Below, in pieces: positions 1-64,000 of a stretch of 64,000 bases of DNA (positions within the stretch are counted from its first letter, which is position 1; each line of letters opens with the position of its first letter). This DNA is from Clostridia bacterium. Lineage in GTDB: Bacteria; Bacillota; Clostridia; Christensenellales; UBA1242. Both the position numbers and the translations under genes were made by a program. The notes below the pieces were generated by a model. The model was given only the letters and a program-made list of their open reading frames with translations. It did not search any database and was not told the origin of the DNA. The stretch is taken from contig CAAGAO010000030.1 of assembly GCA_900767835.1 (NCBI GenBank), forward strand, positions 26,766-90,765, in the 5' to 3' direction.

Positions 1-301
1 GCTCTTTGGTTATGTACACATCTTCACTTGAATGTGTTGATGCCAAAATATATAAACTTGGATATTTTTTATCTTGCACCAATGCTTGTTTTAATCTACA
101 ATTCCCCAATATAACATCTAAAATATCAAAATCAATATTTTGTTCTAACCCCATTACGACATCTAAATTATTCAGTCCAATATCCATATCTAAAATTGCC
201 ACTCTAAATCCAAGACTAGCAAGCTTCATTCCAAGCCTTGCACAAATTGTTGTTTTGCCAACACCACCTTTTCCGCTCGTTATCACAATTTTTCTCGCCA
301 T
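1..301 (-). CDS. minD: Septum site-determining ATPase MinD; the N-terminal part is present and the gene runs off the window start
   Basis: The reverse strand from the ATG at 301 reads MARKIVITSGKGGVGKTTICARLGMKLASLGFRVAILDMDIGLNNLDVVMGLEQNIDFDILDVILGNCRLKQAL... This carries the deviant Walker A motif (KGGVGKT) and the MinD-typical DxDIGLxNLDVVMGLE. It is absent from the ORF track because the stop lies outside the window. Confidence 0.8.
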   Translation of the reverse strand, partial: MARKIVITSGKGGVGKTTICARLGMKLASLGFRVAILDMDIGLNNLDVVMGLEQNIDFDILDVILGNCRLKQALVQDKKYPSLYILASTHSSEDVYITKE

Positions 302-430
302 ATATTTTACCCTTTTAATTTCATTTTAAAAATTAAAATATTTTTTAATAAGAATAATAATTTCATTTACAATTTCAACTTTTACAGAAAAACTAAAATA
401 TTAATAATATTTTCAAAAAAAATAATATCA

Positions 431-461
431 AAAAAATGCCTTTGTTTTAAAGGCTTTTTTT
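431..461. terminator. Bidirectional intrinsic terminator hairpin downstream of mreB
   Basis: The stem gccttt/aaaggc (438-443 / 449-454) is flanked by an A-run and a T-run. Confidence 0.5.
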
Positions 462-579
462 ATGTAAATTTATATATTTTTCACTAATTTTAGCGAATAA
501 TTATAGTATTTTTTTAAATGAATATTTTTAATTGTATCATTTATACATTTAACAAAATTAAAATATTTTATAAAATTAT

Positions 580-1590
580 TTATAACTCATTCAAGACTTT
601 TTTTAAAGCATTTAAATTTGCCAAAAGTTTTCCTGCTCCCAAAATACAAGCATTAGAAGAATCTTCAGCAATTATAATTGGCAAATTTAATGTTGTCCTA
701 AGGTATCTTTCTAGACCAACAATTTCCGAAAAGCCACCAGTTATTAAAATTCCATTTTTAGCGACATCAGCACTAATTTCTGGAGGCAAAATATTAAGTG
801 TTGTATCAACAATACGACACAGTTCGGTTAAAAGAGGCATAACTGACATTTGTACATCAGTTGCATACACAACTACACTTGCTGGAGATTTTGTTCGGAC
901 ATCTACACCCATAACTTCCATATTCGCAGTGTCATTTGAATACAAACTACCAATTTCTTCTTTAATTTTTTGTGCTGAAGTCAAACCTATTTCCACCCCA
1001 TACTTATTAGACACTGTGCGGACAATTTGTGCATCTATTGCTTTACCACCTACACACAGAGTTGCACCATCTATTAAAGTCCCCAAATTTACAACGCCGA
1101 TATCTGTACTCACTCCACCTATATCTATAACCATATTCGCAGAATTTGCAAATATATTTACTCCTCCACCATAGCAAGAGCATAACAGCCTTGGTACAAA
1201 AATCACATCATTGACACCAACATTCATAAATACGGTCTTTAAATCGTTTTTTTCTTCTTGTGTAAGACCGGTTGGATATGGCACTAAACATTTCAGTTTA
1301 GTGAATATACTTTTTTTAGGTATTACTTTATCCAAAAAATGTTTTAAAAGAATAGTGGCATAATCAATTGATTTTACCACACCTTCAGATATAGGACTAA
1401 AAACTATTGTACGGTCATCAGTTTTTCCTTGAATATCTTTTGCCTCTTTTCCCATTGCTTTTACTTCATAACCACCATCAGTCATCATTGCACCTATCAA
1501 GGTTGGTTCTTTCAATACTAAGCCACAATCTTTCCTATAAATACTTGTATTTGAGCCGCCTAAATCAACAGCGAGCAATATTTCTGCCAT
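580..1590 (-). CDS. mreB: Actin-like rod-shape protein MreB/Mbl
   Basis: MAEILLAVDLGGSNTSIY...EPTLIG...ISEGVV.. is an actin/MreB-type fold signature. An AAGGAG RBS lies 5-6 nt before the ATG at 1590, so the longer track start at 1617 is unlikely. Confidence 0.8.
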   Translation of the reverse strand: MAEILLAVDLGGSNTSIYRKDCGLVLKEPTLIGAMMTDGGYEVKAMGKEAKDIQGKTDDRTIVFSPISEGVVKSIDYATILLKHFLDKVIPKKSIFTKLKCLVPYPTGLTQEEKNDLKTVFMNVGVNDVIFVPRLLCSCYGGGVNIFANSANMVIDIGGVSTDIGVVNLGTLIDGATLCVGGKAIDAQIVRTVSNKYGVEIGLTSAQKIKEEIGSLYSNDTANMEVMGVDVRTKSPASVVVYATDVQMSVMPLLTELCRIVDTTLNILPPEISADVAKNGILITGGFSEIVGLERYLRTTLNLPIIIAEDSSNACILGAGKLLANLNALKKVLNEL

Positions 1591-1912
1591 AAATTCTCCT
1601 TTTTTACATTTTAACACTAACTAATTATATTGTCAAAATAGAATTTACAAATAGGTTAAATTAAACAAGTAAAAATTTTAATTTATAAAACACAACCTGT
1701 TAAAAACCCCAAAATATCAATTTTTACAATGCACAAAAAACACCAGTTTCAATCTCTTTACAACTATAATTTAACAAAAAAATAAACAAAAAAATATTAT
1801 GATATGTAGATAAATTTTGTATATAAATTGGTTTTACTTAATATATAACATTTCACCAAATTTTATTTATAAGCAAACAAAACATTTTATAACTTTTTAA
1901 ATGAGGTAATAT

Positions 1913-2200
1913 ATGAAAAAAAACGATATATACACTTTTAAACCGCTAAGTTTTGAAAACTTTAGTCCCGATTTTTTTGATAATGATTTTAACAACTATG
2001 ACTATAATAGACAACCTTGTAATTTTTGCTACCCAAAAAGAAATTGCACAAATTGCAAACCGAATAGGCCATATCCGCCAAATAATGTTTGCCCACCACA
2101 GATGCCACCAAAATGTCCACAACCTCCATTTCCTATTGATTGTTCTAAAGATAATTTTAGATATTTTCTTTTAGGTTATTTGTTTGGCAGTTGGTATTAA
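1913..2200 (+). CDS. Small Cys/Pro-rich protein of unknown function
   Basis: 95-aa ORF with a GAGG RBS. The C-terminal half is rich in C, P and N (CNFCYPKRNCTNCKPNRPYPPNNVCPPQMPPKCPQPPFP). No family was recognised. Confidence 0.4.
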   Translation: MKKNDIYTFKPLSFENFSPDFFDNDFNNYDYNRQPCNFCYPKRNCTNCKPNRPYPPNNVCPPQMPPKCPQPPFPIDCSKDNFRYFLLGYLFGSWY

Positions 2201-2366
2201 ATATAGTAAAAAAAACAAACAGTATTAAAAAAATTAAGCAAAATTTATTAAAAATAGGATAAAAACAATTTTTACCCTGTTTTTTTCTACTAAAACAACT
2301 TTTTGTTTATTATTTTGTAAAATTATAAAAACAATCCATTTAGAAAAATGTTGACATTTAGATTAT

Positions 2367-2927
2367 TTATCTTCTTATCCTTTTAAGCCTAAATCTATTA
2401 AACCTTTGAACCAAAATTGATGGCAAATCTGCGAGCAATGATGCAAGAGTTGCGGTTATTACATAAATATACCACTCGTCAGTGGAAAGCACGCAACCAA
2501 GAACTATTGCAAAAAAACCAGCAAAAAAGCAAACCCAATGAATAATTTCCGCATTGATGTTGTTTTTTAAAACCATTTCAATCTTGTTTTTATCTTTATC
2601 TCCCTCAAGCGTGAATGAATTTTTGTAAAGTGTTATAATTTTATCTTTCCATTTTTTTACACCTAGTTTTTGCAAAAAATTAAATTCTTTTTCACTTACA
2701 TCAAACATTTTACTATTTGTATTAATTTTTTTACGAACAAAAAATGTGAAAAATAAACCTATTATAATTCTCATATCAAAATGATATACAAACATCAATA
2801 AGGTTATAAAAGTTGAAAATTGCCATGAACTAAATCCTAAACTTAAACACAAAAACAAACTCGTTAAAAATAACAAGTTGACTACAACAACAATAATAAT
2901 TCCATTTATCAAAGTTTTGTTTTTCAT
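2367..2927 (-). CDS. Polytopic membrane protein of unknown function
   Basis: 186-aa ORF with several hydrophobic helices and a basic C-terminus (QRFNRFRLKRIRR). Confidence 0.5.
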   Translation of the reverse strand: MKNKTLINGIIIVVVVNLLFLTSLFLCLSLGFSSWQFSTFITLLMFVYHFDMRIIIGLFFTFFVRKKINTNSKMFDVSEKEFNFLQKLGVKKWKDKIITLYKNSFTLEGDKDKNKIEMVLKNNINAEIIHWVCFFAGFFAIVLGCVLSTDEWYIYVITATLASLLADLPSILVQRFNRFRLKRIRR

Positions 2928-3148
2928 TAATTTAATCTATCACCTTTTTAAATTTTAGCATCATTATATAATAAAATCAACTTTATATTAATCTTGACTT
3001 ATAAATAATTAAGGAGTAAAAAAATTCTTTATACGTTTAACAACTACCTATCCAAATATATATCCCGTTTTTTAAAAAAGTACATAATTTGACATATCAC
3101 TGTATTTGTGCTAATATTTTAAGATTAACATAAAAAAGGAGAATTTTT

Positions 3149-4183
3149 ATGAGGTCCTTAAATAAGTGTTTGGCTGACATAAAAAAGAGTAGCAACATTG
3201 CAATTTTTACACATTCTACACCAGATGCTGATGCTTTAGCGTCCGTCATTGCACTTAAAAAACTTATTAAATACAATAATCCCGAAAACGAAAAAATTAT
3301 TGATTTATTTTTTGATTATGACGAAATCAGTGATGTCAATAATGCTATCATTAAAGGCGTAGCACATAATGTTGAGAGATGTCACAATTACGATTTGGGC
3401 ATTGCTTTAGATTGTGCTAGTAAGTCAAGGCTTGGTAAATGGCAAGATTTATTTGATAAATGCACAACGACTGTAAATTTTGACCATCATTCCACAAATG
3501 AAAATTTTGCTGACAACAACCTAATCTTAAAAGCATCTTCCACATGTGAAGGGCTATATTTAATGGCACAGACAAAAAATATGAAAATACCAGATGATGT
3601 TTGTTCTTTGATATATTCAGGAATAATTACAGACACAAACAATTTAACTCAAGGAGTTATATCAATAAAAACACATAAAATTATTACCGAAATGATGGAA
3701 AGAAAAATAAATCTAGATGCATTAAACGAGCACTTTTTCAAAAATAATACAAAGTCAAAAGCATACTTGTTAAAGAAAGCACTTGAAACTTTAAGATTTT
3801 TTAACGGTGATAGAATTGCTGTTATGAAAATTAACAAAAAAGATTTAGCCGAATGTAGTGCGACCATGGACGATACTTTAGGAATTGTGAATCACGGAAT
3901 TGATATTAAAGGTGTAGATATTGCAATTTTATCTATCAAACAAGAGGACAATAGTTTTTATGTGAGTTTAAGAAGTAAAAACGGAATAAATGTTGCAAAC
4001 ATTGCTAGCCAAATGGGCGGAGGCGGTCATGAACAAGTATCAGCATTCCAATACGCAGGGAATTATACCGATATGTTTGATAAATTAATGCCCCTTTGCA
4101 AAGACGAGTTAAAAAATCACCCACAAGAGCCACATATTGAAGATTTGTTTAGTAGCGAAGATGACAGCACATTATTAAAATAA
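3149..4183 (+). CDS. nrnA: DHH/DHHA1 phosphoesterase (NrnA-type nanoRNase / pAp phosphatase)
   Basis: Motifs present: HSTPDADALAS, DHH(STN), and GGGGH in the C-terminal DHHA1 part. A GGAG RBS precedes the start. Confidence 0.8.
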   Translation: MRSLNKCLADIKKSSNIAIFTHSTPDADALASVIALKKLIKYNNPENEKIIDLFFDYDEISDVNNAIIKGVAHNVERCHNYDLGIALDCASKSRLGKWQDLFDKCTTTVNFDHHSTNENFADNNLILKASSTCEGLYLMAQTKNMKIPDDVCSLIYSGIITDTNNLTQGVISIKTHKIITEMMERKINLDALNEHFFKNNTKSKAYLLKKALETLRFFNGDRIAVMKINKKDLAECSATMDDTLGIVNHGIDIKGVDIAILSIKQEDNSFYVSLRSKNGINVANIASQMGGGGHEQVSAFQYAGNYTDMFDKLMPLCKDELKNHPQEPHIEDLFSSEDDSTLLK

Positions 4184-4197
4184 GAATCACTACTAAC

Positions 4198-4340
4198 AAT
4201 GCGATGTCGCTTTGTTCATTGCATTCACAAATCAATTTACAAACACAAATCCGCACTCTATATAACGGCATCACATTATATATATTGGAGTCACGATTTC
4301 AAGATTCTTTTGTGAAAGCACAAAACTCACTTTCTCTCGC
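4198..4340 (+). repeat. Dispersed intergenic repeat family, longest copy (A), with imperfect inverted ends (MITE-like)
   Basis: The left half matches 32236-32312 (+) and 61251-61325 (-). The right half matches 31411-31478 (-). The shared core is ..ctttgttcatt(g/t)ca(t/c)tcacaaatcaattt(a/g)c..aaatccg..ataacggcatcaca... Confidence 0.6.
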
Positions 4341-4484
4341 TTTTTAATACAAATTAACTAAAAAACTAAAAAAACACAATAAAAAATGCAAAAAAATCAT
4401 TATTTTTGCATTTTTTTATTTTTTTTACTCATTAAGTATGTATTATTTAGCATTAAAATTGCATTATTAAGAAGTAGAGATTAA

Positions 4485-6734
4485 TTAATCATATAGTAAT
4501 TTTAATTTTTCACTGGATTCAAGCAAAAAGTCTTTTAACATTGTTTGGCGAACAACCGTATAGTTATTACTAATCATACGTCTTAAATATTTTTTACTAC
4601 CAACCAGCACCACCATTTTTTTTGCCCTTGTGATAGCGGTATATATTAAATTTCGGGTCAATATTATACTTGGACCACTTATAATAGGTATAACAACCAC
4701 ATCAAACTCACTCCCCTGACTTTTATGAATTGTTATAGCGTAGGCAAGACTTAATTCTCCAATATCGGTTCTCTCATAATTACAAACCCTACCATCTTCA
4801 AAAACAACCTCAGTCTCTCCCGAGCCTTGATGAATTTTTGTTATATAGCCAATGTCCCCATTAAACACACCAGAACCTTCTTCGCTTAAAAGCCCATTTT
4901 GCTTTGTCCATATAAGGTCGTAATTATTGACAGTTTGCATAACTTTATCGCCTTCTCGAAAGATTGTCTTACCAACGACTAACTCTTGTTTTCCTCGAAC
5001 TAATGGATTAATTTTTTCTTGCAAACTCATATTGAGATTTATAGTTCCGCTAGCGCCCGCTTTAAGGGGTGCCAAAACTTGAATTTTTGAGGCGTCTATT
5101 TTTGCAAAATTCGGCAATCGAGATGTAACTAAATTTATTATTGCGTCTTTTATTTCCACAGAATCTTCATGAGATTCAAAAAAGAAATCACGCGAACTAT
5201 TATCAATACAAGGCATTTCACCATCATTAATCAAGTGGGCGTTTGAAACAATCAAACTTTTTTCATCTTGTCTAAATATTTTAGTAAGATAAGATACTTT
5301 AATAATTCCACTATCCAAAATATCGCCTAAAACATTGCCTGCGCCAACACTTGGAAGTTGATCTTTATCTCCAACCAAAATTAATTTACAATCACTAGGA
5401 AGAGCTTTTAGCAAGGAATTCATCAACAATACATCCACCATAGATACTTCATCTACCACTACTGCATCTACATTTAAAGTGTTTTGCTCATTATACACGA
5501 ATGTGGAGCCACCTCCACGAAAATTAAGTTCTAAACCACGATGTATGGTTTTCGCCTCTCTCCCCGTACTTTCACTAAGTCGTTTGCTGGCTCTACCAGT
5601 AGGTGCTAATAACATAACTTTATTATTATTTTGTTCCAATATATTTAAAATGCATTTAATAATTGTTGTTTTACCTGTACCAGGTCCACCTGTAATTACA
5701 CTAACGCCAGATTTTAATGACATATCAATTGCATTTCTTTGTTGTTCATCAAAAGTAATATTGTTCAACTTCTCAAAAAAAGCAATTGCTGTTGAATAAT
5801 CTGAGTTATTGGAACTCGCAGTCAAATTTAGCAATGATAATTTTTGAGCAACTGAACTCTCAGTAAAATACATACGAGTTAGCATAACAATTTCTTGCCC
5901 ATTTTTCGACATAAACATAGATATGGTCTTATCATATCCCATATCGTCAAGCACCTCAACTATTTTATCACTATTACTTTCTAAATTTAAGCCTAGCAAA
6001 GTGCTTACTGCCTCTAATAATTGTTTTTTATAAACAAATGTATTTCCATTTTTTTCGCAATTATCTGTAATTGTATGAATAATTCCTGCTCTAATTCTAA
6101 ACTGAGAATTTGAGGCGATCCCCATACTTTTAGCAATATTATCGGCTGTTAGAAAACCTATTCCGTCCACATCTTCAACTAGTCTATAAGGATTGCTTTT
6201 TACATATTCTATGGTTTTATCGCCATAGTTATTGAATATTTTTATAGCCATATTGGTGGAAATATTATAACTTTGTAAAAACATAACTGAATTTTGCATT
6301 TTTTTAATTTCATTAAATGCTTCAGATATAGCAATCGCTTTTTTAATACTAATGCCACGAATTTTTGCCAGTTTTTCTGGGCAATATTCAATTACAGTTA
6401 GTGTGTCTTTTTTAAACTCATTAACTATCAACCCAGCAGTTACTGGTCCAATACCTTTAATTAAACCGCTAGATAAATATTTTTTTATACCAGATAATGT
6501 GTTAGGATAAATAACTTCAGCGGTAGAAAAAGCAAACTGCTCCCCATACTTAGAATTAACTATTTTTCCATTTAGTTTATAGCATTGCCCAACCTTTGCA
6601 TCAGAAAGAGTGCCGACAATAGTTGTATATTCATCAAAGCCGTTTTCATTATGTGATAAAACAGCAACGGTATACCCATTGTCTTCATTCCTAAATATTA
6701 TTTCTTCAATTATGCCTTGCAATTCCATAATCAT
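4485..6734 (-). CDS. recD2: RecD2-type SF1 5'-3' DNA helicase
   Basis: Walker A GGPGTGKTT, DEVSMVD, and the C-terminal motif AITIHKSQGSEF. The N-terminal HhH region and 749-aa length are typical of RecD2. Confidence 0.85.
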   Translation of the reverse strand: MIMELQGIIEEIIFRNEDNGYTVAVLSHNENGFDEYTTIVGTLSDAKVGQCYKLNGKIVNSKYGEQFAFSTAEVIYPNTLSGIKKYLSSGLIKGIGPVTAGLIVNEFKKDTLTVIEYCPEKLAKIRGISIKKAIAISEAFNEIKKMQNSVMFLQSYNISTNMAIKIFNNYGDKTIEYVKSNPYRLVEDVDGIGFLTADNIAKSMGIASNSQFRIRAGIIHTITDNCEKNGNTFVYKKQLLEAVSTLLGLNLESNSDKIVEVLDDMGYDKTISMFMSKNGQEIVMLTRMYFTESSVAQKLSLLNLTASSNNSDYSTAIAFFEKLNNITFDEQQRNAIDMSLKSGVSVITGGPGTGKTTIIKCILNILEQNNNKVMLLAPTGRASKRLSESTGREAKTIHRGLELNFRGGGSTFVYNEQNTLNVDAVVVDEVSMVDVLLMNSLLKALPSDCKLILVGDKDQLPSVGAGNVLGDILDSGIIKVSYLTKIFRQDEKSLIVSNAHLINDGEMPCIDNSSRDFFFESHEDSVEIKDAIINLVTSRLPNFAKIDASKIQVLAPLKAGASGTINLNMSLQEKINPLVRGKQELVVGKTIFREGDKVMQTVNNYDLIWTKQNGLLSEEGSGVFNGDIGYITKIHQGSGETEVVFEDGRVCNYERTDIGELSLAYAITIHKSQGSEFDVVVIPIISGPSIILTRNLIYTAITRAKKMVVLVGSKKYLRRMISNNYTVVRQTMLKDFLLESSEKLKLLYD

Positions 6735-6935
6735 ATTATAAATTATTTAGGTAAAAAAGTAAACAATAATTCTATTATTATTTATACATAGCAAAATGTA
6801 AATAAACGATTTAAGCATAGAATTAGGAAAATACAAATCGACGATTAAAATCGAGACAGCACACAAATCAATCCAAAACATTTTAGACAAAATGAAGATA
6901 AAAGAGGTCTTGTTTAAACAAAAAACTCAAAAAAA

Positions 6936-6951
6936 TGTTTCACGTGAAACA
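6936..6951. promoter_or_regulatory. parS centromere site (perfect TGTTTCACGTGAAACA)
   Basis: Exact 16-bp palindrome matching the Firmicute parS consensus, about 75 bp upstream of parA. Confidence 0.85.
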
Positions 6952-7027
6952 TTTTTACAAAAAATTTCTTCACAAAAATAATTGTATATGATATACTAAT
7001 ATCGAAAACAAAAGGAGGAGAACTATT

Positions 7028-7837
7028 TTGGGTAAAATAATATCATTTGCCAACCAAAAAGGTGGAGTTGGCAAAACAACAACATGTGTAAACTTATCAG
7101 CATTTCTTGCATTGCTCGGTCAAAAGATATTACTAATTGATATGGACCCACAAGGCAACGCATCAAGTGGTGTTGGTATAGAAAAAACCAAGCAAACAAA
7201 AACAATGTACAACTTAATAAGTAAAGAATGTTACATAGATGAAGTCATACAACACACATACCTACCAAATTTAGATATAATACCAGCAACCGTAGACTTG
7301 GCGGGAGCCGAAATAGACCTAGTGCAGATGAATTCTAGAGAAAATGTTGTAAAAAATATCTTAAATAAAATAATTAACAAATACGATTACATAATGATTG
7401 ACTGCCCACCATCTTTAGGGCTACTTACAGTAAACGCTTTAACAGCATCAAACTCAGTAGTAATACCTATACAATGCGAATTCTTCGCTTTAGAAGGTTT
7501 AACACAATTAATGAACACTATTAGATTAATCATACACCATCTTAATCCAGAATTACAAATTGAAGGTGTTGTGATGACAATGAAAGACAATCGCTCAAAC
7601 CTTGTATCTCAAGTAAGTTCTGAAATTAATAAATTCTTCGGAAATAAAGTCTTTAAAACATACATTCCAAGAAATATTAGACTAGCAGAAGCACCTAGTC
7701 ATGGCGAGACTATAGCAACATACGATATAAATTCAAAAGGCGCCAACGCATATTTAGAATTAGCATATGAATTTTTAGATAGAAACAATATTAAATATAA
7801 AAAACCAAACAAAAGAACATTAAAGGAGAAAAAATAA
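7028..7837 (+). CDS. soj: Chromosome partitioning ATPase ParA/Soj
   Basis: GKIISFANQKGGVGKTTT deviant Walker A. TTG start preceded by an AGGAGG RBS. Confidence 0.9.
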   Translation: MGKIISFANQKGGVGKTTTCVNLSAFLALLGQKILLIDMDPQGNASSGVGIEKTKQTKTMYNLISKECYIDEVIQHTYLPNLDIIPATVDLAGAEIDLVQMNSRENVVKNILNKIINKYDYIMIDCPPSLGLLTVNALTASNSVVIPIQCEFFALEGLTQLMNTIRLIIHHLNPELQIEGVVMTMKDNRSNLVSQVSSEINKFFGNKVFKTYIPRNIRLAEAPSHGETIATYDINSKGANAYLELAYEFLDRNNIKYKKPNKRTLKEKK

Positions 7838-8766
7838 TGGCAACAAAAAAATCTAGTTTAGGAAAGGGGCTAGGAGCATTACTTTCCGCTTATGATGATT
7901 ATGATGATACAGTTAAGAACAGCAAATCAAACTCAACAAACGATATTGATATTAACAAATTAATTGCAAACCCAAATCAGCCAAGAAAAAAATTTGATGA
8001 AACCGCCTTACAAGAACTAGCAAATTCCATAAAAGTACACGGGGTTATACAACCATTAGTTGTTAACGACCAAAAAGATGGCACTTACCTAATTATTGCA
8101 GGCGAAAGAAGATATAGAGCATCTAAAATCGCAGGTTTAACAGCAATACCATGTATTATTAAAGATTATAGCGAAAAACAAATAAAAGAAATATCAATAA
8201 TTGAAAACTTACAACGCGAAGATTTAAACCCAATCGAATCTGCAAGAGCAATAAAACAACTTATGGACGAATATAAAATGACTCAAGAAGCCGTAAGTGA
8301 AAGAATTGGTGTAAGCAGACCAAATATAGCAAATACATTAAGATTATTATCTTTATGCCCAGAAGTTTTAAATTTAGTAGAAAATGGCAAACTATCAGCA
8401 GGGCACGCAAGATGTTTAGTCCCAATACAAGACTACAATTCACAAATCAAACTAGCAATGGCGGCCTCTGACAACAAAATGACCGTTCGTGACCTAGAAA
8501 AAGCAGTTAAAAACCTATTAAAGCCAAGAGACGCAACAAAGATTCAACAAGTCGAGCAAAGTTTGGAATTAAAAGAGCTTGTTAACGAAATGCAAAGAAC
8601 ATTCTCAACAAAAGTTTCGGTTATCGGCAACGACAAAAAGGGACGTATATATATAGACTATTACTCTAGAGATGATTTAGATAGAATTGCAGAACTAATA
8701 CAATTATTAAAAACTAAAAAGTTAACACTAAAAGAATTAAGCGAGTTTAATAAAAGAATCAAATAG
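7837..8766 (+). CDS. spo0J: Chromosome partitioning protein ParB/Spo0J
   Basis: ParB box GERRYRA, an HTH region, and translational coupling to parA (TAATG overlap). Confidence 0.9.
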   Translation: MATKKSSLGKGLGALLSAYDDYDDTVKNSKSNSTNDIDINKLIANPNQPRKKFDETALQELANSIKVHGVIQPLVVNDQKDGTYLIIAGERRYRASKIAGLTAIPCIIKDYSEKQIKEISIIENLQREDLNPIESARAIKQLMDEYKMTQEAVSERIGVSRPNIANTLRLLSLCPEVLNLVENGKLSAGHARCLVPIQDYNSQIKLAMAASDNKMTVRDLEKAVKNLLKPRDATKIQQVEQSLELKELVNEMQRTFSTKVSVIGNDKKGRIYIDYYSRDDLDRIAELIQLLKTKKLTLKELSEFNKRIK

Positions 8767-8925
8767 TTTATTTAACAACTTACATTCAAATATTTCTATT
8801 TCCTCAAATTTTAACAAATATCTTTCTTTGCGGAAAGCATATGAACATTGAATATAGACCTAACTAGCCATATTATCAATCTTATTTCACTTATAAAACT
8901 ACAACTAAACTTCATTATAAAAAAA

Positions 8926-8941
8926 TGTTTCACGTGAAACA
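8926..8941. promoter_or_regulatory. Second perfect parS site, which doubles as a hairpin/terminator after parB
   Basis: Identical 28-bp block aaaaaaatgtttcacgtgaaacattttt as at 6930-6957. It lies 160 bp downstream of the parB stop. Confidence 0.85.
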
Positions 8942-9118
8942 TTTTTTTATTAATATTGTAACATTATTATATAGAAATAAAACAACACATTATAATTAAC
9001 CTTAACACATAAAAATTTGTAAAATATATTAACAGCAACTAACATAACAAATAGATTTTTAATATGCATTAATTGTTTTAACTCAAATATTTGACATCAT
9101 CAAAATTTTTGTATCTTA

Positions 9119-9292
9119 TTAAATATACCTACCACAACAACCAGTATTTCCATTTCCCAATAAGTTGCCACCATTAAATAGTAATAAAGCAAACAACAAT
9201 AATATTGATGTGTTATTAGCCAAATTTATATCATTCGCATTCGCAAACAAACCGATTAATATTAACAATAAAAATTCTTCAGTATTATTCAC
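9119..9292 (-). CDS. Small hydrophobic peptide (57 aa, GTG start) with a C-terminal GNGNTGCCGRYI tail
   Basis: Below the track's size cutoff. A strong AAGGAGG RBS lies 6 nt before the GTG. Translation: MNNTEEFLLLILIGLFANANDINLANNTSILLLFALLLFNGGNLLGNGNTGCCGRYI. It is divergent from the ArsR-family gene. Confidence 0.45.
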   Translation of the reverse strand: MNNTEEFLLLILIGLFANANDINLANNTSILLLFALLLFNGGNLLGNGNTGCCGRYI

Positions 9293-9467
9293 ACCCCACC
9301 TCCTTATGCGACCATATTACATATAATTCTACAAAATACAACTATTTTCTGCTTGCTTACAAAAACAAATAGATACTATAATATGTTTAATTGTAGAATT
9401 ATTTATTCGGTCATTTCTAGCAATATATATGATTCAATAAAAAATTTTGTTACAAAAGGAGCAATCA

Positions 9468-9812
9468 ATGGAATACATCTTATTAAATAAGGTCGAAGAA
9501 AACGAAATCAACAACTATATGCCATCTGAAAAGAAATTAAAAAACTTAGCAAACTTTTTTCAAAATTTTTCAGACTCAACAAGATTAAAAATTATATCCG
9601 CACTCAGCATAAACGATTTATGCGTAAACGATTTGTCTAATGTCCTAAACATTAATCAAACAACAATAAGTCACCAATTAAAATACTTAAAAAATCAATG
9701 TATAGTCGATTCTGTACGGGACGGGAAGATAATAAAATACTCACTACAAAATAAATTTGTCAACGACTTAATGAATTATGCAATAGAAAGTTTAAAAGAA
9801 ATTAAATTTTAA
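9468..9812 (+). CDS. ArsR/SmtB-family winged-HTH transcriptional regulator
   Basis: FSDSTRLKIISALSINDLCVNDLSNVLNINQTTISHQLKYLK is the ArsR HTH signature. An AAGGAG RBS precedes the ATG at 9468, whereas the track start at 9447 is TTG. Confidence 0.8.
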   Translation: MEYILLNKVEENEINNYMPSEKKLKNLANFFQNFSDSTRLKIISALSINDLCVNDLSNVLNINQTTISHQLKYLKNQCIVDSVRDGKIIKYSLQNKFVNDLMNYAIESLKEIKF

Positions 9813-10012
9813 TAATGTATTAATATTTAGTAGAAACTCCACCCCTTCTTGTGATATAATTTATTTTGTAATAGATTTGTTAAGCATATCAACAAATAAA
9901 TCATACATAATTAAAACTGTGTATAACCAAAATCTACTTTTACAAAAAAAATATTTAACCATATTAATTTAATTATGTAAATTTAACTTTATAAAAACAA
10001 GAAGGTATTAAA

Positions 10013-10696
10013 ATGAAAGGCAAATTAATAGTATTAGAAGGCACAGACTGTTCCGGCAAAGAGACACAAAGCAATATGCTTGTCGATTTTTTAAACAAGA
10101 ACGGATATAAAACAATTAAGGGAGCATTCCCCAATTACAACTCTCCAACAGGCAAAATAATTGCTGGAGCATATTTAGGTAAGGAAGGATATATGCAACC
10201 AGTTTTCCCAGAAGGTGCAAGTAATGTAGACCCATACTGCGCCTCACTTCTTTTTGCTATGGATAGAAAATACAACATCGGAGAGATTAACAAACATTTA
10301 GAAAATGGAGAAAATGTTGTTTTAGATAGATATATTGACTCAAATATGGCGCATCAAAGTTCTAAACTTGCACCAAACAAACAAGATAAAATGTTTCATT
10401 TTTTAGAAACCTTAGAATATGGTCTACTAGAGCTACCTAAACCAGATTATGAAACACTATTATATATGCCATCTTGGGCAAGCAAAGAGTTAAAAAAGAA
10501 TCGAGAAGAAAAACCCGACCAACACGAACAAAACGAAAATTATTTATTAAAATCTGAGAAAACTTATTTAAAAATCGCAGAGCGCAGACAAATTCCTATA
10601 ATAAATTGCACAAGTGGAAACACAATAAAAAGCAAACAAGAAATTAGCAACGAACTTTGCAATAATGTTTTAAACTATTTAAATTCTAACAAATAA
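10013..10696 (+). CDS. tmk: Thymidylate kinase-family (dTMP kinase-like) nucleotide kinase
   Basis: MKGKLIVLEGTDCSGKETQ P-loop and DRY motif. The length is about 227 aa. Confidence 0.6.
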   Translation: MKGKLIVLEGTDCSGKETQSNMLVDFLNKNGYKTIKGAFPNYNSPTGKIIAGAYLGKEGYMQPVFPEGASNVDPYCASLLFAMDRKYNIGEINKHLENGENVVLDRYIDSNMAHQSSKLAPNKQDKMFHFLETLEYGLLELPKPDYETLLYMPSWASKELKKNREEKPDQHEQNENYLLKSEKTYLKIAERRQIPIINCTSGNTIKSKQEISNELCNNVLNYLNSNK

Positions 10697-11035
10697 TTAT
10701 AGCACACATAATTTTAATAATAGTTGTACACATCAATAGTAAGTTTACCCTTTAACACCATTACAACACCAAAACTTAAAGATAAATGCAATCAAATACA
10801 TTTATCTTTTTTTATACACACATTCTACTAACATCTTCAATTTTATAAGCACAACCAACAAAACATTTAAAAATACACAAATAAAGTAATTAGAATCTTA
10901 TTGCCGTGTATTATTTTTATCACACATCAAATTTTTCTCCTAAGGCAACAAAAAAACAAACAATATAAAAAATAATCACTAAAACAATAACAAACACAAC
11001 CATTAAAATAAACATCGCTTTGCTTGCATATATTC

Positions 11036-11062
11036 AAAAAAAAACAGAGCATATTTGCTCTG
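11036..11062 (-). terminator. Intrinsic terminator of the tRNA-Met/tRNA-Glu operon
   Basis: Stem cagagca/tgctctg followed by a U-run on the minus strand. Confidence 0.6.
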
Positions 11063-11072
11063 CTATTATTAG

Positions 11073-11147
11073 TGGTGACCTCGACGGGAATCGAACCCAT
11101 AACTACGCCGTGAAAGGGCGTTGTATTAACCTTTTTACCACGAGGCC
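11073..11147 (-). tRNA. tRNA-Glu (UUC)
   Basis: Hand-folded cloverleaf with acceptor GGCCTCG/CGAGGTC, anticodon loop CTTTCAC, TPsiC GGTTCGATTCC, and an encoded CCA. Confidence 0.85.
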
Positions 11148-11153
11148 AAAAAT

Positions 11154-11230
11154 TGGTAGCGGCGAGTAGGGTCGAACCACTGACCTTACGGGTATGAACC
11201 GTACGCTCTAGCCAACTGAGCTACGCCGCC
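11154..11230 (-). tRNA. tRNA-Met (CAU), elongator type
   Basis: GGCGGCGTAGCTCAGTTGGCTAGAGCGTACGGTTCATACCCGTAAGGTC...GCCGCTACCA. The anticodon loop is TTCATAC. There is no initiator-type GGG/CCC anticodon stem. Confidence 0.8.
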
Positions 11231-11247
11231 ATATAAGTTACTTGTTT

Positions 11248-11276
11248 ATTATACTTATAGCAAGTGACTTTGTCAA
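11248..11276 (-). promoter_or_regulatory. Consensus sigma-A promoter of the tRNA operon
   Basis: The minus strand reads TTGACA-17 nt-TATAAT, about 17 nt upstream of tRNA-Met. Confidence 0.7.
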
Positions 11277-11319
11277 CACTTTTTTGCGAAAAACTTCAAA
11301 AAGTTGTATGCAGGTCATT

Positions 11320-11847
11320 CTATGCTATAGCCACACACCCTATTATAAAAGTTATATTTGAAGAAATTGAAACTAAATCCGTTGTAACCACTGCATTGTA
11401 ATCATAACTTTTTCCACTTTTGGGCCAGCCAGAAACAACCATCTCATTATTATTATTTATCTTAATTACGTAATGATTAATGTTCATTTTTTGATGCCAG
11501 CAAGTTAGCCTAAAACGAATTGAGCCTTTAACCCCATCAATCGATGCAACCAAATCATTATTTTGAATAAGATTGTACCAAGTCCCATCATCATCTGTCT
11601 GGCATTCTAAAGTCCCACAATTTGATGTCAAAAAAGAATCGCTAATAGTACCGGCATCAACTGTAAAATCACTCGACGTCCCTTTTACAAACGAAACAGT
11701 GAAACTGCTTTCGTGTTTAACATAACCAAGCGAACCAGAAATGTTAACTTGTGATACAGTTGCCGAATAAACGTTAATTACAATGGCTGATAAACACAGC
11801 GTTAAAGAAATAATATTAAAAAGAATACCAGTTTTAAATCTCTTCAT
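11320..11847 (-). CDS. Secreted or membrane-anchored protein of unknown function
   Basis: N-terminal signal/anchor (MKRFKTGILFNIISLTLCLSAIVINVYSA). A GGGAG RBS precedes the ATG at 11847. Confidence 0.55.
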   Translation of the reverse strand: MKRFKTGILFNIISLTLCLSAIVINVYSATVSQVNISGSLGYVKHESSFTVSFVKGTSSDFTVDAGTISDSFLTSNCGTLECQTDDDGTWYNLIQNNDLVASIDGVKGSIRFRLTCWHQKMNINHYVIKINNNNEMVVSGWPKSGKSYDYNAVVTTDLVSISSNITFIIGCVAIA

Positions 11848-11998
11848 AATCAAAACTCCCTTTTTTAAAGTTTTATTTAGTAAACACTCCGTAAAGTTTA
11901 TAATCTAATTTTTCATTGTTTTCAATTATTGTTGAAATGATAAATATCAAAATCTAAAAAGAAATTTAAAAATTTTACATTTCAAACCTATTATATAT

Positions 11999-12007
11999 CC
12001 CCCCCCC
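11999..12007. repeat. Homopolymeric C9 tract in the divergent intergenic region
   Basis: atatatCCCCCCCCCgcaaag. This is strongly atypical for an AT-rich sequence. Confidence 0.9.
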
Positions 12008-12190
12008 GCAAAGTCAAGCGTTTTTTCAAATTTGTAAATTTTAATCTTAAATGGTTAATTTATGGTTGAAATTTAGAATTATTTAATATCTACTTTATGT
12101 AGACAAGTATCAACTATAAAATCTTAGTATTTTTTAATCAAATTTAATCTTAATTTGTGTTATTTTGTAAAAAATGATATTATTATTTAT

Positions 12191-15100
12191 ATGAATCATT
12201 TAAATGTTTTAATTTCAAATAGCACGGAAAATATTTTCAACCACTCCTTGAAACAAATATCTCAAAATTTAAACAATTTTGAATATAACAACATAATAAT
12301 TGTTCCCGACAAATTAAGCCTATACGCGGAGCAATCAATTTTTAACGCCTTAAACATTGAAGTTTATTTTAATTTATCCGTTATGGGTATAACAAAATTT
12401 GCCAGTTTAATTTTGGAAAAGAACAATTTAAAAGCGGAGCAGTACACATCATTAGAGTCAAAACTTTTGGTTCTAAGAGCTATTCAAAATGTTTGCAAAG
12501 ATTTTAAGTGCTTTTCTAAAAATTTTACCCTTGGCTTTGTTGATGAAATTTTTGCAAAAATTGAGCAAATTAAATCTTCGCGTTGTAAGATAGAAGATTT
12601 AATTGATGAAAATGCATCTTTTGGTACAAAACTAAAATTTGAAGATATTAAATTAATTTATAATGAATATGAAAAATTGCGTGGCACTAAACTAGATGGT
12701 TGTGCCATGCTAGAACTTTTTAACAAAACTTGCACATCTTGTGAATATTTAAAAAACTGCAACATATATTTCTTAGGCTTTGACAGTTTAACAAAACAAG
12801 GGCTACAAATTTTAGAAAACGCATCAAAATTTGCAAATTATGCAACCATTTCAGTCGTTGCCCCCAGAAATCAAAACAATTTTAGATTATATGATGAAAC
12901 TTTTTTGGACTCAATTATCAATATGGCAAAACAAGCAAAAATAGAGTGTGAAACCAAATGGTATAATCTTCCATACACCAACAAGGTTAGAGATTACACC
13001 CTAAATAATTTGTTCAGTCGTAAACAAAAATATGATTTGCAAAATAATTATTACAGCATATTAAAAGCGAACTCACTAGAAGAAGAAAGTGAACTTTGCA
13101 TAAAACAAATTAATTATCTTTTAAAAACACAAAATTTAACCTTTAACGATTTTGCAATTTGTTGCAATGAAAATTATCAAAGTCACATAATAAGTCAACT
13201 AAATAGTTTAGGTATAGATACCTATTGCGACAAGAAATATAATTTATTTCAACTTGAACCTATTGCATATATTTATAACATATTCCTATATGCAACCAAA
13301 AACAATGACCAACTTTTATATAATATAATTAGCAATGATTTTTGTGAATTATCAGCCATTGAAAAAAATGAACTTTTAACAGAACTAAAAAAATATGGCA
13401 GTTTAAACAATTTATATAAATACGGCGAAATAAATTCTAACACTACAAAACTATATTTGCAAAATTTGCAAGAAATTAATAAAAAATTACCATATTTAGA
13501 TATTGTTAAAAAAATCATAGAAAATACAAATATTTTTGAAAAAATTAATCAAAAATGCGAAATTTTTGAAAAAAATAATGATATTTTATTAAATAAATTA
13601 TATATTCAAGTTGAAGACAAGTTAAATGCCACAATAGAAACTCTAGAAAATTTATTAAATAATTCAATAAATAATTTAACGGATTTTATAAACATTTTCC
13701 AAAAGATATTGACGGAAACCGAAATCGCTTCGGTTCCTAGCACAACAAATCAAGTTTTTATTGGTGACACAAAAAGTTTTTTCTTTAGCAAAAAATATTT
13801 ATTCATATTAGGAATGAACGAAGGCATTTTGCCTATCGTATTAAACGATTATGGTTTAATTAGTGATAAGGAAATTTTAAGCGAAACAATAAAAGCAAAA
13901 TTAGAGCCAACGACAAAAATAATAAACAAACGCACAAAATTTAAATTATTTGAAATTATTTTATCCGCAACAAAGCATTGCTATTTATCTTACCATTGCT
14001 ATGATAACGAAAGTAAAACCGCGCTTAAAAATGATTTCTTAAGCGAACTAGAATTTTTATTTAACATAAAAGAAACATCTTCCGACTTAATTAAAAATAT
14101 TTTTCCTAATGAAAAAAAATCAGCAGAAAAAATATGTTTTAACTCTCAAAATTGTTACTATGCAAATCTTTTACTTGGCGAAAATCAAGATGCAAAAACG
14201 GCAAGCATAATTAAATTTGCATTAACGAAAAACAATAAATTATTTTCAAAACCAAAGCAAAACAACATACAAATTGATTTTTCTAAATTATTTTTCAAAA
14301 ACAATAAGGCATCTATATCTTTAATAGAAAAATACAACTCCTGCCCTAAATGTGCATTCTTGGCAAATGGTTTAAGACTTCAAGAAATAAAAAAAGATAA
14401 AGTTGAAGCATCAATAATTGGCACATTTATTCACAAATTGGGCGAACTTTTCGTTACAAAAAACAAAGAAGTTTTAGGAAATTTATCTAGTACAGATATA
14501 CAGATTAGCGTAAAAAGCATAACACAAGAAATACTAACAAACGAAGAATATTATTCTCTTCTTTTACCTGAAAATAAATTTTTGTTAAATTTGATTTTAG
14601 ACGAAGCAAATCGCTTTTGCACTTTTTTAAACACAGAACAATCAGTTAGTGAATTTAAACCTTGCTACACCGAGCAATATTTTGGTGGAGATTATAAATT
14701 TAAACCTATTGTGCTAGATGTTGAAAATAAAGAATATTACATTTCTGGCTTTGTTGACAGAATTGATATTTGTGACAATTATTTTAGAATTATTGACTAT
14801 AAAACTGGCAACAAAACTAACAAAGGCGGAATGAGCGATTTATATATCGGTGTAGAAATTCAACTTTTTGTTTATTCAAAAGCAATAAAAGACAATTTAA
14901 ACAAGCAACTTTTTGGAGCTTTTTATTTGCCTATTAAAAATAGTTTTACAAAAAACGGCAAATCTTTGTATAGTTTTAGCGGTTTCTTTGAAGACAACCC
15001 GCAAATGGTTATAATGAGCGACAAAAATGCTTTTAATGAAGGCAAAAGCGAAATAATTGGTGCAAAATTTAAAAAACCAGATAAAAATGGAGAAATATCT

Positions 15101-15346
15101 TTATATAGCTCAAAAAATATTTTTAATGAAGAAAATTTTGACGCAATTTTAAAATATGCAGTCGAAATTGTGAGACAGTCAATAAAAGATATAAATAGTG
15201 GTTTTATTTCTTGTAGTCCAATAAACGGCAAATGCTCAAAATGTGAGTTTAGTAAAATTTGTAAGTATTCAAATGACGAAACCATAGAAAGAGAAAAAAT
15301 CACACAAATTCTAAAAGAAAAATATTTGGAGATTAACTATGACTAA
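12191..15346 (+). CDS. addB: Helicase-nuclease AddAB, subunit B (Fe-S cluster nuclease)
   Basis: C-terminal PD-(D/E)xK nuclease (GFVDRIDI...IIDYKTG). Four Cys are arranged as in the AddB iron staple (CPKCAF ... CSPINGKCSKCEFSKIC). The ATG at 12191 is preferred over the TTG at 12155. Confidence 0.85.
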   Translation: MNHLNVLISNSTENIFNHSLKQISQNLNNFEYNNIIIVPDKLSLYAEQSIFNALNIEVYFNLSVMGITKFASLILEKNNLKAEQYTSLESKLLVLRAIQNVCKDFKCFSKNFTLGFVDEIFAKIEQIKSSRCKIEDLIDENASFGTKLKFEDIKLIYNEYEKLRGTKLDGCAMLELFNKTCTSCEYLKNCNIYFLGFDSLTKQGLQILENASKFANYATISVVAPRNQNNFRLYDETFLDSIINMAKQAKIECETKWYNLPYTNKVRDYTLNNLFSRKQKYDLQNNYYSILKANSLEEESELCIKQINYLLKTQNLTFNDFAICCNENYQSHIISQLNSLGIDTYCDKKYNLFQLEPIAYIYNIFLYATKNNDQLLYNIISNDFCELSAIEKNELLTELKKYGSLNNLYKYGEINSNTTKLYLQNLQEINKKLPYLDIVKKIIENTNIFEKINQKCEIFEKNNDILLNKLYIQVEDKLNATIETLENLLNNSINNLTDFINIFQKILTETEIASVPSTTNQVFIGDTKSFFFSKKYLFILGMNEGILPIVLNDYGLISDKEILSETIKAKLEPTTKIINKRTKFKLFEIILSATKHCYLSYHCYDNESKTALKNDFLSELEFLFNIKETSSDLIKNIFPNEKKSAEKICFNSQNCYYANLLLGENQDAKTASIIKFALTKNNKLFSKPKQNNIQIDFSKLFFKNNKASISLIEKYNSCPKCAFLANGLRLQEIKKDKVEASIIGTFIHKLGELFVTKNKEVLGNLSSTDIQISVKSITQEILTNEEYYSLLLPENKFLLNLILDEANRFCTFLNTEQSVSEFKPCYTEQYFGGDYKFKPIVLDVENKEYYISGFVDRIDICDNYFRIIDYKTGNKTNKGGMSDLYIGVEIQLFVYSKAIKDNLNKQLFGAFYLPIKNSFTKNGKSLYSFSGFFEDNPQMVIMSDKNAFNEGKSEIIGAKFKKPDKNGEISLYSSKNIFNEENFDAILKYAVEIVRQSIKDINSGFISCSPINGKCSKCEFSKICKYSNDETIEREKITQILKEKYLEINYD

Positions 15347-18300
15347 AACACAAATCAAAGTACCCGAACAAGAAGACATAATCGACACCGAAGACAAAAA
15401 TATCATAGTGTCAGCATCAGCAGGAAGCGGGAAAACCTCAGTTATGATTCGTAAAATTTTTAAATATGTTTTAGAAAAAGGCTGTCATATTGATGAACTA
15501 CTTGTTTTGACATACACCAAATCGGCTGCCCTTGAAATGAAGAAAAAACTAACAAATAAAATAAAAGATAATTTAGATAAAAATCCAAATCTTCAAGAAG
15601 AACTAGATCTAATACAAACCAGCGATATTTCCACCTTTGATAGTTTTTGCCAAAAGCTGGTTAAAAAATATTTTTATATTTTAAACATTGACCCATCTTT
15701 TTCAATTCTAGACGGCTCAGACGCGTCATATTATCAAGACCAAGCACTAAACAAAGCAATAAAATCTCTAAAACAAGACACCCCTGAAGCATACGAAAGT
15801 CTACTCAATAATTTTTCTTCAACGCGTGACGAACGAACAATCAAGGCTTTAGTTTTAGAAATTTACGGATATTTGACCGCTGTATATGACGAAGACAATT
15901 TCATTGAGAAAACATATAGTTTTTATGATAAAGACAAAAAAATTGCTGAAAAAATTATAAAAAATTATTACAATAATGTCTTTGCTGAACGAATTAATAA
16001 TTTAGAAAATTTAAAACAAAAAGCTAAAAATTTTGACTTCTTGCCATATTGCGAAAATATTAGTCAAGTAATTATATTCTTAGAGCAATTAATGAGAGAA
16101 CCCGATTTAATCAAAATGTTAGATTTAATTCAAGACTTCTCTTTTACAAGAATTACAAAAATAAAGACAGACGATATAGGTCTAAGCAAAGAAATTTCTG
16201 CCGAAAAATCTTCCATAACAAAAACAATAAATTCTATAAAAGACCAATATGTTGACAAAGAAACAGTTTTAAAATCTTACGAAAAATGTGAAAATTTAAT
16301 TAAAAATCTTATAAATTTGCTGTTTTTATTCAAAAAAGAGTATTTTTTAATAAAAAAAGAGTTAAATGAATATGATTTTGACGATATTGAACGTTTCGCA
16401 ATAACCCTTCTAGAAGACGAAAAAATCAACCAAGAAATAAAAAATTCATATAAACACATTTTTGTTGACGAGTTTCAAGACGCAAACAAAGTTCAAGAAA
16501 AAATTATATTTTTACTTCAAAACAACAATTTGTTTTTTGTCGGCGATACAAAACAATCTATTTATGCCTTTAGACAATCGGACCCAGAAATATTTTTAAA
16601 CATAGAAAAAATTTTTAAGGCAGATGAAAATAGTTGTGCAAAAAAATTAAATTGCAATTTTAGAACAAACAAAAATATTTTACAATTTGTTAATGAGATT
16701 TTTAGTATCATTATGACAAGCGGTACTTGTGGAGTAAATTATAAACAAGATGCACAATTTATACCAAAAGCACAATATGAAGATGTCGACAATGAAAAGT
16801 GTGTTTCTTTAAACATAATTTTAAATGATGAGCAAGCAAAACAAGAAGCACCTAATAAGGTTTATTCCGTAAAAGAAAATTCCTTACACTCAAGCGAAAG
16901 TAATAAATTTAATACCGAAAGTTTATTTATTTGTCAAAAAATTTTAAGTTTACTTGGCGAAAAAATTTACGATAACGAAAAAGAATCTTTTAGGAAAATT
17001 ACATATAACGATATAAAGATACTGGTTTTAAAACGCGGTAAATTTTTAGACAATTTAATTAAAAATTTTAGTGATCTTAATATTCCATATATTGTAAACA
17101 TTAACCAATATTTAGAGGAATGTTACGATAACCAAGTCTTATACAATCTTATAAGACTTGCTAATAATTTTTATGACGATTACGCATTATATGCCGTTTT
17201 ATCGTCCGCACTATATAATTTTAGTGACAGTGAACTTGCATATATCAAAATGTCTTTACCAGATGAAAAATATTTTTATAATTGCATCTTAAATTTTAAT
17301 GAAAATGGGAAAATTAAAGACAAGTTAAATATTTTTTTAGACGACCTTAAAACTTTTCAATATGAATATACTTATAAGGGATTATATTTTGCCCTCGGCA
17401 ATATTGTCTACAAAACAAATTATCTTTTGACAATTTCATACGATACCGACTTTAATGAAAGAAAATCAAACATTCAAAGTTACATTAATAGTTTTATTGA
17501 TTCAAAATATAATTTTAATGTGAGTGATTATTTGCTTTATAGAGAGTCCGCAATTAGGCAAAACAAAGTCCAACCTGACAAAACCTTTTCAGATGCAGTT
17601 GAAATAACCACAATGCACTCATCAAAAGGTCTAGAATACCCTGTAGTAATTTTACCATTTTTAAATCAAGATTTTTCCAACAATGCTTCTTATAGCAATA
17701 TAGAAATAAATAAAGATTTAGGTATAGGAATAAAAAGTTATGACGAAGAAGACCGTTCGGTGTCTGGTGGTATATTTTATAATGCTTGCAATATTAAGGA
17801 AAAAGATATTGAAACTAGCGAAAAAATAAGACTTTTATATGTCGCAACAACAAGAGCGAAAAATAAACTTATTTTGTGCGGAACAAACAATAAAAAGATA
17901 AACAAACTAAAAACCGACTTACAAATTATGCATTGTAGCAATTATCTTTCATTAATTTTAGGTTCAATGCCAGAAAATATAATAGACGACATCAATGATA
18001 ATAAAGAATTTCAAACATCAATTTTTGGCAACGAAAAACTCCAACTATCGGTACAAAAAGTTCAAACCGATTTATCATCAAACAACATAATTATGCCATC
18101 ATCACAAGACGAGGAGAACATCTCACACATTGCAGAATTTTTAGATAAAGATTTAAGCATACAAAAATCAATCATCGCTTTAAAAAATGCCGTATCTGAA
18201 CTTGTTGCAGACGAGAATACAAGTCAAAATTTTGCTCCACACACATTAAGCATTAGCGAACATTTAAGTGAAAAATCAAACGATATAGGAACTCTTTATC

Positions 18301-18761
18301 ACTCGCTTTTGGAAAAAATAGATTTTTTTGATATGAATAACATTCAGGACATACAAGACTATATAGAATGTAATTATCAAGAGCACGAAATAGAAATATT
18401 TAAAAAATTAAATTATGAAAACATCTTAAAAAATATCCAAATATTAAAAAGGATAATAACTCCACAAGACAAAGTTTTAAAAGAACAAAAATTTGTTATG
18501 TGTGTTCCATACAATCAAGTATCCAACAGCCCAAATACAAGTAAAGTGTTAATCCAAGGCATTATGGACTTAATAATTATTAAAGATAATAAGATTATTT
18601 TAATCGACTACAAACTTACTCATAAAAATAAACAACAAATAATAGATACATATTATAAACAACTAGAATTATACTCTCTCGCACTGAGCAAACGCTTTAA
18701 AAATATGCAAATAGAAAGACTAATTTTAAACCTTTACCAAGGCGAAATCATCAATATTTAA
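15339..18761 (+). CDS. addA: Helicase-nuclease AddAB, subunit A (UvrD/Rep-type helicase plus nuclease)
   Basis: SASAGSGKTS Walker A, VDEFQD, TMHSSKGLEYPVV, and a C-terminal nuclease (GIMDLIII...LIDYK). It overlaps addB by 8 nt. Confidence 0.9.
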   Translation: MTKTQIKVPEQEDIIDTEDKNIIVSASAGSGKTSVMIRKIFKYVLEKGCHIDELLVLTYTKSAALEMKKKLTNKIKDNLDKNPNLQEELDLIQTSDISTFDSFCQKLVKKYFYILNIDPSFSILDGSDASYYQDQALNKAIKSLKQDTPEAYESLLNNFSSTRDERTIKALVLEIYGYLTAVYDEDNFIEKTYSFYDKDKKIAEKIIKNYYNNVFAERINNLENLKQKAKNFDFLPYCENISQVIIFLEQLMREPDLIKMLDLIQDFSFTRITKIKTDDIGLSKEISAEKSSITKTINSIKDQYVDKETVLKSYEKCENLIKNLINLLFLFKKEYFLIKKELNEYDFDDIERFAITLLEDEKINQEIKNSYKHIFVDEFQDANKVQEKIIFLLQNNNLFFVGDTKQSIYAFRQSDPEIFLNIEKIFKADENSCAKKLNCNFRTNKNILQFVNEIFSIIMTSGTCGVNYKQDAQFIPKAQYEDVDNEKCVSLNIILNDEQAKQEAPNKVYSVKENSLHSSESNKFNTESLFICQKILSLLGEKIYDNEKESFRKITYNDIKILVLKRGKFLDNLIKNFSDLNIPYIVNINQYLEECYDNQVLYNLIRLANNFYDDYALYAVLSSALYNFSDSELAYIKMSLPDEKYFYNCILNFNENGKIKDKLNIFLDDLKTFQYEYTYKGLYFALGNIVYKTNYLLTISYDTDFNERKSNIQSYINSFIDSKYNFNVSDYLLYRESAIRQNKVQPDKTFSDAVEITTMHSSKGLEYPVVILPFLNQDFSNNASYSNIEINKDLGIGIKSYDEEDRSVSGGIFYNACNIKEKDIETSEKIRLLYVATTRAKNKLILCGTNNKKINKLKTDLQIMHCSNYLSLILGSMPENIIDDINDNKEFQTSIFGNEKLQLSVQKVQTDLSSNNIIMPSSQDEENISHIAEFLDKDLSIQKSIIALKNAVSELVADENTSQNFAPHTLSISEHLSEKSNDIGTLYHSLLEKIDFFDMNNIQDIQDYIECNYQEHEIEIFKKLNYENILKNIQILKRIITPQDKVLKEQKFVMCVPYNQVSNSPNTSKVLIQGIMDLIIIKDNKIILIDYKLTHKNKQQIIDTYYKQLELYSLALSKRFKNMQIERLILNLYQGEIINI

Positions 18762-18774
18762 TAGGTAAAAATTA

Positions 18775-18818
18775 ATTATTGAAAAATTATTGAAAAATTA
18801 TTGAAAAATTATTGAAAA
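18775..18818 (+). repeat. Four exact tandem copies of the 11-bp unit attattgaaaa, upstream of the 899-aa gene
   Basis: Read directly from the sequence. Each unit carries a TTGAAA (-35-like) hexamer. An extended -10 (TGtTATACT) follows at 18843-18851. Confidence 0.9.
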
Positions 18819-18886
18819 ATATTAGTTAAAATTATTTTTGTATGTTATACTAATTACGAAAAACTAATTTTAGTGAGGAGAAAACT

Positions 18887-21586
18887 ATGACACTTGGTAT
18901 AGTTCAAACAATTTGGAACGCATTTTTTGATTTGATTAGTTCCACTTTAACCTTAGACATTATTTTTTATATTGGCGTAGGTTTTTTACTTTTAATGTCG
19001 CTATTCTTCTTCATAAAGGCTCGCACCTCTTATGAATACAAACTCGACAAAACAGCCGATAGGCTTAATGATTGGCTTTATAGACATCAAACTATAACAG
19101 ACCAAAACCTTGTTGAATTTAATAATATTATTAAAGACCGCAAATCTCCAAAAATATTACGCAAATATTGGCAACAATATATGTTATATCGTGACAAGGC
19201 TCCAAGCGAATATATGAGCACATATAATTGTATAGACAAACCTTTAAAAACAAGCAGTTTTACATCAAGTATTAAAAACTTTTCTATGATTTATAAAATA
19301 ACTGCACTTGTTACATTCTTCTTGTCTATGTTTTGTTTTGCAAGTCGTAACGACACAATTTTAACATATGTAACTCAATCTATGGTTGCATCTATTGTTA
19401 TTTTATTCCTTGGTGTAGTTTTAACTCTTGCCTTAAGAGCAATGCAAAACTATAATCTTGCAACCTTGTATCAATCATTCAATGTATTTGCAAGATATAT
19501 TGACAAGGCAAGCACATCTATTCCTAAATATGTTGATTTTGAAATTCTATTTACAAAACAAGAAATTAATGATGGTATCCCAATTTTAGGCGAATACTTA
19601 GAAAAACGTGCTCGCCAAGAACAAGAAGAATTGGAAGAAGCACAAAGAAATGCTGTTGCACACGAAGAATATGATTTTTCTACCTCTGGTATTGATGGTT
19701 CACTTGTGTTAGAACGTGCTATGAAAGAGTCCGAAACTTATCTTAATATTAAACAAAGACTTCTTACCGAAATTCAACAATTTGAATCTGAAATTGCAAC
19801 TTTAAAGAAAAATTACGAAAATACTTCAAAAGACTATCAACGTAAACTTCAAGCATCTAAAGAAAATATGGAAAGACTTCGTCAACAACAAGAAGAATCC
19901 ACCAATCGTATTGAAGTTAACTATATTAGAAAACAACAACAAGACGAAGTAAAAAAGCAAGAGCAATTAGAAAAAGACCAAGAAGATGCAACAAACAAAT
20001 TTAATGCTGAAATTAACTCATTAAATGTTGAAATTGAAAAACGTAGAGCTGAACTTGAAAGCAAGAAAAAGGGTGTTCAAGAAGCAATGCTTAACGAATA
20101 TCAAACATTCTCTACAAAACTTCACAAGAATATTTCAGACGAAGTCGAAAAAAGCAAAAACGAAAGCATACAACAAGTTAATATTGAAAAAGAACAATAT
20201 GCTCAAGCAATTACTTATCTTAAAAATGAAGTTGATAAGAGCAACGAATTGATTAAATCTAAAGACCAAACCATTGCAGAACTTGCAACTAAACTTCAAG
20301 AATATCTAGGCGGTAAATATGCCGAACAACAAACCGAAAAAACTGACGAAGAAGTAACCAATATCGAAACCGTAGATAAAACCCAAGAACAACCAGCAGA
20401 ACAAGAGCCAGTACAAGAGCAAGAAATTGAACAAACTCAAGAACAAGCAACTGAAGACGAAGAAGAAATGCAAGGTCATTATGACAAAAACGGATATTAC
20501 TGGTTTAATAATGGAACATATTACGACAACAATAATTTATATCACGACTTAGAAGGTAATGTTTTTGATGCTGACGGCAATGTTGTTGAAACTGGAATGC
20601 CAGTGGAAAAAGAAACTGAAGAAAATGCTCAAAAAGAACAAGAAGAAATAAAAGAAGAACCACAAGAAGAGCCACAAGAAGAAATAAAAGAAGAACCACA
20701 AGAAGAGCCACAAGAAGAAATAAAAGAAGGACCACAAGAAGAGCCACAAGAAGAAACTAAGGCTGTAGAAGTAGAAGAAGAAAATATCGTAGAAAATTCA
20801 AAACAAGTTGACTCAGCAGCCGAAGAGCCAGAAAAGAAACCTGAAGAACAGGAAGTGGAAGAAGAACAACCTACCGAGCAAACCAAAGAAGAAAAACAAA
20901 ACGAACAAACTCAAGAAAATGCTCCTTTAGAAGAGGGACAACCTGTTGAAGCAAAAGAACCAGTTGATGGTAAAAAAGATTTAAGCGGTAACTTTACTTA
21001 CGAAGATGGCACTTATTACGATAAAGACAACTTATACCATAACAAAGACGGCAAAGTATTTAACACTGAAGGTGTGGAAGTTAAACTAGAAGAAAAGCAA
21101 GCTGAAAATAAAGAAGAACAACCAACAGAAGAAAAACCAAAACGCAAAGCAGGACGCCCTAGAAAAGAGAACATTGAAGGTGTAGAGGACAAGCCTAAAC
21201 GCAAAGTAGGCAGACCTAAAAAAGAAAAGACTGAGGTTGTAGAGGACAAACCTAAACGTAAAGCCGGTCGTCCTAAAAAAGAAAAGACTGAAGTTGTAGA
21301 GGACAAACCTAAACGCAAAGCTGGTCGTCCTAAAAAAGTCAAAGAGGAAGTTGTAGAAGAAAAACCAAAACGCAAAGTTGGCAGACCTAAAAAAGCAATA
21401 ACCGAAAAACAACCAAACACAAAACGCAAAGTTGGCAGACCTAAAAAAGAACAACCAGCAGAAGAAAAACCAAAACGCAAAGCAGGACGTCCTAAAAAAA
21501 CCGACGTTAATGACCAAAGTGCAAAACTTTTACAACAATTAGGTCAATCATTATTAAATATAACTGCTAATAACAATAACGAGTAG
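18887..21586 (+). CDS. Membrane-anchored coiled-coil protein with an acidic repeat tract and a C-terminal array of seven AT-hook repeats
   Basis: GAGGAG RBS. Three predicted TM helices lie in the first ~190 aa. A long heptad-rich E/K/Q region follows. EEPQEEPQEEIK occurs three times. KRK(A/V)GRP(K/R)K occurs seven times. Confidence 0.75.
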   Translation: MTLGIVQTIWNAFFDLISSTLTLDIIFYIGVGFLLLMSLFFFIKARTSYEYKLDKTADRLNDWLYRHQTITDQNLVEFNNIIKDRKSPKILRKYWQQYMLYRDKAPSEYMSTYNCIDKPLKTSSFTSSIKNFSMIYKITALVTFFLSMFCFASRNDTILTYVTQSMVASIVILFLGVVLTLALRAMQNYNLATLYQSFNVFARYIDKASTSIPKYVDFEILFTKQEINDGIPILGEYLEKRARQEQEELEEAQRNAVAHEEYDFSTSGIDGSLVLERAMKESETYLNIKQRLLTEIQQFESEIATLKKNYENTSKDYQRKLQASKENMERLRQQQEESTNRIEVNYIRKQQQDEVKKQEQLEKDQEDATNKFNAEINSLNVEIEKRRAELESKKKGVQEAMLNEYQTFSTKLHKNISDEVEKSKNESIQQVNIEKEQYAQAITYLKNEVDKSNELIKSKDQTIAELATKLQEYLGGKYAEQQTEKTDEEVTNIETVDKTQEQPAEQEPVQEQEIEQTQEQATEDEEEMQGHYDKNGYYWFNNGTYYDNNNLYHDLEGNVFDADGNVVETGMPVEKETEENAQKEQEEIKEEPQEEPQEEIKEEPQEEPQEEIKEGPQEEPQEETKAVEVEEENIVENSKQVDSAAEEPEKKPEEQEVEEEQPTEQTKEEKQNEQTQENAPLEEGQPVEAKEPVDGKKDLSGNFTYEDGTYYDKDNLYHNKDGKVFNTEGVEVKLEEKQAENKEEQPTEEKPKRKAGRPRKENIEGVEDKPKRKVGRPKKEKTEVVEDKPKRKAGRPKKEKTEVVEDKPKRKAGRPKKVKEEVVEEKPKRKVGRPKKAITEKQPNTKRKVGRPKKEQPAEEKPKRKAGRPKKTDVNDQSAKLLQQLGQSLLNITANNNNE
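21131..21500 (+). repeat. In-frame tandem repeats (~60 bp in the regular central copies) encoding the AT-hook array
   Basis: Units such as gaggacaaacctaaacg(t/c)aaagc(c/t)ggtcgtcctaaaaaagaaaagactga(a/g)gttgta are repeated near-identically. Confidence 0.85.
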
Positions 21587-21604
21587 TTTAACATATTAGA
21601 AAAG

Positions 21605-21646
21605 CTGTAAAGAAGTTTAATTTTAAATAATTTCTTTACAGTTTTT
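21605..21646 (+). terminator. Intrinsic terminator after the 899-aa gene
   Basis: 10-bp stem ctgtaaagaa/ttctttacag followed by TTTTT. Confidence 0.7.
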
Positions 21647-22191
21647 CTTTAAATATCAAGCAAAACCAACAATGTAATGTTACAATATAATCAAAATAAA
21701 TTTTACACAGCATAAACTATTTAATACTTAAAAATGCTATATATAAAAATACAAAAATCAATATCATTTTACTACAATGTGTTAAATAATTTAATTGTTA
21801 CAAGAAGTAAATATGAATAAAATATGTCAAAGTTGCGTTATGATAATTATAGAAAATGAGTAATAAAACATAAACTAAGATATAATTATAAATAACGATT
21901 ATTACAAAATAACGATTATTACAAATATTGTTATAATAATGCCAAAAATATTGATAAATAGATAATAATACATACATTGAAATATGTTCACGATATGGCT
22001 ATCAAGTAAATATGCCCAATGACGAAATGAAAGTATCTTGCACAAAATTATAACCAACTTTAAAAAGATGGGCAAAACCAAAATAAAAAATAATAATTTC
22101 AAAATCAATCTAACATAATTAACTATTATTAAGATTGATTTTATTTACTTTTAGTGTTATACTAAAACTACAATTATTAAAGGAGGTTGCA

Positions 22192-23421
22192 ATGGACGAA
22201 TTTGATAATGAATCAAATCAGCAAGCCGAAAAAATGGGTAGTAAACTCAAACAAACCGCAAAAAAGGCTGGAAACAAAGTAAAAAGTGCAGTAGCCAACT
22301 CTGCAAGAGTCGCCACAAAAGTAATGAAAAATCCACTCTTTTGGAAAGCACTTTTAATTGTTGGTTGCATTTTTCTTGCAGTATTCTTTATTATCGTTAT
22401 AATTGAGGTGATTGCAAGTGCCTTTTCATTTAATCCATTCAACCCAGTTAATGGCACTTTGAGGTCTGTTTTTGGTATTCAAAGCGACAAATTTTATGGT
22501 GCTAGAATGATATATGAAGATGACGAAACTGCCAACGCAGAAATTAAAGATATCTATCTTAAATTTACACAAAACATAATAATTGACATCAATAACGATG
22601 ATGCAAAAGTTAGTATAGATACAACAACTCACAACAATAATCAAATTACAATTTTGGTCACAAATTTTGCAAAACAATTAGCCCTAAACACAAATCCAAC
22701 CGCAAATGTAAACACTTTAGATGACAGTTTAAATATAATCACACATTACGGGTTTAATGACTCTGAGGCAAGTATAGTGTTTAACTCTATTGCAAGCGAC
22801 ATAAAAGATAACGGACTTACAACAACAGAAAAAACAGAATTAACCGAAAAAATGCAAAATGCATATTCAAATGAAAAGTATTCAATAATTAAAAAAATAT
22901 TGCCAAAAATAACAATTAAAGATAAGTTATTTACAGGAAATAACACTGAACTTGAAGAACTCACTAGAGAAAAATATTTAGGCTATGTATTTATGCCAAA
23001 AGATAATGTAACTTTTAAAACTTTATCTTTTAGATTTGTTGTAACTCAAGACCACACCGCTGAAGTCGAATTAAAACATTACACACAAAGCGGAATACAA
23101 ACAATAAAAGAAAAAACAACAGTAGACAATTCTTGGTACAATGTCGACACCGAAGAATTTACCGATTATGAAGTAACTAATCTTAGTGAAAATGTAACAC
23201 CATTTACAGCAATAAACACCGCGAATATTCAGGAACTTGCTGACGGTGTAAGTATTTATTACTTGCTTGCAAATAACCTATATAGCACTTATTTTAAGGC
23301 TTTTGAAGGCGAATATACGGGGCAAAATTTATTAGAAAATATCAACTCCGACAATTATATTTACTTGCAATGTTCGAATGACGGAGCCTTTAATTTAGCC
23401 GAATATGTTACCGAATATTAA
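22192..23421 (+). CDS. Bitopic membrane protein of unknown function (about 60-aa basic N-terminus, one TM, about 330-aa C-terminal domain)
   Basis: An AGGAGG RBS lies 6 nt before the ATG at 22192. The TM segment is LFWKALLIVGCIFLAVFFIIVIIEVIASAF. Confidence 0.65.
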   Translation: MDEFDNESNQQAEKMGSKLKQTAKKAGNKVKSAVANSARVATKVMKNPLFWKALLIVGCIFLAVFFIIVIIEVIASAFSFNPFNPVNGTLRSVFGIQSDKFYGARMIYEDDETANAEIKDIYLKFTQNIIIDINNDDAKVSIDTTTHNNNQITILVTNFAKQLALNTNPTANVNTLDDSLNIITHYGFNDSEASIVFNSIASDIKDNGLTTTEKTELTEKMQNAYSNEKYSIIKKILPKITIKDKLFTGNNTELEELTREKYLGYVFMPKDNVTFKTLSFRFVVTQDHTAEVELKHYTQSGIQTIKEKTTVDNSWYNVDTEEFTDYEVTNLSENVTPFTAINTANIQELADGVSIYYLLANNLYSTYFKAFEGEYTGQNLLENINSDNYIYLQCSNDGAFNLAEYVTEY

Positions 23422-23430
23422 TTTTATGTA

Positions 23431-23478
23431 AAAAATAAAAAATATGATTTAACCTTGAAAGGTTAAATCATATTTTTT
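23431..23478. terminator. Bidirectional terminator between convergent genes
   Basis: 13-bp stem atatgatttaacc/ggttaaatcatat flanked by an A-run and a T-run. Confidence 0.75.
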
Positions 23479-23537
23479 GTAAATAAACCATAACATTAAA
23501 TAGGTAAGTATCAAATGCAAACTATTTGCATTTTTAA

Positions 23538-25823
23538 TTATTTAATTTTGTTTTTATTCATTATGTCTTTTATTTGGTCTGAAAGTGGAAGAACAGATGC
23601 AACATTTCCAATATTGCCAGATGCTCTTTTAATTTCACCGTCAGCATGTTTAACTACGCCACCAGCAGCCCTTGCAATTCTTTGCTTAGTTTTACTACTT
23701 TCAAGTTTCTTGTTAAGTCTTTCAACTTCTTTCTTATTGTCTTCAAAGGCTTTATCTCTAGCAGTTTTAAGTTTTGATTGTTCTTCTTTAACTGCTTTAA
23801 TTTTAGCGTCTGCAGATGTCCTTCTTTCATCAAGACCTGTTTGCCCTTGACGGAACATAGATGCAAGTTGTGCTTTTCTTGCTTCATTTTCGGTATTAGA
23901 AAGACTTGTATCATATTTGTAATAACTATCCATTTTCTTAGCATCATCTTTTGCATACATTTCATCAAGTACTTGTTTTCTAAATGCTGAATCATTTTTA
24001 ACTTTATCTTGGAAATCCATAACTTCTTGAGATGAATTCTTCTTGCCAACAAAATGCGATTTTTTATATGCTTTAATCATTGCATTATCATTATCTTGAG
24101 TACGAGCAGTAAAGCCTCCAGTTGCATTTGTAAATTCATTAAATGATGCTTGGTCAGCATTAATTGAATCTAGTTCGCTTTGATTTGTAGCCATTTGATT
24201 TGCCCAAGATTCTTCTTGTGCATCAAACTCTTTAGTCTGCTTATCGTAATCTTTACCAGTTTGATTAATCTTCTTATTAATACGGTCTCTTTGTGATGCA
24301 GAATGTGCTCTTGCCATAAAGCCAGCAGCCTTTCCAATACCTCTAGCAGGAAGAGTAATAGGCATTGCGGCAAGACGAGCAGCACTTAGGGTTGTGTTTA
24401 CACCTTTTGCAAAATTACCAGATATTGCATCTGCAGTTTTACCCACTGCTTCATAATTTCCTGAATCTCCAGTGAATAATTTAGCAAATGCTTTGTTTAA
24501 TGAGTCTACCGCATTAAAGGCAGCCATTAAGAAGAATGTTGTTATAATATAATCAATGAATGGAATATTGAATAATTTGATTGTTTGCCAAATTGCAATA
24601 ATAGGAGAAACTAAGTTTAATGTTCCAACCATTATAGAAAGCAATATAAATTTGGTTATAAACATTCCCCTCCAAGACTCTAACGACTTACCACCATCAA
24701 GTGGCATAAGGGAAGTAGAAATTGGAGCAACAACAAACAAACCAATAACTTCGAAGAATCTTTGCATTAAATATAGTACAAAACTAAAATACAATTTACC
24801 AATAGTCATGGTTGCAATAAATGCAATTATGTAATTAAATGTCCACAAATCGTAGAAGTAATAAACCGCATTAACATTATATTTACTTAAACTACTAATA
24901 TTGTTATATTGCCAAGTTCCAATTGTAATAAAATCACAATCTGGATAAAATTCTTTTATTATATTCTTATTTAACGAAGTTGTATCTTTTAGTTTAGCAT
25001 TTATAGCAAAACCAGTGTCAATTATATCTCCAGCAGAATTTGCGTCATTAAAGTTACCTAAGAAGCCTAAAGTGTTATCATTTTTTAACACTTTATAATA
25101 TTCCTCATTGTTTCTAATTCTATTACACCCATACGCACACGCTTTAAACACAATTCCACTAAAAGGCTCTGTAGTAGTAGGAATATGTAGACCAAAAATT
25201 TCATAAGCCATATAGGAATCTTGTTTGTTTTTTAATACATCTTCATTAAAAGCAGCAGAACCAGAGTTACTATCTTCTACCGCATTCCATTGTGCATAAT
25301 AAGTAGAGACCTCAGATTGTGTAGATGTAGGCTGAGTTGTGACGGTATTTACAACACCAACCAAAGCATTAAATAAGAACATACCTACTAAGCAAGAAAC
25401 CGGAACAATTGCAAAAGAGAAAATTGCTTTAAAGAAATTCTTAACAACTCCCGATTTAGAATTTCCTTTTTCTTTGTCTGGGTTATATTCTAATCTTAAA
25501 AGTGCAATTATCGAAGTGATAATCAACATAAACACGCCTAAGATAATTAGTGACCAAAATATAGTCTTTATTGCAGGATATTTAGAACTAAACAAAGCAT
25601 CGATAATTATTTTATAAACCGAATCCCCAACATATGGGTCTGTCTCACCAACAATTGTAATAGATTCAAGTCCTGCTAGTTTTCTAAATGCTAGTTGACA
25701 TAAGTCAATTACTGATAACACACACGACACAATAAAGTAAAGAAATTTAGGCATAATTGTCAACAAACTCTTTATAGCATCCATAATTGCGTCGCCAACT
25801 GCCCCCAAAAGCATTGCGTTCAT
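23538..25823 (-). CDS. Large polytopic membrane protein with a charged, coiled-coil C-terminal third (VirB6/TcpH/Orf15-like architecture)
   Basis: At least 6 hydrophobic helices lie in the first ~450 aa, with a ~200-aa loop. The C-terminal ~300 aa is K/E/Q-rich. An AAGGAG RBS precedes the ATG at 25823, whereas the track start at 25880 lacks an RBS. Confidence 0.6.
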   Translation of the reverse strand: MNAMLLGAVGDAIMDAIKSLLTIMPKFLYFIVSCVLSVIDLCQLAFRKLAGLESITIVGETDPYVGDSVYKIIIDALFSSKYPAIKTIFWSLIILGVFMLIITSIIALLRLEYNPDKEKGNSKSGVVKNFFKAIFSFAIVPVSCLVGMFLFNALVGVVNTVTTQPTSTQSEVSTYYAQWNAVEDSNSGSAAFNEDVLKNKQDSYMAYEIFGLHIPTTTEPFSGIVFKACAYGCNRIRNNEEYYKVLKNDNTLGFLGNFNDANSAGDIIDTGFAINAKLKDTTSLNKNIIKEFYPDCDFITIGTWQYNNISSLSKYNVNAVYYFYDLWTFNYIIAFIATMTIGKLYFSFVLYLMQRFFEVIGLFVVAPISTSLMPLDGGKSLESWRGMFITKFILLSIMVGTLNLVSPIIAIWQTIKLFNIPFIDYIITTFFLMAAFNAVDSLNKAFAKLFTGDSGNYEAVGKTADAISGNFAKGVNTTLSAARLAAMPITLPARGIGKAAGFMARAHSASQRDRINKKINQTGKDYDKQTKEFDAQEESWANQMATNQSELDSINADQASFNEFTNATGGFTARTQDNDNAMIKAYKKSHFVGKKNSSQEVMDFQDKVKNDSAFRKQVLDEMYAKDDAKKMDSYYKYDTSLSNTENEARKAQLASMFRQGQTGLDERRTSADAKIKAVKEEQSKLKTARDKAFEDNKKEVERLNKKLESSKTKQRIARAAGGVVKHADGEIKRASGNIGNVASVLPLSDQIKDIMNKNKIK

Positions 25824-26119
25824 AATTAGAAATCTCCTTTTTATACTTTTAGTATACCAAAAACCAATAAATTTGTACATAGTTTTTTGTAAAATAATTA
25901 AATAATATTTAATTAATATTTCTACGCTTAGTTGAAAAGCAGTTAAATGCTAAACATTTTAAAATGGAATAAGCATAAACTAAAATCAATGCTTAATAAA
26001 AACATTTCGTAAAATAGTATTAAATAATTTAAAAGTCTTAGTATTCATAAACTTAAGAAACCATAGTTAAAATTATAAAAAATAAGGCATGTTTAACTTT
26101 TTCATTTTCTTGATATTAC

Positions 26120-26150
26120 AAAAAAGACCTTTGATTTAAAGGTCTTTTTA
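26120..26150 (-). terminator. Hairpin terminator between the 117-aa and the polytopic-protein genes
   Basis: Stem agaccttt/aaaggtct with flanking A- and T-runs. Confidence 0.55.
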
Positions 26151-26176
26151 CTTACTACTAATTTGATTGTTTATAA

Positions 26177-26530
26177 TTATTCAGCAGCAGGAATCCAACG
26201 TGGTAACATAGTTCCAACAAATAATTTCAACAACAATACTAAGCCTACAGAAATTGCCATACCGATTAAAACATTGATAACGCGTTTTTTTGCTTCTTCG
26301 CGTTTTTCAGTAGAATCTGCTCTTGCCATTTGAACACCTAAAACAATAGAATAAATTGTTCCAGCAGCGGCAACTAAAATAACTAGTGGCCAAGTTGCAG
26401 CATTGATAACATCAGTAATATCATATACCCAGTTAAAATCGCCCAAATCTTTTTCATCACCAGTAGGATCACGAAGTGGGACAATATATTTTGCCATAAA
26501 TGTACAAACCTTTGCTAAAATTAAATTCAT
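26177..26530 (-). CDS. Small two-TM membrane protein (pilin-like / VirB2-TcpE-like topology)
   Basis: GGAGG RBS. Two hydrophobic helices (WPLVILVAAAGTIYSIVLGV and VINVLIGMAISVGLVLLLKLFVG) are separated by the charged loop ARADSTEKREEAKKR. Confidence 0.5.
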   Translation of the reverse strand: MNLILAKVCTFMAKYIVPLRDPTGDEKDLGDFNWVYDITDVINAATWPLVILVAAAGTIYSIVLGVQMARADSTEKREEAKKRVINVLIGMAISVGLVLLLKLFVGTMLPRWIPAAE

Positions 26531-26933
26531 AATAAACCTCCAAATTATTTAATTTTATCTTTTGCAGAAATATTTTTAATATTCCCACTAAATTGTTTAC
26601 ATTCATATATTATCATATTATTTTTTTAAATGCAAAACAATTTTTAATATTTTTCAATATTTTTTTAAAAATATTTATTTTTTTATTTTTCTATGCTAAT
26701 TAAAACTTATTTTTTACTAAAATATGTAGCATAATTATTAAATTATTAATAAATAATAATATATCATAAATTAAATCATTCATTTTTATTTTTAAATATT
26801 GAATCTTTACGCGAATTTAATTTCAAAATATCTAGTTTTTGCGTTTTACAGTAATTATCAACCATTAGACTTAAAAAATATTTGTTTATTATTTTAATAT
26901 ATGTTATCATTTTACCAAAAGAAGGTAATAACT

Positions 26934-27920
26934 ATGACAAAAACAACGGCAAAAAAAAGAATAATTTCAACTTGTTCAATTATACTAATATTATTATTAC
27001 TTATAGGAGTTGTCCTTATTTATTATTTTGGAAAAAGATATGATTTTTATAATTATTCAACCGCCGAAGTTCAAATACCAGGACTTCAAGACGGATTCAT
27101 TCCCCAAGGGCTATGCAACATAGATAACACTAACGGGTATTTAATTAGCGGATATATGAAAGATAGCCAAAAAAATTCTCGCATATATTATGTAAACAAA
27201 GACGGCACTTGCAAATATATCACAATTGACACTCTTGACACCAATTTGAATAAAGGACATTTCGGGGGAGTGGCTATGTACGAAAATATGGTATGGCTTG
27301 TATCTGATGGATACTTATTCAATTTTACTTTAGAAAATATTGTAAACGCAGAAAATTCAACAACCATTACCGCAATAAGTATTTTTAATACTCAAATAAA
27401 CACTGACTTTTGCTATGCCAAAGACGGGCTATTATATATTGGCGAATTTTACAAAGCAAAAAAATACGAAGTTGATAAAGCGCACTATGTAAAAATAAGT
27501 GACACCGAAATAAACCACGGAATTACGCTTTGTTATAATATAGACACCAACAAGGAAAATGGACTAGCAAGTACAAAACCAATAAAAGCAATTTCAGTTC
27601 CAGACCAAGCACAAGGAATGTGCATAACTGATAGTGGCAAATATGTAATATCAACATCTTACTCTTTACCTGATTCTCAAATTTATGTTTACAGTACACC
27701 AGAAATAGCCAAAAACAAAATAACAATAAATGGTAATGAATTAGATTTATTTGTCTTGTCAAATGACATTTTAGAAAAAAACATTGTCGCACCTTGTATG
27801 AGCGAGGGTATAGATTACGAAAACGGCAGAGTCCATATTCTTTTTGAAAACGCTTGCAAAAAATACAAATTTTTCACTAGGGTAAGAGAAAAAAACGTAC
27901 AAAGCGTAGAAGTAAAATAG
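26934..27920 (+). CDS. N-terminally anchored extracytoplasmic protein of unknown function
   Basis: A single N-terminal TM (IISTCSIILILLLLIGVVLIYYF) is followed by a ~300-aa domain rich in G, Y, N and T. Confidence 0.55.
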   Translation: MTKTTAKKRIISTCSIILILLLLIGVVLIYYFGKRYDFYNYSTAEVQIPGLQDGFIPQGLCNIDNTNGYLISGYMKDSQKNSRIYYVNKDGTCKYITIDTLDTNLNKGHFGGVAMYENMVWLVSDGYLFNFTLENIVNAENSTTITAISIFNTQINTDFCYAKDGLLYIGEFYKAKKYEVDKAHYVKISDTEINHGITLCYNIDTNKENGLASTKPIKAISVPDQAQGMCITDSGKYVISTSYSLPDSQIYVYSTPEIAKNKITINGNELDLFVLSNDILEKNIVAPCMSEGIDYENGRVHILFENACKKYKFFTRVREKNVQSVEVK

Positions 27921-28032
27921 AGTTTTAAAAATTTTCTTTAATAAATGTTTAGAATTAAAAAAATAAAACAATAATCTTATCTGTCAACTTCCCAAATAAA
28001 AAAATTTTGTTCGAGTTGTTTTATTATTACTT

Positions 28033-28062
28033 AAAAAAAGTCGCAACCATATGCGACTTTTA
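28033..28062. terminator. Bidirectional terminator
   Basis: Stem agtcgca/tgcgact, with an A-run before it and a T-run after it. Confidence 0.6.
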
Positions 28063-28085
28063 TATTTACAGACAAACTTTAATAT

Positions 28086-28541
28086 CTATTTATTTTTCTT
28101 TTTAGATTTTTTCTTTGGTTGTTGTTCTTCTTTTGGTTGTTCTTCGGCTATTTTTTCTTCTTTCTGCTCAGCATCTTCAACTTTTTCGTTTACAACTGGT
28201 TCTGTTTTTACTTCTTCTTTTACTGGAGTTTCCTCAACCTCTTTTTTAGGTTCGTCAGCAACAAGCGTTTTTTCATCTTTACCAGCAATATAGCGCATAT
28301 CTAACTCAACATCAACTTTGTTTGTGTTTCCTATCTCAAGCACACAAACCTTACCATAAGTTGTGTTGTAGATGCGTTTAATCTTACCATAAATTCCTAT
28401 ATGTGTAATAACCTTATCACCAACTTGAAAAGAATTCAAAAGTTCCAAACTTTGTTTCTCTTGTTTCTTTTGTCGCCCCATCAGAACAACATACATTACA
28501 ACAAGCACGCCTAGAACAATTACCCAATAATACCATGCCAT
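28086..28541 (-). CDS. yajC: Preprotein translocase subunit YajC with a long acidic/lysine-rich C-terminal extension
   Basis: N-terminal TM followed by RQKKQEKQ...L..GDKVITHIGIYGKI, which is the YajC signature. AAGGAG RBS. Confidence 0.75.
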   Translation of the reverse strand: MAWYYWVIVLGVLVVMYVVLMGRQKKQEKQSLELLNSFQVGDKVITHIGIYGKIKRIYNTTYGKVCVLEIGNTNKVDVELDMRYIAGKDEKTLVADEPKKEVEETPVKEEVKTEPVVNEKVEDAEQKEEKIAEEQPKEEQQPKKKSKKKNK

Positions 28542-28844
28542 AAAATTATCTCCTTAAATAAAGTATATGTAAGTGTAACATTTTATATCAAAATTAACAA
28601 ACAAAAAATTAAGTTTTATATATAATTTTTGTTGAAAAATAAAATAATTTATTTAAAATCAACACTTTGTCTAATTTTTATTTGCAAATATATTTTATTT
28701 TGTTTAAAATTACTATATTGTAATTTAAAATGAATAAAGATTTTAAAATCTCTTTTTATAAGTGTTAATCAATCTTCATTCAACATATAAAAATTAATAT
28801 TAAAAAAATAATTAAATTTAAATATAAAGGAATATAATACCATA

Positions 28845-29915
28845 ATGAAAAAATATAAATGCTTATTACTTGTATTACTTTTAACCGTTTGCCTACTTTT
28901 TTCTGGATGTAACAAAGTTGGCACCGTTGGTTTTGCCCAAAATTCAGACGGAACAATTACAGAATTTTATATTATACCATATGCCGAACAAGAAATGATA
29001 AATTATGGTCTAACTGAAGAAGAGAGCAAAAAGATTAAAAAACAAGCACAACAGCAGTTGGACACCACTTTTGCAGGCTATGTTGAGAATTATAAAGTAA
29101 GAATTGACGCAAACGAGAAATATTCAGAGTCTCAAAAAAAATATTTGAAAGAAGGCATAACCATTAGCAATTCTTTTATAAATAAAACCGAACAAAACTT
29201 TACATTTAATCTAGGCGATGGCTCTGCCACTCCTAATGACTATATTACTTATATCCGTTACGAACTATATTTTAAAGACTCAACTTGCTATAAAGAATTT
29301 AAAAATGCTAATGATATTTTAAGCGAAGAAAAAGTAATAGTTGAAGAAAATCACTTTTTCACAACTACAACAAAGGTTATAAAAGACCCAATCTTCGATA
29401 AAATTAAAGACGAAACAATAACCTTAAGCAATTATCTTGTTGGAGCAATAAAAGGTATAATTTTAAATGTAATGGCTGGAGAAAACCCAACCCAAGAAAC
29501 TCTTGAGGCAACCAACAACCGCTGGAGTATAATAAGCAACGGCATTAATTTTGATGAAGCAAGCAAATACTTTACTTATTGTTACATTGTCCCATCAGCA
29601 CGAATCAAAAGCAACGCTCAACAAGTCGTTTATCAAGATGGTTATTATTGGCATATGTGGCAAATAAAATCAGGCAACTCAAGCGAAGGTGGAGCAAATA
29701 TTACTTTTGAATATTGGACAGTAACCGCAAATAAATATGTTTGGTACTGCTTTGCAGTTTTAGGTGCAGTAGTAGTAATGCTTATAGTTTACTTAAAATC
29801 AAGAAAACAAGAAAAACAAGAAATTGAAAATTTAACCAAAGATGATAAAATCAACACCGATAAAACAAATGACGACAATTCAAACATTATCAATATAGAC
29901 CCAACAAAATTATAA
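28845..29915 (+). CDS. Lipoprotein with an additional C-terminal TM anchor, unknown function
   Basis: Lipobox LLFSGC at residues 17-22. The C-terminal hydrophobic helix WYCFAVLGAVVVMLIVYL is followed by a charged tail. Confidence 0.6.
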   Translation: MKKYKCLLLVLLLTVCLLFSGCNKVGTVGFAQNSDGTITEFYIIPYAEQEMINYGLTEEESKKIKKQAQQQLDTTFAGYVENYKVRIDANEKYSESQKKYLKEGITISNSFINKTEQNFTFNLGDGSATPNDYITYIRYELYFKDSTCYKEFKNANDILSEEKVIVEENHFFTTTTKVIKDPIFDKIKDETITLSNYLVGAIKGIILNVMAGENPTQETLEATNNRWSIISNGINFDEASKYFTYCYIVPSARIKSNAQQVVYQDGYYWHMWQIKSGNSSEGGANITFEYWTVTANKYVWYCFAVLGAVVVMLIVYLKSRKQEKQEIENLTKDDKINTDKTNDDNSNIINIDPTKL

Positions 29916-30200
29916 TGTTAAACAAAATTCATTATAGTAAATTTAAATGATTATAATAATAAATTAATCACTATTATAATATATATTAATCACACAACAA
30001 AAGTACTATACTTAATTTTTACTGTATAGAACAATAAAGCACAATATTTTGTTTGTGTTACTCCAAAGAAAACATTTGTTTTGTGTTATCAATTTGTTAA
30101 AAACTCATATTTTTTGTTTACATTTTCTTTATAACATAAAAAATATGCCCTGATTCAATAGGACATATTTTTTTAATATACAAACTTTATTTTAAATAAA

Positions 30201-30569
30201 TTACTTAAGTTCTACTGTAGCGCCAGCTTCTTTAAGTTTAGTTTCCATTTCTTTAGCTTGTTCAGTTGGAACATTTTCTTTAATGTTTGATGGAGCACCA
30301 TCAACCAAAGCTTTAGCTTCTGAAAGTCCAAGACCAGTAATTTCTCTAACTGCTTTAATAACTGCAATTTTGTTTGCTCCAACTTCTTTTAAAGCAACTG
30401 TAAATTCAGTTTTTTCTTCTGCAGCGGCAGCACCTGCTCCAGCTGCTGGGCCAGCAACTACTGCAGCAGCAGCGCTAACGCCAAATTCTTCTTCTAACAT
30501 TTTAACAAGTTCATTGATTTCAACAACTGTTTTTGTTTTGATTTCTTCAACAATATCTTTTAATTCCAT
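30201..30569 (-). CDS. rplL: 50S ribosomal protein L7/L12
   Basis: An Ala-rich hinge ([21 protein letters not shown]) and the C-terminal motif [13 protein letters not shown] are present. Confidence 0.95.
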
Positions 30570-30679
30570 TGTAATATTTCTCCTTAATTTTTATTTTAAA
30601 GCATTTATGCTTTTTTATTATCGCCAATGCGATTAATTTGTCTTAAATTGCGATTTGTAATATAATTTAAACTTTTAAA

Positions 30680-31171
30680 TTATGCCTCTTTCTTTTCTGC
30701 AATTGCATTAAGAGCAATAGCAACACTGCGAACTGGGCTTTGTAATAAGTATAAAAGTTTTGAAATAAGCACTTCTTTTGATGGGATTTTTGCAAGTGTT
30801 TCAACCATTTTGGCATCAACTCTAGCACCGTTTAAAATACCACCTTTAATTTGCATTTTTTTAGTTTTGTCTGCTGTGTCTACTAAAATTTTAGGGGCAG
30901 AAACTTCATCATGCATACCGAATGCAACGGCGGTTGTTCCTTCTAAAATATCAGCATAGCCAGTCATACCTAATTCTTCTAATGCTTTTAAAAGTAATCT
31001 GTTTTTATATACTTTGTACTCAACACCTGCTTTTCTTAAATCAGCACGCATTTTAGTATCTTCTTCAACAGTTAAACCTCTGTAATCCACAAAAGTAAGT
31101 GATACGGCTTTGTTGATTTTTTCTTTAATTTCTTCAACAAGAACTTTTTTTGCTTCTAAATTAGCACTCAC
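30680..31171 (-). CDS. rplJ: 50S ribosomal protein L10
   Basis: Typical L10 sequence (..VDYRGLTVEE...LR..LR..G...KV.KN). GTG start with an AAGGAG RBS. It lies directly upstream of rplL. Confidence 0.9.
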   Translation of the reverse strand: MSANLEAKKVLVEEIKEKINKAVSLTFVDYRGLTVEEDTKMRADLRKAGVEYKVYKNRLLLKALEELGMTGYADILEGTTAVAFGMHDEVSAPKILVDTADKTKKMQIKGGILNGARVDAKMVETLAKIPSKEVLISKLLYLLQSPVRSVAIALNAIAEKKEA

Positions 31172-31184
31172 TATTTTTGTCTCC

Positions 31185-31335
31185 TTTTAATTTTAAGTTT
31201 GTATATTTGTAAAAAACAAAAGCCTTTTGTAGCCGAGAAAGTTACAAAAGGCTTGAAAAGACCATTTATATAAACTTAACCTCGGCAAGCACAAATTGTT
31301 TACGGATTAACTCCACTTGCTGTCTTTGGAAAAGG
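31185..31335 (-). promoter_or_regulatory. L10-leader-like autoregulatory 5' UTR with a terminator hairpin
   Basis: On the minus strand a structured region is followed by the stem agccttttgta/tacaaaaggct plus a U-run (31221-31253), immediately upstream of rplJ. This layout matches the Firmicute L10 leader attenuator. No covariance-model check was possible. Confidence 0.5.
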
Positions 31336-31410
31336 ACATTTATTAATTTACTGAAATAATAATATCACTCTTAATTATGATTGTCAAGCATTTTTCAAAT
31401 ATTTTCTATT

Positions 31411-31478
31411 AAGGAGCGAGAGATAGTGACTTTATGCTTGCATAAAAAGGCACTAGAAATCGCGACGCCAATATATAT
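31411..31478 (-). repeat. Dispersed repeat family, copy B (right-half homologue of copy A)
   Basis: The reverse complement tatatatattggcgtcgcgatttctagtgcc..aagtcactatctctcgctcc aligns with 4275-4340. Confidence 0.55.
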
Positions 31479-31701
31479 AAAATATATATTAAAGCCCGAA
31501 CATTAATTTAATTATAAAATAAATCTTGTTTTTAAACTATACTAATAATACTAAAATCATTTTTATCCAAGTCCAATAAAATAGACTCGCATCAACTATT
31601 TTTAAAGTGGGCAAAAAAGTACACAACAAAAATTTTAAAAATTATTTGTAAAATAAATACTATTATGTTAAAATAATTATAAATTTGAATGGGGGAAATA
31701 T

Positions 31702-32082
31702 ATGGATATTGTTTCGATAGCAGAACAGCTTTCCAAAGTTGCAAAACTTAAAAAAGTTGACAACAACGAGTTTGAAATTGTAACTGACGCCAAGATTGAT
31801 GCAAAAACACCAATCAAAATCTTTTTACGCAAAACAGAAAATAGTGTAGTCATGTGCGACAAAAAGCACACATTAAAATATATGAACAATATATACGAAT
31901 TAAAATCTTTAGATGTAAAAGGTTGTATTGCTTCTGTAATTAGGATATATGGTTTTTCTATTGTTTCTGGAGAATTAATCTCAAACAACATTACATCAAA
32001 AAATGTTTTAGAATCTTTCTATAATTTCATTATTTGCGTAGGGCAACTTGCAAATATGTATGCATTCTTTGATAAACCATAA
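31702..32082 (+). CDS. Hypothetical cytoplasmic protein (126 aa)
   Basis: A GGGGG RBS lies 6 nt before the ATG. The overlapping minus-strand ORF 31677-31991 lacks an RBS. Confidence 0.55.
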   Translation: MDIVSIAEQLSKVAKLKKVDNNEFEIVTDAKIDAKTPIKIFLRKTENSVVMCDKKHTLKYMNNIYELKSLDVKGCIASVIRIYGFSIVSGELISNNITSKNVLESFYNFIICVGQLANMYAFFDKP

Positions 32083-32140
32083 TACAAGATAACACTTCTT
32101 TTAGTTTGTGTTATTACTATAGTTCCTAAACAAAGAATTT

Positions 32141-32171
32141 GCCACCTTATCTAAATTTAGGTGGCTTTTTT
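32141..32171 (+). terminator. Intrinsic terminator
   Basis: Stem gccacct/aggtggc followed by TTTTTT. Confidence 0.7.
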
Positions 32172-32235
32172 GATAAATCGCTAAGATAGAGAGATAAATA
32201 AATATGATATATGATATCCTATAGAGAATAAAATT

Positions 32236-32312
32236 TTTGTTTTTGTAATTTGCATTCACAAATCAATTTGCAAGCGTAAATCGGTTAAAATCAACGGTAT
32301 CTCATTATATAT
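32236..32312 (+). repeat. Dispersed repeat family, copy C (left-half homologue)
   Basis: ttgtaatttgcattcacaaatcaatttgcaagcgtaaatcgg...aacggtatctcattatatata aligns with 4210-4283. Confidence 0.55.
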
Positions 32313-32375
32313 AAATTATAAATAATAATATCAATGAGTTATTTATTTGTCTTTCGCAACAAGTTTAGTATCTGC

Positions 32376-32404
32376 TTGACATTAAAATACTAAAAGATTA
32401 AAAT
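32376..32404 (+). promoter_or_regulatory. metG promoter (TTGACA-17-TAAAAT) with a very short 5' UTR
   Basis: Read directly from the sequence. Only about 20 nt separate the -10 element from the GGAG RBS. Confidence 0.6.
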
Positions 32405-32428
32405 TAGATTAAATTTTTAGGAGAATTT

Positions 32429-34069
32429 ATGAAAAATATATTTATAGGTGGGGCTTGGCCATATGCCAATAATTCGCTCCATATCGGACATTTAGCAGCA
32501 TTACTTCCTGGTGATGTACTTGCTAGATTTTTTAGAAAAAACGGAGATAATGTTATATATGTTTCCGGTTCAGACTGCCATGGCACTCCAATTACAGTTA
32601 GAGCAAACAAGTTGGGTGTAAGTGGTCAAGAAATTGCCGGATATTACGATAACGAATTTAGACAAAACTTTAAAGATTTAGAATTTAGTTACGATTTATA
32701 CACCAACACAATGACCGAATATCACGCAAATGTAGTTAAAGAAAATTTAAAAAAGATTGCAGAAAAGGGGTATTTTTACACAAAAACCGAAAAAGAGGAC
32801 TATTGTGAGCATTGTGGCAAATTTGTTTCCGATAGAGAAATTAAAGGAATTTGTCCAATTTGCGGAGCAGAAGCCGATGGTGACCAGTGCGATAAATGTT
32901 TAACAGCACTCACACCAGATATGTTAAAAGACAAAACTTGCAAACTTTGTGGCACTAAAACAACACTAAAAGATAACACTCACCTTTATTTCAAATTATC
33001 ATCTTGCCAAAAGGCAGTTGAAGAATTATTTGAAAAATACAAAAAATACTGGCGTCCAACCGCTGTAAACGAAACCGCAAAATATTTAAAAGAAGGTCTG
33101 CGGGATAGAGCAATTACTCGCAGTTTAAACTGGGGGGTTGAACTCCCATTCGCTGGTTTTGAAGATAAACGCGTTTATGTTTGGATAGAAGCCGTAATGG
33201 GTTACTTGTCAGCAGGCGAGCAAGCATCAAAAGCAAAAGGTATGAATTTTGAAGAATTTATGCACGACAAAAACACAACATCATATTATGTTCATGGCAA
33301 AGACAACATTGTTTTCCATACAATAATCTTGCCAGCACTACTTGGCGTTATTGATGATAAACTTTCTATGCCAGAACGCATAATTTCTTGCGAATATGTC
33401 AATATGAATGGCGATAAAATGAGTAAAAGCAAAGGTAATTTAATCACTGTAAACACTCTTCTTGCTAATTTTGACCCGGACTCTATAAGATACAATTTCT
33501 GCCTAAATAATCCAGAACGCAGAGATACAAACTTTGACCTAAATGATTATGTTTCTATTCACAACAAACATTTAGTTGGTGGATATGGCAACTTTGTCAA
33601 TAGAAATTTATCTTTCCTTGCAAAGAAATTTGAAGGCAAATTACCTCAACTTGATTTAGATGCAGATGTTAAAAATACTGTTGAAGAAACATACAAAACA
33701 ATAAAAGAATTATTTAAAAATGGCGAAATAAAAGAAGCAACCACAAGACTATACGATTATGTCCAATATGCAAATAAATATTACGACACCAATGAACCTT
33801 GGGTACTTGCGAAAACCGATATGGAAAAATTTAATAAGGTTACATCAAACTGCTTATATTTAATAGCAAATATGGCTAACCTATATGAGCCAATTATGCC
33901 AAAACGCGCGCAAATGTTAAGTGAACTTTTAGGAATAGATTTATCTAAGTACGAACCGGTAACCTATGATTCAACAAAAATAATAACCAATGTTCCACTT
34001 TTGTTCCAAAGATTAGACCTAGAACAAATAGATATGACCAAAGGCATAACCAATCCGTTTAATGCGTAA
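32429..34069 (+). CDS. metG: Methionyl-tRNA synthetase (short form with Zn knuckles, no C-terminal EMAPII/Trbp domain)
   Basis: HIGH-type motif (LHIGHL), KMSKS, and CxxC...CxxC knuckles (CEHCGK, CPICGA, CDKC, CKLCG). Confidence 0.95.
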   Translation: MKNIFIGGAWPYANNSLHIGHLAALLPGDVLARFFRKNGDNVIYVSGSDCHGTPITVRANKLGVSGQEIAGYYDNEFRQNFKDLEFSYDLYTNTMTEYHANVVKENLKKIAEKGYFYTKTEKEDYCEHCGKFVSDREIKGICPICGAEADGDQCDKCLTALTPDMLKDKTCKLCGTKTTLKDNTHLYFKLSSCQKAVEELFEKYKKYWRPTAVNETAKYLKEGLRDRAITRSLNWGVELPFAGFEDKRVYVWIEAVMGYLSAGEQASKAKGMNFEEFMHDKNTTSYYVHGKDNIVFHTIILPALLGVIDDKLSMPERIISCEYVNMNGDKMSKSKGNLITVNTLLANFDPDSIRYNFCLNNPERRDTNFDLNDYVSIHNKHLVGGYGNFVNRNLSFLAKKFEGKLPQLDLDADVKNTVEETYKTIKELFKNGEIKEATTRLYDYVQYANKYYDTNEPWVLAKTDMEKFNKVTSNCLYLIANMANLYEPIMPKRAQMLSELLGIDLSKYEPVTYDSTKIITNVPLLFQRLDLEQIDMTKGITNPFNA

Positions 34070-34160
34070 AATATTTTAATTTGTAAAAATATTTTAATAA
34101 AAGTTAAAAACATTTACTATAAAAAGGTTAATTAAAAAAATAACTAACAAGGTCTATCAA

Positions 34161-34181
34161 TTTTGAAACTAGTGAAATAAT
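34161..34181 (+). repeat. Left copy of a 21-bp inverted repeat (ttttgaaactagtgaaataat)
   Basis: It matches the reverse complement of 35005-35025 at 20 of 21 positions. Confidence 0.7.
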
Positions 34182-34265
34182 AGAAAATGTTAAATATTTT
34201 TTAAATTGTATATTGCAATATTTTTGATAATTTGCTAATATATTTGTTATATTAGGGAGGAAAAT

Positions 34266-34601
34266 ATGCTAGGGAAAAAATTAACTGAAGAAAAATACAA
34301 AGAACTTGTAAAAGGAACTATATTAAGTTCTATGACTTTGAGCGAAATTGTTGATATTGCAACTAATCTTGATAAATTTTGGGAATTTGCAGGAACATAT
34401 TATAACTTAGGTGCAGAATCTCCGATAATAATTATTGATAGAGAACAATCAGTTGGTGGTTACAATAATAGCGAACTGACTTTATCAACAATGAGAGGCT
34501 CTGTCGTTTCTAATGATAGAAACTTTCAATCATTAGTTAATGAAGCCATTACTGTAAAATTGGAAAAGTCTGAAAATAATGAAGATACTTTAAGTAAATA
34601 A
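34266..34601 (+). CDS. Hypothetical protein (111 aa)
   Basis: A GGGAGG RBS lies 6 nt before the ATG. No motif was recognised. Confidence 0.55.
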   Translation: MLGKKLTEEKYKELVKGTILSSMTLSEIVDIATNLDKFWEFAGTYYNLGAESPIIIIDREQSVGGYNNSELTLSTMRGSVVSNDRNFQSLVNEAITVKLEKSENNEDTLSK

Positions 34602-34734
34602 TTCGCAAGACATTCAAATTGAATTTTAAGTATTTTTTATAAAATGGCACTTAGACATGTGCTTGTTTCTATACAAGTGTTCTCGCTTCGCTCGAACAGA
34701 CAAGCACACGCCTAAAAAATAAATTAAAGCAGAC

Positions 34735-34777
34735 AAAAAGCGAAAGTGTTGGTGAACGTAACACACTTTCGCTTTTT
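34735..34777. terminator. Strong bidirectional terminator hairpin
   Basis: 10-bp stem gcgaaagtgt/acactttcgc, with AAAAA before it and TTTTT after it. Confidence 0.7.
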
Positions 34778-34805
34778 GCTGTTATATGTTATGGCTAATT
34801 TATTC

Positions 34806-34962
34806 CATGGTGCACTTGACAAAAGTCTCTGAAATTAGTTTTCTTTTTGCTGGTTAAGACAGAGAAACAATATTTATGCTTATGGCTTTGCCTTTTCGTT
34901 TCTCTGCCTTTTGATATTGTGTTTTCATTTCTTCTCTTGTCAAGTACCTTTCACGGCATAAA
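34806..34962. other. Highly structured non-coding segment (candidate small RNA or regulatory element; strand unresolved)
   Basis: Nested complementarity is present: acttgacaa (34814-22) with ttgtcaagt (34937-45), and gacagagaaac (34858-68) with gtttctctgcc (34898-908). An alternative partner tctctg lies at 34826-31. No ORF is present. Confidence 0.3.
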
Positions 34963-35004
34963 GTAGCCAATAAAAAAGAGAACTAGATTTTTCTAATTCT
35001 CTTA

Positions 35005-35025
35005 ATTATTACACTAGTTTCAAAA
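35005..35025 (-). repeat. Right copy of the 21-bp inverted repeat
   Basis: The reverse complement ttttgaaactagtgtaataat compares with ttttgaaactagtgaaataat at 34161-34181. Confidence 0.7.
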
Positions 35026-35100
35026 GTTAGTGACTAACAAAAACTTTTTTATTAATTATAAAGAAGAATTAAAAAATATTTTTCACCTTGCAAAAAAATA

Positions 35101-35129
35101 TTGACAAATTAAAATTATAGGCATATATT
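35101..35129 (+). promoter_or_regulatory. Promoter of the hisS leader (TTGACA-17-TATATT)
   Basis: A perfect -35 hexamer, 17-nt spacer and near-consensus -10 lie about 20 nt upstream of the leader ORF. Confidence 0.65.
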
Positions 35130-35149
35130 AAAAATATAAAGGAATAATT

Positions 35150-35188
35150 ATGAAAAAAATTAACTTTTTACATCATCATATCAACTAA
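35150..35188 (+). CDS. His-rich leader peptide MKKINFLHHHIN (12 codons plus stop)
   Basis: atg aaa aaa att aac ttt tta CAT CAT CAT atc aac taa. A weak AAGGA RBS lies 7 nt upstream. It sits immediately upstream of the alternative hairpins and of hisS. Confidence 0.6.
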   Translation: MKKINFLHHHIN

Positions 35189-35215
35189 ATTGTCTGTTTT
35201 TAATCAGACAAGGTT

Positions 35216-35280
35216 TTGATATGCCTTGACTTAAAAAGTATTTTTAAAGCATCAACGGCATATCGTTGGTGCTTTTTTTG
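35216..35280 (+). promoter_or_regulatory. Attenuator: antiterminator/terminator switch upstream of hisS
   Basis: Terminator: gcatcaac (35249-56) pairs with gttggtgc (35265-72), followed by T7. Antiterminator: gatatgcc+ttga (35218-29) pairs with tcaa..ggcatatc (35252-64). Anti-antiterminator: catatcaa (35177-84, overlapping the last His codon) pairs with ttgatatg (35216-23). Confidence 0.6.
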
Positions 35281-35444
35281 TTAAATAAATTTGCAAAAAC
35301 ATTTATACTTATCTATCATTTTATAAAACAACATAAAAATAGAAAATATTTATCATTTTAATATAGAAATATTTTTGCATAATTAATACATTTTTAAGCA
35401 CCGATTTTTAGATATAAAAAATTAATAAAATAAAAGGGAAATAT

Positions 35445-43784: not shown

Positions 43785-46700
43785 ATGAAAAAAACAATTT
43801 TAAATATATCAAAAATTATTCCAGCAATTTTTGCTTTAATTTCTGGTGTATTACTATTCTCCAGCAAAACAAATACATATGCTGATGAAGTGTCTTCTTT
43901 GCCTTCATATTTTTCTGTATATACTGCAGACTATAACAATTCTGAAGCAACAAAGTATTCCAAGAGAGAAGTAACAGATGTATTCTCAAATGGAGATGCT
44001 ATATTTCTAAAAAACAATCAAGCAGTTGTTTTAGAATTTGAAAAAGATAAACTTTTAATGGCTGATGGAAAAACTTTAAGAATCACTCAAGATATAGGTT
44101 ACACTGTCACTATAAATGGTCAACTTTTATCAACATCTTTAAAACTTGAAAATGGTTTTGATAATATTACTGGAGAAAATGAAGTTTTCAAACTAGCCAT
44201 TAATCCATCAATCGCATCTTTAAATGAATTTAATTATGGTAAATATTCAATAGAGTTTTCATATTGGTATTATGACGATATAGACACAAAAACAGTAAAG
44301 TTTACTTGCAATTTTTATATCTTTAATTATGATGACTATTGCGGAACAATAAACAAAAATTACTCTTTAAATAATAAAGTAAATGGTGCATATTGTTACT
44401 ATTATGATGGTTCAACAACTGATGGTAACTTGTTTAACCTAACTTATAACTACACACACTTTAATGTTAAAATAATTAAAACATATCAACAACTTTCATA
44501 CATTACCGAAGTTAAATATCAAAACAACACCTTAAATATTTTAAACACAAACGAACTTTCACAATCAACCACAACTAATTATGTAAAAATAAATAAAATT
44601 GACGGTACAACTTCCGCTAAAATAACTTTCAATGATATTGGTACATATTATGTTTATTACGAAACCGTTAACCCATATAACAATCAAGAAATATTTAGCG
44701 AGTATTATGAATATACAAACTCAGCCGTTGCCCCAAATACTAGCGACACAATTAATATATTTGGTTATCAATCTTTCTTCACTAGTCAAAATGGGCTAGA
44801 AGAATTTAAACAGGTTGATAGCACTGACGCAAGTGTAGTTAAATATCAAGCAGACGTAACATCTCTTTTAAACAGTGAAAAGAGTGATAACGAAAATTTT
44901 AATATTTTAAAAAATAAATACACTGGTGAAAATGCTTTAAAAATCGTATCAACCAACCAAGCACCAATATATTTTAAGACTAACGCAACTTTAGTTAGAG
45001 AAAAATCTCAATATTACTACTTTAAAGATATTTCTAAATTAACAACACTTCCAACAAATGTTTATTCCGAATTAACCAAAGATGCATATGTTTATAAAAA
45101 TTATTCTTGCACTCCACTTAGCACTGCTGGTATCTATTTAGTTAAACTTTCTTACACTTTTGATAAATATTCAGCAAATACACTAAGTCAATATTTCTTA
45201 TTTGAAATAACTAATAATTCTCCAAAACTTACAATCAATGAATTAATAGTTAGAACAAATGAAACAACTGGCGAAGAAGAAACCATAGAACAAGCAATTC
45301 CAACCGATTATGTTACATATAATGACATAAAAATTGAGAAGACTCAAAGTGGAATATTTGATTCAAAATCAGTATTAAAAATATATAAATCAAAAAACTT
45401 TAATGGTAGTGAACTCAGTGGTAATTATGATCAAATAGTTGAAGATAAAACAACATTAACTGAAAGTGCAAAATATAAAGTCGAATTAACTTATGGAAAT
45501 AAAGACCAAAAAAATTATGTTACATACTTTACTATAGATAAAACAGGTATAAGTGATGTTGCTTTAAACACATTAACCAAGTATTCTGGAACATTATATA
45601 CAAAAGACGGACTTGTAAATTCTTTCTATACAAACCAATCCGTTGCAATTAGTTGGACAAATAAAGAAAAAAGCGGTAAAGCCCAAACATATGCAGAATA
45701 TAAATTTTTCCCAACATCATATTCTTCAACCTTTACAAATACATTAACTTCAGATGTATTAAAAAATTATTATCGTTCACCATACACAACATATGGGATT
45801 CCATCAACTGACACTTTTGCTTATACAACTGGGAATATGCCTGTTTCAACTTACTCAAACACAATTAATTATTCAACTTTAAGCGAAAGCAATATCTTAT
45901 CTCAAAGCGGTTTATATATTGTTAAAATATATGACCAAACTGCTTTAACAAAAGAAGTTGAAGGCGTAAATGTAATTTATAAAGTATTCTTTATAGATAA
46001 AACCAAAACAAATATGGTGGCAGAATTTAATAACGAATGGGCATTTACGGGCGATGCAAAAATCACATCAGCAGATTATACTTTATATTTTGGTTCTCAT
46101 AAAATTATACAATTTGAAAAAATGTTAATAAATGACACAAATCTTGATGAATGGTTAAATTCAAAAGTATTATCAAATGCAACATATTTCAATAATTATT
46201 TTGAAACATACAAAGATAAATTATATTTAAAAATAGATACAAATAATACTATATATTATAGTAAAAATGAAAATAGTAGCATTGTCCCATATTCATATAC
46301 TATAAACGCATCTAATAATTACAGTAAAACCGAAAAAGCAATAGTAAATGGCAAACCTAATGAATCTCAATATATTTTCTATGTAGCATCAAAATCTAAC
46401 ACACAAGTTCAAAATAACTACAATAGTTTTAAAGATTACTATAATAATTGCCATATGGTTACATTCTCAACCGATAACTCAAAAATGGCTTTAACTTATA
46501 AAAATACTGATGGTAACAACTGGAATTTACAACAATTCTATGTTACATCTGTTGATGACAACACAAAATACAATTACTTCCAACCAACAAATGTAAACAC
46601 ATTGACATCAAGTAACGAAATATTAAATTTCTCTTATTGTACTGAACCATCGAATATACTCTCTGTCCAAAGTATAAAAATGGAATATTATTCATTTGAA

Positions 46701-49700
46701 AAAAGTTCTCATGGCACATATGTCTTTAAAACTGACCCTACTTCATCTTTATATATATATCAAAAAGATGGTGTAACTCTTGGAAATCAAATATTAGGCG
46801 AGGCTAATACTTATAGTTGGCAATTAAATGTAGAAAGTTATAATATAACAACAAACCAAACCGCTCAAAGAACAAGAGCAGGTAAGTATGTAATAACAAG
46901 AACATACGAAAATGCTTTAGATTCTAACGACCCAAAAGTTAGAGTATTAATATTTATAGTTGACAGAAATGGAATTATTAGTGCCCCAGAAGTTGACACA
47001 AACGGCAATTCAATTTATTACACTGGCGGTGGAATAAAATTACAAGTATTAAACAATTATCAAAGTATTAAGGATAGCACATTATTCTTCCACGATATAT
47101 ATTTTGCAAATCAAATGTCATCAGTATCTTCTGGTATTTCAAGTCCAGTTTTAACAACAAACCTACTTCCAGTTACATTGTATATCCCAGCATATAAATA
47201 TGGTTATGAACAATTTGCAACAAATACATATAACTATATTTATAAGCAAATGAATGGTAACACTAACAACTTTAATTCAGACGAACAATCAATTGTTGAA
47301 TATTATGATTATAAAGATAAAACATACAAAGCATATGACTCATATAAATTAAACGCATATGTTGAATATAGAAAAACAAATGTTTTAACAACAGCATATG
47401 AGGAAAGATTTGAGTTAAATAAAGTGTTGTCTAACAACTATTTAACAACAAGCACGCAAGAAGGTATTTTAACATTTAATAAAGATGGTTATTATCATGT
47501 AGTTGTTTATTCAAATGGTGGAGACCAATTTACCTTTGACTTTAAAATAGAATATAAAGAACCAGAATATACACTTTTAGATAACAAAAATAATCCTTTA
47601 ACTCCATACGATAACATATATTATACAAATAAACCAATAGTAAGAATTTCTTGGGAAAATTCTCCAAATAAATTCTTAGCAAACATCAACCAAAACGAAA
47701 TCACATACAAAGTATCTAATGGTTTAACTGGTAAAATTAACGCTGACAAGATAATATCTAATGGCGAAAATGGTTACTATGTAGATTTAAATTTAACCGA
47801 ATTAAACGACACATTTGTTCACGGTAGGCAGATTGATATAACTCTACAATTCAATGGTAATAAAGAAGATTATAATAATGAAGCATATTTCTCAAAAACA
47901 ACCTCAATACTTGTAGACTTAGAAGCCCCTATAAAGAATGTATCTTCGTTAGTGAAATTAACTGGTTTAAACTTTAATCAATTACGCGAATATTACTTAG
48001 CAGATGGCGATTCAAGTAGTTTAAGATATAATATGTCAAAGAGTTCTGGGTTATTTGCAAATTACTCATATATATTAGATATAAGCAATTACACAGATTA
48101 TATAAAGACACCAGAAACAAACAATTATGATTTTTATAAAGCATATTACAGAATTTTTGATGTTGACGGTATTAATACAAAATATGTAATAGGTAACACT
48201 CAAGAAAGCGAAATATATCTAGATAACTATAACGACACTTCTGAAAATATTTTGTTTAAAACTAAAGATACTTTTGAAACCTTATTTAAAGCAAATGTTG
48301 GCAAATATATAGAAATAATAGAAGAAGATTATGCTGGTAATCGTACAGTTTACACAATTTATATAACCGATTTATCAAAGAGTAATGAAACAGCAATTGA
48401 ATATAAATCTTTAACATCAACAACTGGTGACACATCAAAAACTATCTCATATAAAGATTTATCACAAAACTTAAATATATATTCAAAATATTCTTTAAAT
48501 TTTGAAAAAGTTGATTTATTAAACAATAATTCATATTTAAGTGGCAGATATTACTTAATTATAAGTGTAAATGGTGAAAAATATATCAAAACACCATTTT
48601 CAAGTGGTAAATTTTACAAAATCTCAAGTTTTGTATCAACTGAAGAAAGTCCTTTATATACATTGCAAGAAATAACAAACCTATCATCTAGTTCTTCATC
48701 ACAACCAATAGTTATTTATTCGGCTCCTGTTTATGGAACAATTACAATTAATGCTTATGTATTAAACAAAGTTCTAGAAACTTATACCCTAGCACAATAC
48801 GAAGGAAGTCAATTAGTAGAAGGTATTATGATAAAATTACCTTCAAACTCAGCAGACGAAAACCGACTTTACGCAACAAACTTAACTGTTTCAGGTGTTA
48901 TTAGTGGTTTAGTAATCAATCCTTTTGTTGTAGATAATGAAAATTATTTTATAACCGAACAACCTACATACACATCTCAAAACTATAAAATTACTTATAT
49001 TACAGGTGTAGGTGGCGAAAAATATTTCCGTTTTGAAGTAATTAGAAGTATTAGTAAAAATGACTACTTTATTTATGAAATAACCGATAATTTTGGCGAA
49101 AAAACTAAAATAACACATATTTTTGGACAAATAGAAATTAAAGATCCAATAACATCAGAAGGCGAAATTATTACATCTTACAAAGATAATGGAGCATATG
49201 TTTATTATTCAAGTGAAAACATTTTATATAAATATGATACAACAATTTATTCATCAACTAATATAACTGTTAGTCACGATGGAATAAACAGAGTTTATAG
49301 AGTAACAAAAGTTGGTTCAAAAATTAAAGTAGAAATTAGAAACAATGATGTTTATACTGAAACTCAAGACTATGCAACATTCTTTAATTGCACTTTAGTT
49401 AATGGCTCTATTATGTATCTTGAATTAAAAGGTGCTGTAATAGAAATTCATAAAGGCAATTTAGGTAATAATTACGAATACTTAGTTCAACTAACTTTAA
49501 ATAGAGATTTTAGTACTGGTGCTACTCAAGATAGCGATTCTAAATATTTCTGTATTTATAATAAAGTTCCTAAAATATCACTTCTAGGTTCAAATGGCGA
49601 TGATGTCACTTCAATTTTAGGTAATAAAGGTGTTTATACTAACAATATCACAATAAATTATGAACAAACTGTTTTAGATTTTAGTTATGAAATGTATTTA

Positions 49701-51419
49701 ATAATTCCAGACGGCACTGTTCTTCGTTTAACTGACGAATATACAGCAAAAGAGAACGGAACATATAGAATAGTTGTAAGTTATTTAGGTGATTTAAAAG
49801 GTATTTCAAAATCTCTATACTTTACAATAAAAAATACTTCAGATTATAAATTCTCAGTTATGAAAATCAACTCAGATGGTTCTTACTCAGAAGTTAATGC
49901 AACTGGTAATTCATTTAGTTATCAAGTAAAAAGCGGTAATAACTCAGCCGTTAAGACCGAACAAGTGCATTATATTGTAAATGGCGATTATACAATTTTA
50001 GTTAACGAAAGTTTAAGTTTAGTTTATGAAACAACCTATGTCGTTGATGACTATACAACTATATATACAATTCATACAAATTACGATAATTTGTCGCTTG
50101 TAGATTTCTTCTCTTGCAGAATTGCTATTACTAAAATTCCTGTAACATATTCAATATTTAAAGAAAATGATTTTGTTGAATATGATAGTACTGGTAACTC
50201 TCAAGACTTAACAAAATCAACATCAATAATTAGTTCTATATACACTAAAGATGGTTACGATACTGGTAGAAAAATTGCTTGGAAATCTTGGTATTTAATT
50301 CCAGAAAACTTAATAAGTGCAACAATTTATTATGGCGAAATTGGTAAGACTGTTTATACCCCAGTTGTTACTAAAAATGATGACTATTTTACAACAACTT
50401 TAAAATCTTCTGGTGTATACTACTTTAAATTTACAGATATTGCTGGCAATTCTCATTTCTTTGGTGCATACTTAGACACAGAATACTTTGCAATAAAATA
50501 TTTAAGTAGTGTTATATTTGAAATTAATGATGAAAACCCAATCAATTATGCAATTTATGATAAAGAAGTAAAAGTAAATATTCCAGAAAATACTTTAGAT
50601 TACTACGATACAAACGCAAAACCAACAATTAATGTAGAATTAAATGGCGAACTTATTACTGTAAAAGCAACATCAAAATACACTTGGAATTTCACTCAAC
50701 AAGGTTTATATAAAATTTGGTTTAGTGCAAAAATTAATGGTGAAAGCATTTATGAAGCACCACTATATTTCACAATTCTAAGTTCTAACGAAACTCGTAC
50801 TGTATTTAATTTTTCATCTTATGGCGATTATTACATTGAAGACATTTTACTTGATGGTGTGTCTGTAAATAGCAAACTTGCAAATTCTAATAATGGTTCA
50901 TTATATAATAATAAGTATTTAAAAGAATTAACATTGCATGTTAACGATTTAAAAACAGGCGAAGGTGTTTGGACATTTGTAATTAACGCAAATAACGAAT
51001 TTAATCAAAAATACACATTCTCTGTATGGATAAATAATCCAACAATACCAATTATTTTGTCACATCAAAATGGTACAAAAACAACCGATTCTATAACAAT
51101 AACTTTCTTAGCATCAAATATTTTAAGCGAAGCAGGAGATTGTATTTTAAAAATTACTGGCGAGAAAGATTTATATATAACTAAAGAAGCATTAGAAAGC
51201 GGAAATTTAACCGAACTTAATGAAATAACTTTAACAGCAACAAGAGAATACTATATTGAAGTTACAACTCTTAGTGGACAATTATTATATAGTTCATATA
51301 TAAATAAAGTTGAACCATTAAATGCAGTTTCTATTATTGTAATTTCTGTTTCATCAGTTGTTTTAGTTGCTGGTGTTGTGTTATTCATCTTACTTCGTAA
51401 AAAGATGAAAATAAAATAA
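43785..51419 (+). CDS. Giant (2544 aa) surface protein with an N-terminal signal peptide and a C-terminal TM anchor
   Basis: Signal peptide MKKTILNISKIIPAIFALISGVLLFSSKTNTYA. N/T/Y/S/K-rich beta-type composition throughout. The C-terminal end is VSIIVISVSSVVLVAGVVLFILLRKKMKIK. No LPXTG motif is present. Confidence 0.8.
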   Translation: MKKTILNISKIIPAIFALISGVLLFSSKTNTYADEVSSLPSYFSVYTADYNNSEATKYSKREVTDVFSNGDAIFLKNNQAVVLEFEKDKLLMADGKTLRITQDIGYTVTINGQLLSTSLKLENGFDNITGENEVFKLAINPSIASLNEFNYGKYSIEFSYWYYDDIDTKTVKFTCNFYIFNYDDYCGTINKNYSLNNKVNGAYCYYYDGSTTDGNLFNLTYNYTHFNVKIIKTYQQLSYITEVKYQNNTLNILNTNELSQSTTTNYVKINKIDGTTSAKITFNDIGTYYVYYETVNPYNNQEIFSEYYEYTNSAVAPNTSDTINIFGYQSFFTSQNGLEEFKQVDSTDASVVKYQADVTSLLNSEKSDNENFNILKNKYTGENALKIVSTNQAPIYFKTNATLVREKSQYYYFKDISKLTTLPTNVYSELTKDAYVYKNYSCTPLSTAGIYLVKLSYTFDKYSANTLSQYFLFEITNNSPKLTINELIVRTNETTGEEETIEQAIPTDYVTYNDIKIEKTQSGIFDSKSVLKIYKSKNFNGSELSGNYDQIVEDKTTLTESAKYKVELTYGNKDQKNYVTYFTIDKTGISDVALNTLTKYSGTLYTKDGLVNSFYTNQSVAISWTNKEKSGKAQTYAEYKFFPTSYSSTFTNTLTSDVLKNYYRSPYTTYGIPSTDTFAYTTGNMPVSTYSNTINYSTLSESNILSQSGLYIVKIYDQTALTKEVEGVNVIYKVFFIDKTKTNMVAEFNNEWAFTGDAKITSADYTLYFGSHKIIQFEKMLINDTNLDEWLNSKVLSNATYFNNYFETYKDKLYLKIDTNNTIYYSKNENSSIVPYSYTINASNNYSKTEKAIVNGKPNESQYIFYVASKSNTQVQNNYNSFKDYYNNCHMVTFSTDNSKMALTYKNTDGNNWNLQQFYVTSVDDNTKYNYFQPTNVNTLTSSNEILNFSYCTEPSNILSVQSIKMEYYSFEKSSHGTYVFKTDPTSSLYIYQKDGVTLGNQILGEANTYSWQLNVESYNITTNQTAQRTRAGKYVITRTYENALDSNDPKVRVLIFIVDRNGIISAPEVDTNGNSIYYTGGGIKLQVLNNYQSIKDSTLFFHDIYFANQMSSVSSGISSPVLTTNLLPVTLYIPAYKYGYEQFATNTYNYIYKQMNGNTNNFNSDEQSIVEYYDYKDKTYKAYDSYKLNAYVEYRKTNVLTTAYEERFELNKVLSNNYLTTSTQEGILTFNKDGYYHVVVYSNGGDQFTFDFKIEYKEPEYTLLDNKNNPLTPYDNIYYTNKPIVRISWENSPNKFLANINQNEITYKVSNGLTGKINADKIISNGENGYYVDLNLTELNDTFVHGRQIDITLQFNGNKEDYNNEAYFSKTTSILVDLEAPIKNVSSLVKLTGLNFNQLREYYLADGDSSSLRYNMSKSSGLFANYSYILDISNYTDYIKTPETNNYDFYKAYYRIFDVDGINTKYVIGNTQESEIYLDNYNDTSENILFKTKDTFETLFKANVGKYIEIIEEDYAGNRTVYTIYITDLSKSNETAIEYKSLTSTTGDTSKTISYKDLSQNLNIYSKYSLNFEKVDLLNNNSYLSGRYYLIISVNGEKYIKTPFSSGKFYKISSFVSTEESPLYTLQEITNLSSSSSSQPIVIYSAPVYGTITINAYVLNKVLETYTLAQYEGSQLVEGIMIKLPSNSADENRLYATNLTVSGVISGLVINPFVVDNENYFITEQPTYTSQNYKITYITGVGGEKYFRFEVIRSISKNDYFIYEITDNFGEKTKITHIFGQIEIKDPITSEGEIITSYKDNGAYVYYSSENILYKYDTTIYSSTNITVSHDGINRVYRVTKVGSKIKVEIRNNDVYTETQDYATFFNCTLVNGSIMYLELKGAVIEIHKGNLGNNYEYLVQLTLNRDFSTGATQDSDSKYFCIYNKVPKISLLGSNGDDVTSILGNKGVYTNNITINYEQTVLDFSYEMYLIIPDGTVLRLTDEYTAKENGTYRIVVSYLGDLKGISKSLYFTIKNTSDYKFSVMKINSDGSYSEVNATGNSFSYQVKSGNNSAVKTEQVHYIVNGDYTILVNESLSLVYETTYVVDDYTTIYTIHTNYDNLSLVDFFSCRIAITKIPVTYSIFKENDFVEYDSTGNSQDLTKSTSIISSIYTKDGYDTGRKIAWKSWYLIPENLISATIYYGEIGKTVYTPVVTKNDDYFTTTLKSSGVYYFKFTDIAGNSHFFGAYLDTEYFAIKYLSSVIFEINDENPINYAIYDKEVKVNIPENTLDYYDTNAKPTINVELNGELITVKATSKYTWNFTQQGLYKIWFSAKINGESIYEAPLYFTILSSNETRTVFNFSSYGDYYIEDILLDGVSVNSKLANSNNGSLYNNKYLKELTLHVNDLKTGEGVWTFVINANNEFNQKYTFSVWINNPTIPIILSHQNGTKTTDSITITFLASNILSEAGDCILKITGEKDLYITKEALESGNLTELNEITLTATREYYIEVTTLSGQLLYSSYINKVEPLNAVSIIVISVSSVVLVAGVVLFILLRKKMKIK

Positions 51420-51749
51420 TAACTAACATAAAAAACAAGAAAAAACGGACTTTATATTTACATAAAAGAACACTTAAAATCGATATGTAAATATTTAATA
51501 GTTTGTATTTAAACCACTATTTAATTTAAACAAAAACTTTTTTAAGTATGTTATTATGTAACTAAAATTATTATACTAAAGACAATAAAACACTAATCTT
51601 AATAGGTTAGTGTTTTATCTTAAAATTTTATAAGTTAAAACATTATTTTCCTTATCTACGTTTTATAAAAACAAAAATAAATTTTAATTTTTTATTATTT
51701 TTTCGTTAAAAATTTTACCTTTCAATTAATCGATTTTATCACGAGTTTT

Positions 51750-52140
51750 ACACATTAATGTTTATAACTTTATACACATCAATGTTAACTTGTGGATAAC
51801 TTATAACTTTATAAAAAAATAAAGTTTTATTAATAAATTTTATTAATAATTGTTTATAATAAAAATTTGTCAAAAAGTGAAAAAATGTGAAAATGTGTAT
51901 AACATAGCAACATTTATACACATAGTTATACACATTATATTATACAATATATAGTATAATAGTTGAAATTTAAACTAAATATACAATATATATTGTGTAT
52001 TATAAATCTTATCCACTTTTTCACAGTCTATAATATTAATAATAATATCTAATAATATATTTAATATATAAAATGAAGCAAAAATTTTCTTTCTAATTAA
52101 ACATATTTATATTGTATTTAATTGTGGATAAATAGTATCT
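51750..52140. promoter_or_regulatory. Candidate oriC / DnaA-box cluster upstream of dnaN
   Basis: Perfect boxes TGTGGATAA lie at 51791-99 and 52123-31. One-mismatch boxes lie at 51770-78, 51894-902, 51914-22, 51926-34 (TTATACACA type) and 52009-17 (TTATCCACT). The flanks are extremely AT-rich. Confidence 0.6.
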
Positions 52141-52261
52141 TAAAAAGAATAAATATTTTATATATTATTCTTGCACTAAAACTAGAAAAGTGTTATAATA
52201 AAAAGGTAAAAAATGAGTTTACTTTTAGAGTAAATTTTTAGAGATTAAAAGGAATATTTTT

Positions 52262-53365
52262 ATGCAAATTATTTGTGATGGATTAGATTTATCAGATGCA
52301 GTTTTAAAAGTTAGTAAAGCGATATCAACAAGAACAACTAACCCTATTTTAGAAGGTATTAAAATTGTAGCAAGTGAAGATACTTTAACATTAAGTGCAA
52401 CCGATACAGAACTTTCAATTGAAAAGAAAATTAAAGCAGATGTTAAGGTTGAAGGTGAAACGGTTGTCCCAGGTAAATTCTTTACCGAATTTATGAAAAA
52501 GTTATCAAATGAAAAAATTGAACTAGAATTAAATAATCAAAATCAATTAAAAATTAGATATATGGATAGTGAAAGTTTTATTCAATGTTTTGTAACAAAC
52601 GAATATCCAAGTTTTAATATTATTGATAGTAACGACAAATTTTCACTTTCAAATGTAAAATTAAAAAACTTAATCAATAAAAGTATATTTTCAGTTGCAA
52701 TTGATGATTCTCGTCCTATTTTAAAAGGTACACTTTTAGAAATTAATTCTAAACAAGTTAAAGCAGTCGCTCTTGACGGTTACAGACTTGCTATGGTTAC
52801 TGAACCAGTTATTGAATCTAGTGTAAATGGAGGTGTTATTGTTCCTGCTAGGTCACTATCTGAAATTGCAAAATTATTAAATGACTCTGATGATAAAGTT
52901 ACAATATTTATTGATAGCAAATATATAATGGTTGATCTTGGAGATACAAAAGTTATATCTAGAATTTTAGAAGGCGAATTTTTAAACTATAAACAAATTA
53001 TTGCAACTGAATTTACTACCGAAGTTGTAATAAATAAAGCACAATTAACAGATGCTCTTGAAAGAGCCTCATTGCTATCAAAAGTTGGACAAAATAACCT
53101 TGTTAAATTTGATATTAAAGAAAATAATTTACTTTTAACATCAAATTCAGAGATAGGTAATGTTAAAGAAAATATAAGCATCAACCAACAAGGAAAAGAT
53201 TTGTTTATAGCCTTTAATGCAAGATATTTTATGGAAGCATTTAGAACAAATAATGATGATTTTGTTAAAATTAAATTTAACTCAGCATCAAATCCATGTG
53301 TTGTTGTTCCAGCATCTGGAAATGAAGAATATTTATACTTAATTTTGCCAGTTAGAATTTTGTAA
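52262..53365 (+). CDS. dnaN: DNA polymerase III beta sliding clamp
   Basis: 367 aa. The N-terminus MQIICDGLDLSDAVLKVSKAISTRTTNPILEGIKI and three-domain length are typical of DnaN. Confidence 0.9.
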   Translation: MQIICDGLDLSDAVLKVSKAISTRTTNPILEGIKIVASEDTLTLSATDTELSIEKKIKADVKVEGETVVPGKFFTEFMKKLSNEKIELELNNQNQLKIRYMDSESFIQCFVTNEYPSFNIIDSNDKFSLSNVKLKNLINKSIFSVAIDDSRPILKGTLLEINSKQVKAVALDGYRLAMVTEPVIESSVNGGVIVPARSLSEIAKLLNDSDDKVTIFIDSKYIMVDLGDTKVISRILEGEFLNYKQIIATEFTTEVVINKAQLTDALERASLLSKVGQNNLVKFDIKENNLLLTSNSEIGNVKENISINQQGKDLFIAFNARYFMEAFRTNNDDFVKIKFNSASNPCVVVPASGNEEYLYLILPVRIL

Positions 53366-53477
53366 TATTTATTATTCGATTAACAAAATTATTAAAAAAA
53401 TTGAAATTTAATATATTAGTGTTGTTTATTAATAAACAAAATATTTTACTCTAGTCTATGTTTTTTGATACTAATAC

Positions 53478-53516
53478 AAAAAGAACCTAACTTAAAAATG
53501 TTAGATTCTTTTTTTG
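53478..53516 (+). terminator. Terminator after dnaN (member of a duplicated terminator module)
   Basis: acaaaaagaacctaacttaaaaatgttagattcttttttt is nearly identical to 57747-57787. Confidence 0.7.
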
Positions 53517-53686
53517 TTTTTACTACTTTCAAAGATATTTTATTCTTTTAAATAAAAAAAATTGTTTGTCAACAATGGGTGTAAAATATTTTAGTATTGT
53601 TATACATTTTATCCTAAAGCTTAAGTTTTCAGAGAAAATTTGTCTATCCTAAAGCAATTACTATTTTTGTCGTTTTCTATTGCAAA

Positions 53687-53722
53687 AAACCGAACCTGAA
53701 CAAAAGTTCAGATTCGGCTCTT
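53687..53722 (-). terminator. Terminator of tRNA-Asn
   Basis: On the minus strand, stem ccgaatctgaac/gttcaggttcgg is followed by a U-run. Confidence 0.7.
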
Positions 53723-53723
53723 T

Positions 53724-53798
53724 TGGCTCCCCAGGTCCGGTTCGAACGGACGACCTACCGGTTAACAGCCGGTTGCTCCACCGCTGAGCTACTGAGGA
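53724..53798 (-). tRNA. tRNA-Asn (GUU)
   Basis: TCCTCAGTAGCTCAGCGGTGGAGCAACCGGCTGTTAACCGGTAGGTCGTCCGTTCGAACCGGACCTGGGGAGCCA. The anticodon loop is CTGTTAA. Confidence 0.9.
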
Positions 53799-53976
53799 AT
53801 ATGCGGTTGTTTATTAAAAACAATGTAATAATAACACGAACAATAAGTAAAGTCAACAATTTTTTCAAAAAAAATTAAATTGTTTTTAAAGGGTTAAAAT
53901 TTAAGAATATTTTAATTAATGTATAAATTAAAAATGGTATGGCAAAAATTGTTTTGTAACAAAAAAAGGAGTAATT

Positions 53977-54591
53977 ATGAACTTTGATGAAAGCAAAACA
54001 AAAGAAAATTTAGCACGTGGTTTTATTGCTGAATGTACAGCTGGTGCTAGATATCAATTTATGGCAAAAGACGCAAAAGCGAATGGTTATGGCTTTTTAT
54101 CTAACACATTTAAAGCCCTTGCAAAGAATGAAATGGCCCATGCACGAGTATTTTATGATTACATTTTAAACAAAGGCAAAAAAGGTGATGCAACCACTTG
54201 TAAAAATAATGGCTATAAAAATATTGATGTGACTATTGGCTTTCCATTTACAAATTATATTTTACCAGAGTCAATTCGTATGGAAAGTGAAACCGAGTTG
54301 CACGAAAATCAAGAAGTATACAAAATTTTTGAAAAAGAAGCCATAAATGAGGGGTTTAATGATGTTGCCGAAAGTTTTCATTATGTTGTGCAAGTAGAGC
54401 ATTGTCATTATCTAAAACTAAAAGAACTCTATGATAAAATGTCAAAAAATAAATTATACAAAATGTCAAAAGTAAACAAATGGAAATGCACAAATTGTGG
54501 TACCGAACTTGAATTAAAAGAAGCACCAAAAAATTGTCCTATGTGTGGTTATGACCAAGGATATTATATGGTACCTATGTCTGACGAATAG
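53977..54591 (+). CDS. rbr: Rubrerythrin (ferritin-like diiron domain plus C-terminal rubredoxin-like CxxC...CxxC)
   Basis: NLARGFIAECTAGARYQF, EMAHARVF, and the C-terminal CTNCG...CPMCG are present. Confidence 0.8.
   Translation: MNFDESKTKENLARGFIAECTAGARYQFMAKDAKANGYGFLSNTFKALAKNEMAHARVFYDYILNKGKKGDATTCKNNGYKNIDVTIGFPFTNYILPESIRMESETELHENQEVYKIFEKEAINEGFNDVAESFHYVVQVEHCHYLKLKELYDKMSKNKLYKMSKVNKWKCTNCGTELELKEAPKNCPMCGYDQGYYMVPMSDE

Positions 54592-64000: not shown

Follow-up and report, generated by a model that had tools for sequence, protein, structure and literature searches.

VirB4 is the defining component of type IV secretion systems (T4SSs), which in monoderm bacteria are considered to lack pilins and to be borne on plasmids or integrative and conjugative elements (ICEs). 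The rvh T4SS of Rickettsiales lies on the chromosome in separate islands, with enlarged VirB6 paralogues arrayed in tandem. In conjugative plasmids of the pLS20 family and pBL151 (Bacillota, MPF-FATA type), gene 48 encodes the coupling protein (T4CP), gene 49 an extended VirB6 and gene 50 a two-TM protein, followed by VirB4 (gene 52), VirB8 (gene 53) and VirB1 (gene 54); the extended VirB6 of pBL151 is a pLS20_p028-family protein that occupies the pLS20 gene-49 position. For mollicute ICEs, we take the NCBIfam names to designate Mbov_0395 as pilin-like, Mbov_0396 and MMCAP2_0566 as transmembrane proteins and Mbov_0397 as VirB4. In ICEA of Mycoplasma agalactiae, CDS16 is VirB6-like, CDS17 is VirB4 and CDS5 is VirD4, and in Ehrlichia there are four VirB6 paralogues (PMC12857230).

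Two groups of chromosomal systems are also close. The T4SSs of Patescibacteria (CPR) combine PF18895-type VirB2-like pilins in a monoderm with VirB6 homologues, mostly without a relaxase, and they are widely conserved and often near the replication origin (PMC12102498). The Ced/Ted DNA-import systems of Crenarchaeota are interpreted as conjugation machinery that the host has taken over to exchange cellular DNA; they are chromosomal and relaxase-free, with a minimal set of a VirB2-like two-TM pilin, a VirB6-like protein and one ATPase (PMC9905601).

Here, we analysed a 64-kb window, that is, the whole stretch of DNA under study, in which an earlier note had pointed to a 117-aa protein with two hydrophobic helices around a charged loop and, on the same strand, a polytopic protein of 760-780 aa. 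It had proposed kinship of both with T4SS components, and had offered a decayed or domesticated remnant of conjugation machinery and a mere topological resemblance as explanations. Both proteins were recovered as described (Table 1). We found that they belong to a module of four conserved genes, which encode a VirB2-like two-TM protein, one to three extended VirB6-like proteins, a VirD4-type ATPase and a giant (~2500 aa) surface protein. Judged from the sequences, the pair is probably half of a module that goes back to a monoderm conjugative T4SS, is fixed on the chromosome and is inherited vertically.

Table 1. Features of the module and its surroundings, in positions of the window.
Feature	Position	Strand	Evidence
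Possible accessory gene, 409-aa single-pass membrane protein	22192..23421	+	synteny, AF2
Terminator-like hairpin, 19 pairs, between the convergent VirB6-like and 409/428-aa genes	23437..23478	.	terminator scan
Extended VirB6-like polytopic membrane protein, 761 aa	23538..25823	-	NF045848, NF045889, hhalign, AF2
Terminator-like hairpin AAAAAGACCTTT-AAATC-AAAGGTCTTTTT	26120..26149	-	read from sequence; RNAfold -12.1 kcal/mol
VirB2-like (pilin-like) two-TM protein, 117 aa	26177..26530	-	PF18895 match
VirD4/TraG-type coupling protein (T4CP), 666 aa	41179..43179	+	PF02534, NF045973, Walker A
Giant surface protein, 2544 aa	43785..51419	+	translation, TM segments

The hydrophobic segments of the 117-aa protein span about residues 44-69 and 82-111, with the charged inter-helix loop MARADSTEKREEAKKR between them, and the protein fits the layout of VirB2-type precursors, which are ~100-125 aa long and have a leader and two hydrophobic helices with a short basic loop. 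Its residues 37-94 match the Pfam profile T4SS_pilin (PF18895) at 32.1 bits, above the gathering threshold of 26.6, and the same profile is present in 119 of 120 listed homologues from a search that found 175 in total. The NCBIfam model NF045849 (Mbov_0395 family pilin-like conjugal transfer protein) gave 33.8 bits (E = 1.9e-8), short of the equivalog cut-off of 40 bits, so that the protein is related to this family and is a non-member by NCBI's criterion. In an alignment of 32 pilin-like sequences, the loop is invariant or nearly so, while the N-terminal 35 residues are variable. No similarity was detectable between the 117-aa protein and the DUF5592 (VirB3-like) protein of pBL151. By sequence, the protein is a candidate pilin and may alternatively have a VirB3-like role, a term also applied to small proteins of mollicute ICEs (PMC12857230).

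The mechanical open reading frame of the VirB6-like gene extends from 25880 to 23538 (780 aa); its likely start is the ATG at 25823, which has AAAGGAG upstream of it and yields 761 aa, the length also of a database protein (P0001) that is 100% identical. Hydropathy and an AlphaFold2 (AF2) model (mean pLDDT 76.9) give three N-terminal TM helices, an ectodomain and three further TM helices (331-451). In the model, the ectodomain (~165-330) is mixed alpha/beta, and the long, charged, helical C-terminal tail (455-719, or 502-719 in a narrower delimitation) is a predicted cytoplasmic coiled-coil. The N-terminal TM region, large loop and charged tail reported earlier were thus all seen, and the protein, with six TM helices, has the extended-VirB6 layout of at least five TM helices, a large extracytoplasmic loop and a hydrophilic C-terminal domain. 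It exceeded the cut-offs of two NCBIfam models for VirB6-like proteins of mollicute ICEs, NF045848 (MMCAP2_0566 family; 98 bits against 90) and NF045889 (Mbov_0396 family; 74.4 bits against 70). Both models matched all 24 aligned homologues (E <= 0.001), four of which also matched the pLS20_p028 model. By hhalign, the core of the protein (residues 321-460) aligned to the extended VirB6 of pBL151 with a probability of 80.9% (E = 1.3e-5).

These matches bear on the suggestion that the two proteins are unrelated membrane proteins whose topology mimics that of T4SS parts. The checks proposed in the earlier note gave this suggestion some footing: the Pfam TrbL/VirB6 profile (PF04610) did not match the VirB6-like protein, and a Foldseek search of its model against the PDB returned nothing significant, with chains of R388 TrwI/VirB6 recurring at E 0.65-4.4. 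Comparators of the kind named there gained no significant support. TcpH of pCW3 reached an hhalign probability of only 19% (E = 1.2e-3, single sequence versus profile), and TcpE and TcpD found no support in tests of the same kind. However, curated HMM cut-offs from independent libraries were passed by both proteins (PF18895 by one, NF045848 and NF045889 by the other), which upholds the T4SS kinship, and to these are added the profile-profile match to a plasmid extended VirB6 and a recurrent physical linkage to a bona fide T4CP in many lineages. We therefore regard topological mimicry as hardly credible.

The convergent downstream neighbour, also described previously, encodes 428 aa instead of 409 if it is started from the TTG at 22135. 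Only 13 homologues of its product were found; the gene adjoins the VirB6-like gene in two orientations, convergent (L001-L011) and co-directional (L010), and its dN/dS is 0.08. The AF2 model (pLDDT 85.9) has a confidently folded ectodomain, composed of an alpha/beta domain and a beta-sandwich, with no significant match in the PDB. VirB8 was considered as an identity for this protein and rejected, since the fold had no NTF2/VirB8 match. The hairpin that directly follows the pilin stop codon was not flagged by the consensus terminator scan; it may attenuate read-through into the VirB6-like gene.

The other two genes of the module lie 15 kb from the pair, next to an oriC-like cluster of DnaA boxes, so that in the present genome the module is split into the pilin and VirB6-like genes at 23.5-26.5 kb and the T4CP and giant genes at 41-51 kb. 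The earlier statement that no ATPase is present accordingly stands for the immediate neighbourhood of the pair and fails at the scale of the window, as well as in relatives in which the T4CP gene is adjacent to the pair. The T4CP has two TM helices at its N terminus, and its Walker A motif (GTTGSGKT) is intact. It matched PF02534 at 181 bits, with PF12696 and PF10412 matched as well, and the CD1115-family model NF045973 (conju_CD1115) at 297 bits (cut-off 250), while its identity to the nearest plasmid T4CPs is only ~31%. The giant protein carries a signal peptide, its ectodomain is rich in N, Y and T, and a TM segment anchors it at the C terminus; no match to it was found in Pfam, NCBIfam or the PDB. 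It is a candidate for the cell-contact adhesin of the module.

The four genes are linked more tightly elsewhere. In 13 relatives that were sampled (14 sources if the window is counted), about 10 kb at most separates the T4CP gene from the pilin and VirB6-like genes, all in one roughly 20-kb stretch. The order giant-T4CP-pilin-VirB6-like is found in L013, L014, L026 and L081; all four genes occur in other orders in L003/L004, L021, L024 and L034, and L012, L028, L038 and L082 have the T4CP, pilin and VirB6-like genes. Of the 12 related loci with a homologue of the giant gene, 10 have it together with the T4CP and pilin genes. An HMM census found the pilin in 25 of 83 sources, each time at most 8 kb from a VirB6-like gene. 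The distance to the start of a co-directional VirB6-like gene was below 1 kb in 17 of the 25 and 2.4-7.9 kb in the remainder, and a T4CP gene shared the stretch in 14 of them. The census found neither a pilin nor a T4CP gene within 10 kb of the VirB6-like paralogues in the other 58 loci. The VirB6-like gene is the amplified one: two to three tandem paralogues are present in many genomes, with three in tandem in 16 related loci, whereas each locus has a single pilin gene.

The surroundings of the module are those of core chromosomal genes. It sits among housekeeping genes (YajC, AddAB, L10/L12 and other ribosomal protein operons, SecA, UvrC, GlmS, KsgA and tRNA synthetases), and housekeeping flanks were seen at all loci examined. 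Conservation of the pair, which the earlier note had advised checking, was found in the form of synteny among relatives: the orthologues keep their position where AddA is 51-80% identical, with synteny extending down to ~50% AddA identity, and several species-level relatives share the same chromosomal position. At least 146 stretches in species-representative genomes of uncultured Clostridia encode a relative, and the family comprises 1043 clusters (50% identity) at E <= 1e-30. The dN/dS values of 0.12 for the VirB6-like gene and 0.40 for the pilin-like gene (0.07 for YajC in comparison) indicate purifying selection on both.

Two further explanations can be weighed against this pattern. A decaying remnant of an integrated conjugative element, with genes that are non-functional or being lost, is suggested by the split of the module in the present genome and by VirB4, relaxase, integrase and hydrolase genes not being found nearby. 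Against it stand the >1000 family clusters, the tandem paralogues, the invariant pilin loop and the intact T4CP motifs, and the idea of decay can hardly be sustained for the pair because its reading frames are intact, purifying selection acts on it and its synteny is conserved across deep divergence; we consider this explanation very improbable. A still-mobile ICE or integrated plasmid inserted at the locus would be in keeping with the CD1115 family of the T4CP, which is typical of clostridial conjugative elements. It seems similarly remote, since the flanks are core genes, no integrase, relaxase or repeat boundary was seen, the position is shared by several species-level relatives and the G+C of the module shows no anomaly against the rest of the window; moreover, plasmid T4CPs are distant in identity. 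The domesticated alternative fits the housekeeping context, conserved synteny and purifying selection, and tblastn found no plasmid-borne relatives of either protein of the pair.

In terms of the components of an MPF-FATA conjugative T4SS, the coupling protein is present, and VirB4, relaxase, a mobile context, VirB8-like and VirB1-like parts were not found. As stated earlier, no relaxase, hydrolase or integrase is encoded among the ORFs of the window; this includes any hydrolase domain of a VirB1-like protein, and a VirB8-like gene was not found in the window. The absence of a neighbouring VirB4 was confirmed locally, in the window, its flanks (~16 kb) and 1.41 Mb of sequence flanking family members. 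Related loci were covered by a jackhmmer search that started from the T4CP and a phmmer search with the VirB4 of pBL151 as query, and no VirB4-like ORF was found in the 13 related loci bearing T4CP, pilin and VirB6-like genes. The one weak VirB4 match was rejected, being a HerA with an anti-phage role that is encoded in a defence island. Measured against known systems, the machine is incomplete, unless its remaining parts are encoded elsewhere.

Parts encoded elsewhere would mean a complete but scattered T4SS, with VirB4 and perhaps VirB3-, VirB8- and VirB1-like parts at other places on the chromosome, as in the rvh system and many Patescibacteria; VirB4 is the one point on which this view and the best explanation disagree. 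All described T4SSs have VirB4, and parts of the Patescibacteria systems, including the T4CP, often lie away from virB4 (PMC12102498). In addition, the module already occupies two islands, which makes more scattering plausible, and our view of the present genome covers 64 kb and the ~16 kb of flanks. On the other side, virB4 follows virB6 by two genes in pBL151, the locus tags of the mollicute ICE genes are presumably adjacent as their NCBIfam names imply, and the searches of related loci and flanking sequence returned no VirB4-like ORF. We regard a scattered T4SS as a serious possibility, short of probable. That the module is instead a VirB4-independent, T4SS-derived machine for host-beneficial cell-to-cell transfer in uncultured gut Clostridia, such as the exchange or uptake of chromosomal DNA, adjacent to the origin in the present genome, is a tentative reading that we think rather unlikely as a whole.

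As in mollicute ICEs, the polytopic gene directly follows a small two-TM gene, and the set includes a VirD4 homologue (PMC12857230); the VirB6-like protein passes the Mbov_0396 and MMCAP2_0566 cut-offs, and the best NCBIfam match of the small protein is the neighbouring pilin-like model. However, the mollicute genes belong to a mobile ICE that also encodes VirB4 and a DDE transposase, whereas neither a VirB4 nor mobility genes were found near the module in its housekeeping context; the window protein of ~760 aa matches approximately the last 180 of roughly 310 model positions, and the small protein falls under the equivalog cut-off. With pLS20 and pBL151, the module shares a CD1115-family T4CP and a large surface protein encoded upstream. 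It also shares an extended VirB6, with TM helices at the N terminus and a tail that is long and hydrophilic, whose gene adjoins the T4CP gene in L003, L028 and L082. In contrast, the plasmid operon has VirB4, VirB8-like, VirB1-like and relaxase genes, none of which was found with the module, its two-TM protein (DUF5592) is dissimilar to the window pilin, and the T4CPs share only the low identity given above.

Patescibacteria T4SSs are likened to the module by their pilins, their conservation and their position, the T4CP and giant genes being at an oriC-like site, whereas they are defined by VirB4 together with TrsD, PrgI/VirB3 and pilin gene arrays (PMC12102498); the module has a single pilin, no VirB4 was found for it and its host phylum is Bacillota. 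The minimal set of Ced/Ted resembles that of the module, except that the ATPase there is VirB4/HerA-like and in the module VirD4-like; the hosts are archaea rather than bacteria, and the only sequence relationship found is a 15-bit match at the Walker A region of the T4CP. Aggregation there proceeds via Ups pili, and a giant adhesin is not noted in the available portion of that source (PMC9905601). The rvh system is likewise chromosomal and split, with tandem VirB6 genes, but it is a diderm P-type system with VirB3, B4, B8, B9, B10, B11 and D4 and has no detectable sequence relationship to the module.

The best reading of the sequence evidence is that the module would be a translocon for cell contact that was domesticated from a T4SS and resembles the systems of Ced/Ted, Patescibacteria and Rickettsiales. 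We infer its substrate, its direction of transport and its assembly into one machine from the linkage of the genes and their homologies. The giant protein would contact another cell, and the abundant pilin-like subunit would build a short conduit or fibre across the wall. The VirB6-like protein would be the membrane channel, with its cytoplasmic coiled-coil tail docking the T4CP hexamer, and the T4CP would spend ATP on feeding a substrate through this channel, most likely DNA, with protein as the alternative. Given that no relaxase, integrase or mobile-element context was found, the module would work for the cell itself, with DNA exchange, DNA uptake and contact-dependent delivery as examples, and not for the spread of a mobile element.

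The module, with its pilin, amplified extended VirB6, ATPase and giant adhesin candidate, is large, unnamed and chromosomally fixed in gut Clostridia. It would add one more independent case to the domestications of conjugation machinery represented by archaeal Ced/Ted and the systems of Patescibacteria. If it were a VirB4-independent machine, it would be a bacterial counterpart of archaeal Ced/Ted and the first T4SS-type apparatus without the signature VirB4; should VirB4 really be missing, a T4CP together with a VirB6-like protein would be able to form a working translocon. The module would also open a genetic route to the interactions of abundant, uncultured gut Clostridia with the cells around them.

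Both genes of the pair are members of known transfer families, the small one of the PF18895 pilin family and the large one of the monoderm VirB6-like family. The pilin has two hydrophobic segments (residues ~44-69 and ~82-111) with a charged loop between them. It matched Pfam PF18895 (T4SS_pilin) at 32.1 bits (gathering threshold 26.6) and scored 33.8 bits, under the cut-off of 40, on NCBIfam NF045849, the "Mbov_0395 family pilin-like conjugal transfer protein". PF18895 was present in 119 of the 120 listed out of 175 pilin homologues, and the loop between the helices, MARADSTEKREEAKKR, varies little or not at all across 32 aligned sequences with identity down to 46%. Other identities for the small protein found no support. 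A relationship like that reported between CedA1 and CedA, here of the pilin with the VirB6-like N-terminus, gave an hhalign probability of 0.45%, with weak NCBIfam cross-hits (E 0.017-0.057); the two-TM DUF5592 (VirB3-like) protein of pLS20 and pBL151 had no similarity to the pilin profile, and comparisons of this profile with TcpE and TcpD were negative.

Coordinates and properties of the features discussed
Feature	Position	Strand	Details
p899 gene	18887-21586	+	899 aa; three N-terminal TM segments, long coiled coil
p428 gene	22192-23421	+	409/428 aa; single-pass membrane protein, lineage-restricted (13 homologues only)
Terminator-like hairpin	23478..23437		after the VirB6-like gene; terminator scan
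VirB6-like gene	25880..23538 (ORF, 780 aa); probable ATG 25823 (761 aa)	minus	AAAGGAG before the ATG
Hairpin	26149..26120		pilin-VirB6-like gap, directly after the pilin stop; 12-bp stem then T residues; -12.1 kcal/mol
Pilin gene	26530..26177	minus	117 aa
p339 gene	26901-27920	+	339 aa; one N-terminal TM segment, no family match; divergent from pilin gene
Ribosomal protein L10 leader	31207-31347	minus	Rfam RF00557, 76 bits; upstream of L10/L12 genes
Coupling protein (T4CP) gene	41179..43179		intact, VirD4-type; PF02534 181 bits; NF045973 (CD1115 family) 297 vs cut-off 250
Giant protein gene	43785..51419		2544 aa; signal peptide, N/Y/T-rich ectodomain, C-terminal membrane anchor
DnaA-box-like sites	51770-52131		seven sites, two of them perfect TTATCCACA

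Read from the probable ATG, the VirB6-like protein has the 761-aa length of P0001, a 100%-identical database protein for which an exact-sequence look-up returned no record. No Pfam family was matched. The protein scored above the curated thresholds of two NCBIfam models, with 98 vs 90 for NF045848 (MMCAP2_0566 family conjugal transfer protein) and 74.4 vs 70 for NF045889 (the Mbov_0396 family of ICE transmembrane proteins). All 24 aligned members matched both models, and 4 of the 24 matched NF045890 (pLS20_p028 family) as well. By hhalign, the family profile aligned over residues 321-460 with the "pLS20_p028 family" protein of the Clostridium botulinum conjugative plasmid pBL151 (probability 80.9%, E 1.3e-5); TcpH of pCW3 aligned at the same motif with a probability of just 19%. 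The AlphaFold2 model, built from 77 homologues (mean pLDDT 76.9), has TM helices at residues 2-49, 83-113, 123-162, 331-364, 379-414, and 421-451, a mixed alpha/beta ectodomain at 165-330, and long helices that run up to residue 719 after the last TM helix. Foldseek of this model against the PDB found nothing significant, R388 TrwI/VirB6 chains recurring among the top matches at E 0.65-4.4, and PDB sequence searches with profiles gave coiled-coil or chance matches only. Placement in the monoderm VirB6-like class thus rests on sequence profiles, with no more than a structural hint. The earlier note had described a small two-helix protein followed by a large polytopic one, and the gene coordinates, hydropathy segments, and AlphaFold2 topology bear this description out.

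The window also encodes a VirD4-type coupling ATPase (T4CP), with the Walker A motif GTTGSGKT and two N-terminal TM helices, and a giant surface protein that matched no family and nothing in the PDB. Both genes cluster with the pilin and VirB6-like genes in more distant relatives, in the order giant(-), T4CP(-), pilin(+), VirB6-like(+) in L013, L014, L026, and L081 and in variant arrangements in L003/L004, L012, L021, L024, L028, L034, L038, and L082; what the window has is thus a four-gene module divided between two islands. In an HMM census of 83 sequence sources, the pilin was found in 25, in every case no more than 8 kb from a VirB6-like gene; in 17 of them a co-directional VirB6-like gene starts under 1 kb away. 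Of the 83 sources, 14 had the T4CP, 13 had the giant gene, and 25 had at least two VirB6-like paralogues. Three paralogues stand in tandem in 16 sources, all in housekeeping contexts (L032, L037, L039, L040, L042, L043, L045, L046, L051, L052, L059, L060, L064, L069, L070, and L075), where they are 25-33% identical to the window protein and have no pilin or T4CP gene within 10 kb; this amplification is like the VirB6 arrays of Rickettsiales.

A VirB4-like ORF was found neither in the window and ~16 kb past its ends nor in 1.41 Mb of related loci searched by jackhmmer seeded with the T4CP and by phmmer with the pBL151 VirB4. The sole weak match was a Walker-A ORF in L042, 3 kb downstream of tandem VirB6-like genes, which proved to encode an anti-phage HerA, part of a Dam/CBASS defence island and unique to this locus. 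That island (L042 12676-19803), seen in one MAG, encodes a Dam-like methyltransferase, the HerA-type ATPase, and a CBASS-like cyclase directly downstream of three VirB6-like genes. The absence of VirB4 from every clustered locus is notable, since the virB4 of pBL151 is the second gene after the virB6-like one. An unlinked VirB4 elsewhere in the genome is a real possibility, if not the one towards which we lean; were VirB4 truly absent, the module would be of much higher interest.

The neighbours in the window are core genes, for AddB/AddA, YajC, L10/L12 with their leader, MetRS, HisRS, LeuRS, DnaN, ParA/ParB, MreB, and RecD2, and the L10 leader confirms that the region is core chromosome. Relatives carry ribosomal protein operons, SecA, UvrC, GlmS, KsgA, TatD, and GerA next to the module genes. 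The order YajC-p339-pilin-VirB6-like-p428-p899-AddA-AddB is kept in close relatives with AddA identity down to 51%. Against an 87%-identical orthologue, dN/dS was 0.12 for the VirB6-like gene, 0.08 for p428, 0.07 for YajC, and 0.40, with a low dS of 0.19, for the pilin gene. The G+C of the region is unremarkable, tblastn with the pilin and with the VirB6-like protein detected no relatives on plasmids, and the closest plasmid T4CPs are ~31% identical to that of the window. An exhaustive profile search collected 1043 VirB6-like clusters (50% identity) at E<=1e-30 and 2077 at E<=1e-10. In a species-representative genome collection, a single-protein query found no match, while an alignment-based scan found a relative encoded in 146 stretches. 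The hosts are uncultured Clostridia of animal and human guts, with record titles that include Ca. Caccovivens, Ca. Caccopulliclostridium, Christensenellales, and "Catabacter". Taken together, synteny, core neighbours, dN/dS, G+C, and the lack of plasmid relatives exclude a decayed remnant or resident mobile element and suggest a domesticated module that is inherited vertically. Of the two origins that the earlier note had offered for a conjugation-derived pair, decay is contradicted by the kept synteny, the dN/dS of the VirB6-like gene, and the cluster counts, and domestication agrees with the core-gene context, the kept gene order, and the lack of plasmid-borne relatives.

The pilin dS (26177-26530 against positions 3974-4330 of L080, from an 87%-related genome) is unusually low beside that of its neighbours (0.43-0.95). 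Strong constraint on codons or at the RNA level, or a recent gene conversion, could account for this.

Two of the adjoining proteins, p428 and p899, were also considered as transfer components. The p428 gene adjoins the VirB6-like gene in convergent and co-directional (L010) layouts alike, and the model of its ectodomain (pLDDT >90) consists of an alpha/beta domain and a beta-sandwich. This confident model lacks an NTF2 fold and had no significant match in the PDB (best CBM32-like, E 0.04), and a VirB8/TcpC-like component was therefore rejected. The p899 gene has AddA on one side and the p428/VirB6-like genes on the other, a synteny conserved in close relatives L001-L011. Its product has acidic E/Q/P-rich repeats and about nine C-terminal AT-hook-like repeats, KPKRK(A/V)GRPKK, and from its sequence looks like a membrane-anchored DNA-binding protein; it was rejected as a divergent VirB6 paralogue (hhalign probability 1.8%). 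The p339 gene adjoins the pilin gene in the close relatives L001-L008, L065, and L080 and is absent in L011. Some 8-10 kb past the right end of the window, the flank (L084 1-1694) encodes a large protein of 1885 aa that gave a faint signal for RHS repeats and may be a contact-dependent toxin.

The seven DnaA-box-like sites sit in the 843-bp gap from the giant gene's stop to dnaN, with no dnaA gene alongside, and coincide with the minimum of the cumulative GC skew at ~48-52 kb. This cluster is probably oriC; the T4CP and giant genes would then lie right beside the origin, reminiscent of the T4SS located near it in Patescibacteria.

According to a recent review, mollicute ICEs encode a VirB6-like CDS16, VirB4 (CDS17), VirD4 (CDS5), and small VirB3-like proteins (CDS13/15) (PMC12857230). 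In pBL151 the order is T4CP, "pLS20_p028 family" protein, two-TM protein, VirB4, and the second of these has the position of pLS20 gene 49, a "putative extended VirB6" (PMC8557374). The module in the window does not qualify as a full conjugative T4SS: no VirB4, no relaxase, and no VirB8- or VirB1-like parts were found, and it does not lie on a mobile element. Three known chromosomal T4SS resemble it: the archaeal Ced/Ted systems in the minimal gene set, the Patescibacteria T4SS in PF18895 pilins and origin proximity, and the rvh system of Rickettsiales in the division into islands and the enlarged VirB6 genes in tandem. None of the three shares its host phylum, its giant candidate adhesin, or a VirD4-type protein as the only ATPase detected. 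Text searches of the literature found no paper describing the module.

From homology and linkage, we propose that the giant protein would make contact with another cell, the VirB6-like protein would form a membrane channel, the T4CP hexamer would energise substrate passage, and the pilin-like subunit would serve as conduit. By the positive-inside rule both termini of the VirB6-like protein would be cytoplasmic, and its coiled-coil tail could then reach the T4CP. The hairpin after the pilin gene suggests that the pilin is made in excess. Since neither a relaxase nor mobility genes were found in the window, the system probably works for the cell itself. An alternative function is the one proposed for Patescibacteria, contact-dependent delivery of proteins or attachment (PMC12102498). 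The reading we prefer, as a guess by analogy with the domesticated Ced/Ted systems (PMC9905601), is that the module may serve DNA exchange or uptake in these gut Clostridia.

Follow-up and report, generated by a model that had tools for sequence, protein, structure and literature searches.

Organization of the hisS locus

The window, the whole stretch of 64,000 nucleotides analyzed here, derives from an uncultured low-GC gut Clostridia-type bacterium. It contains a hisS gene for histidyl-tRNA synthetase, homologs of which carry the Pfam domains tRNA-synt_His and HGTP_anticodon and are named histidine--tRNA ligase in the source databases. This copy stands in the syntenic order metG-hisS-tRNA-His and is apparently the housekeeping gene; the linkage of hisS to tRNA-His is also conserved in relatives. 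The locus comprises the following features.

35101-35129, forward strand: leader promoter, -35 TTGACA at 35101-35106, 17-nt spacer, -10 TATATT at 35124-35129 (match 11/12)
35138-35144, forward strand: Shine-Dalgarno-like AAAGGAA, 5 nt 5' of the leader ATG (direct sequence reading)
35150-35188, forward strand: leader ORF of 12 codons encoding MKKINFLHHHIN, ATG at 35150, TAA at 35186-35188 (sequence and homologs)
35171-35179, forward strand: CAT CAT CAT His codons of the leader ORF (direct sequence reading)
35163-35184, forward strand: region 1, 5' strand of the anti-antiterminator, containing the codons Asn-Phe-Leu-His-His-His-Ile (partner 35216-35239 in the MFE fold)
35190-35211, forward strand: hairpin just 3' of the leader stop, stem 35190-35196/35205-35211 (7 bp), then a conserved GGUUUU (fold and covariation)
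35216-35239, forward strand: region 2, alternative partner of region 1 or region 3, with the nearly invariant core GGUUUUGAUAUGCCUUGA (folds and homolog alignment)
35247-35264, forward strand: region 3, which supplies the 3' strand to the antiterminator (opposite 35218-35232) and the 5' strand to the terminator (masked folds)
35246-35282, forward strand: intrinsic terminator, stem 35246-35257/35264-35275, 6-nt loop, U-run to 35279, then G and UU (fold and covariation)
35445-36728, forward strand: the regulated gene hisS, coding for a histidyl-tRNA synthetase of 427 aa
36912-36988, forward strand: predicted tRNA-His (GUG) with its own promoter at 36870-36897, the molecule that the leader would sense

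The leader promoter is the top promoter-like site within 34000-37000 (score 11/12). Both this promoter and the 12-codon ORF with its three CAT codons lie where the original prediction, made from the sequence alone, had placed them, and so does hisS, whose ATG at 35445 is 165 nt past the T-run of the terminator. Between promoter and hisS, the leader ORF has a ribosome-binding site (RBS), a start and a stop, as a leader-peptide attenuator requires, in each of the 8 homologs described below, the window leader included. The three pairings proposed earlier are all present, two of them longer than described. Helix 1:2, given as 35177-35184 with 35216-35223, really joins 35163-35184 with 35216-35239, and the 7-bp hairpin at 35190-35211 inside it had been missed. 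Helix 2:3 (35218-35229 with 35252-35264) was found as predicted, with C35256 bulged. The terminator, drawn as 35249-35256 with 35265-35272, has a longer stem of 12-13 bp (35246-35275), followed by the seven T (35273-35279) already noted. The three folds are mutually exclusive: one strand is common to antiterminator and terminator, and the His codons fall within helix 1:2.

In a scan of the window outside long ORFs, the hisS leader was the only short ORF to combine an RBS with an amino-acid triplet. We also considered a lineage-wide switch of aminoacyl-tRNA synthetase (aaRS) genes to leader peptides and rejected it for this window, where the promoters of metG and leuS are plain and neither gene has a leader.

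Alternative folds of the leader

The MFE of 35136-35285 is -41.3 kcal/mol, compared with -20.2 ± 3.1 kcal/mol in 200 dinucleotide shuffles (z = -6.82), none of which equaled it. Terminator-like sites number 6 in the 3-kb region against 0.9 expected. Folding with and without masking of the His codons gave the two states that the original prediction had anticipated. The unmasked leader folds into helix 1:2 plus the terminator in 8/8 sequences (the window leader and 7 relatives), and the 2:3 antiterminator forms, likewise in 8/8, under constrained folding with the His codons masked and the transcript ending before region 4. In full-length transcripts with masked His codons, the terminator is still in the MFE structure of 4/8 homologs.

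Across the 8 homologs, helix 1:2 (P1, -17 to -24 kcal/mol) is stronger than the terminator (-10 to -15.5 kcal/mol), which is about equal to the antiterminator (-7 to -17 kcal/mol). For the window itself, helix 1:2 with its nested hairpin amounts to about -24 kcal/mol, and the terminator, at -15.5 kcal/mol, exceeds the antiterminator, at -10.9 kcal/mol, in stability. Given this weaker antiterminator and the terminator retained in half of the masked folds, read-through would rely on co-transcriptional order. A ribosome positioned on the stop codon leaves region 2 uncovered, and folding then predicts helix 2:3 for 7/8 homologs; termination would therefore need either release of the ribosome before synthesis of region 3 or a pause. 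The hairpin at 35190-35211 with its GGUUUU likely serves to pause RNA polymerase (RNAP), to nucleate helix 1:2, or both. Timing between ribosome and RNAP would be less automatic in Bacillota under 'runaway' transcription of the B. subtilis type (PMC13323073).

Conservation and covariation in relatives

The same element lies 5' of hisS in seven further distinct metagenomic relatives (L161, L167, L173, L164, L174, L171, and L168), whose HisS proteins are 69-86% identical to that of the window. The useful relatives were obtained by protein search and exact-contig look-ups; scans of genome and metagenome collections with HisS returned only relatives of ≤61% identity and one partial sequence of 70%, none with the leader. 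Some near relatives have lost it: L162 (78% identity), where hisS begins 12 nt past metG, and also L172, L176, and L090.

In 8/8 homologs a perfect TTGACA is followed, after 16-17 nt, by a -10-like hexamer, 19-53 nt 5' of the leader ATG, and a purine run with AGG or GGA occupies the RBS position. The relatives' leader peptides are MKKINFLHHHIN, MKNLVFLHHHII, MEKIIYLHHHI, MKNISFLHHHIK, MKTFTFLHHHI, MTQIKFLHHHI, and MKFYNFNHHHNF. The leader ATG and CAUCAUCAU are invariant and the N-terminal residues vary freely; CAU-CAU-CAU is identical in 8/8, and an in-frame stop follows 1-3 codons past the His run in each. At 11-12 codons, the ORF has zero indels, whereas the non-coding parts downstream are rich in them.

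The structural alignments were fitted to the attenuator model and hence lean towards it; in the alignment of 8 sequences, 89.7% of cells are paired in the terminated structure compared with 35-48% in slid controls, 10 pairs show double-sided changes, and the covariation score is 0.263 against 0.04-0.10. In an alignment of 11 sequences, 21/38 pairs covary, and 0/500 shuffles reach any of five measures. In the hairpin after the ORF, 96% of cells are paired, and 4/7 pairs covary in 8 sequences and 7/7 in 11; in the terminator stem, 3/12 and 6/12 pairs covary, respectively. Helix 1:2 is paired in about 85-89% of cells, with 3 covarying outer pairs, and is the MFE pairing in 8/8 homologs. The 2:3 core is 91.7% paired compared with 14-49% in slid controls; the antiterminator arms are nearly invariant and hold only 1 covarying pair. 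Helix 2:3 is hence supported by conservation and complementarity, not by covariation. The related upstream regions keep the HHH ORF and show compensatory changes in the post-ORF hairpin and terminator.

These data bear on whether the locus merely combines, by chance, an AT-rich short ORF with an ordinary terminator and has no regulatory function. (CAY)3 runs are not rare (background 0.058 per kb), and short ORFs are abundant in AT-rich DNA. A fold at z = -6.8 from its shuffles, a whole unit conserved with compensatory changes at 69-86% HisS identity, and a covariance model that matches only upstream of hisS speak so clearly against coincidence that we give it almost no weight.

The spacer between terminator and hisS is relevant to a second alternative, in which the window hisS is transcribed mainly from a promoter at about 35291-35319 and the leader unit mostly yields a short terminated RNA, minor for hisS or acting in trans as sRNA or peptide. 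The 165-nt spacer does contain a promoter-like TTGCAA-17-TATCAT (9/12) at 35291-35319, some basal expression must reach an essential gene that sits behind a default-off terminator, and trans-acting attenuator RNAs such as rnTrpL/peTrpL are known (PMC7968998). The match is marginal, however, in an AT-rich spacer; 22 such sites occur in 3 kb where 17.4 are expected, and this one lacks a conserved counterpart in L161 and in other relatives. No conserved promoter-like site was found in this spacer among the 8 homologs, and 5/8 spacers have no promoter-like site at all. Three of these, in L168, L171, and L173, measure only 13-40 nt, so that hisS must there be read through the terminator. We consider transcription mainly from the second site unlikely, although it could permit bypass transcription in the window genome.

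Search for T-boxes and known RNA families

Neither the T-box nor the Rfam His_leader model (RF00230, RF00514) had a match at gathering score in the whole window or at E ≤ 10 within 34600-35600, in agreement with the earlier statement that no T-box is present. Weak matches to other Rfam families (Burkholderia sRNAs, snoRNAs) were rejected as reflecting hairpin-plus-terminator shape only. The T-box model also had no match in 20 hisS loci, all leader homologs included, and no T-box was found upstream of hisS in 40 loci from related or other Clostridia-type MAGs. The model itself does work, with four matches in the Tissierellia-type L014, L022, L025, and L027, each downstream of hisS. No T-boxes were detected at metG and leuS in the window. 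With 0/40 hisS loci preceded by a T-box and none at metG or leuS, a T-box is not the local expectation.

A further alternative accepts the leader and terminator as real and takes the signal to be a protein, tRNA, or small ligand binding the RNA, in a T-box-like or riboswitch-like manner, the ORF being incidental. In its favor, the helices show conservation and covariation of their own, and RNA-sensing leaders are usual in Bacillota (PMC1262725); helix 1:2 includes the His codons, so pairing rather than decoding may partly account for the conservation of these codons. Against it, RBS, ATG, in-frame stop, and an indel-free ORF are kept in 8/8 homologs amid indel-rich flanking RNA, and dissimilar leaders at other hisS genes also bear an HHH or HHHH ORF. 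Apart from the shape-only matches, no T-box, His_leader, or other Rfam match appeared even at E ≤ 10, and the large conserved unpaired pocket typical of ligand binders is absent. We regard direct ligand sensing as very unlikely.

Proposed mechanism

The comparative and folding evidence fits the ribosome-mediated His attenuation put forward originally. As judged from sequence and predicted structure, the element is probably a classical transcription attenuator of the leader-peptide type, through which hisS transcription would depend on how much charged tRNA-His is available. Transcription would start at the promoter at 35101-35129, and a ribosome would translate the 12-codon leader. When His-tRNA-His is plentiful, the ribosome would finish and leave, and absent ribosome loading would have the same outcome: region 1 (35163-35184) pairs with region 2 (35216-35239), region 3 remains available for terminator pairing with region 4 (35246-35275 and the U-run), and transcription would stop about 165 nt before hisS. 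When His-tRNA-His is scarce, the ribosome would stall at CAU-CAU-CAU and cover region 1. Region 2 could then pair with region 3 as it emerges, the terminator would be blocked, and RNAP would enter hisS. More HisRS would restore charging. The leader would most likely raise histidyl-tRNA synthetase production when charged tRNA-His is low.

Similar leaders at other hisS genes

His leaders of like layout, independent or distant, precede hisS in the distant Clostridia MAGs L011/L045, L051/L103, L068, and L005. Four hisS leader types other than that of the window carry an HHH or HHHH ORF, and such leaders are dissimilar in sequence. These distant-locus leaders are argued from ORF, terminator, alternative pairing, and homolog pairs. 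Raw (CAY)3 enrichment upstream of distant hisS genes was set aside as stand-alone evidence, with about 7-8 runs observed against about 4 expected at the above background in about 160 loci. When about 170 other hisS loci were searched with a covariance model from a second iteration (R2), no member but L103 was recovered. The occurrence of such leaders in further Clostridia MAGs points to a solution that is either recurrent or old.

We tentatively raise the possibility, which we hold to be somewhat doubtful, that the window leader belongs to an old RNA family outside Rfam whose members control housekeeping hisS genes across several deep lineages of uncultured Clostridia-type bacteria. If so, translation-coupled sensing would stand in place of the hisS T-box in those lineages. 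It would also imply ribosome-RNAP coordination, probably enforced by the hairpin/GGUUUU pause, in Bacillota, a group in which transcription is otherwise believed to outpace translation.

The window clade and L068, a Christensenellales MAG, are candidate members of such a family, as are L011/L045, MAGs from rabbit and human gut, and perhaps L051/L103. The candidates have in common a UGCC...GGCA antiterminator core and the post-ORF hairpin.

Comparison with known systems

The aaRS genes of Bacillota are usually described as T-box regulated. The T-box of Bacillus hisS (RF00230) shares with the window leader the gene, the signal (uncharged versus charged tRNA-His), and the output (terminator versus antiterminator), and differs in that its specifier codon and T-box bulge sense the tRNA itself, translation playing no part. 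The leader had been presented as an unusual replacement at a gene where a T-box would be expected. This is overstated in view of the 40 hisS loci that are all devoid of an upstream T-box and of published precedents for both aaRS attenuation and His leaders.

Attenuation of E. coli pheST is established (reportedly by Springer et al. in 1985). There, too, a leader peptide (pheM) with cognate codons controls an aaRS gene by terminator and antiterminator (PMC4082710, PMC1262725), and poor charging of the cognate tRNA induces the synthetase. The two systems differ in amino acid, phylum, and sequence, five Phe codons in pheM compare with three His codons here, and homology is not expected. The enterobacterial hisL leader (RF00514) likewise has consecutive His codons in a short ORF, alternative hairpins, and an intrinsic terminator, and senses charged tRNA-His. 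It controls histidine biosynthesis rather than hisS and differs further in its seven His codons and six-segment structure; its model had no match to the window leader at any threshold tried.

The hisS leader leaves the known attenuation mechanism unchanged. Its alignment is a ready seed for a new RNA family, and the leader marks His-tRNA-His sensing in genomes that have no T-boxes. At about 145 nt, it is a compact test case for the synchrony of leader translation and transcription in Bacillota. A survey of attenuation at aaRS operons, reportedly by Lopatovskaya et al. in 2010, may already mention hisS attenuators.

Classical attenuation of aaRS genes is on record for Streptomyces trpS and leuS (PMC1262725), and there is further precedent for the mechanism on aaRS genes or in Firmicutes (PMC4191407). 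A survey of 2005 stated that no aaRS gene of Bacillota is under classical attenuation (PMC1262725); the first exception, a prediction for a hisS paralog in bacilli, followed in 2010 (PMC2965389). In that study, Naville and Gautheret predicted a His leader peptide upstream of the paralog hisS* and of hisZ in the Bacillus cereus group (PMC2965389), and presented this Firmicutes His-codon ORF with a premature terminator before a hisS-family gene as a switch from the T-box. Ashniev et al. (2022) described his-operon leaders in the B. cereus group, Peptostreptococcaceae, and Erysipelotrichales (PMC9413887), in which a run of 3-5 His codons precedes the attenuator, antiterminator, and terminator hairpins and which do not match RF00514; these resemble the window leader by description and serve biosynthesis and transport genes in other lineages. 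With a classical mechanism, precedents on aaRS genes, and the 2010 prediction in bacilli, novelty is moderate and lower than originally held. Compared by description, hisS* is an extra paralog beside a T-box-controlled hisS, whereas the window leader precedes the apparent housekeeping copy; what is new here is a well-conserved, covariation-supported case on such a gene in an uncultured low-GC gut lineage.

Leader architecture upstream of hisS

Reading of window positions 34700-35700 confirmed the promoter, leader ORF, alternative pairings and terminator that the original prediction had placed upstream of hisS, and its interpretation as a ribosome-mediated His attenuator is well supported by computation. 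We thus regard control of hisS by a His leader-peptide attenuator as likely.

Leader elements in the window
35101-35106 and 35124-35129, plus strand: leader promoter, TTGACA, 17-nt spacer, TATATT, read from the sequence
35138-35144, plus strand: purine-rich RBS AAAGGAA, 5 nt ahead of the ATG at 35150
35150-35188, plus strand: leader ORF MKKINFLHHHIN, with CAT CAT CAT at 35171-35179 and TAA at 35186-35188
35246-35275, plus strand: terminator stem, then seven T (35273-35279); scored by a scanner as a 13-pair terminator
35445-36728, plus strand: hisS, 427 aa, starting 165 nt past the leader T-run

The promoter (11/12 matches) is the top promoter-like site within the surrounding 3 kb. The three competing pairings, i.e., anti-antiterminator (1:2), antiterminator (2:3) and terminator (3:4), are base-exact as proposed. 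Helix 1:2 had been described as 8 bp, which is too short; its full extent is 35163-35184 with 35216-35239. Nested inside it is a previously overlooked 7-bp hairpin (35190-35211), starting two bases past the stop codon. The 150-nt leader has a minimum free energy (MFE) of -41.3 kcal/mol versus -20.2 +/- 3.1 in dinucleotide shuffles (z = -6.82), none of which folded as well (0/200).

Distribution among relatives

HisS relatives in public species-representative genomes and JGI metagenomes were distant (no more than 61% identity, apart from a single 70% fragment); a large protein collection provided a graded series (99, 87, 86, 78, 77, 75, 73, 72, 70, 69% identity and onwards), and the source names for some relatives were only 'Clostridiales bacterium' MAGs. 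The window has a G+C content of about 28%, and its hisS ends with TGA as stop codon. Gene neighbourhood is conserved on the fetched contigs (126-aa ORF, metG, hisS, often tRNA-His and leuS), and the same leader precedes hisS in seven further distinct sequences.

Leader homologs at other hisS loci (locus, HisS identity, leader peptide)
L161: 86%, MKKINFLHHHIN
L167: 77%, MKNLVFLHHHII
L173: 75%, MEKIIYLHHHI
L164/165/166: 73%, MKNISFLHHHIK
L174/175: 72%, MKTFTFLHHHI
L168-170: 70%, MKFYNFNHHHNF
L171: 69%, MTQIKFLHHHI

In every homolog the leader ATG is preceded, at 19-53 nt, by a perfect TTGACA spaced 16-17 nt from a -10-like hexamer, and an RBS is present; the ATG and CAUCAUCAU are invariant, and a stop codon follows 1-2 codons past the His run. 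Indels are absent from the leader ORF and numerous in the downstream non-coding parts. The N-terminal peptide residues vary freely, as would be expected where the sole job of the peptide is being translated. The leader is missing in L162/163 (HisS 78%), where hisS begins 12 nt after metG, and likewise in L172 (67%), L176-178 (68%), L090 (70%), L179-184 (64-65%) and L001-L004. Since some of these relatives are equally close, the leader is clade-restricted and losable. In L164 (2375-2465), L165 and L166, a GC-rich palindromic insertion of ~95 nt, possibly a small mobile or repeat element, lies between leader terminator and hisS; it was not found in the other leader homologs.

Conservation of the alternative structures

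In the eight-sequence alignment, the terminated structure is 89.7% paired versus 35-48% with partners slid by 1-3 columns, has both-sided changes in 10 pairs, and reaches a covariation score of 0.263 versus 0.04-0.10 in the slid controls, although the structural alignments used here and for the antiterminator were fitted to the model, which biases them in its favour. Among the helices, most information comes from the post-ORF hairpin (4/7 pairs covary), whose stem was swapped wholesale between homologs with pairing kept (GUCUG/CAGAC, GCAA/UUGC, GCUCUU/AAGAGC, GCCUUA/UAAGGC). Terminator stems exchanged G-C for A-U and C-G for U-A. The antiterminator core (35221-35229 with 35252-35261) is 91.7% paired versus 14-49% in slid controls and nearly invariant, with a single covarying pair, as expected because regions 2 and 3 must each pair with two partners. 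The predicted antiterminator helix rests on conservation and complementarity, not covariation. R1, a covariance model of the terminated conformation trained on the window clade only, recovered the eight leaders at 84-156 bits; elsewhere in the 64-kb window it matched nothing but, weakly, the reverse strand of the palindromic terminator.

Folding and timing

The unconstrained MFE structure combines helix 1:2, its nested hairpin and the terminator in all eight homologs. When a stalled ribosome was mimicked by blocking ~30 nt around the His codons and the transcript was ended just ahead of the terminator 3' arm, the 2:3 antiterminator folded in 8/8. Across homologs, energies range from -17 to -24 kcal/mol for the helix 1:2 block (window -24.3), -10 to -15.5 for the terminator (window -15.5) and -7 to -17 for the antiterminator (window -10.9). 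With the His mask on full-length RNA, the terminator is still thermodynamically favoured in 4/8, the window included; read-through therefore needs earlier formation of the antiterminator, a dependence shared with other attenuators. Region 2 would also stay free with a ribosome still on the stop codon, and 2:3 then forms in 7/8 homologs, so efficient termination would need ribosome departure ahead of region 3 synthesis. Exactly between leader ORF and region 2 lies the conserved hairpin with GGUUUU after it, which could plausibly supply this release timing as an RNA polymerase pause or helix-nucleation device.

The spacer from T-run to hisS ATG measures 165 nt in the window, but just 13 nt in L168, 33 nt in L173 and 40 nt in L171; in these short-spacer relatives at least, transcription has to cross the terminator to reach hisS. 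Promoter-like matches in this spacer are marginal (9/12), occur in 3/8 sequences and are not positionally homologous. In the window, TTGCAA-17-TATCAT (35291-35319) is a possible source of basal transcription.

His leaders at distant hisS loci

A search of every fetched hisS locus for short ORFs containing at least three consecutive His codons revealed further leaders, each with promoter, RBS, terminator and an alternative pairing overlapping the His codons, here HHH or HHHH.

Further hisS leaders (locus and positions, source, peptide)
L011:2285-2437, 'Clostridia' MAG, rabbit gut, MKIQSNSNIHTHHHIYSMSAS
L045:785-930, 'Clostridia' MAG, rabbit gut, MEKFNLQKVLTHHHNYSMSAL
L051:2224-2380, 'Clostridia' MAG, Hadza human gut, MKNLVKNIKLHHHCRSTCIA
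L103:1167-1316, metagenome contig, MKRNIINKKLHHHCRSTCIA
L068:2287-2404, Christensenellales MAG, MIKMSLRHHHR
L005:2013-2120, Bacillota MAG, MHHHHARIAVCGF

R1 matched L045, L011 and L068 exactly at their His leaders (40-44 bits, E ~1e-4), a result to be read knowing that an ATG, His codons and a terminator, all of them generic, add to the score in this model. These three share a UGCC...GGCA antiterminator core, and with them added 21/38 pairs covary, values that no shuffle attains. The post-ORF hairpin layout of L068 is that of the window, and L005 has a small ORF between terminator and hisS. A second model, R2, gained only L103 among ~170 other loci. In raw numbers, His-codon runs ahead of distant hisS genes exceed chance by a modest margin only. 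The distant leaders may be either distant homologs or convergent designs. Two metagenome contigs (L085:1090-1233, L092:1085-1228) carry a conserved 47-aa ORF ending in HHH ~255 nt upstream of hisS, which exceeds the usual length of a leader.

T-boxes and neighbouring features

The predicted absence of a T-box before hisS was borne out: T-box, His_leader and other relevant Rfam families had no match at gathering score in the whole window and none at E <= 10 across 34600-35600. The further claim of an unusual T-box replacement was overstated. Upstream T-boxes were found at 0/40 scanned hisS loci (relatives and other Clostridia-type MAGs), and the window's metG and leuS genes have simple promoters with neither T-box nor leader ORF upstream, so the T-box is not the local norm. 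Four T-boxes were detected among the 40 loci, each directly downstream of hisS in Tissierellia-type loci and presumably controlling the next gene.

T-box leaders, metG/leuS promoters and other features
L014:1746-1950, L022:3858-4055, L025:3637-3830, L027:3458-3664: T-box leaders downstream of hisS
Window 32340-32428 and 41036-41110 (minus strand): plain TTGACA-type promoters immediately upstream of metG and leuS
Window 36870-36988: tRNA-His (GUG) with its own near-consensus promoter, TTGACA-16-GATAAT; tRNA 184 nt downstream of hisS
Window 36766-36799: long GC-rich hairpin (GCGGGGAAACC...GGTTTTTCCCGC) after the hisS stop codon, without T-run
Window 36995-37071, 37083-37159, 37339-37415: 77-nt direct repeat, present three times downstream of tRNA-His
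Window 31207-31347, minus strand: ribosomal protein L10 leader (RF00557, 76 bits) upstream of an rplJ-like ORF
Window 43785-51419, plus strand: very long ORF, 2544 aa

A tRNA also follows hisS in L161, L162, L168, L174, L002 and L003, and tRNA-His precedes it in L179/L182; synthetase and tRNA are a conserved gene pair. The hairpin at 36766-36799 may either terminate hisS transcription or let it read through into tRNA-His. The 77-nt repeat copies (73-78% identical to the reference copy), each with an inverted repeat that runs into a stretch of T, look like a REP/MITE-type element or a small terminator that has been repeated.

Comparison with known attenuators

The mechanism proposed for the window leader is that already classical at trp, his and pheST. 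Among aminoacyl-tRNA synthetase genes, leader-peptide attenuation acts on gamma-proteobacterial pheST (PMC4082710) and was predicted for Streptomyces trpS/leuS in a study that knew of no Firmicutes example at the time (PMC1262725). Naville & Gautheret later predicted that in bacilli a His leader peptide precedes hisZ and a paralog of hisS, and described hisS as a striking example of changing between sensing systems (PMC2965389). Ashniev et al. reported attenuators with 3-5 His codons at his operons of three Firmicutes lineages, none matching RF00514 (PMC9413887). Runaway transcription occurs in B. subtilis (PMC13323073), yet ribosome-mediated transcription attenuation is functional there, at bmrCD (PMC4191407) and yxjB (PMC6851288). 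Apparently new, against this background, is the combination of gene and lineage, a syntenic hisS, apparently the housekeeping gene, in an uncultured low-GC lineage. New too is the hint of a broader leader family.
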